Of a DNA stretch of 64,000 nt, positions 1-64,000 are shown one piece after another. The stretch lies in assembly GCA_021796115.1 (NCBI GenBank), contig JAJYOP010000007.1:10329-74328 (forward strand), given 5' to 3'. How positions within the stretch are numbered: position 1 is the first letter of the stretch; every line of letters begins with the position of its first letter. Origin of the DNA: a bacterium. GTDB taxonomy: Bacteria > Omnitrophota > Gorgyraeia > Duberdicusellales > 4484-171. The translations under genes were made by a program, and so were the position numbers. The notes beneath the pieces are model-generated. The model saw only the letters and a list, made by a program, of their open reading frames with translations. It did no database searches and had not been told where the DNA came from.

Positions 1-994
1 AAAAATAGATGCTGCGAATCTTCCCGTTGCAAAGCTTGGCGATTCCGATAACCTGAAAATTGGCAAATGGGTAGTCGCCATAGGAAACCCTTTTGGCTTT
101 GCCATCGAAAACCCCGAGCCGACAGTTACGGTAGGCGTAATAAGCGCCCTTCACCGTTACATTCCTGCCTTGGGGAGAAGAGAGAGAAGCTATGATGAGC
201 TTATCCAAACCGATGCAGCGATAAATCCCGGAAATTCCGGCGGCCCCTTGGTTAACCTTGACGGCGAAGTTATCGGAATAAATACCGCGATAATTTCTGT
301 TTCCGGAGGTTACCAGGGTTTAGGTTTTGCTATACCCATCAATAAAGTAAAAAGAGTGCTTGATAAATTAATGAAGGGCGAAAAAGTTACTTATGGCTGG
401 CTGGGCATAAACATCCAGGATTTAAATGAGGATTTAAGAAGTTATTTCGGCATAAAAGAAGCAACCGGTATAATTGTCGTAAAGGTCTATAGCGGTTCAC
501 CCGCAGAGAAAGCCGGCATAAAAGAAGGGGATCTTATTCTGGCATTTGATAATCAGCCGGTCAAAGCGTCAAGAGACCTAATCCGCATGGTTGCTTCCTA
601 TGAAGTCGGCGCTGAAGTGCCGATAAAAATCGTACGCGACAAGAAAGAAATTAATCTCAAGGTAAAAATCGGCGAAGGTCCGAAAGATTTAAGTAAATTA
701 GAAGAGTCACAAGCCCAAAAAAAGCGCACGACTTTTAGAGGTATTGCGGTAGATGATATCACGCCTGTGCTTAAGCAAAGATTCAGATTAAAAGAAGACG
801 AAGGCGTAATTGTAACTTACATCGAAGATAATTCTCTTGCTGACAAGAGCACTTTAAGCGTTGGAGATGTAATCAGTAAGGTAAACGGCAAAGAAGTTAA
901 AAACAAAGAACAATTTATTTACGAAATCTCGAAAATAAAAGGAAGCTGGCTTTTAAAAACCAACAGGGGTTTCGTTGTCATTAAAGAAAAATGA
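1..994 (+). CDS. htrA: HtrA/DegP-family periplasmic serine protease, 5'-truncated by the window edge; the reading frame starts at nt 2. Trypsin-like domain plus two PDZ domains.
   Basis: The frame is open from nt 2 ([33 protein letters not shown]...). GNSGGPL catalytic-serine motif; PDZ-like regions ([20 protein letters not shown]). Confidence 0.85.
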
Positions 995-1120
995 CGAATT
1001 CCTAATGACAAATGGCTAATTAATGCCGAATTCTCAAATGTCTAAATAAATGTTTAGGCCTTAGGCATTTAAACATTAATTAGGCATTCGGAATTTGTCA
1101 TTAGTCATTCAAGAAAAGAA

Positions 1121-1588
1121 GTGCAAGATTATAATAAAGCTTTAAACTATTCATATCTTCTTTTAAAATATAGGCTCAGAAGCAGGCATGAGATTATTGA
1201 ACGTTTAGGCAAAAAGAACTACCCCTCTTCAATTATAGATAAGGTTTTGAGTTCTTTAGAGAATGACAATTATATAAATGACGAAGAATTTTCCCGTCTG
1301 TTTGTTTCTTCTTGCCGCGCGAAGGGCTGGGGAAGAAAAAAAATAGATTACGCGCTAAAACGTTTAGGCGTGGCCGAAAATTACCGGCGAGAGGCGTTAA
1401 AAGATAAACAAGTTTTTAAAGAAGAGCTTAAAGAGCTAATTGCAAAAAAACTTCCCCGCTACAAGCAAGGGAAAAATGCTTACCAGAGAATGATAAAATA
1501 TTTAGCGGCAAGAGGCTTTGATTACAGCGATATAATAAAGGAGCTAGAGAATCTAGATTTTACGAGGTTCGATAATTACAGCGATTAA
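1121..1588 (+). CDS. recX: Regulatory protein RecX (GTG start)
   Basis: 155-aa protein with three-helix repeat pattern typical of RecX (YLLLKYRLRSRHEIIERLGKK ... DEEFSRLFVSS ... IDYALKRLGV); sits immediately upstream of alaS as in many bacteria. Confidence 0.6.
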   Translation: MQDYNKALNYSYLLLKYRLRSRHEIIERLGKKNYPSSIIDKVLSSLENDNYINDEEFSRLFVSSCRAKGWGRKKIDYALKRLGVAENYRREALKDKQVFKEELKELIAKKLPRYKQGKNAYQRMIKYLAARGFDYSDIIKELENLDFTRFDNYSD

Positions 1589-1597
1589 ATTATCGAA

Positions 1598-4237
1598 ATG
1601 AAATCCAACGAGTTACGCAAAAAATATTTAAAATTTTTCGCGAAGAAAAATCACAAGATTTTTCCTTCAGACAGCCTTATCCCTGACGATCCAAGCGTGC
1701 TTTTTACGCCGGCAGGGATGAATCAATTTAAATCCTACTTTTTGGGCGAAAAGACCGATGTTAAGCGGGTAACATCTTCCCAGAAATGCCTGCGCGCCGG
1801 CGACCTTGATGAAGTCGGCCGCACGCCGTACCATCACACTTTTTTTGAAATGCTCGGGAATTTTTCTTTCGGCGATTATTTTAAACGGGAAGCCATCCAA
1901 TTTGCCTGGGAATTCCTGTCTTGCGAATTAAACATGAAGGAAAAGGATATTTGGATTTCCGTTTACAAGGATGATAATGAAGCGTATACGATATGGAAAA
2001 ATGAAATTGGCATACCGGCACAAAAAATAGTAAAACTTGGCGAAGATAAAAATTTCTGGCCGGCAAACGCACCGACAAACGGCCCCGATGGCCCTTGCGG
2101 TCCATGCTCAGAAATATTTTTTGACCGAGGCTCTAGCGTTGGCTGCGGTAAGTCTACCTGTAGCCCAGCCTGCGGCTGCCCGCGTTTTGTTGAATTCTGG
2201 AACCTGGTTTTTACCCAGTTTAACCGCCAGGGTGTAAATAATTTAAAACCATTGCCGCAGAAAAATATCGATACTGGCATGGGCCTTGAGAGAATGGCTG
2301 CGATATTACAGGGTAAAGTTTCGAATTTTGAAATCGACATCCTTGAACCGGCAGTTACCTTTGTTGTAAAATTTCTTAAAGCAGATATCAGTAACCCCAG
2401 AGATAAAAGTTTCGTTAATGCCATAGTTGACCACGCAAGAGCTGCAACTTTTGCAATTTGTGACGGCGTTTATCCTTCAAATGAAGATCGAGGCTATGTT
2501 ATCAGGAAAATTATCAGAAAAGCTTTGTACCATGCGCATATTTTAGCCAAGAAAGAAGCGTTTTTATATAGAATGGTGGAATTATATGCCGAACTCATGC
2601 AGGAACCATACCCTGAAATCGGCTCAAAGAAAAACGTAATTGCCAAAGTCATACGCACAGAAGAAGATAAATTCATTTCTAGTTTAAAAGATGCTGAATC
2701 GCAATTTTTCCTGATTGCCAAAAATCTGGAAAAAAATAAGAGCGATACGGTTCTAGCAGGGGATGTATTTAAATTGTATGACACTTATGGCCTTCCGCTT
2801 GAGCTGACCAAAGAAATGGCAGCAAGATCTTTGCTTAAAATTGATGAAAACGGGTTCAAAAAACTTCTTAGCATTCAGCAAGAGCGTTCAAGAAAAAGCA
2901 GTATGTTTGACGAAAATATATTTAAGGCAGAGGGTATAATTTTTAAAGAAACAACGGAATTTACAGGTTATGGCGAAAGCGAGATTAAAACGAAAATCCT
3001 GCATATGGTAAAGCTTGAGGCGGACAATGTTTCAAAGAGCGCCGAAGTAAAAGAGTTAGACACCGGCGAAGAGGGGGTAATTGTTTTAGATAAAACATGT
3101 TTTTATCCGGAAGGTGGCGGCCAATTAACCGATAAAGGGAAGATTTCTACGAAAGACGGAGAATTTTTAGTCGATAAAGTTTTTCGCAGCGCGCACGCTA
3201 TCCTTCATAAAGGGAAAGTTACCAGAGGAAAAATTTCTAAAACCACAGTTCACGGTTCGATAGATTTACAAAGGCGCCAGGCATTGAAAAGAGCGCACAC
3301 AGCTACGCATCTGCTTCAGGCTGCCCTGCGCAAAGTCCTCGGCGAGCATGTTATGCAGCAAGGCTCATTAGTTGATGAAGACCGTCTTCGTTTTGACTTT
3401 ACTCATTTTAAGGCGCTTGCTGAAGAGGAATTAAAACGCGTGGAAGATATTGTTAACGGGTTTGTGCTTGATTCAGACAAGATAATTAAGGAAGAACTTT
3501 CTTACAAAGAGGCAAAATCCCGCGGTGCGCTTGCATTTTTTAAGGATAAATATAAAGATACCGTCCGCGTAGTTTCTATAGGAAGTTACAGCAAAGAGCT
3601 CTGTGGCGGCACACACCTTGATTTGACTTCCGAGGCAGGTACGTTCATGATAGTTAGCGAGTCGTCAATTGCCAGCGGCATAAGAAGAATTGAGGCAATA
3701 ACCGGAAAAAAGGCTTACGAAAAAATTAAGGAATATAAAAATATTCTTTTGAATTTATCTGAAAAGGTAAAATGTCCTGTCGAAGAACTCATAAATTACT
3801 TTGAAAAACAGGAAAAAGATTTAAAAGATGCCAGAGCGGCTCTTTCTCTTAACGAAAAGCAAAACATCTCAGCTAAACTTAAAGAGGCATTGCAATCCAA
3901 AAAAGAAATCAACGGGATAGACTATCTGGCTTATGAATTGAAAAATACCAGCGGAACAGGGCTCATCGAAGCTTCGGATATATTAAGAAAAGAAATTCCG
4001 GAATTATTCATTCTGCTTATTTCTGAGGCTAACGGGAGAAATGTCTTTGTCTGTTCGGTAACCAAGGCCCTCCTTGAGAAGGATATCAGTGCCGCAAAAT
4101 TCGTTTCCTCGTATAAAGACGAATTACAACTTCGGGGCGGTGGCAAAGACGCGCTTGTTCAGGGAGTCATAACTAACAGGCTAGAGGATTTTTTAGTAAA
4201 AGCGGAAAACTGTATCGTTAAATTTTTGACAAAATAA
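1598..4237 (+). CDS. alaS: Alanine--tRNA ligase
   Basis: 879 aa; N-terminal class II core (LFTPAGMNQFK, FEMLGNFSFGDYFK), editing-domain HxxxH/CxxxH region (HTATHLLQAALRKVLG...CGGTHL), C-terminal DHHA1-like part. Confidence 0.95.
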   Translation: MKSNELRKKYLKFFAKKNHKIFPSDSLIPDDPSVLFTPAGMNQFKSYFLGEKTDVKRVTSSQKCLRAGDLDEVGRTPYHHTFFEMLGNFSFGDYFKREAIQFAWEFLSCELNMKEKDIWISVYKDDNEAYTIWKNEIGIPAQKIVKLGEDKNFWPANAPTNGPDGPCGPCSEIFFDRGSSVGCGKSTCSPACGCPRFVEFWNLVFTQFNRQGVNNLKPLPQKNIDTGMGLERMAAILQGKVSNFEIDILEPAVTFVVKFLKADISNPRDKSFVNAIVDHARAATFAICDGVYPSNEDRGYVIRKIIRKALYHAHILAKKEAFLYRMVELYAELMQEPYPEIGSKKNVIAKVIRTEEDKFISSLKDAESQFFLIAKNLEKNKSDTVLAGDVFKLYDTYGLPLELTKEMAARSLLKIDENGFKKLLSIQQERSRKSSMFDENIFKAEGIIFKETTEFTGYGESEIKTKILHMVKLEADNVSKSAEVKELDTGEEGVIVLDKTCFYPEGGGQLTDKGKISTKDGEFLVDKVFRSAHAILHKGKVTRGKISKTTVHGSIDLQRRQALKRAHTATHLLQAALRKVLGEHVMQQGSLVDEDRLRFDFTHFKALAEEELKRVEDIVNGFVLDSDKIIKEELSYKEAKSRGALAFFKDKYKDTVRVVSIGSYSKELCGGTHLDLTSEAGTFMIVSESSIASGIRRIEAITGKKAYEKIKEYKNILLNLSEKVKCPVEELINYFEKQEKDLKDARAALSLNEKQNISAKLKEALQSKKEINGIDYLAYELKNTSGTGLIEASDILRKEIPELFILLISEANGRNVFVCSVTKALLEKDISAAKFVSSYKDELQLRGGGKDALVQGVITNRLEDFLVKAENCIVKFLTK

Positions 4238-4338
4238 AGATGTTATCGCGGATGCAAACGAATGGTTACGGATGTCACGGATTAATCCGTTGAATCCGCT
4301 ATAATCCGTATGAATCCGTGTTATAAAAAAATAAAGCT
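4238..4338. promoter_or_regulatory. hisD upstream region with phased CGGAT / ATCCG repeat array
   Basis: cGGATgcaaacg..aCGGATgtcaCGGATtaATCCGttgaATCCGctataATCCGtatgaATCCGtg; about 10-bp spacing, three direct then four inverted copies. Confidence 0.4.
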
Positions 4339-5562
4339 ATGAGAGTAGTAAGAAACATCGAAAGCCTGGAAAAAGCCTTGCTTAAAAAACGTAATTGCAA
4401 GGGTAATATTACCGAGAAGGTATCCAAAATAATTAAAGATATCGAAACGCGCGGGGATGACGCGCTTTTAGAATACACAAAGAAGTTCGACAAGGTAAAA
4501 TTACAGGCAAAAGAGTTAAGAGTGAGCGAATCAGAAATCAGCGCCGCATTCAATGAGCTCGATTCCTCAATAATATCGTCATTTAAACTCGCGATAGATA
4601 ATGTAACCAAATTCTATAAAAAAGAAGCGCCGCAATACATTAAGCGCATTAAAGAAAGTAACGGGAAGGTTTTGATAAACCGTTATGTGCCGCTTGAAAG
4701 AGTAGGGGTATATGTTCCGGCAGGAACCGCGCCGCTTATTTCAACCGTTTACATGGCGGTGATACCGGCTTTAGTTGCGGGAGTAAAAGAAATAGTCTTA
4801 GTTTCGCCGTTACGGAAAGATAAAACCGTAAACCCATTCATACTTTCTGTGGCTTCACTTTTAAAAATAAAAGAAATTTACCGCATTGGAGGAGCTCAGG
4901 CTATAGCCGCGCTATCCTTTGGTACAAAAACCATAAAGCGCGTAGATAAAATAATCGGTCCGGGCAACGAATTTGTTACCGAAGCTAAACGCCAGCTTTT
5001 CGGCAAAGTTGATATTGATATGCTTGCCGGGCCGTCAGAAGTCGTAATTATTGCTTCAAGAGGAGCAAACGTTGACTATATCGCTGCAGATTTAGAAGCC
5101 CAGATAGAACACCATAAAGGCATGGGGGTTGTTGTTACTAATTCAAAGAAAATCGCTAAAGAATTAAGTAAAAAGAAAATAAAAGGTTTTGTCGTAAGGG
5201 TAAAATATCTTGAAGAGGCCTGTGAGGTGGCGAATAGAATCGCGCCGGAACATCTTGAAATTTTTACTAAAAAGCCATCAGGTATTTTAAGGAAGATTAG
5301 AAATGCCGGGGCAATATTCCTGGGAGAAAATACGCCAACAGCGCTGGGTGATTATACTGCAGGGCCCAGCCATATTCTTCCTACAGGAGGAAGTTCGAGA
5401 TTCTTTTCGTCGCTTTCAACGAAAGAATTCCTTAAAGAAATACATATAATCAGTTATACAAAAAAAGCTCTTCAGGAAGAAGCGCAGGTTTTAGAAAAGA
5501 TCGCCTCGCTTGAAGGTATGACAAAACACATCGAAAGCGTTAAGAAAAGATTGATAAGCTGA
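4339..5562 (+). CDS. hisD: Histidinol dehydrogenase
   Basis: 407 aa; conserved HisD blocks ([50 protein letters not shown]). Confidence 0.9.
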
Positions 5563-5592
5563 TATTTTATAGATTTATAAGAGGAGCGGGCT

Positions 5593-6141
5593 ATGAAAAA
5601 AAGATCCATAGGTGTTACTATATTCGGCTGGTGGTGTATTATTTGCGGAGCATTAGGAATTTTTAGCTTCCCCATAATATTACTGATGGCAAAATTGCCT
5701 CCAAGCTATATGTATCCGAATAATATTTTTATAGGACAGTGCTCGAATATTTTTTATATCCTCTATTTATCTATAGCCACCATTGCGAATTTAGTTGCCG
5801 GAATAGGCCTTCTTAAATTAAAATCGTGGGCAAGGAAACTGGTAATCATTCTTTGCTTGGCAGGGATGGTGTACAGTATTTCCTTTTCCGTTAAAATGAT
5901 GATGAACTCTTCGCAATTCATAGAGGCATCATTGTCAGCCAACGCCCTGCCGAAAAATAGTTCGCCAGGAACAATAGAAGCGATGAAAGCATTTATGCAA
6001 GTTATTCTCGTTGGTTCCATGGTTGTAGGGATATCAATTGGCATAGGTTTCCTTATCTTTATTATCTGGTTTTTTAACCGCAAAAGCGTAGTAGAACAAT
6101 TCGAAGTCGATAATAAAGTCTCAGCCATGGAACAGAAATAA
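5593..6141 (+). CDS. Hypothetical polytopic membrane protein embedded in his operon
   Basis: 182 aa, 4-5 predicted hydrophobic helices, strong SD (agaggagcgggctATG); no recognisable domain. Confidence 0.5.
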   Translation: MKKRSIGVTIFGWWCIICGALGIFSFPIILLMAKLPPSYMYPNNIFIGQCSNIFYILYLSIATIANLVAGIGLLKLKSWARKLVIILCLAGMVYSISFSVKMMMNSSQFIEASLSANALPKNSSPGTIEAMKAFMQVILVGSMVVGISIGIGFLIFIIWFFNRKSVVEQFEVDNKVSAMEQK

Positions 6142-6158
6142 TTTAATCAAGGAGAAAA

Positions 6159-6794
6159 ATGGCAAAGACAGCAAAAAAAACAAGAAAGGTAAAAATAGCC
6201 AGAAAAACAGCGGAAGTAAACATACAAGGTGAATTTAACATTGATGGTTCGGGCAAAACCAATGTTAAAACTCCTTTTGAACCGCTCAATCATTTGCTTA
6301 CGCTTTTTGCTTTTCATGGTTTGTTTGATTTGAATTTGCAGGCCAAAGGCGATTTAGAGCACCATATTATCGAAGATATCGGCATTGCCTTGGGAAAAGC
6401 TTTTAAGGATGCGCTTGGAGATAAAGCTGGCATAAACAGGTCTGCTTCGTTTTCTATGGCTATGGACAGGGTTGTTGTTGAAGCAAATGTAGATATAAGC
6501 GGAAGGCCAACATTACATCAAGCAAGGGGAAAAGGTAATCCAGACTTTGCGGATATTTTAGAACGTGAAAGGTTTGATAATACTAACTTTAGTTTTAATG
6601 ATGCAAAAGAATTTCTTGAGGCATTTGTCCAGCATGCAGGGATAAGCCTTGTCTATGATATCAAATCAGCAGAGGGAGATTTGCATCATCTTCTTGAAGC
6701 CTTGTTTAAAGCCCTGGGTAAAGCTTTAGATGAGGCTACCAAAATCGATCCACGCAGAAAAGGCATACCGTCCACGAAGGGAATAATTGATTAA
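6159..6794 (+). CDS. hisB: Imidazoleglycerol-phosphate dehydratase
   Basis: RKTAEV...TPFEPLNHLL..HHIIEDIGIALG...SFSMAMD; IGPD fold motifs; SD aaggag upstream. Confidence 0.85.
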   Translation: MAKTAKKTRKVKIARKTAEVNIQGEFNIDGSGKTNVKTPFEPLNHLLTLFAFHGLFDLNLQAKGDLEHHIIEDIGIALGKAFKDALGDKAGINRSASFSMAMDRVVVEANVDISGRPTLHQARGKGNPDFADILERERFDNTNFSFNDAKEFLEAFVQHAGISLVYDIKSAEGDLHHLLEALFKALGKALDEATKIDPRRKGIPSTKGIID

Positions 6795-6857
6795 ATTATA
6801 ATTCAAATCATCTGTGAACATCTCGCGATTTTTATCTGTGTTAATCTGTGGAAAAAT

Positions 6858-7469
6858 ATGATTGTAATAATTGATTACGGAATGGGGAATTTAAGGAACG
6901 TGAAGAAAGCCTGTGAGTTTCTTGGCTCATCTGCTAAAGTAAGTGATTCTCTTTCTGTGATCAAAAAAGCAAAAAAAATCATTTTCCCCGGTGTCGGTAA
7001 TTTCGGCGAGGCAGTAAGAGAATTAAAGAAAAGAAAAATATTCGATACGCTTATCGAAGCTGCCGAAAGCAATGTGCCTTTTTTTGGCATTTGCGTAGGG
7101 ATGCAACTTCTTCTTGAGGGTAGTGATGAAGCTCCGGGAGCAAAAGGCCTTGGGCTTTTAAAAGGAAAAGTTAAAAAATTTAATGCCAAAAAAATGATTG
7201 TCCCGCATATGGGCTGGAACCAGGTCAAAATCAAAAGTAACGCAGACAACGGATTGTTCAGCAATATTAAGGATGGGAGTTATTTTTATTTCGCACACTC
7301 TTATTATTGCGATATCAAAGATAAAAAAACTATTCTTGCCACTACTAAATACGGTGTAGATTTTGTCTCTAGCTGCAATAAAGAAAACATCTGGGGTGTG
7401 CAGTTTCACCCGGAAAAAAGCCAGAAATTAGGCTTAAAGCTGTTCGAAAATTTTCTTAAACTATGTTGA
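6858..7469 (+). CDS. hisH: Imidazole glycerol phosphate synthase, glutamine amidotransferase subunit
   Basis: MIVIIDYGMGNLRNV... GICVGMQLL ... HSYY .. FHPEKS; class I GATase triad. Confidence 0.85.
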   Translation: MIVIIDYGMGNLRNVKKACEFLGSSAKVSDSLSVIKKAKKIIFPGVGNFGEAVRELKKRKIFDTLIEAAESNVPFFGICVGMQLLLEGSDEAPGAKGLGLLKGKVKKFNAKKMIVPHMGWNQVKIKSNADNGLFSNIKDGSYFYFAHSYYCDIKDKKTILATTKYGVDFVSSCNKENIWGVQFHPEKSQKLGLKLFENFLKLC

Positions 7470-8182
7470 TAATTCCAGCAATTGATTTATACGATGGGAA
7501 AGTTGTCCGGTTTGTGAAAGGCTCACCGGCCCACTCAACAACCTACAGCGGCAATCCGGTTTCTATCGCGCGTAAATGGAAAGAAGAAGGCGCAAGAGTT
7601 CTTCATATTGTAGATCTTTCCGCGGCATTAGGAGAATCCGATAACGCAGATATCATTGAGCATATCATCAAGGAAATCGATATCGATATCGAAGTGGGTG
7701 GAGGAATCCGCGATGCCGGAAAAGCGTTACGTTTTAAAAGGGCCGGCGCCAAACGGATAATCGTGGGAACAAAAAGCTTAGACGATAATTTTTTAAAAGA
7801 ATTCTTAAGTGCTTTGGGTAAAAATGCCTTAGCCGTGAGCGTTGATACCAAAGATGGTTTTGTGGCAACCAGAGGTTGGCAGGAAAAGAGTAAACTTAAA
7901 CCAATAGAGTTTATAGAGAAAATTATTGCTCTCGGCATAAGGTGGATAATTTATACCGATATATCCAAAGACGGAACCCTTGAAGGATTAAATTTTAAGG
8001 CTTTAAAAGAGCTTTCCGTTTTTAAGGGTGTAAATTTCATCGCTTCCGGCGGCGTCTCTGGTCTCTCTGACCTTAAAAAAGTCAAAGAAGAGCTTCCCTT
8101 TATCTGGGGTATAATCTCCGGCAAAGCCCTTTATGACAATAAGTTAACTTTTGCCGAAGCAAATTCATTCCTGGAGAAATAA
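7463..8182 (+). CDS. hisA: ProFAR isomerase (HisA)
   Basis: MLIIPAIDLYDGKVVR... (HisA-type N-terminus), GGGIRD, ASGGVS motifs; start overlaps hisH stop. Confidence 0.8.
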   Translation: MLIIPAIDLYDGKVVRFVKGSPAHSTTYSGNPVSIARKWKEEGARVLHIVDLSAALGESDNADIIEHIIKEIDIDIEVGGGIRDAGKALRFKRAGAKRIIVGTKSLDDNFLKEFLSALGKNALAVSVDTKDGFVATRGWQEKSKLKPIEFIEKIIALGIRWIIYTDISKDGTLEGLNFKALKELSVFKGVNFIASGGVSGLSDLKKVKEELPFIWGIISGKALYDNKLTFAEANSFLEK

Positions 8183-8200
8183 CATAATAATTATGTAACC

Positions 8201-9633
8201 CCAAAGTGATAATGTCCCTTTTGGGCAAAGTAAAAATGTCCCCTTTTACAATTGCTATAATATCTCTCGAAGGAGGGTATTATGGCAAAGAGAGGCATTA
8301 TCACAATGAAGCAGGAGGAACTAAAACGGCTCTACATCGTCCGTCAGGTACTGGATAAAAAGCTAAAACAGGTAGAAGCAGCGGATAAGCTTGCTTTGAG
8401 CTACCGTCAGACTAAACGAATAACTAAAAGAATAAAAGAAGAAGGCGATAAGGGAATAGTTCATAAATCAAGAGGTAAGCCCTCCCATAACCGTATAGCT
8501 CTTAAGATAAAGAATAAAGTAATCAATCTCTGCAGAGATAAATATAAAGGCTTTGGCCCTACCCTAGCTACAGAAAAGCTCTTTGAAATCGAAAAGATAA
8601 GGCTTAGCGATGAAACTCTTCGGAACTGGCTCACCCAGGAAGGCCTTTGGCAGCGCAAGCGCAAACATAAAGAATACCGCGCCTGGCGCGAACGCAAGCA
8701 CCGTTTCGGAGAAATGATTCAGTGGGACGGCTCGCATCATGCCTGGCTTGAAGATAGAGGCCCCTGGTGCGTGTTGATCAGCCAGATTGACGATGCTACC
8801 AATAAGAAATCCGGACAGTTCTATCCTTACGAAGGAACTTTGCCTGCCTTCTCAAGCCTTAAACAATACATAAGACGCTACGGCATACCCCATAGCATCT
8901 ATTTAGACAGGCACACAACGTATAAATCAAACAAGAAGCTCTCAATTAAAGACGAACTGAATGACAGAGAATTCTTAAGCCGGTTCGAAAGAGCCGCCAA
9001 GGAATTAGGCATAACCATAATCCATGCCAATTCTGCTCCGGCTAAAGGAAGAATCGAGCGCTCTTTTAAAACCGACCAGGATCGCCTGGTCAAGGAAATG
9101 CGCCTTGCGAATATAGCTACCATTGAAGAAGCCAATAAGTTCCTAAAGAAATACTGGCCTAAACATAACAAAAGATTCAGCGTAAAATCCATAGAAGAAG
9201 GCAACCTGCACAGGCCGATACCCGAGGGCACAGACTTAGACGCTATCCTTTGCAAAAAGACCGAGCATGTTTTAAGAAACGATTTTACTGTCGGCCATAA
9301 CAAGAAGTTCTATCAGATACTGGATAAGGCGATAGGCAAAAGCGTAACCGTCGAAGAAAGAATAAATGGCGCCCTTTATATTACTTACAACGGCAGGAAG
9401 CTTAAATACAAACAGGTAAAGGCCAGGCCAAAACAGAATAAACCAAAGCTTAAACTAAAGAACAGAGTTAAACCGTCCATGGAACACCCCTGGAGGAAAC
9501 CTTACGGTAAAAAGACGACAGCTTACGGAAAAGCGCTCTATCAAAATAAAAGCTATACCGAGGAATTAGTATTATCAGAGGTCTAAAAAGAGGCCATTTT
9601 AACTTTGGTAAAAAAGGGACATTTTAACTTTGG
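8201..9633. mobile_element. Insertion sequence (~1.43 kb) with ~22-bp terminal inverted repeats carrying a single transposase gene
   Basis: IRL ccaaagtgataatgtccctttt (8201-8222) vs rc of 9612-9633 ccaaagttaaaatgtccctttt (about 20/22 identical); additional subterminal ATGTCCC/GGGACAT copies at 8236-8243 and 9661-9668; single DDE transposase ORF inside. No clear target-site duplication seen. Confidence 0.6.
8282..9586 (+). CDS. IS481/ISNCY-family DDE transposase (N-terminal HTH + rve integrase core)
   Basis: 434 aa; HTH-like N-terminus, MIQWDGSHHAWLEDRGPWCVLISQIDDATNK..., YLDRHTTYKS ..., IHANSAPAKGRIERSFKT (D, D, E catalytic region of rve fold); flanked by inverted repeats. Confidence 0.8.
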   Translation: MAKRGIITMKQEELKRLYIVRQVLDKKLKQVEAADKLALSYRQTKRITKRIKEEGDKGIVHKSRGKPSHNRIALKIKNKVINLCRDKYKGFGPTLATEKLFEIEKIRLSDETLRNWLTQEGLWQRKRKHKEYRAWRERKHRFGEMIQWDGSHHAWLEDRGPWCVLISQIDDATNKKSGQFYPYEGTLPAFSSLKQYIRRYGIPHSIYLDRHTTYKSNKKLSIKDELNDREFLSRFERAAKELGITIIHANSAPAKGRIERSFKTDQDRLVKEMRLANIATIEEANKFLKKYWPKHNKRFSVKSIEEGNLHRPIPEGTDLDAILCKKTEHVLRNDFTVGHNKKFYQILDKAIGKSVTVEERINGALYITYNGRKLKYKQVKARPKQNKPKLKLKNRVKPSMEHPWRKPYGKKTTAYGKALYQNKSYTEELVLSEV

Positions 9634-9641
9634 CTTGACAA

Positions 9642-9766
9642 CTCGCATTATAGTTGTTGACATGTCCCAAAATAAGCGTAATATAAAAATACTTTGATAA
9701 AAGAAGATTAGCATTCTTGAGCCGTAAGGTTGGGAGGAACTAACCTTACGGTTTTTTTGTTTATAT
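9642..9766 (+). promoter_or_regulatory. Sigma70-like promoter (TTGACA-16-TAATAT) followed by a hairpin+U-tract, in the leader of cspA at the IS right flank
   Basis: ttgacatgtcccaaaataagcgtaatat; then ccgtaaggttgggaggaactaaccttacgg + ttttttt at about 9722-9766, within ~35 nt of the cspA SD. Confidence 0.4.
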
Positions 9767-9796
9767 GGGGCGTAAATCCATTAGGGGGGGGTAAAG

Positions 9797-10003
9797 ATGC
9801 ATACAGGTAAGATTAAAAAATTAATAAAAGACCGCGGTTTTGGTTTTATCAGCGATACGGACGGCAACGAAGTATTTTTTCATAAGAACAGTTTAATTGA
9901 TGTCCAATTTGAAGCCTTGGCCGAAAACCAGGCAGTGGAATTCGAAACGAAAAAAACCCCAAAAGGATCAAACGCTATCAACATTCGTATAGCAAATGAA
10001 TAA
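9797..10003 (+). CDS. cspA: Cold-shock protein (CspA family)
   Basis: 68 aa, GKIKKLIKDRGFGFI...VFFH (RNP1/RNP2 motifs of cold-shock domain); SD ggggggg upstream. Confidence 0.9.
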   Translation: MHTGKIKKLIKDRGFGFISDTDGNEVFFHKNSLIDVQFEALAENQAVEFETKKTPKGSNAINIRIANE

Positions 10004-10751
10004 GGATGGCATTCTAGCCGTAAGTAATTCCTGGTTAATCTTCAAACAGTCGATACAGTCGGTGATAATATGGATTGTAGGGGCTGCTTTGATTGCTATC
10101 TTGTTCTTGGCGATGGCGTTATTGTCTATATTGCTCTATCCTTTTGACCGTAAGCGTAAAATTGTTCACGCTCAGTGTTTTTGGTGGGCAGATGCAGTTA
10201 TTGCGTTGAATCCTTATTGGAACGTACAAATAAAAGGCCTTGATAATATAGATCATAAAAAGACATATGTCATTGTGTCTAACCATCAGAGTTTGGCTGA
10301 TATTGTATTAATGTATAAGACCAAGATGCAATTTAAGTGGGTAGCCAAAGATAGCCTTTTCAAAATTCCGGTGCTGGGGTGGAATATGTTACTTGCGCGC
10401 CATATCCGGATCGAGCGCGGTGATTTCTCAAGCATCAAGAAAGCTTACACGGAAGCTGGGGAATGGTTACGTAAAAAAGTATCGGTGGTATTCTTTCCCG
10501 AAGGGACCAGAAGCGTAAAAGAGAAAATAGGAGAGTTTCAAAATGGCGCATTTAAACTTGCGATCAAAGAAAAAGTTCCCATTTTGCCGGTGTTGATCAA
10601 GGGGACCAGAGACGCCATTCCCAAAGGAAGCTGGAGATTTACGACTAAAATTTCCTGTGTTATAGAAGTGCTTGCGCCAATAGAAACCCATAATTTGCTC
10701 TCCAGCGATTTTACTAAATTGCGCGATTCTGTTAAAGCTCAATTATCTTGA
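9996..10751 (+). CDS. plsC: 1-acyl-sn-glycerol-3-phosphate acyltransferase (lysophospholipid acyltransferase family)
   Basis: N-terminal TM, VSNHQSLADIV (HX4D motif), FFPEGTRS motif. Confidence 0.8.
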   Translation: MNKDGILAVSNSWLIFKQSIQSVIIWIVGAALIAILFLAMALLSILLYPFDRKRKIVHAQCFWWADAVIALNPYWNVQIKGLDNIDHKKTYVIVSNHQSLADIVLMYKTKMQFKWVAKDSLFKIPVLGWNMLLARHIRIERGDFSSIKKAYTEAGEWLRKKVSVVFFPEGTRSVKEKIGEFQNGAFKLAIKEKVPILPVLIKGTRDAIPKGSWRFTTKISCVIEVLAPIETHNLLSSDFTKLRDSVKAQLS

Positions 10752-10996
10752 TAAGGAAACAATAGGATATTAAAAACTGCAGTAACTAACCGTTTGATTA
10801 ATTTTCTTAAATATGGTTTTTTCAAATATAATGTCTATCTTAAAATGAATAGACACGCTTATCTGTTAGCAATCCAGAGAGTTAGGTGATTTATAGACAA
10901 AAAATAACGGACAAATTGGACAAATTTCGCGAGGAAATCACCTCTCTAAACCGCTAATTTCTTGATAATCACCACGTTTAGCCCTATAATACATAC

Positions 10997-11120
10997 CTGT
11001 AGACAAGGAGAGGTTTCCCTTCGTGGCATACGAGTGGGACCCCAGTCTTTCTCGTCTCCAAGTGAGAGGAGAGAAGGTTAAGGCCCTGGTTACTTAACGT
11101 GACCAGGGCCTTAATTTTTG
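10997..11120 (+). ncRNA. Candidate small RNA / small-ORF transcript, copy 1 of the ~50-nt intergenic family, with its own promoter and terminator
   Basis: TTGATA(10962-67)-17 nt-TATAAT(10985-90); conserved core ctgtagacaaggagagg...cccttcgtggcatacgagtgggacccc from 10997; GGAGAGG then 9 nt then GTG opens a 24-codon ORF (11023-11097, VAYEWDPSLSRLQVRGEKVKALVT); hairpin ggccctggt..accagggcc + ttaattttt (11082-11120). Confidence 0.4.
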
Positions 11121-11395
11121 TTGCGCCATATTTCGGAGTTTCGAAAAGAATAAAGAAAGCCTTCCAATCTTCTAAAAGCTGTTTGTAGAGAAGATATCCT
11201 CGTAGGTAATATTTCTGCTCGTCCAAGGAAAACCGTTACATCTATGCTAACAATCTATAGGTAATTAATAATATTTAACAATACGGGAACTTTTTTTATT
11301 TTGGATTGTCTAATATAAAAGAACCAAGAAACAAAATATAAAGGGCTCAAATTATATTAAAAAGGAGGCAAAATGAAAACATCAAGGTACTTATC

Positions 11396-11683
11396 ATGGA
11401 CAATTTGTTAGTATCAATGGTTTGTGCTGCGTCGGTATTATTACCAAAAATTTATGCTCAAAATATAGAAGATAATAACACAGATAATACTTTTAATAAC
11501 GGCGATATGAACGAACAAAATCAAATAGTTGATTCAAGCCAAGACGTAAACGATACCTTAAGTAATCTTGAGACTATTAAAAATGATCAGCAGAAGAATA
11601 CAGACGAAAACACAAAAGATAGCGATAATTCAGACAAAAATAACTCAAGCGATAATACAGGTAGCCAAGACGATTCAAAATAA
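11396..11683 (+). CDS. Small secreted N/D/S-rich low-complexity protein (hypothetical)
   Basis: 95 aa; hydrophobic N-terminus (signal-like) then NxD-rich acidic low complexity. It has no SD of its own; its ATG lies inside a 12-codon uORF (11373-11411, MKTSRYLSWTIC) that has a strong SD (aaaaggagg). Confidence 0.4.
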   Translation: MDNLLVSMVCAASVLLPKIYAQNIEDNNTDNTFNNGDMNEQNQIVDSSQDVNDTLSNLETIKNDQQKNTDENTKDSDNSDKNNSSDNTGSQDDSK

Positions 11684-11793
11684 AAAACCATACATCTATA
11701 ATGAGTTACCTAATAGTTAGTATTTTACTATTGCTTTATATCGCACTTGTCTAAAAAACGCTTTTTCTCAAAACAGTTAGGCAAACATTATTA

Positions 11794-12342
11794 ATGGGGG
11801 TAAACATGGCAAAACAGATTTTAAAAAGCAAAATTTGGATAATTGCAATACTCGTATTTGCATTTTTACTATCTTCTTCTAACGCCTTTGCTTGGGGGCA
11901 CGGTGGCAGATATTACTGGCATGGCGGAGGATGGCACAGGGATGGTTGGTTCTGGGGCGGAGTAGCAGTGAGCGCTTTAACTGTAGGAGCTGTAGTTGCT
12001 TCTCTCCCGCCTCATTATAAGGTTGTCTATACCGGTAACGCCCCTTATTATTACGATGGCACTTATTATTACCAAAGCTACCCAAATGGTTACGTTATCA
12101 TGGCGCCACCAGTGATTCAACCGGCGCCAGTCGTTGTAGTGCAGCCCCAAACTGCAACTGTTCCTGTTGCTCAGCTGCAAGCTCATAATCCAAATACAGT
12201 AGTCGTTAACGTTCCTAATCAAAATGGTACCTACACCGCGGTTACGCTCACAAAACATAAAACTGGTTATCTAGGGCCGCAAGGTGAGTATTACGAAGGG
12301 CATCCTACGGTTAAACAATTAAGAGTTTTGTACGGTAAATAA
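11794..12342 (+). CDS. Secreted hypothetical protein with G/W/H/Y-rich N-terminal region and conserved C-terminal ~45-aa module
   Basis: Signal peptide (IWIIAILVFAFLLSSSNAFA); WGHGGRYYWHGGGWHRDGWFWGG; C-terminal VNVPNQNGTYTAVTL...YLGPQGEYYEGHPTVKQLRVLYGK shared with next ORF. Confidence 0.5.
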   Translation: MGVNMAKQILKSKIWIIAILVFAFLLSSSNAFAWGHGGRYYWHGGGWHRDGWFWGGVAVSALTVGAVVASLPPHYKVVYTGNAPYYYDGTYYYQSYPNGYVIMAPPVIQPAPVVVVQPQTATVPVAQLQAHNPNTVVVNVPNQNGTYTAVTLTKHKTGYLGPQGEYYEGHPTVKQLRVLYGK

Positions 12343-12373
12343 CATTTCAATTAACTAATGGTATGAAAAGCTT

Positions 12374-12907
12374 ATGTTTAAAGTAAAAAGAAATACATTC
12401 TTAACAATTCTTAGTGTATCGACTTTTCTGTTGACCGGCTGTTCAGCGTTTGCTCCTTCGACGCAACAATTTAATGTCAACACAAACGCTTCCGATGCCC
12501 AGATATTCATCAATGGTTTTTACGTCGGCAGCGGAAGCGTAAAAACTATAGTTCCCCGTGATCACCCGCTTTATGTAACAGCTCAAAAGAACGGTTATCA
12601 TCCAATATCTATGTATGTTGGCACAAGATTAAGCAAATCCGGGACACTTGATTCTCTCGGAGCCATATTCATTCTGCCTATCATCGGTCTTGCATTTCCT
12701 GGTTCCCAAGAACTAGCAATGGAGACTGTTTCGTTAATGTTTCCGATAATACAAAAAAATGCGCTGGCCGTAAATGTTCCCAATTCCAACGGTAGCTATA
12801 CCGTTGTTAACTTGATACAGCGGGGCAATGGCTATATTGGGCCGCAGGGAGAATATTATGAAAGTTACCCAACAGTTGACCAATTAAAAGTTTTGTATGG
12901 TAAATAG
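12374..12907 (+). CDS. Lipoprotein with PEGA-like domain and the same conserved C-terminal module
   Basis: Lipobox LLTGC; PEGA-like SDAQIFINGFYVGSGSVKTIVPRDHPLYVTAQKNGYHP; C-terminal VNVPNSNGSYTVVNL...YIGPQGEYYESYPTVDQLKVLYGK. Confidence 0.5.
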   Translation: MFKVKRNTFLTILSVSTFLLTGCSAFAPSTQQFNVNTNASDAQIFINGFYVGSGSVKTIVPRDHPLYVTAQKNGYHPISMYVGTRLSKSGTLDSLGAIFILPIIGLAFPGSQELAMETVSLMFPIIQKNALAVNVPNSNGSYTVVNLIQRGNGYIGPQGEYYESYPTVDQLKVLYGK

Positions 12908-12935
12908 GGGTTAGTAAACAAAAAAGGAGGAAGTC

Positions 12936-13463
12936 ATGAAATATGTTATTAGGTCTGTTGTTGCAATGTTTTGTGCGATGGCATTTTTTTCTCCATTAGC
13001 CTTTGCAGAAAAAAATTCTGGCGAATGCAATTTTACACCGAAATATGGCAGGACATTGTTTGATAAAGATCACGAAGGAATGTTTTTGCGCAAAGCGCAT
13101 TTAATTCTGATGAAAGCCAACGAATTGGGCCTAAGCGATGAACAAATACAAAAGATAAAGACGCTCGATTACAATCTTAAAAAAAGCTTCATAAAGGATG
13201 ATGCAGACATTAAATCATTGGCCTTGGATACAAGAGAGGCAACGGGCAAAGATGACATCGATCTCAATACTGTAAATTCACTCATCGACAAGAAATACGC
13301 CGCTAAAGCCGAAAAAGTTAAAGACGATATCCAGGCTTATGCAAATCTCAAAAAGATTTTGACTCTGGAACAGAATAAAAAATTAAAAGAGATGCGATTT
13401 GCAGGTATGAAGGAAAGATTTTGGCATGGAAGGGATTTGCATCAGAAACCGGTGGAAAAATAA
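12936..13463 (+). CDS. Periplasmic Spy/CpxP/ZraP-family (LTXXQ motif) protein
   Basis: Signal peptide ...SPLAFA; LSDEQIQKIKTL and LTLEQNKKLKEMRF (LTXXQ repeats); strong SD aaaaaggagg. Confidence 0.6.
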   Translation: MKYVIRSVVAMFCAMAFFSPLAFAEKNSGECNFTPKYGRTLFDKDHEGMFLRKAHLILMKANELGLSDEQIQKIKTLDYNLKKSFIKDDADIKSLALDTREATGKDDIDLNTVNSLIDKKYAAKAEKVKDDIQAYANLKKILTLEQNKKLKEMRFAGMKERFWHGRDLHQKPVEK

Positions 13464-13477
13464 CGAAGAGTATGATC

Positions 13478-13512
13478 CTGGAAGCTTTCGATAACTATAT
13501 TATCGGAGGCTT
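13478..13512 (+). terminator. Strong 14-bp stem-loop downstream of 12936..13463 (no U-tract)
   Basis: ggaagctttcgata actatat tatcggaggcttcc: 14 consecutive pairs including 2 G-U. Confidence 0.35.
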
Positions 13513-13643
13513 CCAATAAAGGATGAATAGGGATTTATAATAAGCTTTACTTACCAGTTAATTGCGTTATATTATGGTCAAATATATTAATGCAGTAAAG
13601 AAATTTTACCGGGCCGGCTTATCTAAGGTTAGCGAAAATACCA

Positions 13644-14207
13644 ATGCAAAATATTACCAGGGAAACTTTGATAAAAGCTCAAAAGAGGGATCTTAGGGCA
13701 TTTGAGGATATCTATAAAGAAAGTTCCGGGTTTGTTTACAACGTTGCCTTGCGTATTTTGAATAACAGGCAGGATTCTGAAGAGGTTGTACAGGAAGTTT
13801 TCTTAAGCATTTATCATAATCTTAAAAATTTCCGTTTTCATTCTTCTTTTAAAACCTGGGTTTATAGGATTACGGTAAATTGCGCAATCAATCATATTAA
13901 TAAAATGACTAAAGAAAAAAATAAATTAAAGGAATACAGTAATAGTTTGATTCAAACAACAGATAAATTTCAAGCACCGCAGATAGAAAAGATAGACACC
14001 GCACAGGAGGAAATGATCAATTCGCTCCTGGGAGCCCTCGATCCGGATCAAAGAACCTGCATAGTTTTAAGAAGCTTTGAGGGATTAAGTTACAAGGAGA
14101 TATCTGACACACTGAAAATCAATATCAATACCGTGCGTACCAGGTTAAAGAGAGCAAGAGAGAAATTATTGAACCTTAGAAAAGAGGTAGCAGGAAATGA
14201 ATTGTAA
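13644..14207 (+). CDS. RNA polymerase sigma-70 factor, ECF subfamily
   Basis: Region 2 (VQEVFLSIYHNLKNF...FKTWVYRITVNCAINHI) and region 4 HTH (GLSYKEISDTLKININTVRTRLKRAREKL). Confidence 0.85.
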   Translation: MQNITRETLIKAQKRDLRAFEDIYKESSGFVYNVALRILNNRQDSEEVVQEVFLSIYHNLKNFRFHSSFKTWVYRITVNCAINHINKMTKEKNKLKEYSNSLIQTTDKFQAPQIEKIDTAQEEMINSLLGALDPDQRTCIVLRSFEGLSYKEISDTLKININTVRTRLKRAREKLLNLRKEVAGNEL

Positions 14208-14694
14208 AAAAATCAAAGAATTAATTCTTACCGATTATATTGATAATCAAATGTGTGAGAAAGATAAAACATGTCTTGAATCCCATTTTGTTTATTGCAG
14301 GGAATGTAGAGATTTTTTTACGGCAGTAAAAAAGGCTGCAGTTGAGCCATTTATCAATACAAAACAGAATACGCCGCCGGAATTTATTTGGGAGCGGATA
14401 AAAGCGTCAATCTTCGCCGGCCAAAAAGAAAAAATAGGATTTTCCGCCAATTTAAAAGAAAGGTTAAAAGGTATTTTTTATATACCCAAACCAGTTTTAG
14501 TCATGTCGACGATAACGATAGCAACGCTCATTATTGTATTATTTGGTGTTTTGAAATTTGCCAATAAAGAAACTTCGCAAATTAGTATGGAAGAACAGGC
14601 TGAATATTCCATTTATTCGATGGAGGCGCCTGCTAGCACCATTTTGAATAATGATAATGGATTTGGGACTTTAGTTGAAAAATATTTTTTATAA
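14197..14694 (+). CDS. Anti-sigma factor (zinc-finger, single TM) co-translated with ECF sigma
   Basis: Overlaps sigma gene by 11 nt; HFVYCRECRDFF zf-HC2-like motif; TM segment VLVMSTITIATLIIVLFGVL. Confidence 0.6.
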   Translation: MNCKKIKELILTDYIDNQMCEKDKTCLESHFVYCRECRDFFTAVKKAAVEPFINTKQNTPPEFIWERIKASIFAGQKEKIGFSANLKERLKGIFYIPKPVLVMSTITIATLIIVLFGVLKFANKETSQISMEEQAEYSIYSMEAPASTILNNDNGFGTLVEKYFL

Positions 14695-14718
14695 TTTTAA
14701 GAGGAGGAAAAAATATCC

Positions 14719-15198
14719 ATGAGAAAGTTAAATTTGCTTGCTATTCTAACTATTGCCGCATTAAGCGTATCTGTGCCTGCAGGCTATGCGGCTTCGCCAA
14801 CGCCGGCGAATGGCCAGAAAAGTTCATTCTTGCAAAAAATGGATACAAAACGAAAACAGCTTTATGACGAGCTTGGTTTAAACAATGAACAAAGGAAATT
14901 ATTGGAAGCAAATAAAGATAAACATAGAGAGCAAACCAAAGCTTTGTTTTCACAAATCCATCAAAACATGGATTTGCTTCGTCAGGAGCTGGAGAAGAAC
15001 GAATTAGACATGCAGGCAATTTATAAAACTAATAATGAACTCAAAGAACTGCAAGCGCAAATGTTTGATAACAGGTTAGAGCGTATACTAGAGGTAAGAA
15101 AAATATTGACCCCCGAACAATTCAAAAAATTTGAAGAAAAAATGAATAAACGTATGTCACATTTTAAGAATAGGGACAAATATGGTAAAGATAGATAA
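14719..15198 (+). CDS. Periplasmic Spy/CpxP-family (LTXXQ) protein
   Basis: Signal peptide ending AGYA; LNNEQRKLLE and LTPEQFKKFEEKMNKRM motifs; strong SD agaggagg. Confidence 0.6.
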   Translation: MRKLNLLAILTIAALSVSVPAGYAASPTPANGQKSSFLQKMDTKRKQLYDELGLNNEQRKLLEANKDKHREQTKALFSQIHQNMDLLRQELEKNELDMQAIYKTNNELKELQAQMFDNRLERILEVRKILTPEQFKKFEEKMNKRMSHFKNRDKYGKDR

Positions 15199-15521
15199 TA
15201 GTTTTAAGCAAATCATAATCATGAAAAATGTACCAGTTAATTTCCATTATTTTTATCAAGTGGCGAATAAAATACTATTGTATTCTTTGCTATTTGTTTT
15301 TAGCTTTTTTGTTATTTCTTTAATTTCTTCACGCCAGAATAGGTTTTCTTGACTATATTAAAGAAGCGCTGATTATTAATTAATAGCTGACTATTAATAG
15401 ATTGCTATGTTACCCTCTAGCCTTTAATGCCAGCATCAAGAGTGCCTCTTTATTGTACCATATCTCTGTTATTCGAAATGGATAAAGAAAGCCATTCTAA
15501 CTTTCAAAGAGCTGTAAACGG

Positions 15522-15610
15522 AGAGGAGAGACCCTCGTGCGATAGTCTGCCCTGACGAGAATCACCTCATCATTCTTCTTTTCGAAAAGAAATAGAATGA
15601 TATAATTAAA
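15522..15610 (+). ncRNA. Copy 3 of the ~50-nt intergenic family, followed by a hairpin
   Basis: gctgtaaacggagaggagagaccctcgtgcgatag... aligns with 10997 core; hairpin tcattct..agaatga at 15590-15610. Confidence 0.25.
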
Positions 15611-15646
15611 AAATCACAAATGAAGATATTCTAACTCATAAAATTT

Positions 15647-16033
15647 ATGCTTAGATTTAGATTTTTATTTTTTATTTTTTTATGCACATTTGTACTCTCA
15701 TGTTCCAAGCAGAATGTTGTATCATCACCTATTTCAGAAGATAATGCTAACCATCTTTCTAGTGCCAAGGCAGGTAACTTTGCACCAGGCCAACTCGAAG
15801 CGCACTATTTGAAACACGGTTATCAATTCGGCAATATTACCCAAGAGCAGTATTTAGAAAACGCACAGAGTCTTCTCGACGCTTCTCCTGGAAACGATAT
15901 CTTAGAGAAAAGAAGAGATAATGGCGATATTTTGCATTACAAGGTAAGTACTGGCGAATTTGCAGTTATGGCTCGCAATGGAAGAATTAGGACGTATTTT
16001 AAAGCCAATTACCAATATTGGCTAAAGCAATGA
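15647..16033 (+). CDS. Hypothetical lipoprotein
   Basis: Signal + lipobox (VLSCSKQ); no confident domain assignment. Confidence 0.45.
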   Translation: MLRFRFLFFIFLCTFVLSCSKQNVVSSPISEDNANHLSSAKAGNFAPGQLEAHYLKHGYQFGNITQEQYLENAQSLLDASPGNDILEKRRDNGDILHYKVSTGEFAVMARNGRIRTYFKANYQYWLKQ

Positions 16034-16284
16034 GTAAAAATAAGTATATGTGTCCAGTGTGTGGTTTTAAAGGTTTAAAGGAAGAGCCTTACAATAGACA
16101 AAACCTGCCTTCACATGAAATCTGTCCTTGCTGCGGTTTTGAGTTTGGATTTGATGATGTCGCTAGCCAAGATGCATTTAGTCAAAACTGGATTAAAAAC
16201 GGTGCAAACTGGTTTATGCCGAAATTAAAACCCATTAATTGGAATCTAAATGAACAATTAAGTAATCTTGTTAAAAAAAATTAA
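16018..16284 (+). CDS. CPCC-family cysteine-rich small protein
   Basis: CPVCGF ... EICPCCGFEFGFDD: CPCC hallmark motif (Cys_rich_CPCC family). Confidence 0.55.
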   Translation: MAKAMSKNKYMCPVCGFKGLKEEPYNRQNLPSHEICPCCGFEFGFDDVASQDAFSQNWIKNGANWFMPKLKPINWNLNEQLSNLVKKN

Positions 16285-16516
16285 TATCGCCATATATTAT
16301 CGTTCATCCATTCGATAATGTATAAAACATACTTCTGTTGTCCACTTAGAATAGGTAGACAATTTGTATATGTTTATATAGTGAAGCCCCACGAACTAAA
16401 GTCCGTGGCTTCCTCCTGAGCAGAAATCCCAAAAAGGCATTTATCCCTCGGGTCATCCCATCTGGGATAGCCCGCGAGGAATGAATATAATTCCTGCTTC
16501 ATAAGGAGCAAATACG

Positions 16517-18748
16517 ATGAGAAGAATTCTTTTGTTTGTTTTGCCAATTCTTATTATTGTTTCTGCGGCGTTTACCATTTTTGGTATCTTCCAAGTTCGC
16601 TTTGAGGAGGAGAAACTGCTTGATGATCTGCAACGTAAAAGCCGAATCGTTGCCGAAAGTATGGATATCGTAGTGAAGCAGGTTCTGGAAAACAACGATC
16701 TCAAAACCGCCAATTATCTTGTTGAGAGGTTCGAGGCTCGTGAACGATTGCAGGGTTGTGTCATATATAACAAAGAAGGGCAGATAATTGCAATTACCAA
16801 ACGATTTACCGACTGGGAAAACAAACCGAAGCCATATATTCAAGAAGTATTAAATAATAAGACTGCCCGCGGCGAGCTGGAAAATTTTAAAGATTACACA
16901 GTATACAGTTATATTCTTCCTATAACCGATAGCAAAGAGCAGGTTTTGGGTTTAGTTGAAGTCATCAATGATACTTCCTATGTGTTTACGCGTATAGCCG
17001 ATCTTTGGAAACGCCTAAGTATTACCTTAATCGTTATAGTTATAACCATTATAATTATCTCAATTTTTCTACATAGGCAGATTTTCGTTTTACCGATAGA
17101 GCGCCTTACGGAATGGTTTAACCGTTTTCAGAAAGGTGAGACAGACGCAAAGCACCCCATAAAAGAAAAAGGGGAGTTAGGCAAACTGGCCAGCGAGGTT
17201 GAGCAGGTTGCCTTGAGTTTACGCGTCGCCCGCAGAACGGTTTCTGATGAAGCAGCCGCGCGTTTTAATAAAACAGAAATGTGGACAGAAGCCAAATTGC
17301 GGGATTTAATTCATGCAAAATTAGGCGACAACGCTTTTTTTGTAGTATCAAACCGCGAGCCTTACATGCATGTTGTCGATGAAGTTCTGGGTTTTGTAGA
17401 ATGTATCAGGCCGGCAAGCGGCGTTGTAACTGCGATACACCCTATTTTAGCTGCCTGCGGCGGGACGTGGATTGCCCACGGCGGGGGTAGCGCCGATAAG
17501 CAGTTCGTTAATTCTAAAGATAAACTGGGCGTTCCTCCGGAAAATAATCAATATATTTTAAAACGGATCTGGCTTTCTAAAGCGGAAGAACAAGGGTATT
17601 ATTACGGTTTTTCCAATGAAGGCCTCTGGCCGCTTTGCCATAATACCCATACACGGCCAATTTTTCGGGAAAGCGATTGGCAAACTTATAAAGAAGTGAA
17701 TCAGAAATTTGCCAAAAGCATTTTGGAAGAATTACCAAAGAAAAATCCTTTCGTGTTTATCCAGGATTATCACTTTACACTTTTGCCAAAAATGATTAAA
17801 GAAAAACGGCCGGAGGCAATTGTTGCATTATTCTGGCATATCCCCTGGCCTACGCCTGAATCGTTTTCGGTCTGTCCATACCAAGAAGAAATTTTAAGCG
17901 GCATGCTCGGCTGTGATTTGATAGGGTTTCACGTGCAGAGCCATTGCAATAATTTTCTTGATACCGCAAACCGGCTGCTTGAATCGCGCGTGGATACGGA
18001 AAAATTCAGCGTGGTGCGTTTCGGTAAAGAAACCTTCGTCAGGGCTTTTCCTATAAGCATAGATTATCATATTGGCAAAGAGCAAAAAATTGATCATGAA
18101 CAATTAGAGAAAATCAGGAAAGAATTAAAATTGGAAGGAAAGATAGTCGGCGTAGGCGTAGACAGGATAGATTATACAAAGGGCATCGCCGAAAAGCTGA
18201 TGGCCGTAGACAGGTTTTTAGAAAAATATCCGCAGTATAAAAACCACTTTATTTTTATACAGATAGGCGCGCCAAGCCGTACCCACATAAAACGCTACCA
18301 TGACTTAATTGCCGAAATTGATGAGCTGGTTGATAGGATCAATTGGAAACATCAGGATGGGGAATGGAAGCCCATAGTATATCTTAAACGGCACTTTTCT
18401 CCGGAAGAAATCATACCTTATTATGCGCTTTCCGATCTTTGTATCGTGAGCTCTCTTCATGATGGCATGAATCTCGTTGCCAAAGAGTATGTCGCCAATA
18501 AGAAAGATTTGTCGGGAATTTTGATTTTAAGCCGTTTCACTGGCGCAGCGAGGGAATTAACGGACGCTATCCAGATAAATCCCTATTCCATAGAAGAATT
18601 TTCCGACAGCATAAAATTTGCAGTTGAAATGCCTCTTGAAGAAAAAAAGCGGCGCATGGAAAACATGCAAAATATTATTTCAGAAAATAATATTTATCGC
18701 TGGGCTGGAAGCATTATCACTGAGTTAACTGCTTTAAAAAAGATTTAA
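16517..18748 (+). CDS. otsA: Membrane sensor-HAMP domain fused to trehalose-6-phosphate synthase (GT20, OtsA)
   Basis: aa 5-27 TM, ~140-aa extracytoplasmic segment, second TM (ITLIVIVITIIIISIFL), HAMP-like (PIERLTEWFNRFQKGETDAKHPIKEKGELGKLASEVEQVALSL), then canonical OtsA blocks (FFVVSNREPY, HDYHFTLLP, VGVDRIDYTKGI, GMNLVAKEY). Confidence 0.8.
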   Translation: MRRILLFVLPILIIVSAAFTIFGIFQVRFEEEKLLDDLQRKSRIVAESMDIVVKQVLENNDLKTANYLVERFEARERLQGCVIYNKEGQIIAITKRFTDWENKPKPYIQEVLNNKTARGELENFKDYTVYSYILPITDSKEQVLGLVEVINDTSYVFTRIADLWKRLSITLIVIVITIIIISIFLHRQIFVLPIERLTEWFNRFQKGETDAKHPIKEKGELGKLASEVEQVALSLRVARRTVSDEAAARFNKTEMWTEAKLRDLIHAKLGDNAFFVVSNREPYMHVVDEVLGFVECIRPASGVVTAIHPILAACGGTWIAHGGGSADKQFVNSKDKLGVPPENNQYILKRIWLSKAEEQGYYYGFSNEGLWPLCHNTHTRPIFRESDWQTYKEVNQKFAKSILEELPKKNPFVFIQDYHFTLLPKMIKEKRPEAIVALFWHIPWPTPESFSVCPYQEEILSGMLGCDLIGFHVQSHCNNFLDTANRLLESRVDTEKFSVVRFGKETFVRAFPISIDYHIGKEQKIDHEQLEKIRKELKLEGKIVGVGVDRIDYTKGIAEKLMAVDRFLEKYPQYKNHFIFIQIGAPSRTHIKRYHDLIAEIDELVDRINWKHQDGEWKPIVYLKRHFSPEEIIPYYALSDLCIVSSLHDGMNLVAKEYVANKKDLSGILILSRFTGAARELTDAIQINPYSIEEFSDSIKFAVEMPLEEKKRRMENMQNIISENNIYRWAGSIITELTALKKI

Positions 18749-18765
18749 TATTACATTTATAAACC

Positions 18766-19569
18766 ATGAAGCATTTTCTTGCAATTTGCGATAAACTTAA
18801 AAAAGTTTTAGCTGGTAAAACTATATTTCTTTTTTTGGATTACGATGGTACGTTGGCTCCTCTTGTTGACAGACCGGGGAGGGCCTTTCTTACTAAAAAA
18901 ACCAAGAGGTTGCTTATAAATTTAGCGAAGAATCGTAATTGTAAAGTAGCTATTGTCAGCGGCCGCAGGATAAAAGACATAAAAAAAAGGGTAAGAATTA
19001 AGAAAATTATTTACGTTGGAAACCATGGCCTTGAAATTTACGGCCCGAAAATAAAATTTGAGGCCAAGATTCATCCTAAATTCCCGGCTACACTTAGTTC
19101 AATAAAAGAAGAACTTAACAAAAAACTTTCTAAGGTTGACGGTGCATTTGTCGAGGATAAAGGGCTGACGTTGAGCCTTCACTATCGCTGTGTTAACGAA
19201 AGAGATATTCCCGATGTAAAAACTATTTTTCATGAAACCGTAAGCACGCATCTGGCCGGCGATAAAATAAAGGTAAAAGCCGGTAAGATGGTATTTGAGG
19301 TAAGGCCGCCGATAACTTGGGATAAGGGCAAGGCTATACTCTGGCTTTTAGCCAGGCAGCAATTTGCTAATAAAAATAGAAAAGCATTGCCTTTTTATTT
19401 TGGAGACGATACCACCGATGAAGATGCCTTTCGTGCTTTAAGAAAAAGAGGTATTACTGTGTTTGTGGGTTCGTCTGGAGAGTCTCATGCCGAATATTAT
19501 CTTAAATCTACGCAGGAAGTTGCAAGAGCGTTAAAACAAATACTAAAGTATTGCAGCACTATTGAATAA
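18766..19569 (+). CDS. otsB: Trehalose-6-phosphate phosphatase (HAD family)
   Basis: FLDYDGTLAP (HAD motif I), VSGR, YFGDDTTDEDAF (motif IV). Confidence 0.85.
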   Translation: MKHFLAICDKLKKVLAGKTIFLFLDYDGTLAPLVDRPGRAFLTKKTKRLLINLAKNRNCKVAIVSGRRIKDIKKRVRIKKIIYVGNHGLEIYGPKIKFEAKIHPKFPATLSSIKEELNKKLSKVDGAFVEDKGLTLSLHYRCVNERDIPDVKTIFHETVSTHLAGDKIKVKAGKMVFEVRPPITWDKGKAILWLLARQQFANKNRKALPFYFGDDTTDEDAFRALRKRGITVFVGSSGESHAEYYLKSTQEVARALKQILKYCSTIE

Positions 19570-20234
19570 TGAAAGAGTTAATAAAAGCGAAAGAACCGTT
19601 TCAATTTCATACCAGGCTTCATTTGTCAGGATTAACCGGATTGCGCGCTTCTAATCTGTCGCAACTTCTGGAACTTATTAAAAGCGTTCCCGGCTCTTGT
19701 ATTTATCACCATACGCACAGATTTTTGCAGCAGCACCAATATTTGTCCCCGGAGCCTCCCAATGATTTTGCTTATTGGGTAACCGAAGTTTTAGGAGAAG
19801 ATACGTTGGGTGAAAAATTAGCAAGTATTGATACTATTCAATTCGTAACCATCCATAGTTTGCGGGAAGAAATAGTCAGTGTCATTGAAGAGCATTTAGA
19901 AAATAATAAATTATCAAAATTAAAATTTGCCAGCGAAGGGGAAGAATTTCATTTTATCAAATCAGTCAGTTTTATCCTGCCTACCAAATATACCGCATAC
20001 GATTTAAAAGAATTTTTGGATATTTTAGAAAAAATAAGCATTGATTCGATATACTTTCATGTTTTTGAGGCGCGTTTAAGGCTTGAGCGACACACAAATG
20101 ATTTTTCAAACTGGATAGAGACTTCTCTTGGGAATAAGGAACTGGCGCGGCGCATTGCGCATTTAGATCCGTATACCCGCACTTTGGAAGGTTTGCGCAA
20201 TAAGCTTATTGAGATGATTAAGAAAGCGATATAG
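19569..20234 (+). CDS. Conserved hypothetical protein translationally coupled to otsB (TAATG overlap)
   Basis: 221 aa, no recognisable motif; start overlaps otsB stop; sits between otsB and treT. Confidence 0.5.
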   Translation: MKELIKAKEPFQFHTRLHLSGLTGLRASNLSQLLELIKSVPGSCIYHHTHRFLQQHQYLSPEPPNDFAYWVTEVLGEDTLGEKLASIDTIQFVTIHSLREEIVSVIEEHLENNKLSKLKFASEGEEFHFIKSVSFILPTKYTAYDLKEFLDILEKISIDSIYFHVFEARLRLERHTNDFSNWIETSLGNKELARRIAHLDPYTRTLEGLRNKLIEMIKKAI

Positions 20235-20325
20235 CATCACGTCGCAGGCAACGCGTAGCAGGTGATGCGTGATATGTGGAACAAGGCAAGTTACGCTAAA
20301 CGCAAGCTTAATTTGTGTTAAGAAA

Positions 20326-21537
20326 ATGATTGAACTCCAGGATTATACCCCTATTGTCGGTCAAAATGTCATTGATGATTTAAGATTGCTTGCCGAAAAG
20401 TTAGAAGGTAAAGCCATCCAGAATATTAATTCTACTGCCGTTGGCGGCGGCGTCGCAGAAATCCTTAACCGCTTAATCCCGCTTTTACAGGAATTAAACG
20501 TAGATGCGCATTGGGATGTTATTAAGGGCGGTGAGCAGTTCTTTGAAGTAACAAAAAAGTTTCACAACGCCCTTCATGGTTTAAATGAAGAAATACGGTC
20601 TCATGATTTCGATATTTTTATGGAGGCAAGCAGCAATAATATTGCACAGACTAATATTTATGGCGACATAGTTTTTGTCCATGATCCGCAGCCGATAGCC
20701 TTAATAAAAAAGAAAGGAAGCAATAAATGGATTTGGCGTTGTCATATCGATGTGTCTAATCCTAACCGGCGGGTATGGGGGTTTTTAAGAGATTTCGTAA
20801 TAAAGTATGACGCTGCTGTTTTTTCTTCGCCAAGTTTTTCGCAGAGATTGCCGATACGGCAATTTCTTATTTCGCCATCTATCGATCCATTGAGCGATAA
20901 GAATAAAGAGCTCCCCGAAGATGTGATAAACGGCGTATTAAAAAAATACGGTATTACAAAAGACAAACCTATTATTGCGCAAATTTCCCGGTTTGATCGG
21001 TTAAAAGACCCTCTTGGCGTGATTGCTGCCTACAAGCAGGTAAAGAAATACAATGATTGCCAGTTAATTCTGGCCGGTGGCGGAGCCAAAGATGACCCCG
21101 AAGGGATAAAAGTTTTTGAGGAAGTTAAAGAAAAAGCAAAAGAAGATAAGGATATCCATGCTTTGCTTCTGCCGCAAAACGATTTAGAAGTTAATGCCTT
21201 GCAAAGGGCGGCAACTATTATTATCCAGAAATCATTAAAAGAGGGATTTGGCTTAACCGTGACGGAGGCTCTTTGGAAAGCAAAACCCGTTGTGGCATCT
21301 GCCGTAGGCGGCATACCTTTACAGATAAAACATAAATATTCCGGATTACTGTGCCATTCGGTTGACGGAGCGGCATTCGCCCTAAAACAGCTTTTAAACA
21401 GCCCTGACTATGCCAAAAAATTAGGCGATAATGGCAGAGAGCATGTGCGCAATAACTTTTTATTGACGCGGCACCTTAAAGAGTATATGCTTTTATTTCT
21501 TACCTTGTATAACGACAAAGATATGGTTTATCTATAA
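20326..21537 (+). CDS. treT: Trehalose glycosyltransferring synthase TreT (GT4)
   Basis: Near-colinear similarity to archaeal TreT blocks as recalled from memory (not database-checked): NSTAVGGGVAEIL, VHDPQPIAL, WIWRCHIDVSNPN, SPSIDPLSDKN, PIIAQISRFDRLKD, DDPEG, KEGFGLTVTEALWKAKPVVASAVGGIPLQI (EX7E). ORF opens at 20269 but homology begins at MIELQDY (20326). Confidence 0.8.
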   Translation: MIELQDYTPIVGQNVIDDLRLLAEKLEGKAIQNINSTAVGGGVAEILNRLIPLLQELNVDAHWDVIKGGEQFFEVTKKFHNALHGLNEEIRSHDFDIFMEASSNNIAQTNIYGDIVFVHDPQPIALIKKKGSNKWIWRCHIDVSNPNRRVWGFLRDFVIKYDAAVFSSPSFSQRLPIRQFLISPSIDPLSDKNKELPEDVINGVLKKYGITKDKPIIAQISRFDRLKDPLGVIAAYKQVKKYNDCQLILAGGGAKDDPEGIKVFEEVKEKAKEDKDIHALLLPQNDLEVNALQRAATIIIQKSLKEGFGLTVTEALWKAKPVVASAVGGIPLQIKHKYSGLLCHSVDGAAFALKQLLNSPDYAKKLGDNGREHVRNNFLLTRHLKEYMLLFLTLYNDKDMVYL

Positions 21538-21548
21538 AACTTGTAAAA

Positions 21549-22892
21549 ATGCGCAGAAGATTAAAAGAAGAAAGTATTTTATTTATCAGCGTAATTAAAT
21601 GGGTTATTCTTGCCGCCATCACAGGAATAATCGTGGGGTTATCCACGACAATATTTCTGAAAATATTAAATTGGAGCATAGCATTTACTGAAAAATATCC
21701 CTATTACTTTTTGTTGCTTCCAATCGCGCTATTTCTTAGCATATTAATAATTAAATATCTCGCTCCGGATGCCGAAGGGCACGGAACAGAAAAGGTGATA
21801 GAAGCCATTCACAGGCATGCCGGCAAGATAAAGGCTATCGTTGTTCCGGTAAAACTGGTAGCAACTATAATTACTGTGGCATTGGGCGGTTCGGTCGGTA
21901 AGGAAGGGCCTTGTGCTCAAATCGGCGGCGGACTTTCCTCGATATTTTCCGACATTCTTAAGTTTGGCGACAAGGATCGGAAAAAATTGGTAATTTGCGG
22001 TATAAGCGCCGGTTTTGCTTCCGTATTCGGGACGCCTATCGCCGGTTCTATCTTTGGCGTAGAAGTTTTATTTATAGGCGCTATTTTGTACGATGTTTTG
22101 CTCCCTTCTTTTATTGCCGGAATTATCAGCTATCACGTCTCATCATCTTTGGGCATAACCTACTTTTACCATCCCATAACTTTTGTTCCGGTTTTCAGCA
22201 ATCAATTTTTTATCAAAGTTATATTCGCCGGTATTTTCTTTGGATTATGTTCAGTCCTGTTAATTGAAATATTAGAACGCACGCAAAAATTAGCCAAGCG
22301 ATTAAGGTGGTGGGAGCCTCTAAAAGGCCTTGCCGGCGGTTCTTTCCTGGTTGGATTGACTTTTATATCTTCAAAAGAATATCTGGGCCTTGGTTTAAAT
22401 ACGATACAAAATACCTTAAGCGGCATCAAAACAGCATGGTATGCATTTATTTTAAAAATTATTTACACAAGCACAACCCTCGGGTTTGGCGGTAGCGGAG
22501 GAATCGTAACTCCTATTTTCTTCATTGGAGCGACTTCCGGAAGCTTATTTGCTTCTATTTTCGGATTAAACCCGGCTACTTTTGCGGCAATAGGTTTGGT
22601 CAGTGTTCTTGCCGGTTCAGCCAATACGCCGATTGCGGCAAGCATTATGGCGATGGAATTGTTCGGAACAAATATTGCGCCATACGCAACCGTTGCCTGC
22701 GTCGTAAGTTTCCTTATTACCGGACACAGAAGCGTTTATCCATCGCAGGTGCTTGAAGTAAAGAAATCCGAATCAATCAATGTCGAAGTCGGCAAAGAGA
22801 TAGAAAATGTGCTTGCTGAGGTAAGCCCCCGCAAAAAAAGCCTTACCGGAGCGATTCTTAAAATAACAAAAATATTTCGTAGGGTAAAATAA
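21549..22892 (+). CDS. ClC-family chloride channel / H+-Cl- antiporter
   Basis: GSVGKEGP selectivity-filter motif, GTPIAGSIFGVEVL, ~10 TM helices. Confidence 0.85.
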   Translation: MRRRLKEESILFISVIKWVILAAITGIIVGLSTTIFLKILNWSIAFTEKYPYYFLLLPIALFLSILIIKYLAPDAEGHGTEKVIEAIHRHAGKIKAIVVPVKLVATIITVALGGSVGKEGPCAQIGGGLSSIFSDILKFGDKDRKKLVICGISAGFASVFGTPIAGSIFGVEVLFIGAILYDVLLPSFIAGIISYHVSSSLGITYFYHPITFVPVFSNQFFIKVIFAGIFFGLCSVLLIEILERTQKLAKRLRWWEPLKGLAGGSFLVGLTFISSKEYLGLGLNTIQNTLSGIKTAWYAFILKIIYTSTTLGFGGSGGIVTPIFFIGATSGSLFASIFGLNPATFAAIGLVSVLAGSANTPIAASIMAMELFGTNIAPYATVACVVSFLITGHRSVYPSQVLEVKKSESINVEVGKEIENVLAEVSPRKKSLTGAILKITKIFRRVK

Positions 22893-23034
22893 TTAGCGCA
22901 ACGACGGCAAGCAAGGGGATAACCTTAGTATAAAACGTTAAGCTAAATTTATTTTCAGAAAAACTCGAAGCGTGCTATAATTAAATATATTTCAATTTCT
23001 TTCCCGCTTACCATTATTTTTTAAAGGAGGTATT

Positions 23035-23757
23035 ATGGAACAACTAAAAATAGCTAACCAGTATAAAAAAATTCTTCAGAAGTTTGTTCAAGGCTTCAAA
23101 GATATCTATCAGGAAGAACTGCTGTCGCTTATTCTTTATGGAAGTGCAGCAAGCGGAGAATTCGTAGATAGGCATTCCAATTTAAATGTGCTTGTGGTAT
23201 TGAAAAATACTGATTTAGAAACAATAAAAAAATCAACAAACTTGGTACGTAAATTTAAAATGATCCAAACATTGTTTCTTACCGAAGACTATATTGCCAA
23301 CTCTACCGATATTTTCCCTATAGAATTTCTTGATATGCAGGAAAATTATTTTGTTTTATACGGCAAAGATGTTCTAAAAGATATTCATGTGGATATACGC
23401 AATTTGCGCTTCCAGTGCGAACAAGAGTTAAAAGTAAAGCTTATTAAGCTAAGGCAAACCTATCTTTTTCTCAATGATAATATGCCCGCCCTGCGCAGTT
23501 TGTTATTTATTTCTTGCACCTCAGTTTTGCATATATTACGTAATGTTTTACGCATAAAAGGTAAAAAACCAGCTTATTTAAAATCCGAAGTTTTAAAAGA
23601 ATTAGCCTCTGAGTTTAAAATCGATATCCAGATATGGGATAAAATATTAGCTGCTAAAAACAAGCAGACTAAATTAAACGGGAAGGAAATAGAGCAATTA
23701 TTCATTAGTTTTGTGAAAGAATTGGAATCAGTAGTCAATATAGTCGATAAATTATAA
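23035..23757 (+). CDS. Polymerase-beta-type nucleotidyltransferase-fold protein with degenerate catalytic motif
   Basis: LILYGSAASGEFVDRHSNLNVLVV: matches GS-x10-[SD]-x-D pattern but both Asp positions are Asn (SNLN). Confidence 0.45.
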   Translation: MEQLKIANQYKKILQKFVQGFKDIYQEELLSLILYGSAASGEFVDRHSNLNVLVVLKNTDLETIKKSTNLVRKFKMIQTLFLTEDYIANSTDIFPIEFLDMQENYFVLYGKDVLKDIHVDIRNLRFQCEQELKVKLIKLRQTYLFLNDNMPALRSLLFISCTSVLHILRNVLRIKGKKPAYLKSEVLKELASEFKIDIQIWDKILAAKNKQTKLNGKEIEQLFISFVKELESVVNIVDKL

Positions 23758-23761
23758 ATAA

Positions 23762-24520
23762 ATGCGCAAAATATTTCTTAGCTTATTTTTTCTTATCGCA
23801 CCATTCTTTGGTTATGCCGAAAATGTCCCCCAACCGGCAGGCTGGGTCAATGACTTTGCAAATGTTATCGATAAAGGAACCAGCGAGAAAATAACTTCTT
23901 TGATTGAAGAGCTGGAACAAAAAACTACTGCGGAAATCGCAGTAGTTACAGTTAATTCTATTGCGCCTTACGATGAAAAGGAATATGCAAGGTTACTTTT
24001 TGACAATTGGAAACCAGGCAAGAAAGGCAAGGATAACGGTGTCTTGATTCTTTTAGCCATAAAAGAACACCGTTGGCGCATTGAAACCGGTTATGGGGTA
24101 GAAGGGATTTTACCTGACGGGCTTTGCGGTGAAATTGGGCGCAACTACATGGTGCCTTATTTTAAACAAGGCAATTACAGCAAAGGCTTATACGAAGGCG
24201 TAAAAGCTATCGCAAGTGTTATTGCCAAGAATAGCAACATTACTTTAAGTGCATCTGGTAATCCCGCTCAATTGCAATATGTTGAAAAGCCAATAGCTTT
24301 TCCACCCGAGCTCATATTTTTTATCATATTTTTAGTAATTACTCTGATACCCGTGTTTACCACCGATAAATATCTTGGCGGGAGAAATTATCCCGGAGGA
24401 TATTATGGTACTTACGGCGGAGGCGGCTTTGGAAGCGGTGGTTTTGGCGGGGGTGGAGGTGGTTTTGGAGGTTTTGGCGGCGGAGGCGGTGGTGGTGGCG
24501 GCGCCGGCGGAGGATTCTAA
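23762..24520 (+). CDS. TPM-domain (YgcG/TLP18.3-like) protein with C-terminal TM and Gly-rich tail
   Basis: Signal peptide; PAGWVNDFANVI...AEIAVVTV...DNGVLILLAIKEHRWRIETGYG; TM; GGFGGGGGGFGGFGGGGGGGGG tail. Confidence 0.75.
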   Translation: MRKIFLSLFFLIAPFFGYAENVPQPAGWVNDFANVIDKGTSEKITSLIEELEQKTTAEIAVVTVNSIAPYDEKEYARLLFDNWKPGKKGKDNGVLILLAIKEHRWRIETGYGVEGILPDGLCGEIGRNYMVPYFKQGNYSKGLYEGVKAIASVIAKNSNITLSASGNPAQLQYVEKPIAFPPELIFFIIFLVITLIPVFTTDKYLGGRNYPGGYYGTYGGGGFGSGGFGGGGGGFGGFGGGGGGGGGAGGGF

Positions 24521-24549
24521 GTCTTTGTATAGAAAGGAGGGTAGCCAAG

Positions 24550-25116
24550 ATGAGAACATTTCTTATTGTATTAGCAGTTCTGGCAGCTATAGGGATATTA
24601 ATTATCGCGCCGTGTATTGGGTTATATAATAGCATTGTTACTAAACACGAGACTATAACTGCTAAATGGGCGCAGGTTGAGAACCAGCTCCAGCGGCGTA
24701 ATGATTTAATTCCCAATCTAGTTAACACTGTTAAGGGTTATGCCGCGCATGAAAAGTCTGTTTTTGAAGACGTTACTGCTGCGCGGTCTCAATGGGCAAA
24801 AGCCGGCACAGTAGATGAGAAAGTGAAAGCAGCAGGAGCCATGGATAGCGCATTATCGCGATTACTTTTAGTTGTTGAGAATTACCCTAACTTAAAAGCA
24901 GACCAAACGTTCTTAAGGCTTATGGACGAACTATCCGGCACGGAAAATCGTATTGCCGTAGAAAGAATGAGATATAACGAAACTGTTAGAGATTATAACA
25001 TCACTGTCAGGAAATTCCCCGGTAATGTTGTTGCTGGAATGTTTGGTTATAAAGTTGCCACAGAATACTTTAAAGCCGAAGAAAAGGCAAAAACAGTTCC
25101 CGAAGTAAAATTTTGA
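24550..25116 (+). CDS. lemA: LemA-family protein
   Basis: N-terminal TM, IVTKHETITAKWAQVENQLQRRNDLIPNLV..., typical LemA core; adjacent to TPM protein as commonly observed. Confidence 0.8.
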   Translation: MRTFLIVLAVLAAIGILIIAPCIGLYNSIVTKHETITAKWAQVENQLQRRNDLIPNLVNTVKGYAAHEKSVFEDVTAARSQWAKAGTVDEKVKAAGAMDSALSRLLLVVENYPNLKADQTFLRLMDELSGTENRIAVERMRYNETVRDYNITVRKFPGNVVAGMFGYKVATEYFKAEEKAKTVPEVKF

Positions 25117-25145
25117 GCATATAATTTGTTCGAGGAGGATGGGGT

Positions 25146-25622
25146 ATGAATTGTCCAAAATGCTTGGGTAAATTACAGGAAAAAATTGTTGAAGATTGCA
25201 AGGTGGATGTATGTTTTGTTTGCGAAGGCATCTGGTTTGATAACGGCGAACTTGAGAAAGTAATCAAAGCGGATGCCAAAGATTTTGACTTCCTTGATAT
25301 TGATAGAGAAGAACTAGACGGAAAAGAAGCAGCGGAGCTTAAGGAAGAATTCGACAATAAAGAAAGTATATGCCCCCGTTGTGCAGATGGCACTAAATTA
25401 ATTCGTAAAAAACATAAAGGGATACATGAAATCAATGTTGATGTTTGCCCTAAATGCAATGGCATATGGCTGGATGGCGGCGAAATTAAAGAACTAAGGC
25501 ATCGTGGTTTAGTGAATTTAAAAGATGAAATTAACAAGGAAATCTCATTTTTGAAATATGTATTTTCTATTGATGGATTCAGAGATTTTATGCAAGGAGC
25601 GTTCCGTAAGCATCCAAAGTAA
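25146..25622 (+). CDS. zf-TFIIB-type double zinc-ribbon protein
   Basis: Two CPxC...CxxCxGIW[FL]D modules (MNCPKCLGKL...VCFVCEGIWFDNGELEK; ICPRCADGTKL..VCPKCNGIWLDGGEIKEL). Confidence 0.55.
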   Translation: MNCPKCLGKLQEKIVEDCKVDVCFVCEGIWFDNGELEKVIKADAKDFDFLDIDREELDGKEAAELKEEFDNKESICPRCADGTKLIRKKHKGIHEINVDVCPKCNGIWLDGGEIKELRHRGLVNLKDEINKEISFLKYVFSIDGFRDFMQGAFRKHPK

Positions 25623-25799
25623 GAATGCCTGGCTAAACGGACAAATTTGGTTCGGGAATCGCCCCGCTAATGCCTAAAATATTTCAATTTCTGCGCAAAT
25701 TTAAACCTATTTTTCTAAACTATAACCTCCCTTCCCTTGCGTTTTAGCTGCTTTATGGGCAGGTTTCCCCACCGCCGCTAAAAAATATTCCTTAAACGC

Positions 25800-25893
25800 T
25801 ATCTAAGGTTATATTAATATTAGTTAATATCTTAACATTAAGGATATTGACAAATAGATTTTTTTAATATATCCTTTAAAAAGGAGGCAAGAT
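25800..25893 (+). promoter_or_regulatory. Promoter/operator region of MarR-regulated efflux operon with AT-rich palindrome
   Basis: ATATTAA-tattag-TTAATAT inverted repeat, TTGACA-16-ATATAT upstream of SD aaaaaggagg. Confidence 0.35.
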
Positions 25894-26445
25894 ATGAAAA
25901 AAATAGAAAAGAAAACCGAAGACAAACGTGCAATTTACTATTGGGACAGGCTGCAGAATTACGGCAGGAAATACAAATGGTTTCATTGGCCTTCAGTCGA
26001 AGCATTCCTGAATTTGGTTTATACTTACGATGTAATTTCTAATCATTTTGCTTCTAAAATTCAACACACGGGCCTTTCGCGTTCCGCTCTTAATATTTTA
26101 AATATTATAAGCCGCAGCGATAAAAAGGGATGTACTCATAAAGAACTAAGCGATTTATTGCTGGTTAGCCGTGCCAACGTGACTGGCCTGGTAGATAGTC
26201 TTGTGCGTAAAAATTTAGTCAAACGGCAGGATTCGCAGCATGACCGCCGCCTGAGTATTGTAAAAATTACCAAAAATGGCGAAGAACTGCTTAACTCCGT
26301 TCTCCCATCTTACTACTTAGAAATGAGGAGGCTTGCTTCGGATTTAAGCAATGATGAAAGGAATAAATTAAATGATATATTGATTAAATTAAGGCTGAAA
26401 ATCTTTGATTTGTACAAAGATAAGAAAAAAACTGAATCTAATTGA
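25894..26445 (+). CDS. MarR-family transcriptional regulator
   Basis: Winged HTH: LNILNIISRSDKKGCTHKELSDLLLVSRANVTGLVDSLVRKNLVKRQDSQHDRRLSIVKITKNGEEL. Confidence 0.8.
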   Translation: MKKIEKKTEDKRAIYYWDRLQNYGRKYKWFHWPSVEAFLNLVYTYDVISNHFASKIQHTGLSRSALNILNIISRSDKKGCTHKELSDLLLVSRANVTGLVDSLVRKNLVKRQDSQHDRRLSIVKITKNGEELLNSVLPSYYLEMRRLASDLSNDERNKLNDILIKLRLKIFDLYKDKKKTESN

Positions 26446-26479
26446 AATTTCCGGCAGGACTATCCAGGATAATTATTTT

Positions 26480-27850
26480 ATGCAAAGTAAATTTATCATC
26501 TTTTTATTTTTAATGTCATTTTTATTTTTACCAACAGCTAATGCATCAAAAAATATTTCTGAAAACAGTGATAATAAAAAATCATTTGTGGGTCAATATA
26601 CTTCTTTGAGCTTAAAAAGCGCTACGGAGCTGGCGTTAAAAAACAACCTCACCACTCTTTTAGCTAAGGCTAAAACTGAACAGGCTAAAGGAAAAGTTTT
26701 ACAATCAGTTTCATATCTTTTGCCGCATGTATTGCTTAATTTACAGCAATCGCGGGTTTTTAAAGAAAACCTTTCAGCTATGGGTTTTCCTTCCTGGGGC
26801 ACTATCGGGCCTTATAATTCTTTTGACGGCAGAATTCAACTGGTGCAGCAAATATTTGATTTAAGCGCGATAGAGCGGTTTCGGGCCGAGCAGGTTAATT
26901 CTAAAATAGCTCAACTGGACGAAGAACTTGCAGCTAAACAAGTAAGGTCAGCGGTCAGCCTTGCATACTTAAATGCTTTAAGCGCAGAAGCAGATTTAAA
27001 AGCTGCCAAGGCAGACTTTGATTTGGCGAAGCAGCTCTTAAAACTAGGCCGTCACCAAAACGCGGCTGGTTTAGCCACAAGCATTGATGTAACAAGATTC
27101 GAAACTCGCGAAGCAGAAGAAGCAGCCAGATACTTGCAGGCTATAATGAATTTGCATAAAGCTTATATTGAACTTAATCGCGTAATAGGGCTACCGCTAA
27201 GCACACGTTTGAAACTAACCGATTCTATGGATCTCATGCTGGGGCATATTTTTTCTGTTAGCGAGGGGATAGATTTCGCTAATCGAAACAGAACAGAAAT
27301 TAAAATTGCCAGCGAACGCATTCATCATCAAGAGCTGAAAGTTGAAGAAGCTAAATCAGAAAGATTACCCAAGGTTGGATTTTCCGGTGATTATGGTTTA
27401 GGCGGAGACAGTCCGAATAATTCGTTGCGAAATGTGGGCGAAGCAGGAGTACTTTTAAACATGCCTATCTTTGATAGTGGACTAATTAAAGGCGAGGTAC
27501 AAGAAGCAGAGAGCAACAAACGTCAGTCCCAGTTAACTTATGATGATTTAACTAAACAAGTGCAGGAAGACGTGCGCCTGGCTTTTCAAACGCTCATTGT
27601 CGGCATTAAACAGGTAAAAGCAGCCAAAAAAACTCTTGGCTTAGCCAAAAGGGAATTAGATATGAGCAAAGATTTATTTTCAGCTGGCATAGGCGATAAT
27701 ATCCAGGTTATTGATGCGCAAACAGTGCTTGCGCGTGCCAGGCAGGAATACGTAGCTATGCTTTTTCAATATAATACCGCCCGCGTTAATCTTTATTCCG
27801 CTTTAGGTAACGTTGAAGCCTTCAGGCTTGTCAAAAAGAAAGGAGAATAA
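26480..27850 (+). CDS. TolC-family outer-membrane efflux protein
   Basis: Signal peptide, two-repeat OEP architecture; start chosen at MQSKFII (26480) to avoid overlap with marR. Confidence 0.75.
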   Translation: MQSKFIIFLFLMSFLFLPTANASKNISENSDNKKSFVGQYTSLSLKSATELALKNNLTTLLAKAKTEQAKGKVLQSVSYLLPHVLLNLQQSRVFKENLSAMGFPSWGTIGPYNSFDGRIQLVQQIFDLSAIERFRAEQVNSKIAQLDEELAAKQVRSAVSLAYLNALSAEADLKAAKADFDLAKQLLKLGRHQNAAGLATSIDVTRFETREAEEAARYLQAIMNLHKAYIELNRVIGLPLSTRLKLTDSMDLMLGHIFSVSEGIDFANRNRTEIKIASERIHHQELKVEEAKSERLPKVGFSGDYGLGGDSPNNSLRNVGEAGVLLNMPIFDSGLIKGEVQEAESNKRQSQLTYDDLTKQVQEDVRLAFQTLIVGIKQVKAAKKTLGLAKRELDMSKDLFSAGIGDNIQVIDAQTVLARARQEYVAMLFQYNTARVNLYSALGNVEAFRLVKKKGE

Positions 27851-27851
27851 A

Positions 27852-28742
27852 ATGAGCGATAAATTAAACGTACCGCCAAAAAAAGCTGAACCGTCAAAAA
27901 GAAAAATGGTTATTTTGTTTGCAGGAATACTAGCGGTATCGGGATGTGTCTTTGGCCTAGGTTATTACTTTTATGCTTTGTCTCATACTTCAACAGACGA
28001 TGCATTTATCGAAGGCCATGCCATTGCCATAAGCCCAAAAGTCTCCGGCCACATTTTAAAGGTTTACATTGACGATAATCAACAGGTCAAAGCCGGCGAT
28101 CTTTTAGTCGAAATAGACTCTCGCGATTATGAAACGCGCTGTAAAATGGCAGAAGCGAATCTCGAGGCAGCCCAGGCAAAAGCAAGCCAGGCAGAAGAGG
28201 ATGTTGGCCGTTACAAAAAACTTACTTTGAATGACGAAATCTCCAAACAAGATATGGAACATGTCCTGGTCAAGGCGCGTATAGCTAACGCGGAATACGA
28301 GCAGGCAAAAGCTGCGCTTATGCAGGCGAAGCTTGAGCTTTCTTATACCAAAATTTATGCGCCGGCGACAGGAAGGGTGACTGAGAAATCGGTAGAAGAA
28401 GGCGCTTTTGTGCAAATTGGCCAGATGCTCTTAGAAATTGTAACTCCAGAAAGATGGGTCATCGCAAATCTTAAAGAAACAGACCTTAAAAATATCTTGC
28501 CAGGGCAACCTGTTACCATAACTATTGATGCTTATCCCGGAAAAGTTTTTAAGGGCCATGTCGATAGTATACAGAGGGGCACGGGTGCAAGATTCAGCCT
28601 TTTACCTCCGGAAAATGCAACCGGCAACTATATAAAAATTGTGCAAAGGGTACCGGTCAAAATAGTATTTGACGAAGAGCCTGACTCCCAGCATCCACTT
28701 GCTTTAGGGATGTCGGTAATACCCACTATTAAAACAAAATAA
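27852..28742 (+). CDS. emrA: HlyD/EmrA-family membrane fusion protein
   Basis: N-terminal TM, coiled coil, biotinyl/lipoyl-like and beta-barrel segments (LVEIDSRDYE..., LSYTKIYAPATGRV); SD aaaggag before ATG 27852. Confidence 0.75.
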   Translation: MSDKLNVPPKKAEPSKRKMVILFAGILAVSGCVFGLGYYFYALSHTSTDDAFIEGHAIAISPKVSGHILKVYIDDNQQVKAGDLLVEIDSRDYETRCKMAEANLEAAQAKASQAEEDVGRYKKLTLNDEISKQDMEHVLVKARIANAEYEQAKAALMQAKLELSYTKIYAPATGRVTEKSVEEGAFVQIGQMLLEIVTPERWVIANLKETDLKNILPGQPVTITIDAYPGKVFKGHVDSIQRGTGARFSLLPPENATGNYIKIVQRVPVKIVFDEEPDSQHPLALGMSVIPTIKTK

Positions 28743-28772
28743 ATTTATGCATTCTAATAATTCGAGAAAGTT

Positions 28773-30341
28773 ATGAATATCGTAAGAGAAGCTTATGTAA
28801 AAAATAAATGGATGATTACGACAGCAGTTATGCTTGGCGCATTTTTATCTGTCATGGATACCAGTATAGTGAATGTTGCTCTTCCATACATGATGGGCAA
28901 TTTTGCCCAAACCTTATCTGCCATTACCTGGGTAGCTACCAGTTACACTATTGCGGCAATTATAATTATTACCATGACCGGGTGGCTAAGCACTTTAATG
29001 GGCAGAAAAAAGCTTTATCTATTTTCCTTTATTGTATTTACGGCTGGATCAGTTTTATGCGGAACAGCTAAAACGTTTCAGCAGATGTTGATTTATCGAA
29101 TAGTCCAAGGTATAGGCGGCGGCGCGCTGATACCTATTTCTCAAGCCATTTTGCGTGAAACTTTTCCCAGAAAACAGCATGGAATGGCAATGGCTATTTT
29201 CGGAATGGGAGTGGTGCTTGCGCCTGCCTTAGGCCCGATTGTCGGCGGCTGGCTGATTGATCATTACGGCTGGCCATGGATTTTTTATATCAACATACCT
29301 GTTAGCATAATAGGAATATGGATAGCGTATCATTATATACATGATCCTGAATATCTGAAACGTGGAGTTAAAAAAGTCGATTGGTTTGGGATATTATTCC
29401 TTACAATCGGGCTTACGGGTTTGCAGATAGTTTTGGAGAGAGGCCAGGAAAAAAACTGGTTTGATTCTTCATTTATTATAAGCTGGTCAATAGTTTCGCT
29501 AGTTTCCCTGATTGTTTTGATTTTTTGGGAATTACGGGCAAATGAGCCCGTAGTTGATTTGCGCATCTTGCGTAATGCACCGTTTGCTATAGGCTTTACT
29601 GTGGTAGCGTTATACGGCATTGCGCTTTACGGAACAACTTTTATTTTACCGCAATTTACGCAAATCTTATTAGGATACTCCGCTTATCAATCCGGCCTGA
29701 CGCTGCTTCCCAGGGCGTTTGCTTTATTTATTTTTATGCCGGTTGCCGGAAGGCTTTATAACCATATTGATGCCAAAAAGCTGATTATTTTCGGCATAGC
29801 TATTAGTTGCTGGTCTTATGCCTTATTAAGCCATCTTTCGCTCGATGTTGCTTTTGAAAATTTAATTCCTATATTGCTTTTAATGGGAGCCGGGATGGCC
29901 TTTGTATTTGTCCCTCTCTCGACAGTTTCTTTAATTACCATAGCCAACAAGGATATGACTAATGCGACAAGCCTCTATACCTTGATGCAGCGCATCGGCG
30001 GCAATATCGGTTATGCCGTAACCGTTACTATCTTAGAGCGTAGAACCCAATTCCATCATTCGCATTTGGTTGAGAATATCTCTGCTTCGCATGGCCGTTT
30101 CTTAAATGTTTATCATGCCTTTACCGGATATTTACATAAAAATGGCTATGGCCCTGTTAGCGACAGACTGGGGACTTTTTCATTTCTTGACCATCTAATT
30201 AACCGTCAGGCAACAATGCTTTCTTATAATGATTTATCCTTGATTTTTATGTTAATGTTCCTGTTCGTTACAATTTTTATTTTATTTCTGCCACATAGCA
30301 GGACTGTCAAGAGTACTGAAGAAGTACCCCTTATAGATTAA
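28773..30341 (+). CDS. emrB: MFS drug:H+ antiporter, DHA2 (EmrB/QacA) family, 14 TMS
   Basis: LGAFLSVMDTSIVNVALP, GRKKLYL, IVQGIGGGALIP motifs; 522 aa. Confidence 0.8.
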   Translation: MNIVREAYVKNKWMITTAVMLGAFLSVMDTSIVNVALPYMMGNFAQTLSAITWVATSYTIAAIIIITMTGWLSTLMGRKKLYLFSFIVFTAGSVLCGTAKTFQQMLIYRIVQGIGGGALIPISQAILRETFPRKQHGMAMAIFGMGVVLAPALGPIVGGWLIDHYGWPWIFYINIPVSIIGIWIAYHYIHDPEYLKRGVKKVDWFGILFLTIGLTGLQIVLERGQEKNWFDSSFIISWSIVSLVSLIVLIFWELRANEPVVDLRILRNAPFAIGFTVVALYGIALYGTTFILPQFTQILLGYSAYQSGLTLLPRAFALFIFMPVAGRLYNHIDAKKLIIFGIAISCWSYALLSHLSLDVAFENLIPILLLMGAGMAFVFVPLSTVSLITIANKDMTNATSLYTLMQRIGGNIGYAVTVTILERRTQFHHSHLVENISASHGRFLNVYHAFTGYLHKNGYGPVSDRLGTFSFLDHLINRQATMLSYNDLSLIFMLMFLFVTIFILFLPHSRTVKSTEEVPLID

Positions 30342-30382
30342 TCTATATAAGAAAATGTTTTATAAAAGCAAGGAGGAGTAAA

Positions 30383-31072
30383 ATGAAAATTTTGCTTATC
30401 TCTTCAAGCCCGCATAAAGAAAAGAGCATGACCTTTCTTTTAGCTAAGGAAGCCGTAAAAGGCCTTGCACAGGAGGGGGTTGAATCAGAATCTATTCATT
30501 TGGATGATTTCAGGATACTTTTCTGTAAACATTGCGAAGAATGCCATAAACATATTCTGAACTGTCCTTTGCAAGATGATGTAAAAAATATCCTTAAAAA
30601 AATACTGGATGCCGACGGGATAATCCTGGCTTCGCCTAACTATATAAACCAGATTACCGCCTCGATGAAAGCGCTTTTCGACCGTTCGGCGCACTTCATT
30701 CACTGTAAACGCCTTTCGGGTAAATATGTCATAGGTGCTGTTTCATCAGGAAGCGGACGGAATAAAGACGTTTTGACTTACCTTAAACATTATGCACATA
30801 CTTGCGGAGCACAATATTGCGGCGGTATATCTAGCGCCAGGCAGCTCGGCGCAGATAAAATCAAGGAAGCTTTTAAATTAGGCAAAAAGCTGTCCGCAGA
30901 TATCAAACAAAAAAAGATCTATCCAAAACAAATAGCGATCATAGAAAAAAGCAAACAACATTTCCGGGAAATAATCAGGTTCAGGAAAAATGATTGGCAG
31001 GAAGAATATGCATACTGGGTGACGAAAGGCTGGATAGACAAAGACAAGCAAGATATTTCACCAGACAAATAA
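30383..31072 (+). CDS. NAD(P)H-dependent FMN reductase-fold / iron-sulfur flavoprotein-like protein
   Basis: MKILLISSSPHKEKS (flavodoxin-like fold), Cys cluster CKHCEECHKH. Confidence 0.55.
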   Translation: MKILLISSSPHKEKSMTFLLAKEAVKGLAQEGVESESIHLDDFRILFCKHCEECHKHILNCPLQDDVKNILKKILDADGIILASPNYINQITASMKALFDRSAHFIHCKRLSGKYVIGAVSSGSGRNKDVLTYLKHYAHTCGAQYCGGISSARQLGADKIKEAFKLGKKLSADIKQKKIYPKQIAIIEKSKQHFREIIRFRKNDWQEEYAYWVTKGWIDKDKQDISPDK

Positions 31073-31093
31073 ATTTTAATATATCATGATGAG

Positions 31094-31759
31094 GTGTATA
31101 TGGATGACAAAATTATAATCATTGAGCTCGGCTTTGTAAATGCATTCTTGATTAAAGTAAAAGATGGCTTTATTTTAATCGATACCGGACTGCCTTGGCA
31201 ATGGGAGAATCTTGAAGCGAAATTAGATTCTCTCGGTTGTCTTCCCGAGAAACTAAAACTTGTCATTATAACTCACGGAGATTTTGACCATACCGGCAAT
31301 TGCGCTAAATTACAGGAAAAATATAAAGCCGAGATAGCCATGCATAAGGCAGATGCTTTTATGGCAGAAAAAAGAGTATTTTTAAAACGAAAAGCCAGGA
31401 CATTAGCCGCAAAAATCAGGATTTTGATCTCACGGCTGCGCCATCGAAAAATAAGTTTTAATCAGTTCAAACCGGATATATTTTTAACTGACGGGCAAAG
31501 TTTGGTAGAATACGGTTTTAATGCCAAGATTGTCCATCTGCCTGGACACACAAAGGGCTCAATAGGAATACTGACCGATGAAGGCAATTTTTTCTCCGGA
31601 GACAGCCTGGTTAACGACAAAAAACCGAGTATCGCTATATACGTGGATAATTTTCAGGAACTTGAAAGCAGCATAGATAAATTGAAGAAGCTTAATATCA
31701 AAAATATTTATCCGGGGCACGGTAAACCGTTTCCATCAGAGGGTCTAACATATGAATGA
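31094..31759 (+). CDS. MBL-fold metallo-hydrolase
   Basis: ITHGDFDHTGN (HxHxDH), downstream His/Asp ligands (HLPGHTKGS, GD). Confidence 0.75.
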   Translation: MYMDDKIIIIELGFVNAFLIKVKDGFILIDTGLPWQWENLEAKLDSLGCLPEKLKLVIITHGDFDHTGNCAKLQEKYKAEIAMHKADAFMAEKRVFLKRKARTLAAKIRILISRLRHRKISFNQFKPDIFLTDGQSLVEYGFNAKIVHLPGHTKGSIGILTDEGNFFSGDSLVNDKKPSIAIYVDNFQELESSIDKLKKLNIKNIYPGHGKPFPSEGLTYE

Positions 31760-32555
31760 AATAATAATCAAAGTCGATAATTTATCAAAGAATTTTGGCC
31801 AGGTTCAGGCGGTCAAAAATATTTCATTTGAAGTTAAACAATCAGAAATCTTTGCTTTTTTGGGCCCAAACGGGGCAGGAAAAACTACTACGATAAGGAT
31901 GCTGATTACCTTACTTCTGCCCTCAAGCGGCGACGCAACTATAAACGGTTATAGTCTAATCCATCACCCGGCCGAAGTACGCAAAGTTATTGGTTATGTG
32001 CCTCAGATGATTTCAGTGGACGGTTCGCTTACTGTGCGGGAGAACCTGATGCTTATGGCGCATCTTTACGATGTTTCTTATCGTGAGTGCAATGAGCGCA
32101 TAAAAGAAACACTTGCCTTCCTTGATCTGGAAGAATACGCTGGCTCACTTGTTCGAACGCTTTCCGGAGGCATGATTCGCAAGCTTGAAGTCGGACAGGC
32201 CATGTTACATCATCCGCACCTGCTTTTTCTCGATGAGCCGACAACCGGGCTTGACCCTATCGCAAAACGCCATATCTGGGAACATCTTATGGAACTGCGC
32301 GACAGCTTTGGCACAACGATTTTCTTTTCTACGCACAATATGGACGAAGCTGAAGATGCCTGTGACAAAGTTGCGATTATGGATGCCGGAGAAATTGCCG
32401 CGATTGGCGCAATTTCGGAATTAAAAGAAAAAACCAATAAAAAAGATGCTACCCTTGAAGATGCTTTCATCTTCTTTACCGGCAATGAACTTCAGGCTAA
32501 CGGTAACTTTCGTGAAATAAAAAGGACAAGGTTAATACATCATAGATTGGGCTAA
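31752..32555 (+). CDS. ABC transporter ATP-binding protein (ABC-2 exporter type)
   Basis: Walker A GPNGAGKTTT, signature LSGGMIRKLEV, Walker B LLFLDEPTTGLD. Confidence 0.9.
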   Translation: MNEIIIKVDNLSKNFGQVQAVKNISFEVKQSEIFAFLGPNGAGKTTTIRMLITLLLPSSGDATINGYSLIHHPAEVRKVIGYVPQMISVDGSLTVRENLMLMAHLYDVSYRECNERIKETLAFLDLEEYAGSLVRTLSGGMIRKLEVGQAMLHHPHLLFLDEPTTGLDPIAKRHIWEHLMELRDSFGTTIFFSTHNMDEAEDACDKVAIMDAGEIAAIGAISELKEKTNKKDATLEDAFIFFTGNELQANGNFREIKRTRLIHHRLG

Positions 32556-32557
32556 AC

Positions 32558-33334
32558 ATGATGAATTATATCTTACAACTTATTAAAAAAACTTGGGTGA
32601 TGGCGGAAATGGAGGTGAGAAAACTTCTCCACGATCCAACAGAACTTATCACCCGTGCCATACAACCTATTTTATGGTTGGGTATTTTTGGAGAAGCATT
32701 GAGTAAAATCCGGGCGATACCAACCGAAGGATTCAGCTATCTGCAATTTATCACTCCCGGTATCCTTACCCAATCCATAACTTTTGTCTCGATATTTTAT
32801 GGTTTGGCAATTATCTGGGAACGCGATATGGGATTGCTTCAGAAGGTCCTGGTTACTCCAACGCCTCGCCTGGCGCTGGTTTGGGGGAAAATGATTTCAG
32901 CCGGCGTCCGGGGATTGAGCCAGGCAATTATCATCTATATTTTTACCCTTGTTTTGCAGATCCATCTTCGAATCACGCTTCTTTCAACGGTTGGCGTAGT
33001 TTTTATCACGATGCTCGGCGCAAGTTTTTTTACGGGATTATCTATGATTATCGCTTCGATAGTGAAAACTCGCGAGCGTTTCATGGGTATAGGCCAGATT
33101 ATCACCTTACCGTTATTTTTTGCCTCAAATGCTATTTATCCAATTTCAATTATGCCTTCCTGGCTTCAGGCGATTGCCACCATAAATCCGCTGACTTACA
33201 TGGTTAACGGCCTTCGCGCTCTGCTGGTTACAGGAAATGTATCACGGCTTCCTTTTGATATCGCCATTCTTATTATTGCTACTTTTGGCATATCGTTTAT
33301 AAGCGCATATATGTATCCCAAAGTAGTCGTATGA
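32558..33334 (+). CDS. ABC-2 family transporter permease
   Basis: 6 TM helices, follows ATPase by 2 nt. Confidence 0.75.
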   Translation: MMNYILQLIKKTWVMAEMEVRKLLHDPTELITRAIQPILWLGIFGEALSKIRAIPTEGFSYLQFITPGILTQSITFVSIFYGLAIIWERDMGLLQKVLVTPTPRLALVWGKMISAGVRGLSQAIIIYIFTLVLQIHLRITLLSTVGVVFITMLGASFFTGLSMIIASIVKTRERFMGIGQIITLPLFFASNAIYPISIMPSWLQAIATINPLTYMVNGLRALLVTGNVSRLPFDIAILIIATFGISFISAYMYPKVVV

Positions 33335-33499
33335 AACAATAAATTTTATTCAATTCTTGGCTTCATGCCGCTGGTTTCGGAAAATAAAGCCGTTTTAACA
33401 TGAGCTCTGCATCTATGAGAAACCATCTATCGCTATGAGAAATAATCTTGACTGAATTAACCATATGTGTTATTCTTTTTTTACCAAAAGGAGGTATTT

Positions 33500-34489
33500 A
33501 TGAGCCCGAAAAATGAGCAATCGTATATATTTAAGGGAATCTATGAATTTGAAGATCCAAGCGGAGTTCTTGTGGCCGCCAAGGTACCCCCTGTTGGAAC
33601 CGCTGATTTATATTCAGGAACGAAAATTATAGTAAAAGCCAATCAAAGCGCATTATTCGTATATAAAGGCCAGATTGCTGAGGTGCTGCCGGAAGGCACG
33701 CATGCGATTAAAACAGAAAATTTTCCTATCCTTACACGGTTAGCTAATTGGCAGTTTGGTTTTGAAAGCCCTCTTCAGGCTGAAATCTGGTTTTTTTCAA
33801 ATGCTGTATTCGCCGGAAGGCGCTGGGGAACGACCCAGCCGGTGATTTATGATTTTTCCGAGTATCCCGCAGTTCCTGTAAGAGCTTACGGAATCTATAA
33901 TATCATAGTCCGTGATTCTGAGAAAGTTTTTCTAAAGCTCGTAGGAAACAGGGCTAGTTATGATATTGCGGAATTAGATAACCTTATACAGGCTCAAATA
34001 ACCGAGCTTTTCCCTTCAGCATTATCTGTCGTACCAAATTTAGAATCTTTGAACAAATCGCAAGCAGCAGTTTCGAAAGAATTAATTACGCTTGTCAATA
34101 AAGCGCTGGAACAATATGGGATGGAGCTTTTAAGTTTACAAGTGATAGCCATGGTGCCATCGCAGGAAGTTATACAGGCATTGGGAGATAAGGTCGCCAT
34201 GAACATCATTGGGGATAAGCGGGAGTATTTAATATATAAAGCGGCAAATAGCTTGTTAGCAACGCATCCTACTGGCGAGAAAAGCTCCAGCGATTCCATG
34301 CAGCTAATGATGGGGCTTATGTTAGGGCAGACTATTTTAGACCATCGAGAAAAGGAGCGCTCTTACATAGCTTCGGATAATGTTTCAAGAGGCGCCTTGC
34401 CTGACAAATCTAAAGCCTGCCCTGCATGCAATGCTACGGTCGGGATTAATGACAAATTTTGTTCGTCATGCGGAGCTAAACTGCAATGA
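33500..34489 (+). CDS. SPFH/band-7-like protein with C-terminal zinc ribbon (COG4260-like)
   Basis: SD ggagg then ATG at 33500; C-terminal CPACNATVGINDKFCSSCGAK. Confidence 0.5.
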   Translation: MSPKNEQSYIFKGIYEFEDPSGVLVAAKVPPVGTADLYSGTKIIVKANQSALFVYKGQIAEVLPEGTHAIKTENFPILTRLANWQFGFESPLQAEIWFFSNAVFAGRRWGTTQPVIYDFSEYPAVPVRAYGIYNIIVRDSEKVFLKLVGNRASYDIAELDNLIQAQITELFPSALSVVPNLESLNKSQAAVSKELITLVNKALEQYGMELLSLQVIAMVPSQEVIQALGDKVAMNIIGDKREYLIYKAANSLLATHPTGEKSSSDSMQLMMGLMLGQTILDHREKERSYIASDNVSRGALPDKSKACPACNATVGINDKFCSSCGAKLQ

Positions 34490-35178
34490 GTTTTGACATA
34501 ATTTGTGCAAATTGTGGAGCGCCATCTTCTCCCGCTATCGGGGTATGCCCCTACTGCAAATCAGTAATGACAACAGCGGAAGAGAAAAGTAATCCAGCTA
34601 TAGGCAATATCAAGGAATTTTTTAACGATGGGCAATTAGAGAAGGCGCTTTCCTTAGCCAGGACCCTTGAGACACAAAGGCCAGATTCGTTAAAGAGTAA
34701 AGAATTCATACTATTGTACGTACAAATACTTATTGAGGCCGAAGGGCCATCGACGAAAATAAAATCATTATTGAACCAAGCTTTGATCGATAATCCTTCA
34801 GACCCGCAATTGTTGGAATATTTAGAAGTTGCCGAGGCAGAATCTAATTTATCGCGTGAGAAAAACGATGCCGGAGAGATAGCATTAGCTAATATTATTC
34901 GCCGCTCGCCGGAAAATGTCCAGGCATTATTTTTGCTGGGAAGCCATTTATTTTGGGTAGAGAAAGATGCTCAGAGGGCTTTGAGATATTTAGAGCAATG
35001 CGTAAGGCTTAGCCCGAATTTTTTTAAGGCCAATGCTTGTTTAGCCGCTGTCTATAAAACATTGAAAATGGATGATATTGCGACAAGGTTTTGTAATGAG
35101 TGTGCCTCAAAGGCAACCGACCCGCAAGTGAAGAAGCTTTTTACTGATTTTGCCAACACGCCATTAAATTTAGAATAA
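34486..35178 (+). CDS. Zinc-ribbon + TPR-repeat protein (overlaps previous gene by 4 nt)
   Basis: N-terminal CANCGAP...CPYCKS; TPR-like helical repeats through C-terminus. Confidence 0.5.
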   Translation: MSFDIICANCGAPSSPAIGVCPYCKSVMTTAEEKSNPAIGNIKEFFNDGQLEKALSLARTLETQRPDSLKSKEFILLYVQILIEAEGPSTKIKSLLNQALIDNPSDPQLLEYLEVAEAESNLSREKNDAGEIALANIIRRSPENVQALFLLGSHLFWVEKDAQRALRYLEQCVRLSPNFFKANACLAAVYKTLKMDDIATRFCNECASKATDPQVKKLFTDFANTPLNLE

Positions 35179-35321
35179 TACCACCCCGCCTTTTTAAATA
35201 AAAACAATACGCAACCTTTATACAAACATCCACATAATTTACTTGACTAAAGATTATTGAGCTGTAAAATTATTAACTTTATTAACTATTAATATCAATA
35301 ATATTTATGGAGGTGTAAATA

Positions 35322-35765
35322 ATGGAAGATAATTCTTTATGCAAATTTGCTGATGAAATTAATAATCTGTTGCCTATCATAATGCGGGAATTTACCAAAA
35401 GGCAGGCAAAAGAATTATGCAAAAATAAAATTACCTTCCCTCAATTTTTTATCATCGATTATCTTTATAAACAGGGGCCGTCTACTATGACCGGCTTAGC
35501 TAAATTTATGGGTATAACTACAGCCGCGATGACTGGTATGGTTGACAGGCTTATTGAACCCGGATATTGCCAGCGTATTTATGACACATATGACAGGCGT
35601 ATCATAAGGATAAAAATCGCACCTTCCGGGAAGGAAATCGCAAAAAAAGTAAATCAGGAACGCAGGCAAACAATCATCAACGTTTTTTGTCAGCTTTCAG
35701 CTAAAGAGCGCAGGGAGTATTTGCGGATTTTACGGCATATATATGAAATAATAATTTCAAAATAA
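35322..35765 (+). CDS. MarR-family transcriptional regulator
   Basis: PQFFIIDYLYKQGPSTMTGLAKFMGITTAAMTGMVDRLIEPGY...RRIIRIKIAPSG winged HTH; tandem ttattaact direct repeats in promoter. Confidence 0.75.
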   Translation: MEDNSLCKFADEINNLLPIIMREFTKRQAKELCKNKITFPQFFIIDYLYKQGPSTMTGLAKFMGITTAAMTGMVDRLIEPGYCQRIYDTYDRRIIRIKIAPSGKEIAKKVNQERRQTIINVFCQLSAKERREYLRILRHIYEIIISK

Positions 35766-35769
35766 AAAG

Positions 35770-37080
35770 ATGTGGCAGATGAAAAACTTACTGATTTACA
35801 TTTTTGCACTATCTTCGGCATTTCTTTTTACCTTTCCGGCCTCTTTGCATGCTGAAGAAAAGAACGAGACCGAAGGAAAAACTCTTACGCTTAGAGATTG
35901 CTATAATCTTGCCCTTGCCAATATGGAAACTATTGCGATTGATGCGCAACGCATAAAAGAGGCAGAAGCGCATTTCTTGCAGGCGCTGGCAATAGTCCTG
36001 CCGCATGCATCTTTTGCTTCCACAGATACCTATATAGATACACACAACGGTATAATAAGTTCCGGTTCAGCAAACGCGCACGGCTACAAGCGAAATTTTG
36101 TTTTCCAGCAGGCGCTTTTCAGCGGTTTTAAAGAATATGCCGCCATGCGGGCAAGTAAATTTGAGGAAAAACAGCGAGCCAAAGAGAAAGAACGCGCAGA
36201 ACAACTACTTTTTAAAGATGTCTCCGATTCCTTCTATCTTTTTTTACAACAACAGGAAGATTTAAGGGCATTACAATCGATAGAGAAAGCACTTCTTGAC
36301 CGTATAAGTGAATTAAACAAACGTATAGAGCTCGGCCGTTCAAGAAAGAGTGAAGTAGTAAATGTAATCTCTCAGCTCTATATTGTCCGGGCAGAGTTTG
36401 AGTTAGCAAGAAACCAGCGCGATTTGTCCAAGGAACTTCTTGAATTTTATACTGGCGTGCGCATCAAAGAAGTCGAGGAACCGGTGAATATACTTGCCAG
36501 GGTTAAACCTGTGGAATATTTTACGGAGCTCGCCAGACGCAGAGCGGATGTTGTTGCCGCGGAAAACGCGGCAGGTGTGGCCAAAGCGAATGTTGATGTA
36601 GCCAAAAGCGGTTATTTTCCCACGGTAGATTTGCTGGGTGATTATTATACAAGCAGAAACAGCCAGCCGACAGGCTCAAAATGGGATGCCGGATTGGCGG
36701 TTACTATACCTATATTTGAAGGAACGCAAGTAATGGGCGACGTAAAAGAAGCCCGTGCCCGGGCGCGCGAAAGCGAATTATCGCTCTCATTGGCCGGTCG
36801 CAACAGCCAAACTGATGTGCTGGAGACTTATACAACTTTAAGGTATGCAATTTTGCGCCGGCAAGTTCTCAAGAAAGCATTGGGCGCAGCCGATGAGAAC
36901 TATAATTTACAGAAAAAAGATTACGAATTCAATCTTGTAAATAACTTGGATGTTTTGGCAGCCATACAAACCTTGCTAAATACAAAAAGGGATTTGATCC
37001 AGGCTTCAAGTGAAGCAAAAAGAATATATTGGCAGCTTATCGTTGCCTCGGGTGCTAATATAAAGGAAGAGTTGGAATGA
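35770..37080 (+). CDS. TolC-like outer membrane factor
   Basis: Signal peptide, OEP repeat pattern, 436 aa; stop overlaps RND start. Confidence 0.7.
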   Translation: MWQMKNLLIYIFALSSAFLFTFPASLHAEEKNETEGKTLTLRDCYNLALANMETIAIDAQRIKEAEAHFLQALAIVLPHASFASTDTYIDTHNGIISSGSANAHGYKRNFVFQQALFSGFKEYAAMRASKFEEKQRAKEKERAEQLLFKDVSDSFYLFLQQQEDLRALQSIEKALLDRISELNKRIELGRSRKSEVVNVISQLYIVRAEFELARNQRDLSKELLEFYTGVRIKEVEEPVNILARVKPVEYFTELARRRADVVAAENAAGVAKANVDVAKSGYFPTVDLLGDYYTSRNSQPTGSKWDAGLAVTIPIFEGTQVMGDVKEARARARESELSLSLAGRNSQTDVLETYTTLRYAILRRQVLKKALGAADENYNLQKKDYEFNLVNNLDVLAAIQTLLNTKRDLIQASSEAKRIYWQLIVASGANIKEELE

Positions 37081-40000
37081 CACTTTCCGATTTATCGATT
37101 AAAAGGCCGGTTTTTGGCTGGATGCTGATGATTGGCGTCATTGTTTTTGGCGTCATTGGATTCTTGCGCCTTGGCGTGAGCCAGCTTCCTGATGTTGATT
37201 TTCCTGTTGTAACCGTTTCGATAACCTGGGAAGGAGCGGCTCCCGAAGTTATGGAAACTGACGTAACCGATGTGGTAGAAAATGCCGTAATGAGCGTAGA
37301 GGGGTTAAAGGGAATCACGTCAGTCTCGATGCAAGGAGTTTCGCAAATTACATTGGAATTTTATCTCAATCGTAATATCGATGTCGCCCTCCAGGAAGTC
37401 CAGACTAAAATTGCCCAAGCACAGAAAAATTTGCCGCGCGACATCGACCCGCCTATAATTACCAAGACCAATCCTGAAGACCAACCTATAATGTTTGTCG
37501 GCCTCTCCGGAAACCTTCCCCTCAAAGATATGATTCATTATGTAAACGAGAATTTGAAAGACCAGTTTGTTACTGTTCCCGGCGTCGGAGATATTCGCAT
37601 GGGGGGTTATATTGACCCTAACTTAAGGGTCTGGCTTGATTCTGCAAAAATGCAGGAGAAACAACTTACAGTTGAAGATGTTATCAATGCCATTGGCTAT
37701 GAGCATGCAGATTTGCCGGCAGGCTATGTTGACTCCGGGACAAAGGAACTAAACGTGCGTGTCTATGGGGAAGCGCAGACGCCAGAACAATTCGAAAATC
37801 TGATTATACCTAGCCGTGTGCGCGAAGGGCCTATCTGGAAAACCATGCGTATCGGTGACGTTGGAACCGTTGAAGATGGCCTGGCAGATATTCGTAAAAT
37901 TTCACGCAGTTGGGGCAAGCCGGCTATTGGCTTGGGCATAATCAAACAGCGCGGCACAAACGCCATGGAAGTGGCCAAGGCCGTCAAAAAAAGAGTGGCA
38001 GAAGTCCGCAAGATGTTACCTAAGGGCATGCATCTGGACGTTGTTTTTGATACAACCCAATTTATTAAAGATTCCGTAAACGAATTGGAGCGAAACCTGC
38101 TTCTTTCCATTCTTTTAACTTCTATTGTCTGCTATTTATTTCTGGGATCCTGGAGCGCAAATATTAACGTTCTCCTGTCCATACCATTTTCTCTGGCCGG
38201 GGCTTTCCTGATACTTTATTTCATGGGTTTTACCATCAACACATTTACTATGCTCGGCCTCTCCCTGGTTATAGGTATTATTGTTGATGACGCAATTATG
38301 GTGCTGGAGAATATTTCCCGCTATCATGAACAGGGGAAATCCCGTGTGGACGCCGCGCTCATCGGCGCGCGGGAAATTACATTTGCCGCTATTGCAACAT
38401 CTTTAGCAATACTTGCGATATTTGTACCGGTTATCTTTATGCAAGGGATAGTCGGCAAATTCTTTTTGCAATTCGGAGTTACTATTTCCGTAGCAGTTAT
38501 ATTTTCTCTTATTGAAGCAATTACCATCACACCGATGCGCTGCTCGCAATTTCTTACTGTAGGCCATACGACAGAGCTTGGCAAATTCATAGAAAAAGTT
38601 ACGAAATGGTTAGCTAAACGTTATCGCGAAACCCTTTCTTTTATATTAGACAGGCCAAAATCCGTATTAACCATAGCAACCGTTGTTTTCTTAGCTTCTT
38701 TCGCGCTGGTTGGATTATTGAAAAAAGAATTCGTTCCGCCACAAGACCAGGGGCGATTCTTGGCGCGTGTAATGTTGCCACTGGGTTCTTCTATAGAAAA
38801 AACAGACAGCGTATTTCACGAGGCGGAAAAATTTTTGATGGGGCGCAAAGATATTGGAAACTATTTCAGCGTAATCGGCAGTTTCACGGGATCTCAGGTT
38901 AATACGGGGTTTCTCTATATCACTATGAAAGAGCGGGGTAAACGGCCTATAATAAATGGTCATCGCGAAACTCAAGCCGAATGCATGCAGATAGTTCGGA
39001 AAGCATTAAATAAAATTCCCGGAGTAGACAGGGCCGTAATCCAGGATCTTTCTCTGATGGGATTTACCGCTAAACGTGGCTTACCAATTGAATTTACTGT
39101 AAGGGGCGCGGATTGGGATAAACTGGGAGAATACAGCCAGGAAATCATGAAACGCATGAAGGCGTCCGGTTTCATGATTGACGTCGATACAGACTATCAG
39201 CTTGGCATGCCCGAACTGCAGATTCACCCTGATCGAGAAAAGGCTGCGCAGCACGGTGTGAGCGTTCTTTCCATAGCAGATACAATAAATGCTACGATTG
39301 GCGGAATCCGTAGCGGCAAATTTACAGCTCACGGCAAGCGTTATGATATACGTGTCCGCTTAGCCGAAGCAGACCGGACAAGTCCCAAAGATATTAAAAA
39401 TCTATGGGTGCGTAATGAATTTGGAGAGGTGGTTCCGCTGGCGGACGTTGTAACGGCAGAGGTAAAACCTTCCTTATTCTCCATTACGCGTGAAAATCGC
39501 GAACGCGCCGTCACTATTTTCGCAAATCCTGCACCGGGCCATTCCCAGCAAGAAGCATTGGACAAAGTTACAAAAATAGCTAAAGAAGTGCTTCCTCAAG
39601 GCTATCGCATAGTATTTTCCGGAGGGGCGCAGGCTTTCAAGGAATCTTTCCAAAGCTTGCTCTTCGCCCTTCTTCTGGGAATTTTTGTTGCTTATATGGT
39701 CTTAGGAACTCAATTTAACAGTTTCATCCACCCCCTCACCGTGCTTTTGGCTTTGCCTTTCAGCGTTACCGGCGCATTTCTTTTACTTTTTCTTACGCAT
39801 AATTCGCTTAATCTTTATAGTATGATAGGGCTTATTCTTCTCATGGGTATCGTAAAGAAAAACTCCATTCTTCTCGTTGATTTTACAAACGAGCGCCGCC
39901 GGCAGGGGATGAATGTAAGAGAAGCGCTTCTTGATGCTTGTCCAATACGCCTTAGGCCGATACTTATGACTTCCATAGCCATAGTTGCCGCTGCAATCCC

Positions 40001-40172
40001 CGAAGCGTTTTCAAAAGGTTCCGGTTCGGAGACAATGGTGCCCATGGCTGTTTCAATCATCGGCGGCGTAACGCTATCAACAATTCTTACACTTTTTGTC
40101 GTTCCATGTGCTTATGAATTATTCGCAAAAATTGAGCACCATACGTATAAACCCGATAATAATAGTAAATAA
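37077..40172 (+). CDS. RND efflux pump, AcrB/HAE1-like (12 TMS, 1031 aa)
   Basis: N-terminal KRPVFGWMLMIGVIVFGVIGF, large periplasmic loops, conserved TM4 region (GLSLVIGIIVDDAIMVLENI). Confidence 0.85.
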   Translation: MTLSDLSIKRPVFGWMLMIGVIVFGVIGFLRLGVSQLPDVDFPVVTVSITWEGAAPEVMETDVTDVVENAVMSVEGLKGITSVSMQGVSQITLEFYLNRNIDVALQEVQTKIAQAQKNLPRDIDPPIITKTNPEDQPIMFVGLSGNLPLKDMIHYVNENLKDQFVTVPGVGDIRMGGYIDPNLRVWLDSAKMQEKQLTVEDVINAIGYEHADLPAGYVDSGTKELNVRVYGEAQTPEQFENLIIPSRVREGPIWKTMRIGDVGTVEDGLADIRKISRSWGKPAIGLGIIKQRGTNAMEVAKAVKKRVAEVRKMLPKGMHLDVVFDTTQFIKDSVNELERNLLLSILLTSIVCYLFLGSWSANINVLLSIPFSLAGAFLILYFMGFTINTFTMLGLSLVIGIIVDDAIMVLENISRYHEQGKSRVDAALIGAREITFAAIATSLAILAIFVPVIFMQGIVGKFFLQFGVTISVAVIFSLIEAITITPMRCSQFLTVGHTTELGKFIEKVTKWLAKRYRETLSFILDRPKSVLTIATVVFLASFALVGLLKKEFVPPQDQGRFLARVMLPLGSSIEKTDSVFHEAEKFLMGRKDIGNYFSVIGSFTGSQVNTGFLYITMKERGKRPIINGHRETQAECMQIVRKALNKIPGVDRAVIQDLSLMGFTAKRGLPIEFTVRGADWDKLGEYSQEIMKRMKASGFMIDVDTDYQLGMPELQIHPDREKAAQHGVSVLSIADTINATIGGIRSGKFTAHGKRYDIRVRLAEADRTSPKDIKNLWVRNEFGEVVPLADVVTAEVKPSLFSITRENRERAVTIFANPAPGHSQQEALDKVTKIAKEVLPQGYRIVFSGGAQAFKESFQSLLFALLLGIFVAYMVLGTQFNSFIHPLTVLLALPFSVTGAFLLLFLTHNSLNLYSMIGLILLMGIVKKNSILLVDFTNERRRQGMNVREALLDACPIRLRPILMTSIAIVAAAIPEAFSKGSGSETMVPMAVSIIGGVTLSTILTLFVVPCAYELFAKIEHHTYKPDNNSK

Positions 40173-40257
40173 ATTAACTTTTTAAATTCCTTTTTGAACT
40201 GCCCCCATCACCTTTCTGTACGGAACAAGGGGAACCGCCTCTCAAATTATGAAATAG

Positions 40258-40310
40258 CTGTCTACGGAGAGGATGTCCTTCGGGCAATATTTTTGTCCGG
40301 CCTGGCGAAA
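40258..40310 (+). ncRNA. Copy 4 of the ~50-nt intergenic family
   Basis: gctgtctacggagaggatgtccttcgggcaatatttttgtccggcc aligns with cores at 10997/49070/15522; GGAAC-15-TCAAAT ECF-like motif just upstream (40222-40252). Confidence 0.25.
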
Positions 40311-40441
40311 GTTACCTTCAAAATTTTCGAATCGCTAACAACATAGAAATTATTTATCCTAGAGGAGCACTTTTATTTGAAGGAAGCAGCCTGATTGTTA
40401 TAAGAGACCTCTGGAAAACTACCTTGAAACCGCCAAAACAC

Positions 40442-40556
40442 TAAATCACTGCCTGCCGGCAGGTCGCAAAGCCGCAAACGTAAAGATGCAAAATATGCAA
40501 AGAAATTTTTGCGCTTTTGCGATTAGTATTTTTGCGCTACTTTGTGTTTTGCGGCA
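40442..40556. repeat. Long imperfect palindrome of phased GCAAA / TTTGCG repeats between RND and arsR
   Basis: cctgccggcagg palindrome then gcaaagccgcaaacgtaaagatgcaaaatatgcaaag | aaa | tttttgcgcttttgcgattagtatttttgcgctactttgtgttttgcgg. Confidence 0.4.
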
Positions 40557-40590
40557 TAAACGGGCTTTTTCAGAGACCAGTATAAAAAAC

Positions 40591-40619
40591 TTGACAAGAG
40601 CATCAATTTAACGTATTAT
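40591..40619 (+). promoter_or_regulatory. Sigma70 promoter of arsR-OMF-RND operon
   Basis: TTGACA-17 nt-TATTAT, then SD aaaggagg and GTG start. Confidence 0.5.
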
Positions 40620-40646
40620 TACAATATAACGATAAAGGAGGTTATT

Positions 40647-40913
40647 GTGCCTTTGGATTACGAAAAGGAGAGTGAGTTACTTAAAGCGTTAGGGCACCCC
40701 ATCCGTCTCAAAATAGTGGGAGGGCTTCTTAGCCATGAATGCAATGTAAATAAGATGGTTAAGGTTTTGGGCATTCCGCAATCCACAGTATCACAGCATT
40801 TAGGGATACTTAAGAGCCGCGGGATAGTTCAAATCAGGAAAGAGGGCACCAAAACTTGTTACCGGGTCAAAGATGCGAGGATTGGCGAATTGCTTAAAAT
40901 ATTGAAAAAATAA
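40647..40913 (+). CDS. ArsR/SmtB-family metalloregulator (GTG start)
   Basis: LLKALGHPIRLKIVGGLLSHECNVNKMVKVLGIPQSTVSQHLGILKSRGIV HTH. Confidence 0.8.
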   Translation: MPLDYEKESELLKALGHPIRLKIVGGLLSHECNVNKMVKVLGIPQSTVSQHLGILKSRGIVQIRKEGTKTCYRVKDARIGELLKILKK

Positions 40914-41084
40914 TTTTTTCTCACAATAAACGTACTATTCAGATAATACGTTATCAAAAACTGCATAAACCCTAAGAAAAAGGAAAGGGTAATGGCAGAA
41001 AAAAGTCTACAAAAAAACGAAATCAGCTATTCTGACAGTAGATTGTAAATGATATATTATTTAAAAGTTACCTTTAGGCAATAG

Positions 41085-42524
41085 ATGAAGATAAAGCTAA
41101 GATTGCAACTTAAATTAAAAATCAAAGGCACGAATTTCTTACCTAAACTTATTGCCATAGCTTTGATTTTTTCTTCCGCTTTTTCTCAAGACCTATATGC
41201 CGAGACTGGCCAGCCAGTTCGCGAGCCGCTTACTTTTAAGAATTTTTATCGGAAGGTCCTGGCTTATTATCCTAAATTAAAGCAGCAGAACGCCAATGTT
41301 AATCTTGCTATCGCCAATAAACTTACGGCAGTATCAGGATATTTACCAAGGTTACAGGGCGTTACTTCCCTGACCAACGGCAATGACCCGGTTTATGTAT
41401 TCGGAAGCCTTTTGAGAGAAAATCGTTTTACCGCAGATAATTTTGCCCTTTCCAGCCTCAATACGCCGGACCCGCATACTACTTATAATGCTTCCATTCT
41501 TGGGCAGTTTCCTATCTTTGATGCTTTCCAAACTATCAACCGTGTTCGTTCCGCGAAACTTAAGGTAGACTCTGCCCGCGATGAAGAATCATTTACAAAA
41601 ATGGAAGCGCTTCTTGTGTCGGTAGAAGCGTATTTGCGCGCCATTGCCATCGATAAGCTTCTTGCTAACGTTGAGGAAGTCAGCCAGGCCAGCGAAGGCG
41701 ATATTAAGCAGGCCCAAGATTTAAAAACCAAAGGGCTCATCCTTGGCGCTGATTTTTATGCGGCAAAAGTGATGTATGGCAATATCAATCAGCTTAAGAA
41801 CCAACTCATCCAGGAAAAGCAGGCAGCGCATATTTTGCTTAACATTTTGATGGGCGAGGAACCGCTTAATCCTATAACAATACAAGGCAGCCTGGCAGAA
41901 GACGTAAAAGATACGCAAGAATTAAAAAATTGGCTTGAAGCGGCATACAAGTCCCGGCCTGATTTTGCCGCGCTCGGTAAAACGATTAAAGCGCAGGAGT
42001 TTGAGGTTTCACGGGAAAAAGCAACGATTCTGCCGAGGGTCGATAGCTTTGGGGAGGCGCGGCAAGACGCGAATAGTTTTCGGTTTGACGGCGGTGAAAG
42101 TTATATTGTCGGCTTAAAGGCGCAAATGGACCTTTTTGACCCGGCTTATTCCTCGCGCGTAAAAGCGTCAAAAGAGACACTGAAAAAATTGCAATACGAT
42201 AATGTTATCCTAAAAGACAGGATTACCAAAGATCTTACCGACGAATACGCTCATTACGAGGCCAGCTGGGATAATTTTCCGGTGATTAGCGCAATGCTTG
42301 ATGACGCCAAACAGGCGATGGAGCTTACCTTGCCGCTTTACCATGAAGGCAGGAAATCCATTGCCGATTTATTGCAAATCAGGGATTCTTACCTTAATGT
42401 GGTCAGGCAATATTATACCCTTACGATTGATACCCGAACTTCCTGGACAAGGCTCTTATATCTTTCTGGACAACTCGATGAAACAAAGTTAGCTGAAATA
42501 GAGAAGAGGTTAACAAATGAATAG
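41085..42524 (+). CDS. TolC-like outer membrane factor
   Basis: Signal peptide, 479 aa OEP; overlaps downstream RND gene start. Confidence 0.7.
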   Translation: MKIKLRLQLKLKIKGTNFLPKLIAIALIFSSAFSQDLYAETGQPVREPLTFKNFYRKVLAYYPKLKQQNANVNLAIANKLTAVSGYLPRLQGVTSLTNGNDPVYVFGSLLRENRFTADNFALSSLNTPDPHTTYNASILGQFPIFDAFQTINRVRSAKLKVDSARDEESFTKMEALLVSVEAYLRAIAIDKLLANVEEVSQASEGDIKQAQDLKTKGLILGADFYAAKVMYGNINQLKNQLIQEKQAAHILLNILMGEEPLNPITIQGSLAEDVKDTQELKNWLEAAYKSRPDFAALGKTIKAQEFEVSREKATILPRVDSFGEARQDANSFRFDGGESYIVGLKAQMDLFDPAYSSRVKASKETLKKLQYDNVILKDRITKDLTDEYAHYEASWDNFPVISAMLDDAKQAMELTLPLYHEGRKSIADLLQIRDSYLNVVRQYYTLTIDTRTSWTRLLYLSGQLDETKLAEIEKRLTNE

Positions 42525-45500
42525 CGCTACGCCATCAGGGAACCATAGAATAAACTTCCTGGGAAAAATCGTCGGAATCTTTACGCGTTCTAAAGTAACA
42601 CCTTTAATCATCATAGCGTCGATCCTGCTTGGTTTCTTTGCCGTAATTAATCTACCCCGCGAGGAAGAACCCCAGATTTCCGTCCCGATGTTTGATATCT
42701 TTGTTTCCTATCCCGGGGCAAACGCCGAGGAAGTCGAGCGCAGGATTGTAGATGTTGGTGAGCGTAAACTTTGGGAAATTTCAGGGGTGGAATATATCTA
42801 TTCTACTGCCGAAACAAATGGCGCGCTCATTATTGTACGTTTTAAAGTCGGGGAGAACGTCGAAAACAGCCTGATTAAACTTTACACAAAAGTATATTCT
42901 AACCTGGATCTTCTTCCGCAAGGAGCATCCCAGCCGCTTATCAAATTACGCTCAATAGACGATGTGCCTATTTTAAGCCTTACTTTTCATAGCAAAGATA
43001 GGGATGATGTCAGCCTGCGCAAAGTTGTTGCCGCCATACAAAACGAGGTAAATGCCATTCCGAATGTTTCGGAAACGCATATTACCGGAGGAAGGAAGCG
43101 CCAGTTCCAGGTGTTTTTTGACGAAAAGAAATTAAATGAGCATTTCCTGAATCCAAATGAAATAAAAGAGTTGATTCAGAAGGCCAATGTAAAAGCCGAT
43201 GCTGGGCATTTAGAGAGCAAGCCGGAATTATTAAACGTGGAAGCCGACGCATTCTTTAGATCAGTTACGGATTTAGAAAATCTGGTTATCGGCGTAAGCC
43301 AAGGGCAGATTGTTTATCTTAAAGATGTGGCGCGCGTGGTTGATAGTCCGGATGAATTTGAAAATGCGGTGAATATCCGTTACGGAAGCGCATCCAGTAA
43401 AGCAGACAAGGGGCCGTTTGACGCGGTAACGTTGTCTGTCTCTAAAAGGAAAGGCGCAAACGCTACGTGGCTATGCAAGAAAATTATTTCCAAGGTAAAG
43501 AGCTTAAGCGGCACAACTATTCCCAAGGATATTACCTTTACGGTAACGCGGAATTATGGAGAAACTGCCGACGAAAAGTCTAATGAGCTTCTATTCCATA
43601 TGGCTTTAGCTATTTTCGGAGTGAGTGTATTAATAGCTTTATCTTTGGGGCTTAGGGAATCGGGGGTTGTAGCTATAGCGATACCAATGACTTTGTCGCT
43701 TACGTTGGCAGCTTTTTATTTTTTTGGATTTACTTTAAACAGAATTACATTGTTTGCTCTTATTTTTTCCATAGGAATTCTGGTCGATGACCCCATAGTA
43801 GACGTAGAAAATATTGTCCGCCACTTGCGCTTGCCGGAAAACAAAGGCCGTCCCTTGCTCGATGTGACAATTGAAGCGGTGAATGAAGTAAGGAGCCCGC
43901 TTATTCTGGCAACGCTTACAGTCATTGCGGCAATTTTGCCAATGGCTTTTGTCAGGGGCCTGATGGGGCCTTATATGCGGCCGATACCAATTGGCGCAAG
44001 TACTGCGATGTTTTTTTCCATGGCCGCGGCATTTATTGCAACGCCTTGGGCCGCCTACCGGATTTTAGGCAGCGCCTATCTTAAAGGTAAGTTAAAAGGC
44101 CACGGCGAGGGCGAGGAAGAGGATCTGCTTACCAGGCTTTACCGGTCATACATGAAACCTTTGATTTACAACACGAAAGTCCGAAAGATTTTTTTAAGGG
44201 TAGTATGCGGATTGTTTCTCTTTGCCGTTATCCTTGTGCCGCTTCGTTTGGTTAAGGTAAAGATGCTTCCTTTTGATAATAAAAACGAGTTTCAGGTTAT
44301 CCTGGATATGCCTGAAGGAACACCGGTCGAAAAGACAAGCGCGGCATTAGAGGAAATAGCAAGATACTTGAGTGCGGTCCCTGAAGTTAAAGATATCGAA
44401 GCCTACGTAGGCACAAGCGCTCCTTATAATTTCAACGGTCTGGTCAGACATTATTATTTGCGCGATAAGCCATGGCAAGGAGATTTACAGGTTAATCTTG
44501 TAGGCAAAAATAAACGCAAGCGCCAAAGCCATGATATCGCAAAGAGCGTGCGTCATAAAATACATGAAATTGTGAATAAATATGCCGGCCACGTTCAGGT
44601 TGCAGAAGTTCCACCTGGGCCGCCGGTACTATCTACGCTTGTCTTTGAAATTTACGGTCCGAGTATCGAGGGACAGAATGAATTGGCAAAAAAAATTGAA
44701 GCCCTGCTCAATACAAGCAAGGGCATTACGGATATAGATACTTATGTCGCCGCAAGGGAAAAACTTTTGCGCTTACGGGTGGATACACAGAAGGCAACTT
44801 TAAACGGAATCTCGGTTTCGGCAATCGCGCACACGATTGCTTTGTCGATTCATGGCAGCGCTATAGACCTGGCACACCTGCCAAATGAATATGAGCCGGT
44901 TGAAATAATCCTGCGCCTGCCTAAAGAAAAACGCGAGAATCTTGATGCTCTCCTTAATATAACGATGCTTTCCCGGTATGGTTCGCCAATAGCCTTAAAG
45001 GATTTAGTGACAGTCGAAGATCTTTTAAAAGACCGGCCGATTTACCATAAAAATTTAATGCGCGTCGCTTATGTAATTGCCGATGTTGCAGGAAAATTCG
45101 AAAGCCCGGTCTATGCCATAATGGATCTTAAGGGGAAATTGGCTAAAATACCTCTTCCTTCCGGCCAGGATAAACAAAAAAAGGGAATGCGCCAGTTTTT
45201 TACCAGCCAGCCTCCGTCATCGGATTTCTGGTCGATGAAATGGGACGGGGAGTGGCAGGTTACCTATGAGGTCTTCCGTGATTTGGGGCTCGCGTTTGTT
45301 GTTGTGCTTATTTTGATTTACGTGCTGGTAGTCGGATGGTTTCAGTCATTTAAAATTCCATGGATTATTATGCTGCCTATACCTTTAACGCTGATAGGAA
45401 TTTTACCTGCGCACTGGATATTCGGGGTATTTTTTACCGCGACATCAATGATTGGCATGATTGCCGGAGCCGGCATTGTTGTGCGTAATTCCATAATCCT

Positions 45501-45753
45501 TGTAGATTTTATACAGCTTCGTATCGCGCAGGGTATGCCACTTGAAGAGGCAGTGATCGACGCCGGCGCAAAACGTTTTAGGCCGATGCTTTTAACCGCC
45601 GCAGCCGTTGTCGTGGGCGCTTCGGTGATTCTTTTTGACCCGATATTCCAGGGTCTGGCAGTTTCACTTATGGCCGGTGAAATAGCTTCAACCATACTTT
45701 CGCGTACAGCAGTGCCGGTAATTTATTATATGGTAATGAAGAATAAATCTTAA
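42517..45753 (+). CDS. RND efflux pump (AcrB/CzcA-like, 1078 aa)
   Basis: 12 TMS architecture, conserved GILVDDPIVDVENI (TM4 D-D motif), two large periplasmic domains. Confidence 0.85.
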   Translation: MNSATPSGNHRINFLGKIVGIFTRSKVTPLIIIASILLGFFAVINLPREEEPQISVPMFDIFVSYPGANAEEVERRIVDVGERKLWEISGVEYIYSTAETNGALIIVRFKVGENVENSLIKLYTKVYSNLDLLPQGASQPLIKLRSIDDVPILSLTFHSKDRDDVSLRKVVAAIQNEVNAIPNVSETHITGGRKRQFQVFFDEKKLNEHFLNPNEIKELIQKANVKADAGHLESKPELLNVEADAFFRSVTDLENLVIGVSQGQIVYLKDVARVVDSPDEFENAVNIRYGSASSKADKGPFDAVTLSVSKRKGANATWLCKKIISKVKSLSGTTIPKDITFTVTRNYGETADEKSNELLFHMALAIFGVSVLIALSLGLRESGVVAIAIPMTLSLTLAAFYFFGFTLNRITLFALIFSIGILVDDPIVDVENIVRHLRLPENKGRPLLDVTIEAVNEVRSPLILATLTVIAAILPMAFVRGLMGPYMRPIPIGASTAMFFSMAAAFIATPWAAYRILGSAYLKGKLKGHGEGEEEDLLTRLYRSYMKPLIYNTKVRKIFLRVVCGLFLFAVILVPLRLVKVKMLPFDNKNEFQVILDMPEGTPVEKTSAALEEIARYLSAVPEVKDIEAYVGTSAPYNFNGLVRHYYLRDKPWQGDLQVNLVGKNKRKRQSHDIAKSVRHKIHEIVNKYAGHVQVAEVPPGPPVLSTLVFEIYGPSIEGQNELAKKIEALLNTSKGITDIDTYVAAREKLLRLRVDTQKATLNGISVSAIAHTIALSIHGSAIDLAHLPNEYEPVEIILRLPKEKRENLDALLNITMLSRYGSPIALKDLVTVEDLLKDRPIYHKNLMRVAYVIADVAGKFESPVYAIMDLKGKLAKIPLPSGQDKQKKGMRQFFTSQPPSSDFWSMKWDGEWQVTYEVFRDLGLAFVVVLILIYVLVVGWFQSFKIPWIIMLPIPLTLIGILPAHWIFGVFFTATSMIGMIAGAGIVVRNSIILVDFIQLRIAQGMPLEEAVIDAGAKRFRPMLLTAAAVVVGASVILFDPIFQGLAVSLMAGEIASTILSRTAVPVIYYMVMKNKS

Positions 45754-45771
45754 GCTTTGCGGAGGTGGAAT

Positions 45772-45954
45772 ATGCTGGAAAGAATGTTGCGCGGTATAGC
45801 CGGATTTTTTATTTTAGCAAGTTTGCTCCTTGCGTACTATGTAAGTTATTACTGGCTGTGGTTTGCTGCTTTTGTCGGCCTTAATTTGCTGCAGTCAGCT
45901 TTTACCAACTGGTGCCCGATGATGACGATATTAAAAAAGTTAGGAGTTAAATAA
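45772..45954 (+). CDS. DUF2892 (YgaP C-terminal-like) small membrane protein
   Basis: SD ggaggtgg then ATG 45772; RGIAGFFILASLLLAYYVSYYWLWFAAFVGLNLLQSAFTNWCP. Confidence 0.6.
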   Translation: MLERMLRGIAGFFILASLLLAYYVSYYWLWFAAFVGLNLLQSAFTNWCPMMTILKKLGVK

Positions 45955-46231
45955 CAAGATAACCTCTTCAATTTCCGAAACAACTTCCTGTATTTTACCC
46001 ATTCGGCAGAAAGCCACGCTTACAAGGTGCGGATAAATAAAAGAAGCCACGGCTGTAAGTCCATGGAGCTTCACACTTTCAAAAAATTTATATTGACAAA
46101 TACGCCATAAGGCATTTAGAACGCCGGGTGAAAGAGTTTCTGATATTATAAGTAAATATGAAGCTGATGAATTTGAAGAAATAACAGTGCAAAATGCCTG
46201 TGCGCAGCACGGTTGCATTAAAATTTTTGCT

Positions 46232-46423
46232 ATGAAGAAAATAGTGATGATTAATGAAAATTTATGTATTGGCTGCGGTAAATGTGTCAAATTATGCCCC
46301 AGGAAGATTCTCTATATAGATAAAACGGACAAGAAATGCAAAGTTTCAGATGAAACCAAGTGCGATAAACTCGCCGGCTGCCAAAAAATCTGCCCGGTAA
46401 AAGCCATAAGGATAATAAAATAA
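46232..46423 (+). CDS. Small 2x[4Fe-4S] ferredoxin
   Basis: CIGCGKCVKLCP and CDKLAGCQKICP. Confidence 0.65.
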   Translation: MKKIVMINENLCIGCGKCVKLCPRKILYIDKTDKKCKVSDETKCDKLAGCQKICPVKAIRIIK

Positions 46424-46452
46424 TCAATACTTTTTGCTAAAAAGCTCACTAA

Positions 46453-46602
46453 GCTTTCTTTCTAACAATAACCTTGCCGCAGGATGTAAAAACTAATAAA
46501 ATGAGCGCGGAATATAAAAATGGTGTTTTGAAAATCAGCATGCCGAGAATTGAAACTAACAAAAAAGGCGCGGGGGCTGGCATAAAAATTCCTGTAAAAT
46601 AA
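46453..46602 (+). pseudogene. Possible Hsp20/alpha-crystallin C-terminal remnant
   Basis: Open frame AFFLTITLPQDVKTNKMSAEYKNGVLKISMPRIETNKK...: contains two Hsp20 C-terminal-like motifs (LTITLP, YKNGVLKISMPR) but no alpha-crystallin core upstream. Confidence 0.25.
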
Positions 46603-46625
46603 AATATCATACATACCTCATTTTT

Positions 46626-46829
46626 CTGAACATTCCCCGGAATTTAAGGGTATCTTGGCATAACTCTATGTAAAACAAGCGATAACGAAGATAAAAATCT
46701 ATGATTCTTCAGGGGGCGGAGGCAAACGGATTTTAGCGGATGCAGACGGATAAAAAACCTATAATTATCCGTATGCATCCACAATCATCCGTGACATCCG
46801 TCCTTAAAAATAAAAAAATGGGGAAGCTC
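46626..46829 (+). repeat. 204-bp dispersed repeat, copy A
   Basis: ctgaacattccccggaatttaagggtatcttggcataactctatg...ggatgcagacggataaaaaacctataattatccgtatgcatcc...aaaaatggggaagctc; about 98% identical to copies at 52532 and 63656. Confidence 0.85.
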
Positions 46830-46907
46830 CAGACCTCATTTTTTCCTTTAAAAATCTAAACTATGTGGTAATATACATAATTTAGGTTTTATCATTCTTG
46901 GATTATT

Positions 46908-47768
46908 TTGCATCAATATAATTATGCCGATATGAACATTCTAATTTTTACCATACTTATCTGGGCCGCCTCATTAATTGCCGGTTTCCTTGGCGCACTG
47001 ACCGGGCTTGGCGGAGGAGTAGTCATAGTCCCTTTATTGACACTGGTGTTTGGCGTCGACATCAGATATGCTATTGGTGCCTCACTTATTTCGGTTATTG
47101 CCACTTCTTCCGGCGCAGCTTCTGCTTATGTAAAAGAGGGGTTCAGCAATATCCGCATCGGAATGTTTTTGGAGGTAGCAACTACCTTAGGGGCTTTGCT
47201 CGGAGCTTTTATCGCCACAAAATTATCCACTTCTGTGATTGCGATAATTTTCGGACTTATCCTGATACACTCTTCGTATCTGACCATAAAACGTATAAGT
47301 GAATCTCAACTAGCAATAAAACCTGACCCGTTAGCCACCCGTTTAAAATTTGACGGCGCATATCCTGTAGCCGGAGGTTCTGAATCCTATCATGTCCAAG
47401 GGGTACCGCAGGGATTTTCTATTATGTTTTTAGCCGGCAGTATTTCCGGATTGCTTGGAATCGGTTCAGGCGCGGTTAAGGTTCTTGCCATGGACCAGGC
47501 CATGCGCATACCGTTTAAAGTCTCTACCGCGACAAGCAATTTTATGATTGGTGTTACCGCGGCAGCCGGCGCAGGTATTTATCTTAATCGCGGATATATC
47601 GATCCTGTTCTGGCTATGCCGGTAATACTTGGCGTATTATTAGGCTCGCTTCTTGGCGCGCGACATTTATTTGAAGCAGAAACGAAAAATTTGCGCCTGA
47701 TATTCAGCGCAATCATCTTGTTACTGGCGATAGAGATGATTTATTCAGGAATAAAAGGATATCATTAA
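46908..47768 (+). CDS. TauE/SafE (TSUP) family anion exporter
   Basis: Two 4-TM repeats each with GxGGG-type motif (LTGLGGGVVIVP, LLGIGSGAV). Confidence 0.8.
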   Translation: MHQYNYADMNILIFTILIWAASLIAGFLGALTGLGGGVVIVPLLTLVFGVDIRYAIGASLISVIATSSGAASAYVKEGFSNIRIGMFLEVATTLGALLGAFIATKLSTSVIAIIFGLILIHSSYLTIKRISESQLAIKPDPLATRLKFDGAYPVAGGSESYHVQGVPQGFSIMFLAGSISGLLGIGSGAVKVLAMDQAMRIPFKVSTATSNFMIGVTAAAGAGIYLNRGYIDPVLAMPVILGVLLGSLLGARHLFEAETKNLRLIFSAIILLLAIEMIYSGIKGYH

Positions 47769-47769
47769 A

Positions 47770-48156
47770 ATGACAGGACAAAAACAAGCTTGGACTGACC
47801 ATAAGGTAGAGGTGTTTATCGGCAATCTTTTAAGAGCCGGCGTTATTGGTGCGGCCTTACTGGTTGTTTTAGGCGGCATAATTTATCTATTGCACCAGGG
47901 TTTGTCCCTGCCTGATTTTAAAACCTTTAAAGGCGAACCGCAAGAATTACGCCATGTAGGTGCAATTATCAAACATGCGTTTTCTCTTCACGGAAGGGGG
48001 CTGATACAACTTGGTCTCCTGGTATTGATTGCTACTCCAATAGCAAGGGTCGCGCTTTCAATATTTGCCTTTTCCCGCCAACGTGACAGGTTATACGTTA
48101 TCGTAACCTGTATTGTTCTTGCTGTTTTATGCTACAGTCTTTTTGGGGGCAGATAA
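47770..48156 (+). CDS. DUF1634 membrane protein (typical TauE partner)
   Basis: 128 aa, 3 TM, adjacent to and co-oriented with TSUP gene. Confidence 0.55.
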   Translation: MTGQKQAWTDHKVEVFIGNLLRAGVIGAALLVVLGGIIYLLHQGLSLPDFKTFKGEPQELRHVGAIIKHAFSLHGRGLIQLGLLVLIATPIARVALSIFAFSRQRDRLYVIVTCIVLAVLCYSLFGGR

Positions 48157-48196
48157 TACGGGGTGGTTATAATTTATTCAAAATGGACAAATAAAG

Positions 48197-48970
48197 ATGA
48201 TAAAAAAAATATCCCAAAATATTTCTAAACTACAAAATACTTTATTATTTATTTGCGCTACTTTGTTGCTGGGTATCATTATAACACTTGGATGGATTAA
48301 CCATTTTGATTTTGAACGCTCCGTCGTAAATGCGGAGTTGCGGGAGCTTTTAATTATTGCTAAGTCAGCCGGCCACGATATTGAAAACGGAATTATTGGC
48401 ATTAAACAAGAACCGGCTTATATAGATAAACTTATACAGCATATAAATAACGAGGAAAAGTTTGCGACTTTTGTTATGAACAATAAACACATTGTTTTAA
48501 GCAGCCCGATTAAAAGGCAGGTGGGCAAGAATATCATTGAAATTGGGAGAGAAATATTAAATAATAAAGAAATGCACAAATTAAGCAGGTTTGTGCAAAA
48601 ACTGGATTCGAACGACTCCGGAACAGCAATTTTACTTTTTCCTGCAAAAAGCGAAAGTTCAAAGAAAGAAATGAAGTTGTTTGCTTTCACTCATTTGAAA
48701 GGAAAAACCGGAATCTATTCTATTGTTGTGACAGAAAGGTTAAGCGCTCTCACGGGCCCGTTACGCAGAAATTTAAGAGATATATTAGTGCTGGTAGGGT
48801 TATTTTTCCTTATATCTTTAATCTTCATCTATATTTTTTATCATGGCCATCAGAAAAGGATAAAAATGGAAATCAGCGCCAAAGCCTTAGAGATAATCAA
48901 TAGAGAATTGCATTGTACAATTGATGACTATAAGTGTATTGAGAAGAAACTTAACGATTATAAAAAATAG
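48197..48970 (+). CDS. Two-TM membrane protein with periplasmic sensor-like domain and very short cytoplasmic tail (possible truncated sensor)
   Basis: TM1 aa 15-35, ~155-aa extracytoplasmic segment, TM2 ILVLVGLFFLISLIFIYIFY, 40-aa tail; no kinase/MCP domain. Confidence 0.45.
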   Translation: MIKKISQNISKLQNTLLFICATLLLGIIITLGWINHFDFERSVVNAELRELLIIAKSAGHDIENGIIGIKQEPAYIDKLIQHINNEEKFATFVMNNKHIVLSSPIKRQVGKNIIEIGREILNNKEMHKLSRFVQKLDSNDSGTAILLFPAKSESSKKEMKLFAFTHLKGKTGIYSIVVTERLSALTGPLRRNLRDILVLVGLFFLISLIFIYIFYHGHQKRIKMEISAKALEIINRELHCTIDDYKCIEKKLNDYKK

Positions 48971-49041
48971 ATGTTATCGGAAACTGCAAGCAGATATTAG
49001 GCCATTTTTGAATCTCTAAATAACTTCCCGGCGAATGCCTC

Positions 49042-49160
49042 CTTGCCAAATTTAGCCCTACCCTACATACCTGTAAAACGGGAAAGCTTTCTCCTTGTGA
49101 TATATGAGTGGGATCCATATTTTTGCCTTTGGCAAAAATATGGAACAATTGCGCAATAGA
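49042..49160 (+). ncRNA. Copy 2 of the ~50-nt intergenic family, with internal perfect hairpin
   Basis: cctgtaaaacgggaaagctttctccttgtgatatatgagtgggatcc; 20-codon GTG ORF 49096-49158 (VIYEWDPYFCLWQKYGTIAQ); hairpin ccatatttttgcc tttggcaaaaatatgg 49114-49142. Confidence 0.3.
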
Positions 49161-49574
49161 TAATAAAAGATATGGCAAAGCTCAATCGCGGTCTATTCTT
49201 TATTGCTCGATTGTTCAAACTGCCCTTAGGCGGGTTCAGTTAAAAAAAGACGGTATGGTTTTTTTATTAAAAATAGAACCATACCCTTGATTGTTAAATA
49301 ATAATTAAACATTGCGTTTCCAGATTTGTAATTCCAAATTAATTCTCTGGCTGAAAACTATAAGTTATGTTAATATCACAAATATAAAAAGGAAAAGTAC
49401 TGTATTTATACCGGTTGGCATTCTTATTCCGCCTTTGAAATATAAAACCTTGGTTATGGTAAAATTGGCGTTTGTTTTAGCCTATAACAGCCAGAAAAAT
49501 CAAATTCATAGTTAATTCTTTCTGCTTTGCGTGTTACTCTATCGAAAAGAACTGATTATTATAAGGTAATTAAA

Positions 49575-51308
49575 ATGAATCCCGAACTGACTCCTACCTA
49601 TTATAACCGCAAGACAATCATAGTCGTGCTTTCGTTAGGCTTATTATGTTTTGCAGCTTATGGAACAAGTATCCATAATGGTTTTCTGATGGATGATGCT
49701 AAAGCGGTTCAGCAGAATATTTTAATTAGAAACTTATTATCTTTCCCACAATATTTTCATCAACCATTCATGAAAGGTTATTATAGGCCAATGACTCAGT
49801 TTTCCTTTGCTTTAGATTATCTGATTTGGAAGCTGAATCCTTTAGGGTATCATTTAACTTCCATAGCTATACATTTTTTAAATAGCGTTCTATTATTCAT
49901 CCTGCTGCAAATAATATGGGAAAGATTTGCGCTGTCATCAGTGGTATCGTTTTTATTTGCCGTTCATCCTTTAGGCAGTATAGCTGTCAATTATGTCGCT
50001 GACAGAAGCAACCTTTTAGGCACGTTATTTATGCTAAGCGCATTAATAGCATTCTGTGTGGCCTGGAAAGGATACGACAGGAGATTTTACCTGGTAGGTT
50101 TCTTATTCTTTATTTGCAGTCTCTTAAGCCACGAAAGCGCAATTTTATTTCCATTATATTTATTCTGTACCCTCTCACTGCTATCTAAAAAATCCGATAC
50201 AAAAAAGTTGATAATCCTGACTGGTTTTGCCATTTTTATAAGTTTTGGATATTATCTATTGCATATTCTCTTTTTTAACTTTGGCACAAAAATATTCCCC
50301 GATATTAAATTGCAGGAATATTTTCGAAATCTGCCCGCATTATTTTATTTAATTTTTAAATATCTCTTGCTTGCAATATGGCCCGTCAATATTTGCCTGA
50401 TTCGTTCTCTTGCCCCGATGCCAACTTTCAGCCCACTAGGAATCTTTTATATATTTCTAGGCATCGTTTTTATCTCTCTGGTACTAATCAAATTTCGTAA
50501 AAACCGAGTCATACTTTTTTCTTTGGCATGGTTTCTTATCGGGGTTTTACCGTTATACCGTATGATGTTTGCACGGCCGGAAATGGGGTTGATTATGCAG
50601 GATAACTGGATATATTTTGCTTCTATAGGATTGCTGATTATTTACGGCCAATGCATTTTATTTTTAAGGAAATTTTTTAAAAAATGGTTAATTTTATTAT
50701 TGGCACTTTTGTTTTTTTATATAAATCTAGACCTGTTTAATAATGCGTTATGGAAAAACGGGGAAACGTATTGTTCTTATTGGCTTAAGGTAGTTCCGAA
50801 AAATCCACTCGCTTTTAACGGAATGGGGGTATTTTATACTGATAGGAAAAATTATAAAAAAGCAAAAGAATATTTCTTAAAAGGAGTATTTTGTTGCAGG
50901 AAGATAAATGGTTTAAGTGTGACTAACGAACTAATACCAGGAAGATTATTGGGGGAACTTTTAAATAACCTGGCTATAGTTTCAGATATGGAAGGCAACC
51001 CGGATGAAGCAAGGCGTTATTGCGAGTTGGCAATTATGAGCTACAATAATAACTCCGACGCCTATTTTTTTCTGGGCAACTTATATTTGCGAAAGAATGA
51101 TATAGATAAAGCCATTTTATATTATAAAGAGTCAGTGAAAAAAAATTATTATCGAATGGATGCTCATCGGCAACTAGCGCTACTTTATTCTTTAAAGGGT
51201 AATAAAAAAGAAGCAATTAAGGAAGCTATGGCGGCAATCTCTCTAGATCCAAACTGTTTTAACGTATTTGGCAATACGCAGGGTGTTCGGAATACAAAGG
51301 AAAAATAA
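49575..51308 (+). CDS. TMTC/DUF1736-like GT-C fold glycosyltransferase with C-terminal TPR repeats
   Basis: ~10 TM N-terminal domain with YYRPMTQFSFALDYLIWKLNPLGYHLTS (PMT/TMTC-like loop), C-terminal TPR repeats (AYFFLGNLYLRKNDIDKAILYYKESV...). Confidence 0.65.
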   Translation: MNPELTPTYYNRKTIIVVLSLGLLCFAAYGTSIHNGFLMDDAKAVQQNILIRNLLSFPQYFHQPFMKGYYRPMTQFSFALDYLIWKLNPLGYHLTSIAIHFLNSVLLFILLQIIWERFALSSVVSFLFAVHPLGSIAVNYVADRSNLLGTLFMLSALIAFCVAWKGYDRRFYLVGFLFFICSLLSHESAILFPLYLFCTLSLLSKKSDTKKLIILTGFAIFISFGYYLLHILFFNFGTKIFPDIKLQEYFRNLPALFYLIFKYLLLAIWPVNICLIRSLAPMPTFSPLGIFYIFLGIVFISLVLIKFRKNRVILFSLAWFLIGVLPLYRMMFARPEMGLIMQDNWIYFASIGLLIIYGQCILFLRKFFKKWLILLLALLFFYINLDLFNNALWKNGETYCSYWLKVVPKNPLAFNGMGVFYTDRKNYKKAKEYFLKGVFCCRKINGLSVTNELIPGRLLGELLNNLAIVSDMEGNPDEARRYCELAIMSYNNNSDAYFFLGNLYLRKNDIDKAILYYKESVKKNYYRMDAHRQLALLYSLKGNKKEAIKEAMAAISLDPNCFNVFGNTQGVRNTKEK

Positions 51309-51309
51309 G

Positions 51310-52077
51310 ATGCTGTGTGGTAAAAAAATTGTTGTGGTTATGCCGGCATATAATGCCGAAAAAACGCTGGGAAAGACCTATGACAAAATTCCTAAAAATA
51401 TTGTGGACGAAGTTATAATAGTAGATGATTATAGTACGGATGAAACAGTCAATATAGCGAAAAAGATTGGTTTAGAACCTTATATCCATGAAAAAAACAA
51501 AGGTTATGGTGCGAACCAAAAAACCTGTTATAAACTAGCAATCAAGCACAATGCTGACATTGTGATAATGCTTCACCCTGATTATCAATATCCCCCCGCA
51601 TTAATTACTGCAATGGCTAGCTTATTATGTTCCGATATGTTCGATATAGTCCTGGGGTCGCGTATACTGGGAGGATATGCTCTTAAAGGAGGTATGCCGT
51701 TGTACAAGTATATTTCTAACAGGTTACTTACTTTTGTAGAGAATTTAATTCTTGGAATAAAACTATCCGAATATCATACAGGTTACAGAGCATTCACAAG
51801 AAAAGTGCTTCTGGAGATGCCGTTGCTGAATAATTCCGATGATTTCATTTTTGATAACGAAATCATTGTTCAGGCTGTTTATTTTGGTTACAAAATAGGC
51901 GAAATAACAGCCCCATCTTCTTATGGGGAAGATTCTTCCAGCATAAATTTGTGGAGGAGTATTGTTTATGGTTTAGGCGTGTTGTTAACGACGTTAAAAT
52001 TTTTATTACAAAGTTTGAAAATCGCAAATTTTTCAATATTTGATCCAAAAGGCAAAAAGCTTTTGGTGGAAGATTGA
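51310..52077 (+). CDS. GT2 polyprenyl-phosphate glycosyltransferase (Dpm1/Ppm1-like)
   Basis: VVMPAYNAEKTL...IIVDDYSTDETVNIA...DADIVIMLHPD (DXD) ... C-terminal TM; ATG 51310 directly after upstream stop. Confidence 0.75.
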   Translation: MLCGKKIVVVMPAYNAEKTLGKTYDKIPKNIVDEVIIVDDYSTDETVNIAKKIGLEPYIHEKNKGYGANQKTCYKLAIKHNADIVIMLHPDYQYPPALITAMASLLCSDMFDIVLGSRILGGYALKGGMPLYKYISNRLLTFVENLILGIKLSEYHTGYRAFTRKVLLEMPLLNNSDDFIFDNEIIVQAVYFGYKIGEITAPSSYGEDSSSINLWRSIVYGLGVLLTTLKFLLQSLKIANFSIFDPKGKKLLVED

Positions 52078-52531
52078 TTTAATCCTCGCTAGATACCCCA
52101 GTCTTTAGAGTAGGGATGCTTCGCTTTGGCAGAAAGATAAATTTCAGATATCAAAAATACGAGCCTTCGCCGGCCAATATACGGCCAGTGAGGGCTTTAT
52201 TTTTGATAAAGATTCGTTAATAAGAGAATAATAATTTAAATCCCTTGCATCTCTGCAAGCTCCGGCGTTCTGTCTCTTTCCGCAAGGGGTTAAAGACGAT
52301 AAGCTGGCCCTTGACAAGATTCAGCGTTATTTTTATGCTGTAAGAAAAAGGAATGTTTTATCGGACAGGATTACCTTTGTTCAGAAAAAACTTTATTGCT
52401 TTTTTCATGGATTCGAAAAAGATGATTAGCACTAAGACCAGCATGACAATGGTAAGGATGGCGTTTAAATTTCCCTGGAAAGTGTGTTTAGGCAGGTAAT
52501 TATTTTATGTTATCAAGGCCAGCCACAAATT

Positions 52532-52735
52532 CTGAACATTCCCCGGAATTTAAGGGTATCTTTGCATAACTCTATGTAAAACAAGCGATAACGAAGATAA
52601 AAATCTATGATTCTTCAGGGGGCGGAGGCAAACGGATTTTAGCGGATGCAGACGGATAAAAAACCTATAATTATCCGTATACATCCACAATCATCCGTGA
52701 CATCCGTCATTAAAAATAAAAAAATGGGGAAGCTC
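52532..52735 (+). repeat. 204-bp dispersed repeat, copy B
   Basis: Near-identical to 46626-46829; runs in frame into the malic enzyme ORF (no stop). Confidence 0.85.
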
Positions 52736-52828
52736 CAATCACAAATTTTCTTGAAAATTACCACAGTTAGTCCTATAATAACCTCCTTATACGCCTGGAG
52801 ATTTTGTCAAATATTAAAAGGAAGTGCA

Positions 52829-54202
52829 ATGACAGGAGTAGAGAAGTATTCGCACAAAATTGTAAGAAAAATAAGATTTAGAATACCGGATATTCCCGGA
52901 GCCCTTGGCACACTTGCACTTGAGCTGGGATTAGAAGACGTAACTTTAGGTGACATAACAAAAATCCAGCTTACCTCTAATTATATCGTAAGAGACATTA
53001 CGGCCTTCTTTGATGACGAAAGTCATTTCAGCAGGGCCATTGCTGCCGTAAAGAAACTCAAAGGTTATAAGATATTGCAGATACAAGATGAAGTTTTGAA
53101 TTTGCATAAAGGCGGAAAAATTGAGGTGAAGCCCAGGGTTAAGGTCGACACGCTTACGGATTTGCGCATGATTTATACTCCTGGCGTTGCCCAGGTTTGT
53201 AATTATATCGTTGCCAATCCCGGTGCGGCAAAAAAATATACTTCGATAGGTAATACTGTTTGTATCGCAACCAATGGCTCAGCGGTTCTCGGGTTGGGCG
53301 ATATTGGCGTTTTGGCGGCAATGCCGGTGATGGAAGGAAAGTCTATCATTTTGAATAAAATGGCCAATGTAAGTTGCGTTCCGTTGCTTACAAAAAGCGA
53401 TGATGCCGATACAATCGTCAATACGCTTAGTTGTGTAGCAGAAACATTTGGCGCAATCATGATAGAGGACATTAAAGCGCCGCTTTGTTTTGAGGTCGAG
53501 AAAAAATTACAGGAAAAAGTAAAAATTCCCGTATTCCACGATGATCAACATGGAACAGCAACAGTTATATTGGCGGCTTTAATAAAAGCTCTCGGCATTA
53601 CTAGGAAAAGAAAAGAAAAAGTAAATATCGTTATAAACGGGGCCGGTGCCGCCGGGATCGCCACGACAAAACTGCTTTTAGGATACGGTTTTAAGAATAT
53701 AACTCTTTGTGATAGGTCCGGGGCAATTTATCAGACAAGAACCGATGGCATGAACGAATATAAAAAAGAAATAGCAAAACTTACCAATAAACGCAAAGAG
53801 CAAGGAAGCCTTGAGAATGTCATAAAAGGCAAGGATATATTTATCGGTTTATCAGGCCCAGGGCTGGTTACGAAAGGTATGGTAAGAAACATGAACAAGC
53901 CACCGGTTGTCTTTGCTTTGGCTAATCCCATACCGGAAATCTGGCCAAAAGACGCTGGAGAGGCCGGTGCGGCCATAGCTTTAGATGGCAGGACGATAAA
54001 TAATGCGCTTGTTTTTCCAGGGCTTATCCGCGGGACACTTGACGCAAATGCTTCTGCAATAACCGAGAAGATGAAATTTTCTGCCGCCGAAATGATAGCA
54101 TCGCTGGCCGGCAAAAACGAAATCGTGCCTAACTTTATGAACACGGCTGTGCACAAAAATGTGGCTCGGGCTGTATTCTTCTCTGCCGGTAAATCTAAAT
54201 AG
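52829..54202 (+). CDS. maeB: NAD(P)-dependent malic enzyme with N-terminal ACT-like domain
   Basis: SD aaaggaag then ATG 52829; ACT-like N-terminus (RIPDIPGALGTLALELG), malic enzyme core (YTPGVAQVC, GLGDIG, FHDDQHGTA, NGAGAAGIA). Confidence 0.8.
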   Translation: MTGVEKYSHKIVRKIRFRIPDIPGALGTLALELGLEDVTLGDITKIQLTSNYIVRDITAFFDDESHFSRAIAAVKKLKGYKILQIQDEVLNLHKGGKIEVKPRVKVDTLTDLRMIYTPGVAQVCNYIVANPGAAKKYTSIGNTVCIATNGSAVLGLGDIGVLAAMPVMEGKSIILNKMANVSCVPLLTKSDDADTIVNTLSCVAETFGAIMIEDIKAPLCFEVEKKLQEKVKIPVFHDDQHGTATVILAALIKALGITRKRKEKVNIVINGAGAAGIATTKLLLGYGFKNITLCDRSGAIYQTRTDGMNEYKKEIAKLTNKRKEQGSLENVIKGKDIFIGLSGPGLVTKGMVRNMNKPPVVFALANPIPEIWPKDAGEAGAAIALDGRTINNALVFPGLIRGTLDANASAITEKMKFSAAEMIASLAGKNEIVPNFMNTAVHKNVARAVFFSAGKSK

Positions 54203-54224
54203 CGATGATTTACTTTTCTAAGGA

Positions 54225-56006
54225 ATGAAAAAGTTAAAAATAATACTTTCATTTCTTTTTATCTTATTTTCCGTATTTACTGCATTTTTACCATGTTTAA
54301 ATAATGGGTTCGTTAACTGGGACGATCCAGATCATGTTACCGGTGAATCGGCTGTTCATGTTTTATCGTCGCCGAACTTAAAAGAAATTTTCACCTCCTT
54401 TTCTTCAGGCGAATATCAACCCATAACCACCTTATCTTTTTTATTGGATTATCATGTCTGGAAACTAAATGCATTTGGCTACCATTTGACAAGTTTAATC
54501 TTGCATGCAGTAAATTGCTTGCTTATATTTTGGCTGATTTTTATCCTGACAAAGGATATTTTTGCCTCGTTAATTACTGCCTTATTATTTGGCATCCATC
54601 CATTACAGGTAGAGGCGATTGGCTGGATTACCCAGAGGAAAACCGAAGTTTATGCGCTTTTTTTCCTAGGGTCTATAATAGCCTATCTTTATTATCTTAA
54701 AAATAATTCTGCTGGGAAATTTTACTTTTTTTCGCTGATTTTATTTATTCTTTCGCTTTTGTCAAAACCAATGGCTGTGACTTTGCCTATAGTTCTCCTT
54801 ATGGTGGATTATTTTGAGGGTAGAAAAATAAGTAAAATTGTTTTTATTGAAAAAATTCCTTTCTTTATTTTATCATTAATTTTTGCAATAATCGCCATCT
54901 ATGGGCATAGCCTTGCACGCTTCATTCGGCATGTGGACGCACCTAGTTTATTTTCCAATATAATGATTGCTTCGGGTTCAATTATCTTTTATCTGCAAAA
55001 ACTGTTTTTTCCTGTTAAGCTTTCTGTTTTATATCCCTATCACGGATTAGAAAATACCGGCTTACCACTGTTTTTATATTCGTTATTTGCTCTGTTTATC
55101 CTGATAATGGTTATTATTTTTTCAGGCCGCTGCACAAAAAAGATTATTTTTGGAAGCAGCTTTTTTTTGATTACGCTCTTGCCAGTCCTCCAATTTGTGC
55201 CTATCGGAGTAGCCATAGTAAATGATCACTATGCCTATATTTCATCCATAGGCATATTTTTTATTATAAGTGAAGGAATTGTCTGGCTGTTTTCTAAAAG
55301 GTTAAAAGGCCATAGCCTAGCCAGGTTAATACTTCTATCGATTATAACCGCCCTAATCTTTGTTTTATTTTCGTTAACAGGGCAGAGATGCAAAGTATGG
55401 AAAAACAGTACAACTTTATGGAACGATGTTTTGAGTAATTATCCCAATGCTGACATTGCATATAATAACAGGGGCGCAGAATTTTTGCTGCATAAACAAT
55501 ACGGCATGGCATATGAAGATTTTGTCAAAGCTTTAAGCATCAACCCTGATTGCCTGCCTGCTTTTATTAATCTTGCCAGGGTTTATGATTACTCCGGAAA
55601 GTATAAAGAGGCGATAGAATACTGTAGCAAGGCATTGGAGATTGACCCGGCATCTTTAGAGGCATATGAATTACTGAGAGCTTTGTATGATAAAACCGGA
55701 AATTATGCTAAAGCGATAAATATTGATAAGGAAATAATTAAAAAGTATCCGAATTACGCATTGGGATATTGTAATCTTTGCAGCGCTTATGGTACGGCGG
55801 GCAATTTAAAGGAAGCAATAGCAATGTGCAAAAAGTCTTTGGAAATTAATCCAGATTTAGCTTTGGCGCACATGAAGCTGTCAGTGGCTTATTTTTACAC
55901 AAAAGAATATGCCAAGTCCATTGAAGAATGCAGGAAGGCAATGGAGTTAGGATATAATCCTCCCAAAGAATTTTTAGAATCACTCAAACAGGAATCTCCG
56001 AAATGA
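54225..56006 (+). CDS. Second TMTC/DUF1736-like GT-C glycosyltransferase with C-terminal TPR repeats (paralog of 49575..51308)
   Basis: YQPITTLSFLLDYHVWKLNAFGYHLTS, multi-TM, TPR block (AYNNRGAEFLL...AIEYCSKALEIDP...). Confidence 0.65.
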   Translation: MKKLKIILSFLFILFSVFTAFLPCLNNGFVNWDDPDHVTGESAVHVLSSPNLKEIFTSFSSGEYQPITTLSFLLDYHVWKLNAFGYHLTSLILHAVNCLLIFWLIFILTKDIFASLITALLFGIHPLQVEAIGWITQRKTEVYALFFLGSIIAYLYYLKNNSAGKFYFFSLILFILSLLSKPMAVTLPIVLLMVDYFEGRKISKIVFIEKIPFFILSLIFAIIAIYGHSLARFIRHVDAPSLFSNIMIASGSIIFYLQKLFFPVKLSVLYPYHGLENTGLPLFLYSLFALFILIMVIIFSGRCTKKIIFGSSFFLITLLPVLQFVPIGVAIVNDHYAYISSIGIFFIISEGIVWLFSKRLKGHSLARLILLSIITALIFVLFSLTGQRCKVWKNSTTLWNDVLSNYPNADIAYNNRGAEFLLHKQYGMAYEDFVKALSINPDCLPAFINLARVYDYSGKYKEAIEYCSKALEIDPASLEAYELLRALYDKTGNYAKAINIDKEIIKKYPNYALGYCNLCSAYGTAGNLKEAIAMCKKSLEINPDLALAHMKLSVAYFYTKEYAKSIEECRKAMELGYNPPKEFLESLKQESPK

Positions 56007-56343
56007 ATTTTTAATCCCTCAAAAGGTATCTAAGAAGGGCTATCCCTTCCGGAATGGCCAGAGCGATTTCTGCGAGGGATTAAATTCGGGAAAATTCTTA
56101 ATGCACAACAAATTCGCCTTAAAAATAACCCTATGTTGCTTTATAATATCCGTCAAGAAATAGATAGCCAGTTCCAGCAGCAGAAAAAAGTCAAAAAAAA
56201 CACGATACACGCCATTCACAAATTGCTGGATAAAATTATATTCATTTCGAAGTATGAAGAAAATCCTTCTTGCTTACTTACTTCGGCATCTTTTTTATTT
56301 CTTGAAAAATATTAAAGAGCATTAATCAAAACTTAGAGGTATA

Positions 56344-56694
56344 ATGATAAAAATAAAAAGAGTTTACGAAACGCCAGCTAAGGATGACGGTTTTCGGGTG
56401 TTAGTTGACCGGTTATGGCCGCGGGGAATTTCTAAAGAAAAAGCAAAAATCGACCTCTGGCTTAAAGAGATAGCACCCAGCGAAGAGCTGCGCAAATGGT
56501 TTAGCCATGATTTAAAAAAATGTGCGGCATTCAAGAAGAAATATTTTACGGAATTAAAATCCAACGAAACAGCTGTTTTGAAAATTTTGGCGCAGGCTAA
56601 AAGTAAAACAACCACTTTACTTTATGCCGCAAAGGAAGAAGGTTGCAATAACGCAACTGTTTTAAAAGAATTTCTTGAAAAGAATGGAAAATAA
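56344..56694 (+). CDS. DUF488-family protein
   Basis: [53 protein letters not shown]. Confidence 0.6.
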
Positions 56695-56696
56695 TT

Positions 56697-57950
56697 ATGA
56701 AGAACGTAGTAATCTTGGGCAGCGGTTTTGCCGGAGTAAATGCCGCAAAAGCATTGTGCCGGGATAAAAATTTACAGATTGCCATTATTGATGAAAGGAA
56801 CTATCATCTTTTCCAGCCCTTGCTTTATCAAGTTGCCATAGGCGCGCTTAGCGGCTCCGATATAGCTGTGCCGATACGCACAATATTTTCCAAATTTCCC
56901 AATGTCAGGGTAGTAAAAGAAAGAGCCAAATCTGTCGATTTAAAAAAGAAAAAAGTAGTTACCGACATACAAGAGCTTAGCTATGATTATCTTATAATGT
57001 CTTGCGGCGCAAAACATTCATACTTCGGTCATTATGAATGGGAAGAGTTTGCCCCGGGATTAAAAACTTTGGAGCAGGCACTTGAGATACGTAACCGGAT
57101 ACTTGAAGCATTTGAAGAAGCAGAAAGACAGTGCGACAACAAGTGCATAAACCAATTGCTTACCTTTGCGATTGTCGGAGGAGGGCCTACCGGCGTTGAA
57201 CTGGCCGGAGCGATTGCCGAAATGGGGCAGCTTATTTTAAAAGGGGATTTCCGCAATATCGATCCTAAAAAAGTCTGTGTTGTTCTAATCGAAGCCGGGC
57301 CGCGCCTTCTTACAGGTTTTTGCGAAAAAATGTCAATAAGGGCAAAAAAAGATTTAGAAGGTATGGGGGTGGAGGTAAAGCTTAACGCACAGGTTACCAA
57401 TATTGATAAAAACGGCGTAACCATCGGTAAGGAAAGGATAGAGGCGGCTACTGTGCTTTGGGCAGCAGGTGTGGATGCCGCAGCGATAAATAAAACTCTT
57501 GAGCTTGAGCTTGACAGGTCCGGCAGGGTTACGGTTGGCCCTGATTTAAGCATAAAAAATTATCCGGAGGTTTTTGTCATCGGAGACCAGGCGAATTGCC
57601 CAGGTAAAAATGGCAAGTCTTTGCCCGGCGTGGCTACTGTGGCTTTGCAGCAAGGGACTTTGGCCGGAAAAAATATTTTAAGAGATATAAAAGGATTACC
57701 CAGAAAAAATTTTAAGTTTTTTGACAAAGGAAGCGCAGCTACGATTGGCAGAAGCAAAGCCATTGTGGAAGTGGGGCCTTTTAAATTTGGCGGTTTGCTT
57801 GCCTGGATTATCTGGCTTTTTATCCATCTTTGGTTTCTTACAGGATTCGAAAACCGCGTGGTCGTATTATTCAGATGGGCGTGGGTATATCTTCGGCATC
57901 GCCACGGCGCCAGGATTATTATGTCACGGCAGTGGCGTTTCTATGGGTGA
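56697..57950 (+). CDS. ndh: Type II NADH dehydrogenase (NDH-2)
   Basis: Two Rossmann GxGxxG (VVILGSGFAGV, AIVGGGPTGVE), C-terminal membrane-anchoring helices. Confidence 0.8.
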   Translation: MKNVVILGSGFAGVNAAKALCRDKNLQIAIIDERNYHLFQPLLYQVAIGALSGSDIAVPIRTIFSKFPNVRVVKERAKSVDLKKKKVVTDIQELSYDYLIMSCGAKHSYFGHYEWEEFAPGLKTLEQALEIRNRILEAFEEAERQCDNKCINQLLTFAIVGGGPTGVELAGAIAEMGQLILKGDFRNIDPKKVCVVLIEAGPRLLTGFCEKMSIRAKKDLEGMGVEVKLNAQVTNIDKNGVTIGKERIEAATVLWAAGVDAAAINKTLELELDRSGRVTVGPDLSIKNYPEVFVIGDQANCPGKNGKSLPGVATVALQQGTLAGKNILRDIKGLPRKNFKFFDKGSAATIGRSKAIVEVGPFKFGGLLAWIIWLFIHLWFLTGFENRVVVLFRWAWVYLRHRHGARIIMSRQWRFYG

Positions 57951-57980
57951 AGTAAAAAAGCTATGCGATAATGGCATGGC

Positions 57981-58634
57981 TTGGCTTTTGCAAGGAGAAA
58001 AATGGGATTGATTTCACTTTTGTTCAGCAATCCGGCGGAGTTCTTAATTCTTGCGATTATACTGCTTTACTCCGTTATTTTACATGAAGTAGCACACGGT
58101 TTTGTGGCGCATCTTTTTGGCGACAATACCGCTCTGTATCACGGAAGGCTTACGCTTAATCCCGCGTCTCATCTTGACCCCCTAGGCACGATTATGCTTT
58201 TTATCGTGGGTTTTGGCTGGGCCAGGCCGGTACCGGTAAATTATTCAAGTTTTTCAAGCCGGCGTTTCGGATTGTTCTCCGTGGCTCTTGCCGGTTGCGC
58301 AACGAATATACTCATTGCGATAATCGCTTTATTCTTATTGCAATTTAATTTCATTAATGCTAATGTAGCACTATCTGCCATATTACTTATCGTTGCCAGG
58401 ATAAATATTATTCTCGGCGCTTTCAACTTAATTCCCATACCTCCGCTTGACGGCTCAAAAATCCTGATGAGTTTTCTTTCTTACCGCGCGCAGGAAAGCC
58501 TGTCAATGCTTGAACCTTACGGATTTTTCATTCTTGCCATCCTTCTTTTTACCGGCCTGCTCAACCCGGCAATAGTTTTTATGCAGAATTTGATTTATGC
58601 CGGGATTGCTATCTTGTTTGGATTATTTAAATAA
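57981..58634 (+). CDS. M50-family site-2 protease-like membrane metalloprotease
   Basis: HEVAHGFVAH (HExxH in TM helix), NLIPIPPLDGSKIL (LDG motif). Confidence 0.75.
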   Translation: MAFARRKMGLISLLFSNPAEFLILAIILLYSVILHEVAHGFVAHLFGDNTALYHGRLTLNPASHLDPLGTIMLFIVGFGWARPVPVNYSSFSSRRFGLFSVALAGCATNILIAIIALFLLQFNFINANVALSAILLIVARINIILGAFNLIPIPPLDGSKILMSFLSYRAQESLSMLEPYGFFILAILLFTGLLNPAIVFMQNLIYAGIAILFGLFK

Positions 58635-58732
58635 TTACGTTTTAACGACAAAATCATTTTTGTAAGATTTTTCCACTTTAAGGAAAAAGTAGTATAATTT
58701 TATTTATTGGCCTATATTGTTTAGAGCAAACA

Positions 58733-59836
58733 ATGAGAAAATTTATTTTTATTCTACTGGCTTTTATTTTATTTTTCATTTCTCCCACGACTCTTCTACC
58801 TTCAGCGGAAAAAAGTAATCCATCTTTGCATGTCGCAAGTTTCTGGAACAAAGTTAATAATACAATCGTGCAATGCGGATTATGCCCCCGCAGATGTGTT
58901 CTTGCTAATGGCCAGAGAGGATTTTGCACCGCGCGTATAAATAAAGGCGGCACACTTTATACCCTGGCGTATAACAATCCGGTAACTCTACAGGTTGACC
59001 CTATCGAAAAAAAACCATTTTTCCATGTAATGCCCGGCGAAAGCGCTTTTTCGCTTGCTGTTGCCGGATGCAACATGCGCTGTCTCTTTTGCCAGAACTG
59101 GCAGATATCCCAATCCCTGCCGGATGAAACAAGCAATTATAATTTAACCCCCAAAGAAGTGGTAAATCTTGCCATAAAAAGTAAATCCAAATTCATCGCC
59201 TATACCTATACCGAACCGACAATCTTTTATGAGTATATGTTGGACATAGCAAAAATAGCCAGGCAAAAAGGTTTGCGTAACGTTATGCATACCTGCGGCT
59301 ATATCAATCGCGAGCCGCTGGTTAAGCTCCTTAAATATATGGATGCGGTGAATGTAGATTTGAAAAGTTTTGACAGTGCTTTTTATCATAAAATGGGCAC
59401 GATGGCAGAATTGCAGCCGGTGCTTGATACTTTAAAAACTATAAAAGCCGAAGGCGTATGGCTTGAAGTAACTAATTTGCTTATCCCCGGAGAAAATGAT
59501 AGCCCTGAACAGATTCGTAAAATGTGCGCCTGGATAAAAGAAAATCTTGGCGACGAGGTGCCGTTACATTTCAGTCGTTTTAGGCCGGCTTTCAGGCTTG
59601 CCAATCTTCCGCCGACACCGGTTGAGAAAATGGAAGAAGCATATAAAATTGCAAAAGAGGCAGGATTGAAATATGTTTACCTAGGGAACCTTCCCGGCGC
59701 TGCAGAGGAAAGTACTTACTGCCCCAAATGCAACAAATTGTTAATTTCGCGTTCAGGATATATTATAAATGAAATCAATATCAAGGACGGCCGCTGCAAA
59801 TTCTGCGGTTACAAGATAGCCGGTATTTGGAAATGA
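58733..59836 (+). CDS. AmmeMemoRadiSam-system-type radical SAM enzyme
   Basis: CGLCPRRC N-terminal cluster, CNMRCLFCQNW (CX3CX2C) radical SAM cluster, C-terminal CPKCN...CKFCG. Confidence 0.7.
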   Translation: MRKFIFILLAFILFFISPTTLLPSAEKSNPSLHVASFWNKVNNTIVQCGLCPRRCVLANGQRGFCTARINKGGTLYTLAYNNPVTLQVDPIEKKPFFHVMPGESAFSLAVAGCNMRCLFCQNWQISQSLPDETSNYNLTPKEVVNLAIKSKSKFIAYTYTEPTIFYEYMLDIAKIARQKGLRNVMHTCGYINREPLVKLLKYMDAVNVDLKSFDSAFYHKMGTMAELQPVLDTLKTIKAEGVWLEVTNLLIPGENDSPEQIRKMCAWIKENLGDEVPLHFSRFRPAFRLANLPPTPVEKMEEAYKIAKEAGLKYVYLGNLPGAAEESTYCPKCNKLLISRSGYIINEINIKDGRCKFCGYKIAGIWK

Positions 59837-59862
59837 TTGCGCTAATGCGGTATTTAATCTTA

Positions 59863-59955
59863 GGTTACGGAAGTTACGAAAGTTATATAGGCTACGAAGG
59901 TTGCACTAAATCGCAAAGTTTTAAATGTAACTTTCGTAGTTTGCCGTAACCTGGG
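59863..59955. promoter_or_regulatory. Long interrupted inverted repeat (8+11 bp arms) in radical SAM / DsbD-like intergenic region
   Basis: GGTTACGGaagtTACGAAAGTTA ...40 nt... TAACTTTCGTAgtttgCCGTAACC, followed by GTAACC tandem repeats. Confidence 0.4.
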
Positions 59956-59981
59956 TAACCTTTGTAACCTCATAATAAATT

Positions 59982-60641
59982 ATGCTTATCGCGCTGCTAC
60001 AGGTTTTTGCCATTGGATTCAGTCTCGGGTTTACCGGCCCGTGCCTTTTTTACTGCCTTCCCGTTATTCTTGCTTTTACTCAAGGGGCCGGCAAAGGTTT
60101 TAAAAAATCCTTAACCGATATCCTGATATTTTTCTGCGGCAGGCTGTTTGCCTATGTAGTGCTTGGCATCCTTGCCGGAATTTCCGGCATATTGCTTCGC
60201 AAATTTATTGATTCAAGCTTCAAATTATATCTTAATCCTTTAGCCGGATTAATCAGTATAGCTCTTGGTATTTTTATTTTGTTGAACAAGGAAGCCGGCC
60301 AGGAAAAATGCGAGAGAAAATTGAGTCAAGCCAGCACTTTTGGGAGCTTGTTCCTGTTTGGTTTTATAATTGGCATAAGCCCTTGTGCGCCGCTACTGGC
60401 CTTGCTTTTTGAAATCGCGCTTATTTCGAAGAGCGCATTTGGCGGGGCGCTTTATGGCCTGGCTTTTGGTTTAGGCACATTTGTTTCCGGTGTCATTATC
60501 GCCGGCGGCTTTATAAAAATATTCAGCCGCCTTCCGGAAAATTTTCTTAAATCAAACCGCAGGAAATTTATGCTAAAAAGCATTTGCGCTTTAATACTTA
60601 TAATATTCGGCTTATGGTTTATTCTGGCGCAAAAAAAATAA
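59982..60641 (+). CDS. DsbD_2/CcdA-like membrane protein (putative thiol-disulfide transfer)
   Basis: 6 TM; paired Cys in TM1 and TM4 (GFTGPC, GISPCAP). Confidence 0.45.
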   Translation: MLIALLQVFAIGFSLGFTGPCLFYCLPVILAFTQGAGKGFKKSLTDILIFFCGRLFAYVVLGILAGISGILLRKFIDSSFKLYLNPLAGLISIALGIFILLNKEAGQEKCERKLSQASTFGSLFLFGFIIGISPCAPLLALLFEIALISKSAFGGALYGLAFGLGTFVSGVIIAGGFIKIFSRLPENFLKSNRRKFMLKSICALILIIFGLWFILAQKK

Positions 60642-62899
60642 AAAGAGTCCTGTCCCTTTCAATTATTTGTACCGGCTTTGTTGCCATGGCCGGGCAAATT
60701 GTTTTCATTCGCGAATTTTTAGCCTCGTTTTCCTCGGATGAACTTTCCGTCGGTTTAGTATTAGCCAGTTGGCTGCTTGCCGGAGCAATCGGCAGTTTAT
60801 GGCTTGGCAGATTCAGCGATAAAATCAAAGCAGGATATTTTTTCCTTTGGCTCTGCCAGATGTCCCTGGTATTTCTGCTTCCGCTGGGAATTCTACTTAT
60901 AAGATTTGCCAGGCAGTTCCTTCAAATCAATATCGGAGAGATTATCCCGTTTCATATCGTCGGCCTGGCGACTTTTATAATTTTACTCCCGTTATGCGCA
61001 GCCTTAGGCTTTATGTTCAGCCTTTCGGCAAGGCTCTATGAAGCAGAAAGAAACTTGAAAGCCGGCAGTATTGCCAGAGTATATGCTCTTGAATCGTTTG
61101 GCGCAATGGGCGGAGGGTTATTCGCCAGCTTTATTCTCATATCCCTGCTAAACAGTTTTCAGGTCATCTCAATTTTATGTTTTTTGAATGCCGCCACAGG
61201 CCTGTTTATTATTTTACTTTTAAGAAAATTTAAATCACCGCCGGTATTTTTTAATACGTTATTAATCGTTATTTTATTTTTTTTATGGTTAAGTAAAGGC
61301 TGGAACGGGCTCGACAGTTATTCCTTAAAAAAACAATGGCCGGGATATTCGATTTTAGCATCGAAAAATTCCATCTACGGCAACATTACGGTTTTAAAAC
61401 GAGGAAAAGCCGTCTCATTTTTCGAAAACGGGACCCGCCTTTATACCGTGCCTGACAAAATGCTTTCCGAAGAAGCAGTGCATTTCACCCTCCTTGAGCA
61501 CAATGCACCAAAAGATATACTTCTCATTGGCGGAGGCGCCAGCGGTTTGCTCAACGAAATTCTTAAATATCCAATACATCAGGTTGATTATGTTGAACTC
61601 GACCCGTTGGTTATAAAAATGGCAGAGGAATTGCTGCCATCCCAATATTCAACATCTCTTAAAAACCAGAAAATTTCAATAGCTAATCTTGATGGCAGGT
61701 ATTTCATCAAGAAACAGGATAAAAAATATGATTGCATTATTATACATTTGGGCGAGCCTTATACCGCGCAACTGAACAGATTTTATACCAAAGAATTTTT
61801 CCGGCAAATTGCCGGGCACCTGAAAGAAGGAGGCATTGTTTCTTTCTATCTTAACGCTTCAGAAACCTACATCAATAAGGCTATGGCTGATTTTTTGCGC
61901 TCTATCTACGTGGCTTTAAAAACAGCATTCAGCGAAGTAAAAGTTTTTCCGGGAGAAACAATATATTTTTTAGCTTCAAACTCAAAAGGGATTTTAACCT
62001 ATGACTATAACTTGCTCATGCAAAGAGCTCGGGAGAGGGGATTGGATTTGAAGTATGTGCGCGAATATTATTTATTTTCCCGCCTTTCTCCGGAAAAGAT
62101 AGCTTACCTTGGAAACCTGCTGCAGAAAGACAATGCTACCAGGGTTAATTATGATTTCAGGCCGTCCGCCTATTATTACGGCATTATCTCCTGGGCGGTG
62201 CGCTTTAAAGATTCTTTATTCTTAAAAATATTAAAATCCGCAAATGAAAAAATAATCTGGATAATTTTATCTCTTTTGCTCGCAGCTTTATTAGGCACAG
62301 GTATGGCGGGTTTTAAGAAAAATATACTTTTGATTTCAATTGGAATTTGCGGATTTGTCCAGTCGGCAACACAGCTCGTGCTGTTATTTTCTTTTCAGAT
62401 TATTTACGGTTATCTTTTTTATAAATTAGGCATATTATTTACTTTTTTTATGCTGGGTTTAGCCCTGTCGAGCTGGCAATTAAGCAGCAAAATCGACAAG
62501 GCAAAAATTAATTTTAAAACTATTACCCGGCTGAGCTCAATTAATTTTCTATTTTCCTTATTTCTTCCTTTGGCTTTATACGGTTTTTCCTCGGCAAGGG
62601 CCGCACCTATAGCGTGGTTTGGCGCAAATATATTTTTTCCGGCGGTGTCTTTAGTATCGGGCTTGCTGGGAGGAATTATCTTTGCGATGGCGAATAAAAT
62701 CTATCTTGACGAAAGCAAAAATAAAGCCTATGGTGCAGTATCAGGCTTAACTTACGGCGCGGATTTGTCAGGAGCCTGTTTTGGTGCAGCAATCAGCGCT
62801 GTGTTTTTGATTCCCTTGATTGGCATCGATAAAACTTGTCTGATTCTAGCTCTTTTAAGCCTCACGGTTTCTGCGGCGCTATTATTGTCAGACAGATAA
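60614..62899 (+). CDS. Fused MFS-like membrane domain :: spermidine-synthase-like (aminopropyltransferase fold) protein
   Basis: N-terminal 7-8 TM, central LLIGGGASGL...VDYVELDP...DCIIIHLGEP (SpeE-like), C-terminal additional TMs; start uncertain (TTG 60584 / ATG 60614). Confidence 0.7.
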   Translation: MVYSGAKKIKRVLSLSIICTGFVAMAGQIVFIREFLASFSSDELSVGLVLASWLLAGAIGSLWLGRFSDKIKAGYFFLWLCQMSLVFLLPLGILLIRFARQFLQINIGEIIPFHIVGLATFIILLPLCAALGFMFSLSARLYEAERNLKAGSIARVYALESFGAMGGGLFASFILISLLNSFQVISILCFLNAATGLFIILLLRKFKSPPVFFNTLLIVILFFLWLSKGWNGLDSYSLKKQWPGYSILASKNSIYGNITVLKRGKAVSFFENGTRLYTVPDKMLSEEAVHFTLLEHNAPKDILLIGGGASGLLNEILKYPIHQVDYVELDPLVIKMAEELLPSQYSTSLKNQKISIANLDGRYFIKKQDKKYDCIIIHLGEPYTAQLNRFYTKEFFRQIAGHLKEGGIVSFYLNASETYINKAMADFLRSIYVALKTAFSEVKVFPGETIYFLASNSKGILTYDYNLLMQRARERGLDLKYVREYYLFSRLSPEKIAYLGNLLQKDNATRVNYDFRPSAYYYGIISWAVRFKDSLFLKILKSANEKIIWIILSLLLAALLGTGMAGFKKNILLISIGICGFVQSATQLVLLFSFQIIYGYLFYKLGILFTFFMLGLALSSWQLSSKIDKAKINFKTITRLSSINFLFSLFLPLALYGFSSARAAPIAWFGANIFFPAVSLVSGLLGGIIFAMANKIYLDESKNKAYGAVSGLTYGADLSGACFGAAISAVFLIPLIGIDKTCLILALLSLTVSAALLLSDR

Positions 62900-62918
62900 T
62901 TGATAACCCGGCATCCAA

Positions 62919-63653
62919 TTGCCTCATTTAACAATGAAAAGGCCATTTGTTTTCTTTTGCATCTTTCTGCTGGCAGGAATTTTTCTGGCAGTAATCACCT
63001 ACTCGGAAAGCTTATTGCCATTACTTTATTTTTTCTGGAAAAGCCCGTTTTTAATTTTTATCAGGACAATCTGTATTCTGTTATTTGTCTTTTTGCTTTT
63101 TAAAAAAATTGATCAAAAACTAGTCCCTAAAAATTGGTTGAAATTTATTTTTGGAATCATCTTTCTACCGGTGCTCTTTCTGCCGATTTTACGCTGTTAT
63201 TTTAGAGTTCCCTATATTTTCTGCCGTGCCTGCCCAAACAAATGCCCATGGGGGATGTCGCGGACTTTCTTTTTTGATTCTTTTATTGCGCTTAATCTCT
63301 CCAAAAAATTCTGGTGCGCAAATGTTTGTCCTTTTGGGGCATTCCAGGAGTGCCAGGCGCAAATATCAAAGAAGAACCTGAGGCTTCCTGCCTGGCTATC
63401 CCCATCTTCTTACCTTATTTTATTTATTCTTCTTTGCATGTATTTGTTAACTTTTTTGGGATTACCGGCAATAAAATTCTTTGGCCTTTGGATGTATGCC
63501 TGGGCTGTCGCATCAGTTTCCATTGCGGTTCTTGTCATCGCCGCTGCATTTTTTGTTCCCAGGATTTTTTGCCGTTATATTTGTCCGGTAGGAACAATCG
63601 CAGAATTAAGTTTTAAGTTTAAACGCTGGTTAGGATTGGATAAACACTTTTAA
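62919..63653 (+). CDS. NapH/MauN-like membrane protein with 4Fe-4S-type Cys motifs
   Basis: CRACPNKCPWG, CANVCPFGAFQEC, CRYICPVGTIAE; multiple TM. Confidence 0.55.
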   Translation: MPHLTMKRPFVFFCIFLLAGIFLAVITYSESLLPLLYFFWKSPFLIFIRTICILLFVFLLFKKIDQKLVPKNWLKFIFGIIFLPVLFLPILRCYFRVPYIFCRACPNKCPWGMSRTFFFDSFIALNLSKKFWCANVCPFGAFQECQAQISKKNLRLPAWLSPSSYLILFILLCMYLLTFLGLPAIKFFGLWMYAWAVASVSIAVLVIAAAFFVPRIFCRYICPVGTIAELSFKFKRWLGLDKHF

Positions 63654-63655
63654 TC

Positions 63656-63859
63656 CTGAACATTCCCCAGAATTTAAGGGTATCTTGGCATAACTCTATG
63701 TAAAACAAGCGATAACGAAGATAAAAATCTATGATTCTTCAGGGGGCGGAGGCAAACGGATTTTAGCGGATGCAGACGGATAAAAAACCTATAATTATCC
63801 GTATACATCCACAATCATCCGTGACATCCGTCCTTAAAAATAAAAAAATGGGGAAGCTC
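63656..63859 (+). repeat. 204-bp dispersed repeat, copy C
   Basis: Near-identical to 46626-46829 and 52532-52735. Confidence 0.85.
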
Positions 63860-64000
63860 AAGTTTTAATTTTCTGTTAGCTAAAATTCAAAATGAGACTT
63901 TTTAAAATTGAAAAGTAGACAATCCTAGCTCATGCTTTTTGATTCTTTGTACATCGATGAGTTTATTGTTACCCCAGAACCTTAATTCTATGAGTGTGTT

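What the first reader, a model, noticed from the sequence alone, without database searches (positions are those of the whole stretch)
4238..4338. Long palindromes built from short motifs phased at about 10 bp (CGGAT/ATCCG and GCAAA/TTTGCG arrays)
Upstream of hisD, and independently inside every 204-bp repeat copy, three CGGAT motifs are followed by four ATCCG motifs at about one helical turn spacing. Together they form an imperfect palindrome of 80 nt or more. A separate array at 40455-40556, between the RND pump and arsR, has the same architecture with GCAAA x4 then TTTGCG x4. One-turn phasing of inverted half-sites points to cooperative binding by an oligomeric DNA-binding protein, to cruciform DNA, or to long RNA hairpins acting as attenuators.
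Basis: seen in the sequence. Interest (0 to 1): 0.55.

Follow-up and report, generated by a model that had tools for sequence, protein, structure and literature searches.

The report
Dispersed decamer-repeat foldback elements between genes
The CGGAT/ATCCG "palindromes" are copies of a short non-coding repeat that has been dropped between genes (and inside a small mobile element) in this Omnitrophota genome. It is not a histidine-operon switch, but its three-unit core (CAC-G/A-GAT every 10 bp) recurs in Bacteroides, a cyanobacterial plasmid, soil metagenomes and many uncultivated phages, and appears undescribed.

Summary
The arrays are real: 5 in the window against 0 in 100 simulations. The description needs correcting. 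The "204-bp repeat" is a 207-bp dispersed MITE with terminal inverted repeats and 7-11 bp flanking direct repeats, in 3 copies. Each copy carries 3 CGGAT, then 3 ATCCG plus 1 ATCCA. The GCAAA array is not 10-bp phased.

The hisD array is an insertion. The closest relatives (95% and 88% HisD identity) have alaS abutting hisD with no array. Another relative has the homologous array, and a third has a CACGAAT version.

The same architecture (short motif xN, loop, reverse-complement xN) fills many intergenic gaps in Omnitrophota, with many motifs and periods, mostly heptamers. This rules out a gene-specific operator or attenuator.

The CGGAT arrays belong, in degenerate form, to a decamer family: ttttAACCACRGAT-kAACACRGAT-kAACACRGAT. 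I found it in 109 viral stretches, at least 120 metagenome stretches, Bacteroides finegoldii (3 foldbacks in 53 kb), a Gloeothece plasmid and gut phage records. There was no Rfam or literature match.

Best reading: a REP/STRR/MITE-like dispersed repeat, co-transcribed as an imperfect hairpin. Its conserved core implies an unknown trans-acting factor. The mechanism of spread and the function are inferred, not shown.

The parts
4244..4323 (.). Foldback array in the alaS-hisD spacer. Left arm: GCGGAT, ACGAAT, ACGGAT, ACGGAT. A 2-bp centre. Right arm: ATCCGT, ATCCGC, ATCCGT, ATCCGT. It is a degenerate member of the CACRGAT decamer family.
   Evidence: Homologous through the spacers to L006 9895-9983. 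Absent in L003, L004, L005 and L008. Profile hit on the right arm 4300-4322(-) is only E~1.
4240..4246 (+). ATGTTAT: left copy of a possible target-site duplication (TGTTAT). The right copy is at 4321-4326. The empty site in L003 reads TGTTAC once.
   Evidence: Suggestive only.
6810..6851 (-). One-armed decamer array between hisB and hisH. On the minus strand it reads TTCCACAGAT-TAACACAGAT-(14-bp degenerate unit)-GTTCACAGAT. This is the best match in the window to the cross-phylum CACRGAT module.
   Evidence: nhmmer E=0.009. Conserved at the same junction in L004, L006 and L007, with the motif conserved and the spacers variable.
46626..46832 (+). 207-bp MITE copy 1. TIR is CTGAACATTCCCC / rc CTGGAGCTTCCCC, flanked by an 11/11 direct repeat ACCTCATTTTT. 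The internal CGGAT/ATCCG foldback lies at about 46715-46802.
52532..52738 (+). 207-bp MITE copy 2 (reference copy), flanked by (C/T)CACAAATT (8/9). The internal foldback lies at about 52621-52708.
   Evidence: ENA contig L083 is bounded by copies 1 and 2, i.e. an assembly break at a repeat.
63656..63862 (+). 207-bp MITE copy 3, flanked by TTTTAAT(C/T) (7/8). The internal foldback lies at about 63745-63832.
40464..40556 (.). GCAAA x4 / TTTGCG x4 foldback between the RND pump and arsR. It belongs to the general short-tandem-repeat foldback class (a CCGCAAA family is also seen in L011), not to the decamer family. Spacing is irregular, 8-17 bp.
40449..40463 (.). GC-rich mini-palindrome CTGCCTGCCGGCAGG abutting the GCAAA array. 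The same 11-mer is nested inside the arrays of L006 and L012.
990..1109 (.). Foldback of AATGNC / GNCATT repeats (57-nt arms, 70% complementary) between htrA and recX. Same class, different motif.
59852..59980 (.). Foldback of GTTACGRAA x4 / (N)GTAAC x4 with a 9-bp period, pairing in several registers. Same class, different motif.

Best explanation
The CGGAT/ATCCG palindromes are copies of a dispersed, non-coding intergenic repeat. They are not a dedicated regulatory site.

The basic module is three (sometimes four) 10-bp units with core CAC(G/A)GAT, consensus ttttAACCACRGAT-kAACACRGAT-kAACACRGAT-taaa. Two modules placed head to head make the 'long palindrome'.

In this Omnitrophota genome the module sits in three settings:
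(i) as a foldback inserted between alaS and hisD;
(ii) as a single arm between hisB and hisH;
(iii) as a foldback inside a 207-bp MITE, which then transposed to at least three sites and carried the array along.

Shown: the arrays are gained and lost between close relatives. They occupy gaps between unrelated co-directional genes. They coexist with many other short-tandem-repeat foldbacks (heptamers above all), of which the GCAAA array is one.

Inferred: because every gene in the window is co-directional, the foldbacks are transcribed within operon mRNAs and fold into imperfect hairpins. Any effect, such as protecting the upstream 3' end or bridging stop and start codons, is secondary and dispensable.

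Inferred: the strict register and the conserved core across phyla and phages mean that some trans-acting factor, still unidentified, recognises the decamers and propagates or exploits them.
For: Insertion polymorphism at alaS-hisD.
- L003 (95% HisD identity) has a 30-bp spacer with no array.
- L004, L005 and L008 have the alaS stop overlapping the hisD ATG.
- L006 has the homologous CGGAT array with a nested mini-palindrome.
- L007 is 99% identical to the array-less L004 in HisD, yet carries a CACGAAT array.

Recurrent colonisation of hisB-hisH.
- The basal spacer is 3-20 bp.
- In different lineages it is filled by unrelated foldbacks: AGACC, AAGCT and GTAAGT heptamers, ATCTGTG decamers, AATGCGG.
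- L027 has one foldback in every gap of lepB-pgsA-plsY-recA-htrA, including two pairs of homologous copies.

Period census.
- 35 exact triple heptamers in 1.05 Mb of Omnitrophota loci, against 0 in 0.19 Mb of Firmicutes loci.

The 207-bp element.
- It has imperfect TIRs and different 7-11 bp flanking direct repeats at each of its 3 copies.

The cross-phylum family.
- 109 viral stretches (I estimate about 5 expected by chance, assuming a collection size I did not measure) with a sharp consensus and exactly 3 units.
- B. finegoldii: 3 foldbacks in 53 kb.
- A Gloeothece plasmid and gut phage records.
- A profile built from the outside arrays picks the window's hisB-hisH array as the top hit (E=0.009) and its orthologues next.
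- The viral carriers are unrelated to one another.
Against: - No transposase, recombinase or other partner was identified.
- Foldbacks outside the window show no target-site duplication. The TGTTAT duplication at hisD is a single case.
- Most viral arrays are single arms, which cannot be classical two-ended transposons.
- The hisD and MITE arrays are degenerate (ACGGAT, rarely CACGGAT) and score only E~1 against the family profile. Their family membership therefore rests on motif, period, architecture and the presence of better members nearby.
- The hisB-hisH array has persisted in four genomes with the motif better conserved than the spacers. That hints at function rather than junk.
- Growth in situ by slippage and template switching cannot be excluded for the non-decamer arrays.
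Confidence: 0.6

Rival explanations
1. Operator arrays. An oligomeric DNA-binding protein, for example a winged-helix regulator that reads 7+3-bp direct repeats on one face of the helix, binds the phased CGGAT sites cooperatively and controls hisD and the genes downstream of each repeat copy.
For: - The 10-bp register is strictly kept. There are exactly three units in 92 of 94 viral arrays. The motif is conserved while spacers vary.
- Single arms are common, so the hairpin is not the conserved feature.
- From my own knowledge of the families: OmpR/PhoB-type and CtsR-type sites have this heptad+3 or 10-11-bp tandem layout.
Against: - The array is absent from the orthologous hisD upstream region in the closest relatives.
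- There is no common gene class downstream.
- Density is about one per 10-20 kb in hosts and phages alike.
- Loop length between arms is unconstrained and not helically periodic.
- Other arrays in the same genomes have 7-, 8- and 9-bp periods and unrelated motifs.
- No promoter-like site was found at hisD.
Confidence: 0.15
2. RNA-level element. The transcribed arrays act in the mRNA. Foldbacks would act as long hairpins (3'-end protection, processing site, stop-start bridging). Single arms would act as a single-stranded platform for an RNA-binding protein. The unit ACACGGAUGA fits the CsrA/RsmE consensus (A/U)CANGGANG(U/A) as I recall it.
For: - Hairpins fold better than shuffles.
- In the viral set the arrays lie in tight gaps between co-directional genes, mostly in sense.
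- In that set, 26 of 55 long upstream ORFs end on the array's own TAA/TGA, and about 10 downstream ORFs start on its ATG.
- One array-bearing viral locus encodes a CsrA-like protein (L155; 39% identity to B. subtilis CsrA, E=5e-6).
- STRR hairpins in cyanobacteria have been proposed to stabilise transcripts or couple translation (PMC2670836).
Against: - Plus- and minus-strand folding energies show no consistent asymmetry.
- Sense bias and stop-codon use do not replicate in the metagenome set.
- The window's best family member (hisB-hisH) is antisense to the genes.
- The CACAGAT and CACGAAT variants lack the GGA that CsrA needs. In foldbacks the GGA would be buried in the stem.
- No U-tract follows the hairpins.
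- Arm-to-arm identity at variable positions is only 0.76, against 0.66 for random pairs.
Confidence: 0.2
3. Generated in place. Short tandem repeats arise by replication slippage in intergenic DNA. Intrastrand template switching then makes them palindromic (quasi-palindrome correction). No mobility and no factor is involved; the arrays are mutational by-products tolerated only between genes.
For: - Units within an array resemble each other more than units of other arrays (R position: GGG 52 and AAA 35 of 134, against about 24 and 11 expected).
- Perfect young heptamer runs exist (L059 TAAGCTG x3).
- Arms pair in several registers.
- The same junction carries arrays of different length with the same motif (L014, L016, L011).
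- L006 and L007 arrays share their borders but differ in motif.
Against: - This cannot explain the same 30-bp consensus, including the outer AACC and the flanking T and A runs, in genomes of 38-71% GC, in unrelated phages, in Bacteroides and in a cyanobacterial plasmid.
- It cannot explain homologous copies at different loci of one genome (L027; window hisD versus the MITE).
- It cannot explain the near-fixed count of three units.
Confidence: 0.15

Closest known systems
Cyanobacterial STRR (short tandemly repeated repetitive) sequences, including the hupS-hupL and hoxW-upstream hairpins
   Same: Both are short tandem repeats confined to intergenic DNA. Both are often present in both orientations, so the transcript can form a hairpin. 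Both come in many sequence families per genome, and their function is unknown (PMC2670836; Vioque 1997, cited in PMC2858038). Omnitrophota loci are likewise rich in heptamer runs.
   Different: STRRs are heptamers described in filamentous cyanobacteria. The CGGAT/CACRGAT family has a 10-bp unit, a near-fixed count of three units, conserved outer flanks, and a distribution across phyla and phages.
REP/BIME elements and REPINs of Proteobacteria
   Same: Both are extragenic, imperfectly palindromic, multi-copy, sit between co-transcribed or convergent genes, and vary in presence between strains. Inverted pairs form hairpins (REPIN paper PMC3116915, listed; otherwise my own knowledge).
   Different: REPs are single 20-40-nt palindromes, not arrays of phased sub-repeats. 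They are tied to a RAYT transposase and are lineage-specific. No RAYT was seen here, and the decamer module is absent from 5,426 E. coli genomes.
MITEs (miniature inverted-repeat transposable elements)
   Same: The 207-bp element has TIRs, flanking direct repeats that differ at each copy, no coding capacity and near-identical copies. Insertion into operons without disruption is known for MITEs (my own knowledge).
   Different: The array is an internal passenger of the MITE, not its ends. The solo arrays lack TIRs other than the arrays themselves, and mostly lack target duplications.
Foldback (FB) transposons of eukaryotes
   Same: Both have long inverted arms built from short tandem sub-repeats, with a variable loop and pairing possible in many registers (my own knowledge).
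   Different: FB elements are a eukaryotic, kilobase-scale, transposase-associated family. This is an analogy of architecture only.
Dispersed phage intergenic motifs (mycobacteriophage stoperators; Cluster K start-associated sequences)
   Same: Both are many copies of one short asymmetric motif in tight intergenic gaps of a phage genome, mostly in one orientation relative to transcription (the comparison is from my own knowledge).
   Different: Those motifs are specific to one phage cluster and are single 13-17-bp sites bound by the phage repressor. The decamer triplets occur in unrelated phages and in host chromosomes.

Membership tests
MITE (for the 207-bp repeat) | Terminal inverted repeats | tested here: met
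   CTGAACATTCCCC versus rc CTGGAGCTTCCCC, 9/13, at the limits of inter-copy conservation.
MITE (for the 207-bp repeat) | Target-site duplications that differ between copies | tested here: met
   ACCTCATTTTT (11/11), (C/T)CACAAATT (8/9) and TTTTAAT(C/T) (7/8) directly abut the three copies. The length is not uniform.
MITE (for the 207-bp repeat) | Small, non-coding, multi-copy, near-identical | tested here: met
   207 bp, 3 copies at 98.5-100% identity. The only ORFs are 39-46 aa and are chance ORFs. A short-read assembly breaks at the copies.
MITE (for the 207-bp repeat) | A cognate autonomous element with the same ends | not tested
   No transposase with these TIRs is in the window. An exact 25-mer from the element's array core was absent from the genome and metagenome collections.
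MITE / mobile element (for the solo hisD foldback) | Presence/absence polymorphism with target duplication | tested here: inconclusive
   Presence/absence is clear. TGTTAT flanks the array and occurs once (as TGTTAC) at the empty L003 site. This is one case, and foldbacks in other genomes show no duplication.
STRR | Tandem heptanucleotide unit | tested here: not met
   The unit is 9-10 bp for CGGAT and 8-17 bp for GCAAA. Heptamer arrays do occur in related genomes.
STRR | Intergenic location, inverted arrangement able to form hairpins | tested here: met
REP/REPIN | Association with a RAYT (Y1 transposase) gene flanked by the repeats | tested here: not met
   Of the 30 window ORFs scanned against Pfam (not all of the roughly 60 genes), none is a Y1 transposase. 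The only gene-flanking inverted pair of arrays (L090) encloses phage packaging-region ORFs.
Transcription-factor operator of a regulon | Conserved upstream of orthologous target genes | tested here: not met
   Absent upstream of hisD in L003, L004, L005, L008 and all more distant relatives.
Transcription-factor operator of a regulon | Precedes a coherent gene class | tested here: not met
   The arrays precede hisD, hisH, tauE, malic enzyme and arsR. In relatives they sit by lepB, pgsA, plsY, recA and htrA; in Bacteroides by rluA and downstream of aspD.
Intrinsic terminator / attenuator | GC-rich stem followed by a U-tract; alternative structures coupled to a leader | tested here: not met
   No terminator-like site was found. 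An A-run follows the hairpin and a T-run precedes it. There is no leader ORF, and there is no Rfam family hit.
DnaA-box cluster | Units matching TTWTNCACA | tested here: not met
   By eye, only the outer hisB-hisH unit (TTTTCCACA) and one MITE unit (ACATCCACA) come close. The core ATCCGTG differs at the CACA positions.
CsrA/RsmA binding sites | GGA core in a CANGGANG context, single-stranded or in hairpin loops, in the sense transcript | tested here: inconclusive
   The consensus unit ACACGGATGA fits (the CsrA consensus is from memory). The CACAGAT and CACGAAT variants lack GGA, the foldbacks bury it, and the window's best array is antisense. Binding is not testable here.
CACRGAT decamer-triplet family (defined here) | At least 3 units of C[AG]C[GA]GAT at a 10-bp period, outer unit preceded by AAC/AGC and a T-run | tested here: met
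   Met by window 6810-6851(-) (nhmmer E=0.009). The hisD and MITE arrays meet period and orientation, but most units read RCGGAT without the leading CA (E~1), so they are degenerate members.

The most novel reading that the evidence does not exclude
The three-unit decamer module (ttttAACCACRGAT-kAACACRGAT-kAACACRGAT) is a conserved cis-element read by an as yet unknown, widely distributed DNA- or RNA-binding factor. That factor would be shared by Bacteroidota, Cyanobacteriota, Omnitrophota, soil bacteria and their phages. It would define a new class of cross-phylum intergenic 'punctuation', or a new kind of very small mobile DNA, that phages and hosts exchange.
Probability: 0.3. Interest if true: 0.8.

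Novelty: new variant of a known kind. Interest (0 to 1): 0.6.

Why it matters
For the window itself the result is deflationary. The palindromes are repeat-element copies, so they should not be annotated as his-operon regulators, and they explain why short-read assemblies of this genome break.

The wider result is more interesting. Omnitrophota intergenic DNA is colonised by STRR-like foldback repeats, previously described mainly in cyanobacteria. One family, with a 10-bp unit and a fixed three-unit module, is shared almost letter for letter with unrelated uncultivated phages, gut Bacteroides, a cyanobacterial plasmid and soil metagenomes.

A 30-bp sequence kept across 38-71% GC genomes calls for a conserved reader or mover. 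Because the element exists in cultivable, genetically tractable Bacteroides, that factor can be looked for directly.

Tried and rejected
- Known RNA families: none at gathering threshold in the window. Only sub-threshold miRNA-hairpin noise on outside foldbacks. No tRNA.
- Promoter or terminator at hisD: none.
- Exact 25-mer of the MITE array in the genome and metagenome collections: no hits.
- Sigma-54 promoter in the MITE (TGGCAT-N5-TATGT): lacks the GC of the -12 box (by eye).
- DnaA boxes: poor match at the CACA positions.
- Chi-like or uptake-sequence idea: CGGAT is not over-represented in the window.
- Transposon ends enclosing a transposase: the only 1.7-kb inverted pair (L090) encloses small phage ORFs next to a terminase-like gene.
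- One phage lineage as carrier: the largest shared protein family covers only 6 of 59 loci.
- 'Universal stop/restart adaptor' (TGA/TAA and ATG in all three frames at a 10-bp period): seen in the viral set. Not kept in TTT or GGA spacers, and not replicated in metagenomes.
- RNA-strand asymmetry of the hairpins: none consistent.
- Helical phasing between the two arms: none.
- CsrA: one viral homologue only.
- Cultured phages in GenBank and 5,426 E. coli genomes: no CACGGAT module.
- Literature string searches for the decamer arrays: nothing. 'Omnitroph' with 'palindrom': nothing relevant.
- The MITE terminus resembles the IS10 outside end as I remember it (CTGATGAATCCCC). I did not test this and make no claim from it.

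Full report
**Observation**

The sequence at 4238-4338 is the whole alaS-hisD spacer: the alaS stop is at 4237 and the hisD ATG at 4339.
- CGGAT lies at 4249, 4269 and 4278, with CGAAT at 4259.
- ATCCG lies at 4285, 4294, 4304 and 4314.
- Spacings are 9-10 bp.
- The repeat finder reports a 45-nt-arm palindrome, 73% complementary.

A blind scan looked for any non-trivial 5-mer present at least 3 times and followed by at least 3 reverse complements. It returns only the four CGGAT loci and the GCAAA locus. It returns nothing in 100 Markov simulations. CGGAT is not over-represented overall (109 observed, 103 expected).

- The "204-bp repeat" is a dispersed 207-bp element at 46626-46832, 52532-52738 and 63656-63862.
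- Its right arm reads ATCCG, ATCCA, ATCCG, ATCCG.
- The GCAAA/TTTGCG array has spacings of 8, 14, 9 | 8, 15, 17.
- The window holds further arrays of the same build: 990-1109, 59852-59980, and a one-armed array at 6810-6851.

**Whose genome**

HisD relatives in the species-representative genome collection are Candidatus Omnitrophota MAGs. The window's own hisD also lies on an ENA contig and a Logan contig. All genes in the window are on the plus strand, and GC is about 0.40.

**The hisD array is an insertion**

I compared the alaS-hisD junction across relatives, using a HisD identity matrix.

| Locus | HisD identity | State of the junction |
|---|---|---|
| L003 | 95% to window | 30-bp spacer, no array; contains TGTTAC once |
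| L004, L005, L008 | 87-88% to window | alaS stop overlaps the hisD ATG |
| L006 | 88% to window; 96% to L004 | CGGAT array homologous to the window's through the spacers, interrupted by a nested GC-rich mini-palindrome |
| L007 | 99% to the array-less L004 | array built from CCACGAAT/ATTCGTG |

In the window the array is flanked by TGTTAT on both sides.

Aligning L004 with L006 (84% nucleotide identity) shows further presence/absence events of the same kind. One is a 114-bp CGCGAAT foldback placed exactly between a stop codon and the next start codon.

**The 207-bp repeat is a MITE carrying the array**

Conservation among the three copies starts at CTGAACATTCCCC and ends at GGGGAAGCTCCAG. These are 9/13 inverted repeats. 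Each copy is flanked by its own direct repeat: ACCTCATTTTT 11/11, (C/T)CACAAATT 8/9, and TTTTAAT(C/T) 7/8. A 6-kb short-read contig of the same organism is bounded by two of the copies.

The MITE's array shares GCGGA[G/T]GCAAACG[G/A]AT with the hisD array. The four CGGAT loci are therefore one family, not independent inventions.

**The architecture is general in Omnitrophota and is not tied to genes**

The same scan on about 1 Mb of Omnitrophota loci finds foldbacks with many motifs:
- CACGAAT, CACGT, CCGCAAA, TTCCAAAT, TCGATAC, GTCACAC, TAAGCTG.
- None occurs in the Firmicutes loci that came in with the same search.

In L027 every gap of the lepB-lipoprotein-pgsA-plsY-recA-htrA cluster holds one. 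Two families are present twice.

A census of exact triple repeats gives 35 heptamer runs in 1.05 Mb of Omnitrophota, against 0 in 0.19 Mb of Firmicutes. Period 10 occurs only in the window.

The hisB-hisH junction is the clearest natural experiment. The basal spacer is 3-20 bp. In different lineages it is filled by AGACC, AAGCT or GTAAGT heptamer foldbacks, AATGCGG foldbacks, or ATCTGTG/ATCCGTG decamers. A regulon-type operator or a his attenuator cannot account for this.

The closest published parallel is the cyanobacterial STRR. These are heptamer repeats that form hairpins between hupS and hupL and upstream of hoxW, and their function is unknown (PMC2670836).

**The CGGAT arrays belong to a decamer family found far outside Omnitrophota**

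*Viral contigs.* The pattern RCGGATK-N3-RCGGATK-N3-RCGGAT gave 109 stretches. I estimate about 5 expected by chance; that estimate assumes a collection size I did not measure. The arrays there are sharply defined:
- consensus ttttAACCACGGAT-kAACACGGAT-kaACACGGAT-taaaa;
- exactly three units in 92 of 94;
- 12 of 94 followed by an inverted arm;
- locus GC 0.45-0.70.

Several contigs carry 4-6 arrays. The contigs are unrelated to each other: the largest shared protein family is found in 6 of 59 loci.

I estimate about 1 expected by chance, on the same assumption. GC is 0.38-0.71, and 30% of arrays are foldbacks. The G/A choice is concerted within arrays.

*Annotated collections.*
- Bacteroides finegoldii has a textbook foldback between rlmD and rluA: CACCACAGAT-TACACGGAT-TAACACGGAT, loop, ATCTGTG-TTAATCCGTG-TAATCTGTGGTG. 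It has two more foldbacks within 53 kb. The record is labelled a plasmid but carries atp and pyr genes.
- A Gloeothece PCC 7424 plasmid has one array.
- Uncultivated gut phage records carry the CACAGAT variant.
- The CACGGAT consensus is absent from cultured GenBank phages and from E. coli genomes.

*Link to the window.* A profile built only from outside arrays was searched against the window plus all hisD loci. Its best hit is the window's hisB-hisH array (E=0.009), followed by the L004 and L006 orthologues. Further CRCAGAT foldbacks in L004, L006, L007 and L069 also score. The hisD right arm scores only E~1.

I therefore file the hisB-hisH array as a clear member of the family, and the hisD and MITE arrays as degenerate members.

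No Rfam family matches. No paper in the library contains the decamer strings.

**How it works: what is shown and what is inferred**

Shown:
- gain and loss between close relatives;
- no link to gene class;
- hitch-hiking inside a MITE;
- motif conservation exceeding spacer conservation, both within arrays and between orthologous arrays;
- single arms as the common form;
- no helical constraint between arms (loops 0-124 bp);
- arm-to-arm identity only modestly above random pairs (0.76 against 0.66);
- no terminator features;
- no consistent strand asymmetry in folding.

Inferred:
- The arrays are co-transcribed and fold.
- Any effect on expression is secondary.
- A trans-acting factor recognises the decamers.

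In the viral set the arrays are mostly in sense and often supply the upstream stop codon or the downstream start codon. This is not reproduced in the metagenome set, so I do not build on it.

The unit ACACGGATGA fits the CsrA/RsmE consensus as I remember it, and one viral locus encodes a CsrA-like protein. However, the variants lacking GGA and the antisense copy in the window weaken this idea.

**Verdict**

The regulatory interpretation is not supported for hisD. The idea that the phased motifs are read by a factor remains open and is, if anything, strengthened by the outside data.

The finding is ordinary as a feature of this window: a repeat element. It is unusual as a family: a fixed three-unit decamer module shared across phyla and phages, apparently undescribed.

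Noticed in passing
window 8183-9796: A 434-aa protein (8282-9586) with N-terminal HTH_28/HTH_23/HTH_32 domains is inserted after hisA. It is flanked by inverted pairs of ~25-bp tandem repeats: CAAAGTnAnAATGTCCCnTTTT x2 on the left and the reverse complement x2 at 9587-9633. This is probably an IS element with two binding sites per end. The ENA short-read contig ends exactly here.
   Followed up: partly
window 40449-40463; L006 9918; L012 11938; L024 12279; L065 1383: The GC-rich mini-palindrome CTGCCTGCCGG(C/T)AGG recurs in Omnitrophota loci. It is nested inside the L006 hisD array and the L012 hisB-hisH array, and abuts the window's GCAAA array. It may be a second tiny element that lands in or next to the arrays.
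   Followed up: partly
window 46474-46602: A 42-aa ORF reads like the C-terminal end of a small heat-shock protein (…AEYKNGVLKISMPRIE…). It lies just upstream of MITE copy 1 and is probably a gene remnant left by a rearrangement.
   Followed up: no
window 10972-11042 vs 49046-49116; 11117-11176 vs 15449-15508: There are two further dispersed repeat pairs (75% and 73% identity) around small minus-strand ORFs with no Pfam hit (10984-11226 and 48951-49178). By eye, similar ACGGAGAGGA…CCTTCG/CCCTCG strings appear at about 40265 and 15535. This may be another repeated small gene or structured RNA.
   Followed up: no
L004 3468 (126 bp), 7194 (168 bp), 14998 (106 bp); L006 14342 (177 bp): GC-rich, structured-looking insertions sit exactly between a stop codon and the next gene, present in one of two close relatives only. 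These are other kinds of small intergenic insert in this clade.
   Followed up: no
L149, L154, L134, L174, L178, L088 (viral loci): CACGGAT triplets are often paired, 14-17 bp away, with a second decamer triplet of another motif (CACGAAG or CACGAAT). The spacer between them is AT-rich (for example GAAACTAATATATTTTA).
   Followed up: no
L155 2131-2298: A viral contig that carries a CACGGAT array encodes a CsrA-like protein (39% identity to B. subtilis CsrA over 57 aa).
   Followed up: partly
L011, L013, L016, L042, L045 (several positions): The same heptamer families (AGACCAG/AGACCAA, GTCTTTG, CACACGT) recur in different Omnitrophota genomes at different loci, much like the named STRR families of cyanobacteria.
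   Followed up: partly
window 16380-16500: The 232-bp gap before the 743-aa gene contains GC-rich hairpins (GAAGCCCCACGAACTAAAGTCCGTGGCTTCC; CCCTCGGG…CCCGCGAGG) in an otherwise AT-rich genome. There is no Rfam hit. This could be a leader or a small RNA.
   Followed up: no

Follow-up and report, generated by a model that had tools for sequence, protein, structure and literature searches.

The DNA analysed here is a 64,000-nt stretch, referred to below as the window, from a Candidatus Omnitrophota MAG. It contains five intergenic sites of two related types: type A, at 10997 and 49070, and type B, at 11177, 15510 and 40255. Only the pattern CTGT-N4-5-RGAGAGG-N3-4-YCCCYTYG is common to both types. 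A previous sequence-only reading of the same DNA had reported four copies that share a core beginning with CTGTA. All four quoted sequences are present where they had been placed, and their similarity is far greater than expected by chance. However, there are five sites rather than four, they belong to two sub-families, and the one at 11177-11233 had been missed.

The features of the first type-A site, copy 1, all lie on the forward strand. A sigma70-type promoter, TTGATA-17-TATAAT, occupies 10962-10990 and matches the consensus at 11 of 12 positions, as had been proposed; the predicted start is at about 10995-10998, at the CTGTA motif. The conserved 5' leader (11007-11044) consists of GGAGAGG, an imperfect hairpin, UUCCCUUCG[UGGCAUA]CGAGUGGGA, and CCCCA. 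Its columns are near-invariant, and it corresponds to the core recognized earlier. A second hairpin follows at 11050-11072; in the minimum free energy (MFE) structure its 5' arm, CUCGUCUCC, is CU-rich and is paired with a GA-rich 3' arm. The stem-loop and T-run previously read as a terminator are present at 11073-11119 as an intrinsic terminator with a long GC-rich stem, whose 16-nt arms (11078-11093 and 11099-11114) are 94% complementary, and a T-run at 11115-11119. Transcription of copy 1 would begin at about 10996 and end with the terminator at 11119, and the predicted product is an RNA of ~125 nt comprising the leader hairpin, the CU/GA hairpin and the terminator. Behind the terminator lie a type-B unit and a co-directional operon.

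The copy-1 RNA has a predicted MFE of -60.6 kcal/mol, with z = -6.5. At least 27 metagenomic homologues of a ~118-nt sRNA type share its layout of leader, CU/GA hairpin and terminator, and a UUCUCC/GGAGAG hairpin equivalent to that at 11050-11072 is present in homologous sRNA-type copies. In the alignment of the 27 homologues, 12 terminator pairs show compensatory changes. The copy-1 region is 80% identical over 261 nt to one metagenomic locus (L102) and 90% identical over 151 nt to another (L175), while two sRNA-type copies occur on one contig in each of two further loci (L198 and L195). Taken together, the promoter, the fold, the terminator and the homologues support the view that copy 1 is a complete small transcription unit, predicted to yield a small RNA rather than a small protein. 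The earlier suggestion of a new sRNA family is thus sustained for copy 1, but not in the form of four copies of a single sRNA; the third and fourth copies are promoter-less type-B units.

The ~50-nt unit originally described turns out to be only the transcript-start part of a larger module. Conservation in copy 1 begins at about 10831, some 170 nt upstream of CTGTA, and type A is the transcribed end of a rigid module of ~115-280 nt. In order, the module consists of a TGTCCG/CGGACA inverted repeat, a CGGACAnnnnCGGACA box, a CCTCTCT box, the promoter TTGATA-17-TATAAT and the leader AGAGAGGTTTCCCCTCGGCTCATACGAGAGGGACCCC. The distal inverted repeat, TGTCTAT-N10-ATAGACA at 10831-10856 on the forward strand, is the window's diverged form of ATGTCCGcc...ggCGGACAT(TTTT), a terminator-like hairpin. 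TGTCCG..CGGACA is found in 52 of 154 modules, and in 37 of these 52 it lies 170-179 nt upstream of AGAGAGG. The direct-repeat, or CGGACA, box (CGGACAAATTGGACA at 10908-10922, forward strand; family consensus CGGACAAAACGGACA) starts 98-100 nt before AGAGAGG in 54 of the 76 modules that possess it. Of its 80 occurrences in the loci, 75 share the strand of a type-A leader and lie upstream of it; none has an inverted partner elsewhere. The left box, GCGAGGAAATCACCTCTCTAAA (10929-10950, forward strand), is conserved in the family; in 96 of 106 modules its start lies 66-67 nt ahead of AGAGAGG.

The CCTCTC of the left box is the inverted complement of the GAGAGG of the leader; specifically, ACCTCTC at 10940-10946 is complementary to GAGAGGT at 11008-11014. 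The CCTCTC box and the leader form part of ~18-nt imperfect inverted repeats on either side of the promoter, and the upstream part of the module resembles a reversed type-B unit, an arrangement for which a DNA-level explanation comes more easily. Conservation runs past these inverted blocks, over about 100-170 nt on the left and 30 nt on the right, and other repeats are nested at one fixed site within the module (e.g., L092, L159). Modules in four loci (L102, L175, L116 and L155) share 80-90% identity with the window module over 131-261 nt. Type A is best explained as a promoter cassette of fixed spacing, in which the TGTCCG/CGGACA repeat and the CGGACAnnnnCGGACA box are optional and resemble protein sites. 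It seems likely that the CTGTA core is the part of this multi-copy Candidatus Omnitrophota module nearest to the start of transcription.

The other type-A site in the window, copy 2 (49046-49143, forward strand; previously placed at 49070), retains the leader and a hairpin, CCATATTTTTGCC/GGCAAAAATATGG, at 49115-49143. It is 75% identical to copy 1 over 71 nt, and a 25-nt stretch, TTTAGCCCTAnnnTACATACCTGTA, ahead of the presumed transcription start is common to the two. The copy 2 promoter has decayed, with TACCCT in place of TATAAT and an insertion in the -35 region, and a promoter scan detects none on the forward strand. Copy 2 is a decayed, promoter-less copy.

Judged from its sequence, type B is a promoter-less relative of type A with a GAGAGG...CCCCTYG core. 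All three units in the window are on the forward strand. The first, B1 (11177-11233), directly follows the terminator of copy 1, and this tandem of type A, terminator and type B recurs in three other loci (L081, L105 and L113). B2 (15510-15565; previously 15522) is a diverged unit similar to B1 and B3; it has no strong promoter upstream, and it is not conserved upstream of OtsA in orthologous loci with 78-84% protein identity. B3 (40255-40315; previously 40258) lies 83 nt past the stop codon of an AcrB-family gene and is preceded by a partial type-B unit ending CCTCTCAAATT. It is upstream of the ArsR gene's own promoter (40591-40619, an 11/12 match) and so outside the ArsR transcript. Elsewhere, type-B units often form ~78-nt tandem arrays, but they also occur singly, and they lie between co-directional genes. 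An RNAalifold analysis of 28 units found no stable conserved RNA fold (-0.71 kcal/mol, five weak pairs). The window also holds a second, unrelated repeat of ~210 nt in three near-identical copies.

Membership in the family does not depend on comparisons within the window, as profiles built from outside sequences alone still recover all five sites. The type-A profile finds copy 1 at 10999-11047 (E 9e-13) and copy 2 at 49073-49122 (E 2e-6), while the type-B profile finds B3 at 40255-40309 (E 5e-9), B1 at 11177-11225 (E 6e-7) and B2 at 15510-15556 (E 0.01). The core reported earlier, written as a degenerate pattern, matches the window at 10997 and 49071 only, where shuffled sequences are expected to give 0 matches. 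In a metagenome collection, one 30-nt degenerate pattern matched at least 120 stretches, and a profile search of 808 kb of retrieved loci yielded 170 distinct type-A leaders at E < 1e-6. There are several sub-families, which have invariant blocks in common despite differing spacers, and up to five leaders occur in a locus of ~6-14 kb (L138, L169). These figures overestimate both copy density and sequence conservation because every locus except L081-L085 was retrieved through the leader pattern. L081, which was retrieved through a protein, carries the same tandem in a gene context that differs from that of the window.

The distribution of the family points to the Omnitrophota, as judged from the names of neighboring proteins in some of the loci. 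Homologues of the OtsA-like protein of the window share 73-84% identity with it, and those named to phylum are all Omnitrophota or Omnitrophica except for one labeled Spirochaetes. In genome contigs, the ECF sigma protein of the window has relatives only at 37% identity or less, from other phyla, and an exact-sequence look-up of the window proteins found no record. A viral origin was rejected, the 30-nt pattern having 0 matches in the viral collection IMG/VR. The element had been said to match no familiar riboswitch or sRNA consensus, and in agreement with this Rfam gave 0 hits at the gathering score over the whole window; in E-value mode, the copy-1 region and four element-rich loci gave only chance-level hits. 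Literature searches on Omnitrophota repeats, promoters or sRNAs, or on the sequence of the element, likewise found nothing. Based on the current evidence, this is probably an undescribed intergenic repeat family, which couples a near-consensus promoter with a conserved RNA leader and is placed before many unrelated genes.

The promoter is a regular part of the module. A sigma70 match of at least 10/12 is present in 110 of 165 leaders (67%), 84 of them at 11/12, while about 20 copies have no recognizable promoter. In 124 of 164 leaders, 15-16 nt separate the end of the -10 hexamer from AGAGAGG. Other kinds of promoter were considered. An ECF-sigma promoter (TGTAAAC-N16-CGTG) came into question in view of the ECF sigma operon downstream of B1. 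By inspection at fixed spacing (AAC-N16-17-CGT for ECF-sigma, GG-N10-GC for sigma54), neither pattern belongs to the family consensus: the distance between AAC and CGT ranges from 14 to 17 nt, B1 and L081 have no AAC, and GG-N10-GC occurs in B1 only. An invertible promoter was rejected as well, since among the pattern-anchored copies listed a recognizable TTGATA/TATAAT always points toward the leader and is never its reverse complement.

The module mostly precedes protein-coding genes, and its shared core is predicted to form the first ~50 nt of the transcripts launched from it. The downstream coding strand is the same as the leader strand in 100 of 111 cases (90%), and overall 90-93% of copies are oriented with the local coding strand. 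The 72 downstream open reading frames have unrelated N-termini and include response regulators, membrane proteins, GIY-YIG proteins and pyruvate kinase-like proteins. Hydrophobic N-termini are found in 56% of the downstream reading frames versus 45% of the background in a crude test, and a link to secreted proteins was judged unconvincing.

In the proposed structure of the ~45-nt leader, a C-rich segment would pair with a G-rich one, and the C-A mismatch of this imperfect hairpin and the AUA in its loop are conserved. Compensatory changes, seen in the terminator, do not exceed those of shuffled controls in the core: in 93 aligned leaders, 95.2% of cells can pair compared with a shuffled mean of 95.1%, and double changes occur in one pair only. 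Moreover, the data fit another hairpin, GAG(A)GG/CCCUC, just as well, with 94.6% of cells pairable. The absence of excess covariation and the equally good alternative indicate that the core may be recognized as sequence, in DNA or RNA, rather than as a fold. In three of the 93 leaders, however, A-U has taken the place of the closing G-C pair, and in the secondary copies the C-rich arm has undergone 37 C-to-U changes compared with seven G-to-A changes in its G-rich partner, despite a sampling bias in the opposite direction. This asymmetry suggests that the arms of the leader pair at the RNA level. Extra hairpins inserted in the leader loop (L169, L114) leave both arms intact.

The preferred interpretation is that a promoter cassette has been copied before many unrelated genes, so that many transcripts would start with the same leader. 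The leader could then serve as an RNA handle common to them all, probably either as the site where one dedicated factor binds or as a structure at the 5' end, and would bring many transcription units, together with a multi-copy sRNA, under shared control.

A different reading, which we regard as unlikely, is an attenuation or antitermination cassette. Here the boxes and leader would load a factor onto RNA polymerase, as happens with lambda Q at PR' and with RfaH at ops/JUMPStart, and the terminator would be a checkpoint. The downstream genes would be expressed only on read-through, leaving the ~120-nt sRNA mainly a by-product. Consistent with this, a strong terminator stands behind at least 33 distinct leaders, in most cases with its end 62-73 nt past the leader, and co-directional genes come next. 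The count is confined to terminators ending at that distance, and the leader hairpin with CCCCAUUUU confounds a simple terminator heuristic. Some of the genes behind these terminators are very long, encoding 3176 aa (L198) and 1721 aa (L204), and between the terminator of copy 1 and the next gene there is only a 9/12 promoter-like site. The DNA boxes at fixed distances from the promoter, and a leader conserved in sequence without covariation, would also be expected of a site for a protein or polymerase. However, ~39 leaders lead straight to a ribosome-binding site and start codon within 150 nt without any terminator, which indicates that the cassette is not tied to termination. In addition, the excess of C-to-U over G-to-A changes indicates RNA pairing, no candidate factor was identified, and the defining sequences of Q and RfaH were not found.

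Alternatively, the element could be selfish, non-autonomous mobile DNA, either MITE-like or REP-like, that carries a promoter incidentally and is conserved only because it spread recently. We consider this improbable. The conservation of up to ~280 nt, which includes stretches with no obvious role, would fit such an origin, as would the several sub-families, the imperfect inverted repeats around the promoter, the repeats nested at a fixed site, the type-B tandem arrays and the presence in the same window of the unrelated ~210-nt repeat. In contrast, a mobile element would not be expected to match the local coding strand so consistently or to keep invariant blocks in sub-families with different spacers. 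Conservation also continues beyond the inverted repeats on both sides, no transposase is associated with the element, and the window copies are 75-90% identical to copies elsewhere rather than near-identical. The CGGACA box never serves as an opposite-end partner, and a two-ended transposon with Tn7-like or IS200-like ends was rejected for the same reason.

Somewhat more doubtful again is a double-stranded DNA operator, in which the GAGAGG...CCCCTYG core would be the site for a global transcription factor or nucleoid protein and RNA folding would be irrelevant. Around the promoter the core is indeed found in either orientation, and it also forms promoter-less arrays outside the transcript of the downstream gene; spacing is rigid and covariation is absent. 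Nevertheless, the strand asymmetry of 37 versus seven changes would not be expected of a duplex site, the loop insertions preserve both arms, and the orientation relative to transcription is strongly fixed.

The idea of a small protein or dual-function gene, with 20-24-aa peptides starting M-[AI]-YEWDP encoded by copies 1 and 2, is very improbable and was rejected: although GGAGAGG stands 9 nt before the GTG of copy 1 and all three positions at which TAYGAGTGGGAYCCN differs between copies 1 and 2 are third codon positions, the codon at the GTG position in 93 diverse leaders is GGC in 52 (56%), GTG in 18% and ATG in 5%, so that only 22 leaders (24%) have a start codon there. No start codon or reading frame is conserved at these leaders, and the sequence past CCCC is unrelated between copies. 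The identity of V-[AI]-YEWDP in copies 1 and 2 is real but results from conservation of the hairpin nucleotides rather than from coding, the seemingly synonymous changes being C/U changes opposite G in the hairpin. The sequence-only reading had itself argued that conservation acts at the nucleotide or RNA level, and the larger alignment bears this out.

The Omnitrophota are a widespread and mostly uncultured phylum of very small, possibly predatory or parasitic bacteria. A literature search on gene regulation in the Omnitrophota found nothing. An abundant, conserved and easily recognized cassette would mark predicted transcription starts in their MAGs and would aid operon definition, reporter design and the analysis of metatranscriptomes. 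If the leader of the preferred model docks one factor or sRNA, it would constitute a regulatory layer not described elsewhere. If the element is mainly a propagated promoter, it would be among the largest and clearest natural cases of promoter reuse, and it would show how sRNA genes can originate in cassettes of this kind. For genome scanning, the family illustrates that look-alike small sRNA genes can be the tips of larger modular repeats. A far-reaching version of the model, which is decidedly unlikely, is that one propagated cassette drives a large share of Omnitrophota transcription units, perhaps more than 100 per genome and including giant genes. The leader, the CCTCTC/GAGAGG type-B boxes and the ~120-nt sRNA would then form a phylum-specific system of global control, in which one factor or sRNA docks to set termination, stability or translation.

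Several known systems resemble parts of the family. Correia elements (CREE) of Neisseria, ERIC, BOX and REP/BIME sequences are short, dispersed, multi-copy intergenic elements, some of which carry promoters or protein-binding sites. Type-B arrays are similar to BIME-like clusters in their position between genes. However, type-B units lack the stable palindromic hairpin of REPs, and the ~90% co-directionality of the element with genes distinguishes it from Correia, ERIC, BOX and REP-type repeats. Some promoter-bearing MITEs and intergenic repeats are co-transcribed with their neighbors, and some form tandem clusters. With respect to MITEs, no terminal inverted repeats appear to bound the conserved region here, and a partner transposase was not seen.

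Among regulatory systems, the Qrr and LhrC-type siblings are multi-copy genes for trans-acting sRNAs, each with its own promoter and intrinsic terminator. Copy 1 and its homologues are similar in their predicted length (~118-125 nt), strong promoter, two hairpins, CU-rich segment and covarying terminator. They differ in that the promoter and the 5' third of the copy-1 RNA are shared with ordinary mRNAs, and in that the CU-rich segment is predicted to be paired within its own RNA. The ops/JUMPStart element, recognized by RfaH, is a short conserved element just downstream of the promoters of unrelated, often long operons, and lambda PR'-qut is a strong promoter that gives a short terminated RNA unless the polymerase is modified. 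The short conserved element just past the promoters resembles both, but the analogy is one of layout only: no sequence similarity to ops (GGCGGTAG) was seen, and many type-A copies have no terminator at all.

The closest known concept is the putative mobile promoter (PMP). PMPs are an operational class, identified by BLAST identity within 150 nt of start codons and defined as at least 50 nt of non-coding homology, at ~80% identity or more, upstream of coding sequences lacking homology to one another (PMC3488235). A single genome has several to many copies of them, which are at times common to several taxa, and families of tens to hundreds of copies have been suggested to be non-autonomous mobile elements (PMC3488235, PMC3575422). 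The type-A family has the corresponding identity (80-90% over 131-261 nt), non-homologous downstream coding sequences (the 72 reading frames) and multiple copies, with two type-A and three type-B sites in the 64-kb window. The PMP definition, however, does not extend to a transcribed leader in common, to upstream boxes at fixed positions or to members that produce sRNAs. Here, in contrast, the predicted transcribed leader is the most conserved part of an element that spans many metagenomes and ends in a terminator in about one-fifth of its copies.

All four intergenic sequences that a sequence-only reading had assigned to one family of about 50 nt were confirmed in the window, at 10997, 49070, 15522 and 40258. 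Their shared core is real, with a degenerate pattern matching at 10997 and 49071 where shuffles lead to an expectation of 0, but the sites form two groups and number five. Copies 1 (10997) and 2 (49070), here termed type A, share 75% identity across 71 nt in the repeat finder. Because this stretch takes in the 25 nt 5' of CTGTA (TTTAGCCCTAnnnTACATACCTGTA), conservation starts upstream of the presumed transcription start. By repeat finder and alignments, the copies at 15522 and 40258 are closer to each other than to copies 1 and 2, and a fifth site (11177-11233), right behind the copy 1 terminator, groups with them. These promoter-less relatives, starting at 11177 (B1), 15510 (B2) and 40255 (B3), are termed type B, and only CTGT-N4-5-RGAGAGG-N3-4-YCCCYTYG is common to both types. 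Profiles made purely from sequences outside the window recovered each of the five, with no other convincing match: type A at 10999-11047 (E 9e-13) and 49073-49122 (E 2e-6), and type B at 40255-40309 (E 5e-9), 11177-11225 (E 6e-7) and 15510-15556 (E 0.01).

The type-A leader is the conserved 5' start, about 45 nt long, of the predicted transcripts and contains AGAGAGG and a predicted imperfect hairpin. A 30-nt degenerate pattern for it matches at least 120 stretches in the metagenome collection and 0 in the viral collection. A profile search of 808 kb of fetched loci yielded 170 distinct leaders at E < 1e-6, about 60 of which do not fit the 30-nt pattern; copy density and conservation are overestimated here because, apart from the window itself and L081-L085, every locus was obtained through the leader pattern. 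The extracted matches follow a strongly conserved order, ATGTCCGcc-loop-ggCGGACATTTT ... TCAAAGAGTTACG ... ACCGGACAAAACGGACAAATTACGCGAGGAAATAA-CCTCTCTAAA and then (~10)-TTGATA-N17-TATAAT-(15-16)-AGAGAGGTTTCCCCTCGGCTCATACGAGAGGGACCCCA. Counted upstream from AGAGAGG, the left box starts at 66-67 nt in 96 of 106 modules, the CGGACA direct box at 98-100 nt in 54 of 76, and the TGTCCG..CGGACA inverted repeat at 170-179 nt in 37 of 52. Most departures from these distances come from other repeats inserted at a single site, downstream of the CGGACA box and upstream of the left box. The inter-block spacers fall into at least four sub-families, and the blocks themselves are common to all. In the window, the module spans about 10831 to 11044, its box versions diverged yet recognisable. 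The modules of L092, L159, L143, L148, L180, L188 and L197 carry other short repeats of ~60-90 nt, all at the same point, between ...ACGGACA and AATTACGCGAGG, which suggests a preferred insertion site.

The OtsA-like protein encoded at 16517-18748 has one 100% match and many homologues at 73-84% identity. Those with a source-named phylum are all Candidatus Omnitrophota/Omnitrophica, bar one labelled Spirochaetes; for most loci the phylum is assigned indirectly. The contig with a 79%-identical OtsA (L081) has no B2 site upstream of otsA, and carries the window's tandem of TATAAT, type-A leader, hairpins, terminator and type-B unit in an unrelated gene context. Every large or convincing ORF across the 64 kb window is on the + strand, and in the related loci, too, upstream and downstream genes point the same way about 90% of the time, an unusually strong strand bias.

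The copy 1 promoter, TTGATA-17-TATAAT, is an 11/12 sigma70 match. Matches of at least 10/12 precede 110 of 165 leaders, 84 of them reaching 11/12. Since the -10 hexamer ends 15-16 nt upstream of AGAGAGG in 124 of 164 cases, the predicted start falls at the CTGTA/TGTAAAT motif, as had been guessed from the sequence. Of the two strands, the one with the longer open frame within 1 kb downstream is the leader's in 100 of 111 cases, and upstream it is the leader's in 128 of 138. About 39 leaders have a ribosome-binding site and start codon within 150 nt, and the proteins behind them are unrelated (response regulators, membrane and secreted proteins, GIY-YIG proteins and others). A strong terminator follows at least 33 distinct leaders, in 27 of which a CU-rich/GA-rich hairpin comes first, giving an sRNA type of ~118 nt. 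By its sequence, type A is a promoter cassette.

Small GIY-YIG-type ORFs (MPWHVYIIECRD...LYTG) occur in L092 (- strand, ~1243), L111, L134, L174/L176 and L089. In the fetched loci, all six that were found are preceded by a type-A leader at a distance of 59-177 nt, a proximity that may be a link of the module to a nuclease gene or a sampling effect. Often immediately 5' of the module is the gene for a 150-aa protein (L154 5981-6433, L114 2676-3128, L102 5598-6047, L175 10036-10485 and about 13 other loci), whose final codons overlap the TGTCCG/CGGACA hairpin. This protein, absent from the window, has a weak similarity confined to sigma-70 region 2, with a below-cutoff Pfam E of 0.0016. Of its 948 homologues, the few with a source-named phylum are all Omnitrophota, and two paralogues are on one 168-kb contig.

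The predicted copy 1 RNA (10996 to 11121) comprises the leader hairpin, a CU/GA hairpin (11050-11072) and a long terminator stem with U5. Its minimum free energy is -60.6 kcal/mol (z = -6.5), and 0 of 200 shuffles fold as well. Module and RNA together are 80% identical to L102 over 261 nt and 87-90% identical to L175 and L116 over ~150 nt. The sequence-only reading had proposed compensatory changes as a check, and in an alignment of the 27 sRNA-type copies 12 base pairs of the terminator are preserved by changes in both partners. Given the 11/12 promoter, the fold, the homologues and these compensated pairs, copy 1 is a well-supported candidate for the complete small transcription unit that was proposed. 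Directly 3' of many sRNA-type terminators lies a conserved block, TTTTTATCTnnCGnTGTCCCTAGGAGTTAGGGCATC, a hairpin with a GGAG loop (L090, L117, L185, L195 and L198, e.g. L198 665-700), which is not present behind copy 1 in the window. The co-directional operon behind copy 1 and B1 encodes small exported proteins, LTXXQ/CpxP-like proteins and an ECF sigma factor, followed by an ORF for a possible anti-sigma with no Pfam match. At 11373-11411, a strong ribosome-binding site, AAAAAGGAGGCAAAATG, opens a 12-codon frame only (MKTSRYLSWTIC and a stop), overlapping the ATG of a 95-aa ORF (11396-11683) in another frame. Because the joined frames would give a normal signal peptide, the first gene behind the element looks as if it is broken by a 1-nt frameshift or an error in assembly. 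Copy 2 retains its leader (E 2e-6) and a hairpin after it (49115-49143). In its promoter region, TACCCT takes the place of TATAAT, the -35 region carries an insertion, and the promoter scanner found no + strand promoter. The likeliest reading is a decayed copy whose transcription, if there is any, comes from read-through of the gene that ends at 48970.

The type-B consensus unit, AGCTGTgTgCGGAGAGGcCGTCCCCTTGTGcAATATTACTGCCCGTCC...CACCTCTCAAATTTaCCAAT, is about 78 nt long and often forms head-to-tail repeats (L139, L178, L198, L135, L125). The units lie behind stop codons or type-A terminators and ahead of the next gene's own promoter, co-directional with the downstream gene in 17 of 21 cases and with the upstream gene in 19 of 21. 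The three in the window are diverged single copies, with a partial unit ahead of B3. B3 is 83 nt past an AcrB-family stop codon and 270 nt ahead of the 11/12 promoter of an ArsR gene. This near-consensus promoter (TTGACA-17-TATTAT, 40591-40619) precedes the ArsR-family regulator gene (40647-40913) and then a second OEP/AcrB-type efflux operon, giving two RND systems back to back with B3 in between. An unrelated intergenic repeat of ~210 nt has three copies in the window (46625-46835, 52531-52741 and 63655-63865), almost identical and differing at a handful of positions across the ~210-nt core. In this repeat, several inverted CGGAT / ATCCG boxes flank CCTATAAT, and the whole looks like a further promoter-type module that has spread recently.

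Pair counts gave no statistical covariation in the leader hairpin, where 95.2% of cells pair and the mean of the shuffles is 95.1%; G-C to A-U is seen in the closing pair only, in 3 sequences, and a competing hairpin, GAG(A)GG/CCCUC, fits equally (94.6% of cells). The core is too conserved for covariation to decide the fold. Among 51 secondary copies, a subset whose selection bias runs opposite to the excess, 37 C-to-U changes fall in the C-rich arm against 7 G-to-A in its G-rich partner. In L169 and L114, extra hairpins are inserted in the leader loop with both arms intact, and several copies have ...CUCA/UGAG... in place of ...CUCG/CGAG.... Because of this asymmetry, the arm-sparing insertions and the swaps, pairing in the + strand RNA is favoured. 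The left box and leader are inverted repeats flanking the promoter, the upstream part of the module resembles a type-B unit in reverse complement, and no stable fold is predicted for the type-B consensus (-0.7 kcal/mol); these three observations point to an additional DNA-level role.

Type A is best explained as a sigma70 promoter cassette that has been propagated, and its leader, once transcribed, would fold into a conserved imperfect hairpin. This hairpin would give many transcripts a handle in common. With it, copy 1 would produce a terminated RNA of ~125 nt upstream of a type-B unit and the co-directional operon. Some factor may read the leader, and the short RNA may act in trans or be an attenuation product. 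The main rival is to read type A as an antitermination cassette. The small protein or dual-function gene suggested for copies 1 and 2 is not supported, as the triplet at the copy 1 GTG position is GGC in 52 of 93 diverse leaders (GTG in 17, ATG in 5, others in the rest) and copies have no related sequence 3' of CCCC. Where copies 1 and 2 differ at third positions, the change is C/U opposite a G of the hairpin, a class of change common in the family.

Rfam searches gave no family matching the element, and literature searches, within the library covered, no paper on it. Promoter-bearing MITEs and multi-copy sRNAs are already known. The idea that promoters can be reused or mobile is likewise in the literature, and the type-A family falls within the operational definition of "putative mobile promoters" as homologous non-coding sequences 5' of non-homologous genes (PMC3488235). 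What is new is that a rigid multi-box module, a structured leader common to its copies, members that produce sRNAs, a promoter-less sister repeat and high abundance in Omnitrophota metagenomes come together.

Follow-up and report, generated by a model that had tools for sequence, protein, structure and literature searches.

Bacterial synthesis of compatible solutes is mostly known to be controlled by transcription, or by effects of ions and metabolites on soluble enzymes. The locus described here raises the question of whether a trehalose-6-phosphate synthase (OtsA) can also be controlled by a receptor that is built into the same polypeptide and faces the outside of the cell. It lies in a window of 64,000 nucleotides, which is the whole stretch of DNA that was analyzed. 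The initial annotation read the gene product as a one-component receptor, in which a transmembrane (TM) sensor and a HAMP domain precede an OtsA catalytic domain. We consider this the best-supported reading of the fusion, since the N-terminal module also occurs on kinases and cyclases, the HAMP residues and their spacing to the enzyme are near-invariant, and the catalytic residues are intact; the case is built on sequence comparison and structure prediction.

Results

Layout of the sensor-otsA gene and its product

The gene is one uninterrupted reading frame of 743 codons plus a stop codon, starting at an ATG with AGGAG located 8 nt 5' of it. The gene and its parts are as follows.

16517-18748 (+): sensor-fused trehalose-6-phosphate synthase gene, identified by its ORF, Pfam, NCBIfam and full-length homologs at 73-84% identity
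16526-16594 (+): TM helix 1 (residues ~4-26), hydropathy peak 2.9, within model helix 2-48
16595-17008 (+): predicted extracytoplasmic sCache/PAS-like, WalK-like sensor domain (residues 27-164), from Foldseek, the family profile and sCache_3_2
17009-17077 (+): TM helix 2 (residues ~165-187), hydropathy peak 3.2, within continuous model helix 154-205
17078-17224 (+): HAMP domain (residues 188-236), with AS1 at 193-205, connector at 206-219 and AS2 at 220-236
17225-17335 (+): conserved helical linker (residues 237-273) with fixed spacing and invariant or nearly invariant W256, T257 and L261
17336-18745 (+): GT20 (OtsA) catalytic domain (residues 274-743), PF00982 E=4.8e-123

Kyte-Doolittle hydropathy in a 19-residue window exceeded 1.6 at exactly two peaks: residues ~1-30, with a maximum of 2.9, and residues ~160-195, with a maximum of 3.2. 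The N-terminal MRR is consistent with an N-in topology, which would place the 138 residues between the helices (27-164) outside the membrane, in agreement with the initial annotation of two TM helices flanking an extracytoplasmic segment of ~140 aa. Both the TM segments and a HAMP-like segment behind the second of them were found when looked for by hydropathy and HMM search. Sensor input and enzymatic output are carried on a single polypeptide, as in a one-component receptor enzyme, and this layout is conserved in hundreds of assemblies. One detail of the initial annotation needed correction: the HAMP domain is not joined directly to the GT20 domain, as the conserved 37-residue helical linker (237-273) intervenes.

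The N-terminal module belongs with WalK-type sensors

Taken singly, the domain calls of the window protein are weak. Pfam HAMP matched residues 191-236 at 19.1 bits (E=1.7e-3), below its 25-bit gathering score, and dCache_3 matched residues 35-161 at 21 bits (E=2.8e-4), below its cut-off of 25.7. We accept them because the structure models, Foldseek, the hhalign alignment to the histidine kinase P0288 and the Pfam HAMP of that kinase agree. Residues 4-245 match the N-terminus of the WalK kinase (NCBIfam HK_WalK, E=1.1e-12), and there is a weak NCBIfam match of the protein to DgcN/YfiN (E=9.7e-4). In AlphaFold models, a long helix spanning TM1 and a stalk is followed by a five-strand sheet, a second helix made up of stalk, TM2 and AS1, and, after a loop, the AS2 helix. 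In the model of the sensor module (pLDDT 84.7), the long N-terminal helix and the five-strand antiparallel sheet lie between the TM helices, and the HAMP region forms a helix-connector-helix unit, its first helix ending at residue 205 and its second starting at 220, with the loop 206-219 between them.

Foldseek aligned the model with that of full-length WalK over 268 columns (E=9.5e-13) and with the WalK extracellular domain (5is1/4ywz/7dud) at E-values of 2e-7 to 1e-6 and TM-scores of 0.70-0.76, normalized by target; CitA, DcuS and KinD were further matches of the sensor domain. The family profile matched 5is1 (E=0.016), and its direct matches to the Af1503 HAMP were weak (E=0.05-0.06). Aligned to P0288 by hhalign, the same profile reached a probability of 98.5% over 242 ungapped columns that include the HAMP region, and residues 188-236 of that kinase are a strong Pfam HAMP (E=1.3e-15). 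Across the family, sCache_3_2 was matched by 51 of 67 members at E<=0.01 (best 1.1e-6) and Pfam HAMP by 21 of 67 (best 1.5e-6).

The HAMP signature is conserved almost without exception, with P193 in 246, W200 in 249, G207 in 233 and E227 in 249 of 249 sequences. Within the sensor domain, Q79, G80, Y84, P135, G145, D152 and W164 are among the invariant residues, and the conserved R75, R77, R96, Y130, Y132, E148 and D152 could belong to a putative binding pocket. A search with the sensor-module profile returned 1835 representatives at E<=1e-3. Among 35 long representatives, the output domain was GT20 in 20, a HisKA/HATPase kinase in five and a GGDEF cyclase in two. Judged by this homology, the N-terminal module is a genuine signaling module, and histidine kinases and diguanylate cyclases carry the same one.

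A linker of fixed length connects HAMP and enzyme

Of 248 fused proteins from two phyla, 246 have a distance of exactly 54 residues from E227 of the HAMP domain to E281 of the GT20 motif VSNREP, whereas the connector loop of HAMP differs in length by as many as six residues. Within the linker, W256 and L261 are present in all 249 sequences and T257 in 248. W200, E227, W256 and L261 are invariant in both phyla, between which the N-terminal regions are only 13-37% identical; within Omnitrophota, identity amounts to 80-90% in HAMP, 70-92% in the linker and 76-86% in the enzyme domain, so that the first two match the enzyme in conservation. The model places helices at residues 220-252 and 258-270. 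pLDDT of the full-length AlphaFold model, a monomer, is low at residues 240-253, where the signal would pass. Because the spacing is so strictly kept, it argues for mechanical coupling over a loose tether.

The GT20 domain looks catalytically active

Residues 274-738 match Pfam Glyco_transf_20 (PF00982) at 411.8 bits (cut-off 32.5; E=4.8e-123) and cover profile positions 3-472 of 473, so that the domain is complete, as first annotated. Among solved structures, the trehalose-phosphate synthase entry 5jij is its best match (E=5.8e-84); the alignment with E. coli OtsA covers 427 columns at 34% identity. The VSNR motif is located at residues 277-280. All of the active-site and substrate residues that were checked are kept: G22, Y76, W85, D130 and H154 of E. 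coli OtsA correspond to G302, Y362, W371, D417 and H441, and R262, K267, R300, D361 and E369 to R550, K555, R588, D649 and E657. Because every one of these is conserved, the enzyme looks active. With 429.4 bits, the domain falls below the cut-off (564.85) of the NCBIfam OtsA equivalog TIGR02400 and represents a divergent subfamily; substrate specificity is therefore not certain.

The fusion recurs in two phyla

A survey of otsA homologs for the sensor-HAMP-GT20 layout returned hundreds of fused proteins from two phyla, including at least 322 relatives in metagenome contigs. More than 120 Omnitrophota-type protein clusters (defined at 90% identity, as for all clusters of the family) from NCBI, JGI, ENA and Logan assemblies have the same layout in 743-748 aa, at 72-84% identity. 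A second clade, in Acidobacteriota, comprises more than 120 clusters of ~755 aa, again with this layout. The fusion is real and present in hundreds of uncultured bacteria, and some members are already labeled in databases. Searches of the literature for HAMP-OtsA, Glyco_transf_20 with HAMP, and OtsA with a transmembrane and sensor domain found no published description of a sensor-otsA fusion.

A trehalose cassette follows the gene

Sensor-otsA is the first gene, and the only GT20 gene, of a cassette in the order otsA-otsB-DUF5752-TreT. The neighbors in the window are as follows.

18766-19569 (+): otsB, trehalose-6-phosphate phosphatase; PF02358 E=1.2e-47, TIGR00685 162.7 bits (cut-off 68.05)
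19569-20234 (+): DUF5752 protein, a conserved cassette member in the same position in Omnitrophota and Acidobacteriota loci; PF19027 E=7.3e-72
20326-21537 (+): TreT-like trehalose synthase (GT4); PF21269 E=9.8e-54, NF041139 E=8.9e-113 (below cut-off)
21549-22892 (+): ClC-type chloride channel/antiporter; PF00654 E=4.2e-76

The phosphatase gene starts 17 nt 3' of sensor-otsA, and this partner is conserved in relatives. For treT, the mechanical ORF call began at a GTG at 20269; the ATG at 20326 gives 403 aa, as in homologs. The ClC gene follows 11 nt after TreT, and L007, the nearest relative, also has it at this position. Gene order from OtsA through OtsB and DUF5752 to TreT was found in 56 of 89 loci, most of the others being cut by contig ends, and the cassette is also present in Acidobacteriota. 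MscS adjoins it in 10 of the 89 loci. A literature search on DUF5752 found nothing relevant.

Upstream regions differ between the window and its relatives

The initial annotation had also pointed to a highly structured leader, with several hairpins before the Shine-Dalgarno sequence, and single-sequence fold prediction agrees.

16383-16516 (+): GC-rich 5' leader, with hairpin 1 at 16383-16412, a hairpin core at 16446-16479 and the closing helix CUCCU/AGGAG

The predicted fold of 16383-16508 is unusually stable (z=-3.4 to -3.55, with one of 200 shuffles equally stable). In both the MFE and the centroid structure, CUCCU (16413-16417) pairs with the Shine-Dalgarno AGGAG (16504-16508), and the leader may thereby mask the ribosome-binding site. 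Its G+C content is 51% vs 29% just upstream. No Rfam family reached its gathering score in the leader, and none appeared at E<=10 in 16200-16600. Neither blastn nor nhmmer found a homolog of the leader in 89 related loci, none was found in the nearest relatives (L007 and L090), and there is no second copy within the window. A search of the leader for intrinsic terminator-like sites found none. An ECF sigma gene lies 2.3 kb upstream. The leader sequence GAACT-N16-CCTGA was considered as an ECF-sigma promoter linked to this gene and rejected, as the number of such motifs fits chance (2 against an expected 1.0) and no similar one was seen upstream of the ECF sigma gene.

Most relatives carry an nhaA-I riboswitch (RF03057) upstream of the operon. 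It was found in 59 of the 76 loci with at least 300 nt of upstream sequence, and in 31 of these it lies within 39-51 nt of the start codon. Matches in relatives scored 40-61 bits against a cut-off of 37. A terminator-like stem follows the motif, directly upstream of the operon. The 17 loci that lack the riboswitch upstream have no common alternative leader. In the window, no nhaA-I motif was found at the gathering score, nor with a purpose-built model and filters off. Trehalose-6-phosphate synthase genes have already been noted as occasional associates of Li+-I riboswitches, which they follow, with a suggested role in Na+ or osmotic adaptation (White et al. 2022, PMC9646797).

Discussion

A proposed receptor enzyme for trehalose synthesis

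With a probability of roughly 0.6, we propose a receptor enzyme that is integrated in the membrane, is probably a dimer and serves osmotic or salt adaptation; in it, a WalK-like sCache domain would act through HAMP and a fixed linker on OtsA activity. Positioned at the outside of the cytoplasmic membrane, the sCache domain would perceive an envelope or extracellular cue and pass the signal through TM2 to HAMP and the rigid, fixed-length linker, which would alter the activity of the cytoplasmic OtsA domain. This domain would convert NDP-glucose and glucose-6-phosphate to trehalose-6-phosphate, from which the co-transcribed OtsB would remove the phosphate to yield trehalose. In most relatives, transcription of the cassette would additionally be gated by the nhaA-I (Li+/Na+) riboswitch and its terminator. 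We infer sensor control of the enzyme, its direction, the dimeric state, the kind of cue that is sensed and the role in osmoprotection. Osmotic or salt adaptation is the most likely function of the cassette, given the gene neighborhood and the riboswitch of the relatives, a riboswitch that has no counterpart in the window. The fusion suggests that trehalose production could be switched on directly by an outside cue.

The odds appear evenly balanced that this constitutes a HAMP output class new to description, namely direct transmembrane control of a GT-B glycosyltransferase with the 54-residue spacer as transmission element. Our literature search found no description of HAMP output to a GT-B enzyme, so that signal transmission to this fold is without demonstrated precedent. 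The same lack of precedent lends something to the strongest competing explanation, that the N-terminal module is solely a membrane anchor or dimerization scaffold. OtsA would then be constitutively active at the membrane, placed for example near channels or trehalose-protected membranes, and regulation would lie in transcription alone, exerted by the riboswitch in relatives and by the leader in the window. The sub-threshold Pfam scores of the window's HAMP and Cache domains, the low model confidence in the linker and the strong transcriptional control that nhaA-I would exert in relatives are in its favor. However, a conserved outside domain of 138 aa with invariant, pocket-like residues would be superfluous for an anchor, the HAMP signature and the 54-residue spacing are kept in nearly all members despite the divergence of their N-termini, and the same module drives kinases and cyclases. 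We regard the anchor explanation as improbable, though it deserves the most weight among the alternatives to a receptor enzyme.

Considerably less probable is a product other than trehalose-6-phosphate, for example glucosylglycerol-phosphate or a different sugar-phosphate. The domain stays below the cut-offs of the OtsA equivalog models and also matches the GgpS model TIGR02398 (E=2.3e-93), but the OtsA models score 429-482 bits, far above the 313.5 bits of GgpS, and the domain keeps the residues with which E. coli OtsA binds glucose-6-phosphate and the nucleotide sugar. The next gene, moreover, encodes a trehalose-phosphatase above its equivalog cut-off, followed by a TreT-like gene. Inactive or regulatory GT20 domains occur in eukaryotes, as in the TPS-like subunits of yeast and the class II TPS of plants, and the domain could by analogy be a non-catalytic regulatory or binding domain of a sugar-phosphate sensor; this is very unlikely, as all checked catalytic residues are kept and the gene is the cassette's sole GT20 gene and adjoins otsB. 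An assembly or frameshift artifact joining a sensor gene to otsA, the least probable explanation, is ruled out by the uninterrupted frame and by hundreds of independent assemblies that agree in length and junction; with the TM and HAMP segments also present, neither of the two objections anticipated in the initial annotation holds.

If the receptor reading is correct, coupling an outside-facing sensor straight to the enzyme that opens the trehalose pathway would let the environment act on metabolism rapidly and without a kinase, and a metabolic GT-B enzyme would join the known HAMP outputs. The family is large: it forms hundreds of clusters at 90% identity, and the two phyla concerned are abundant in sediments, groundwater and soils. 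Among the members of its conserved four-gene cassette is DUF5752, a domain of unknown function. In relatives, the pairing with a Li+/Na+ riboswitch would lead to a two-layer model of the salt response.

Comparison with known systems

Soluble bacterial OtsA (E. coli 1GZ5/1UQU/2WTX; 5JIJ) shares the GT20 fold and the checked active-site residues with sensor-OtsA but has no segment of the TM, Cache or HAMP type. For mycobacterial OtsA, allosteric regulation by metabolites is reported (PMC6879718), rather than regulation by a fused receptor. The trehalose operon of Thermoproteus tenax, which encodes TPSP, an activating glycosyltransferase and a mechanosensitive channel, has been proposed as a stress-response module with post-translational activation (PMC3634074). 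It parallels the present cassette in combining a synthase with a second glycosyltransferase and a channel (here a TreT-like enzyme and ClC, with MscS in relatives); in contrast, the T. tenax synthase is fused to the phosphatase, is activated by glycosyltransferase binding and has no membrane sensor or HAMP domain.

Among genes controlled by nhaA-I (Li+-I / Na+-II; RF03057), the relatives' operon carries the motif, whereas the window does not. The relatives' loci extend the published remark on trehalose-6-phosphate synthase genes behind this riboswitch, and the sensor fusion is not described in that study (PMC9646797). Terminator-type variants were reported there only in Deltaproteobacteria, whereas the terminator-bearing loci found here resemble Omnitrophota.

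The N-terminal 250 residues of sensor-OtsA have the same topology and fold as WalK/YycG-type sensor histidine kinases. The output of those kinases is PAS-DHp-CA; that of sensor-OtsA is GT20, with neither phosphotransfer nor a response regulator.

HAMP-coupled membrane enzymes include the YfiN/DgcN-type diguanylate cyclases and the HAMP-containing class III adenylyl cyclases. These enzymes likewise combine a periplasmic sensor, two TM helices, HAMP and an enzyme in one chain. The HAMP-coupled cyclases make second messengers with dimeric catalytic domains whose activity depends on the geometry of the dimer, whereas in sensor-OtsA the output would be a GT-B metabolic enzyme that makes the precursor of a compatible solute.

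Domain architecture of the fused protein

The otsA open reading frame (ORF; 16517-18748, + strand) lies in a window of 39.8% G+C, carries a Shine-Dalgarno AGGAG 8 nt 5' of its ATG and encodes 743 aa. Hydropathy analysis of the product gave exactly two strong peaks (residues ~4-26 and ~165-187) with 138 aa between them, bearing out the two transmembrane (TM) helices and ~140-aa outside segment of the initial annotation. An MRR sequence at the N-terminus fits an N-in orientation, so that residues 27-164 would face outward and HAMP and enzyme would be cytoplasmic. Sugar-nucleotide substrates are located in the cytoplasm.

Pfam matches to HAMP (191-236, E=1.7e-3) and Cache (35-161, E=2.8e-4) were both below cut-off, and residues 4-245 aligned with the N-terminus of WalK kinase in NCBIfam (E=1.1e-12). 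A structure model of residues 1-272 (pLDDT 84.7) contained the following elements:

Residues 2-48, helix comprising TM1 and stalk, followed by two short helices
Residues 79-152, five-strand sheet
Residues 154-205, single continuous helix comprising stalk, TM2 and HAMP AS1
Residues 206-219, loop
Residues 220-252, helix comprising AS2 and an extension
Residues 258-270, helix

The top match to this model in a Foldseek search of solved structures was the full-length WalK model (E=9.5e-13, 268 columns), followed by the WalK extracellular domain (5is1, 4ywz and 7dud; target-normalised TM-score 0.70-0.76) and then CitA, DcuS and KinD. Among PDB sequences, the N-terminal profile matched the extracellular domain of WalK at E=0.016 and the HAMP of Af1503 at E=0.05-0.06; among 1.84 billion representative proteins it matched 1835 at E<=1e-3 (343 at E<=1e-10). 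The outputs found among 35 long representatives carrying the sensor module included GT20 (20), HisKA/HATPase kinases (5) and GGDEF cyclases (2). Three of those kinases have a strong Pfam HAMP (E=1e-13 to 1e-15), located at residues 186-237, which is where HAMP sits in fused OtsA too. When the family profile was aligned to one such kinase, hhalign gave 98.5% probability over 242 gap-free columns from TM1 through HAMP. The HAMP domain that had been proposed is thus upheld by this alignment and by its signature residues despite its sub-cut-off Pfam score, and the outward domain is assigned to WalK-like sCache by its fold. Judged by kinase homology, fold matches and profile searches, the predicted TM-sCache-TM-HAMP N-terminus is a genuine signalling input module.

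The catalytic domain is complete, as had been claimed: Pfam GT20 spans residues 274-738 (E=4.8e-123). It is 34% identical over 427 columns to E. coli OtsA (reference sequence 100% identical to PDB 2wtx/1uqt) and retains G22, Y76, W85, D130, H154, R262, K267, R300, D361 and E369 (E. coli numbering) together with the VSNR motif. Among solved structures, the best match is 5jij, a trehalose-phosphate synthase entry (E=5.8e-84). Pfam and the catalytic residues place the domain in GT20, and the NCBIfam OtsA equivalog models scored 429-482 bits, below their cut-offs; GgpS scored far lower, at 313 bits. The enzyme looks active from its residues, and trehalose-6-phosphate is its most likely product, given OtsA scores well above GgpS and an adjoining trehalose-phosphatase gene.

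Distribution of the fusion

The full-length query recovered more than 120 clusters (737-748 aa, 72-84% identity) from NCBI, JGI, ENA and Logan assemblies, the closest relative found being that of locus L007 (84% identity). Named full-length matches were nearly all Candidatus Omnitrophota, with single cases labelled Spirochaetes; fragment matches were labelled Ratteibacteria, Syntrophales and Nitrospirota. Judged by its closest relatives, the window probably belongs to an Omnitrophota genome. A second fused clade of ~755 aa also comprised more than 120 clusters (64-78% identity among themselves), its named members being Acidobacteriota (Terriglobia, Blastocatellia and Acidiferrales). A survey of otsA homologues thus places the architecture in two clades, and hundreds of clusters with the same layout from four data sources rule out a frameshift or joined-gene artefact; the fusion is genuine. 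At least 322 relatives turned up in a metagenome scan, from which 80 loci were retained. Automated annotation already flags the fusion, some JGI members being named so, and a literature search found no paper describing a sensor-OtsA fusion.

Gene neighbourhood

Downstream of otsA, the window contains:

17 nt after otsA, otsB, trehalose-phosphatase (NCBIfam score above the equivalog cut-off)
19569-20234, DUF5752, overlapping otsB by one base
20326 (likely ATG start), TreT-like GT4, after DUF5752
11 nt after the TreT-like gene, ClC channel

The mechanically called TreT ORF begins at GTG 20269 (422 aa); the homologues, at 403 aa, start where ATG 20326 lies, and this ATG is the likelier initiation codon.

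The order OtsA-OtsB-DUF5752-TreT occurred in 56/89 loci, contig ends cutting most of the remainder, and the same four genes occur in two Acidobacteriota loci (L091 and L092). In both phyla, DUF5752 is always flanked by otsB and the TreT-like gene (for example L004 11040-11714, L091 9182-9832 and L092 9173-9829). A literature search found no paper on DUF5752, which may serve trehalose synthesis as a partner or a regulator. An MscS gene adjoins in 10 of these loci, and lies between otsA and otsB at L002 10267-11313, L003 7804-8850, L007 3421-4467 and L090 2458-3504. L007 also ends with ClC after TreT, an arrangement shared by the window, without MscS.

Other features were seen near individual cassettes. 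L004, an Omnitrophota contig, has MscL 6.5 kb upstream and a group I intron match (RF00028, 62.2 bits; 13803-14042, - strand) ~900 nt 3' of the cassette. In L092, region 3927-5920, directly 5' of the cassette, carries one gene resembling mannosylglycerate synthase (PF21969) and another resembling a channel (PF05552, weak), which places genes of two compatible-solute pathways next to each other. On L006, a Spirochaetes-labelled contig with FlaA genes nearby, the fused otsA (8001-10214, 76% identity) stands alone, without otsB, DUF5752 or TreT and still with an nhaA-I motif 5'; this looks like horizontal transfer of riboswitch and gene.

Upstream RNA elements

An nhaA-I riboswitch (RF03057) was found 5' of the fused otsA in 9/9 relatives first examined (40-61 bits; Rfam cut-off 37), including:

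L001 1268-1324
L002 7769-7825
L004 7906-7954
L006 7879-7933
L007 645-701
L008 658-712

A covariance model built from seven of the nine matches detected nhaA-I upstream in 59/76 of the loci within L010-L089 whose sequence extends 300 nt or more upstream, and 39-51 nt from the start codon in 31 of these 59. A terminator-like stem and T run follow it in the loci whose sequences were inspected. Two loci have tandem copies (L023 4780-4835 and 4900-4959; L057 776-843 and 919-979). In 17 loci there is another nhaA-I copy, ~4.0-6.0 kb 3' of where otsA starts. Its surroundings were checked in two of them, and in both it sits between TreT and the gene for a P-II-like protein of ~96 aa (PF00543, E=1.1e-10):

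L017, nhaA-I 9933-9992, P-II-like ORF 10059-10349
L055, nhaA-I 9987-10050 and 10351-10410, P-II-like ORF 10473-10769

This small P-II-like signal protein may be under cation-riboswitch control. The nhaA-I class comprises Li+ riboswitches with rare Na+-sensing terminator-type variants, and trehalose-6-phosphate synthase genes occasionally lie behind it, possibly as part of an osmotic response (White et al. 2022, PMC9646797).

Several relatives have small hydrophobic ORFs between riboswitch and otsA (L008 712-864, internal ATG at about 762, e.g. MDKSMRFVFIVFGVCILAGIICVIFVLSQGIK; L002, about 7860-7990; L007 822-1100, 92 aa, without a Pfam match), which the window lacks. No nhaA-I was detected in the window at gathering score, at E<=10 (16200-16600) or with filters off, nor in the two Acidobacteriota loci.

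The window's own leader (16383-16508) has 51% G+C inside a 29% G+C spacer. Its description as highly structured is correct as a folding prediction (z=-3.4 to -3.55; equal stability in 1/200 shuffles), and CUCCU (16413-16417) pairs with the Shine-Dalgarno AGGAG (16504-16508) in both MFE and centroid structures. The leader contained no terminator-like site; searches found no second copy within the window and, across the related loci, no homologue. An envelope-stress-like cluster (12936-15198), starting 3.6 kb and ending 1.3 kb upstream of otsA, encodes an LTXXQ (Spy/CpxP-like) protein, an ECF sigma factor, a zf-HC2 anti-sigma factor and a second LTXXQ/Metal_resist protein; a proposed ECF promoter inside the otsA leader found no support. 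Two adjacent secreted/lipoprotein-like ORFs (11794-12342 and 12374-12907) share a nearly identical C-terminal motif, GY[LI]GPQGEYYE..PTV.QL[RK]VLYGK, which suggests a paralogous pair.

Proposed coupling of sensor and enzyme

Within Omnitrophota, conservation of HAMP (80-90% identity to the window protein) and of the linker (70-92%) matches that of the enzyme domain (76-86%); the outside domain is 56-81% identical. Between Omnitrophota and Acidobacteriota, identity is 13-37% in the N-terminal regions and 51-55% in GT20. In the alignment, E227 in HAMP AS2 and E281 in the VSNREP motif are spaced exactly 54 residues apart in 246/248 full-length fused proteins (Omnitrophota 119/119, Acidobacteriota 114/115, others 13/14), and the length of the HAMP connector loop differs by as many as 6 residues. 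Every sequence has W200, E227, W256 and L261, and T257 is present in 248/249. Confidence in the full-length monomer model is lowest at residues 240-253. A single spacer length across phyla argues against a passive tether. Among the indirect arguments, none speaks more strongly for a mechanical link between HAMP and the first strand of the GT-B N-domain, a link that we infer from the alignment.

Both the architecture and its distribution are firmly established, and the spacer, being of fixed length, offers a clean experimental handle. By analogy, the fused OtsA would work like a membrane receptor of the WalK or YfiN type, its regulation being hypothetical: the receptor layout is alike, but the output domain has been swapped for OtsA.
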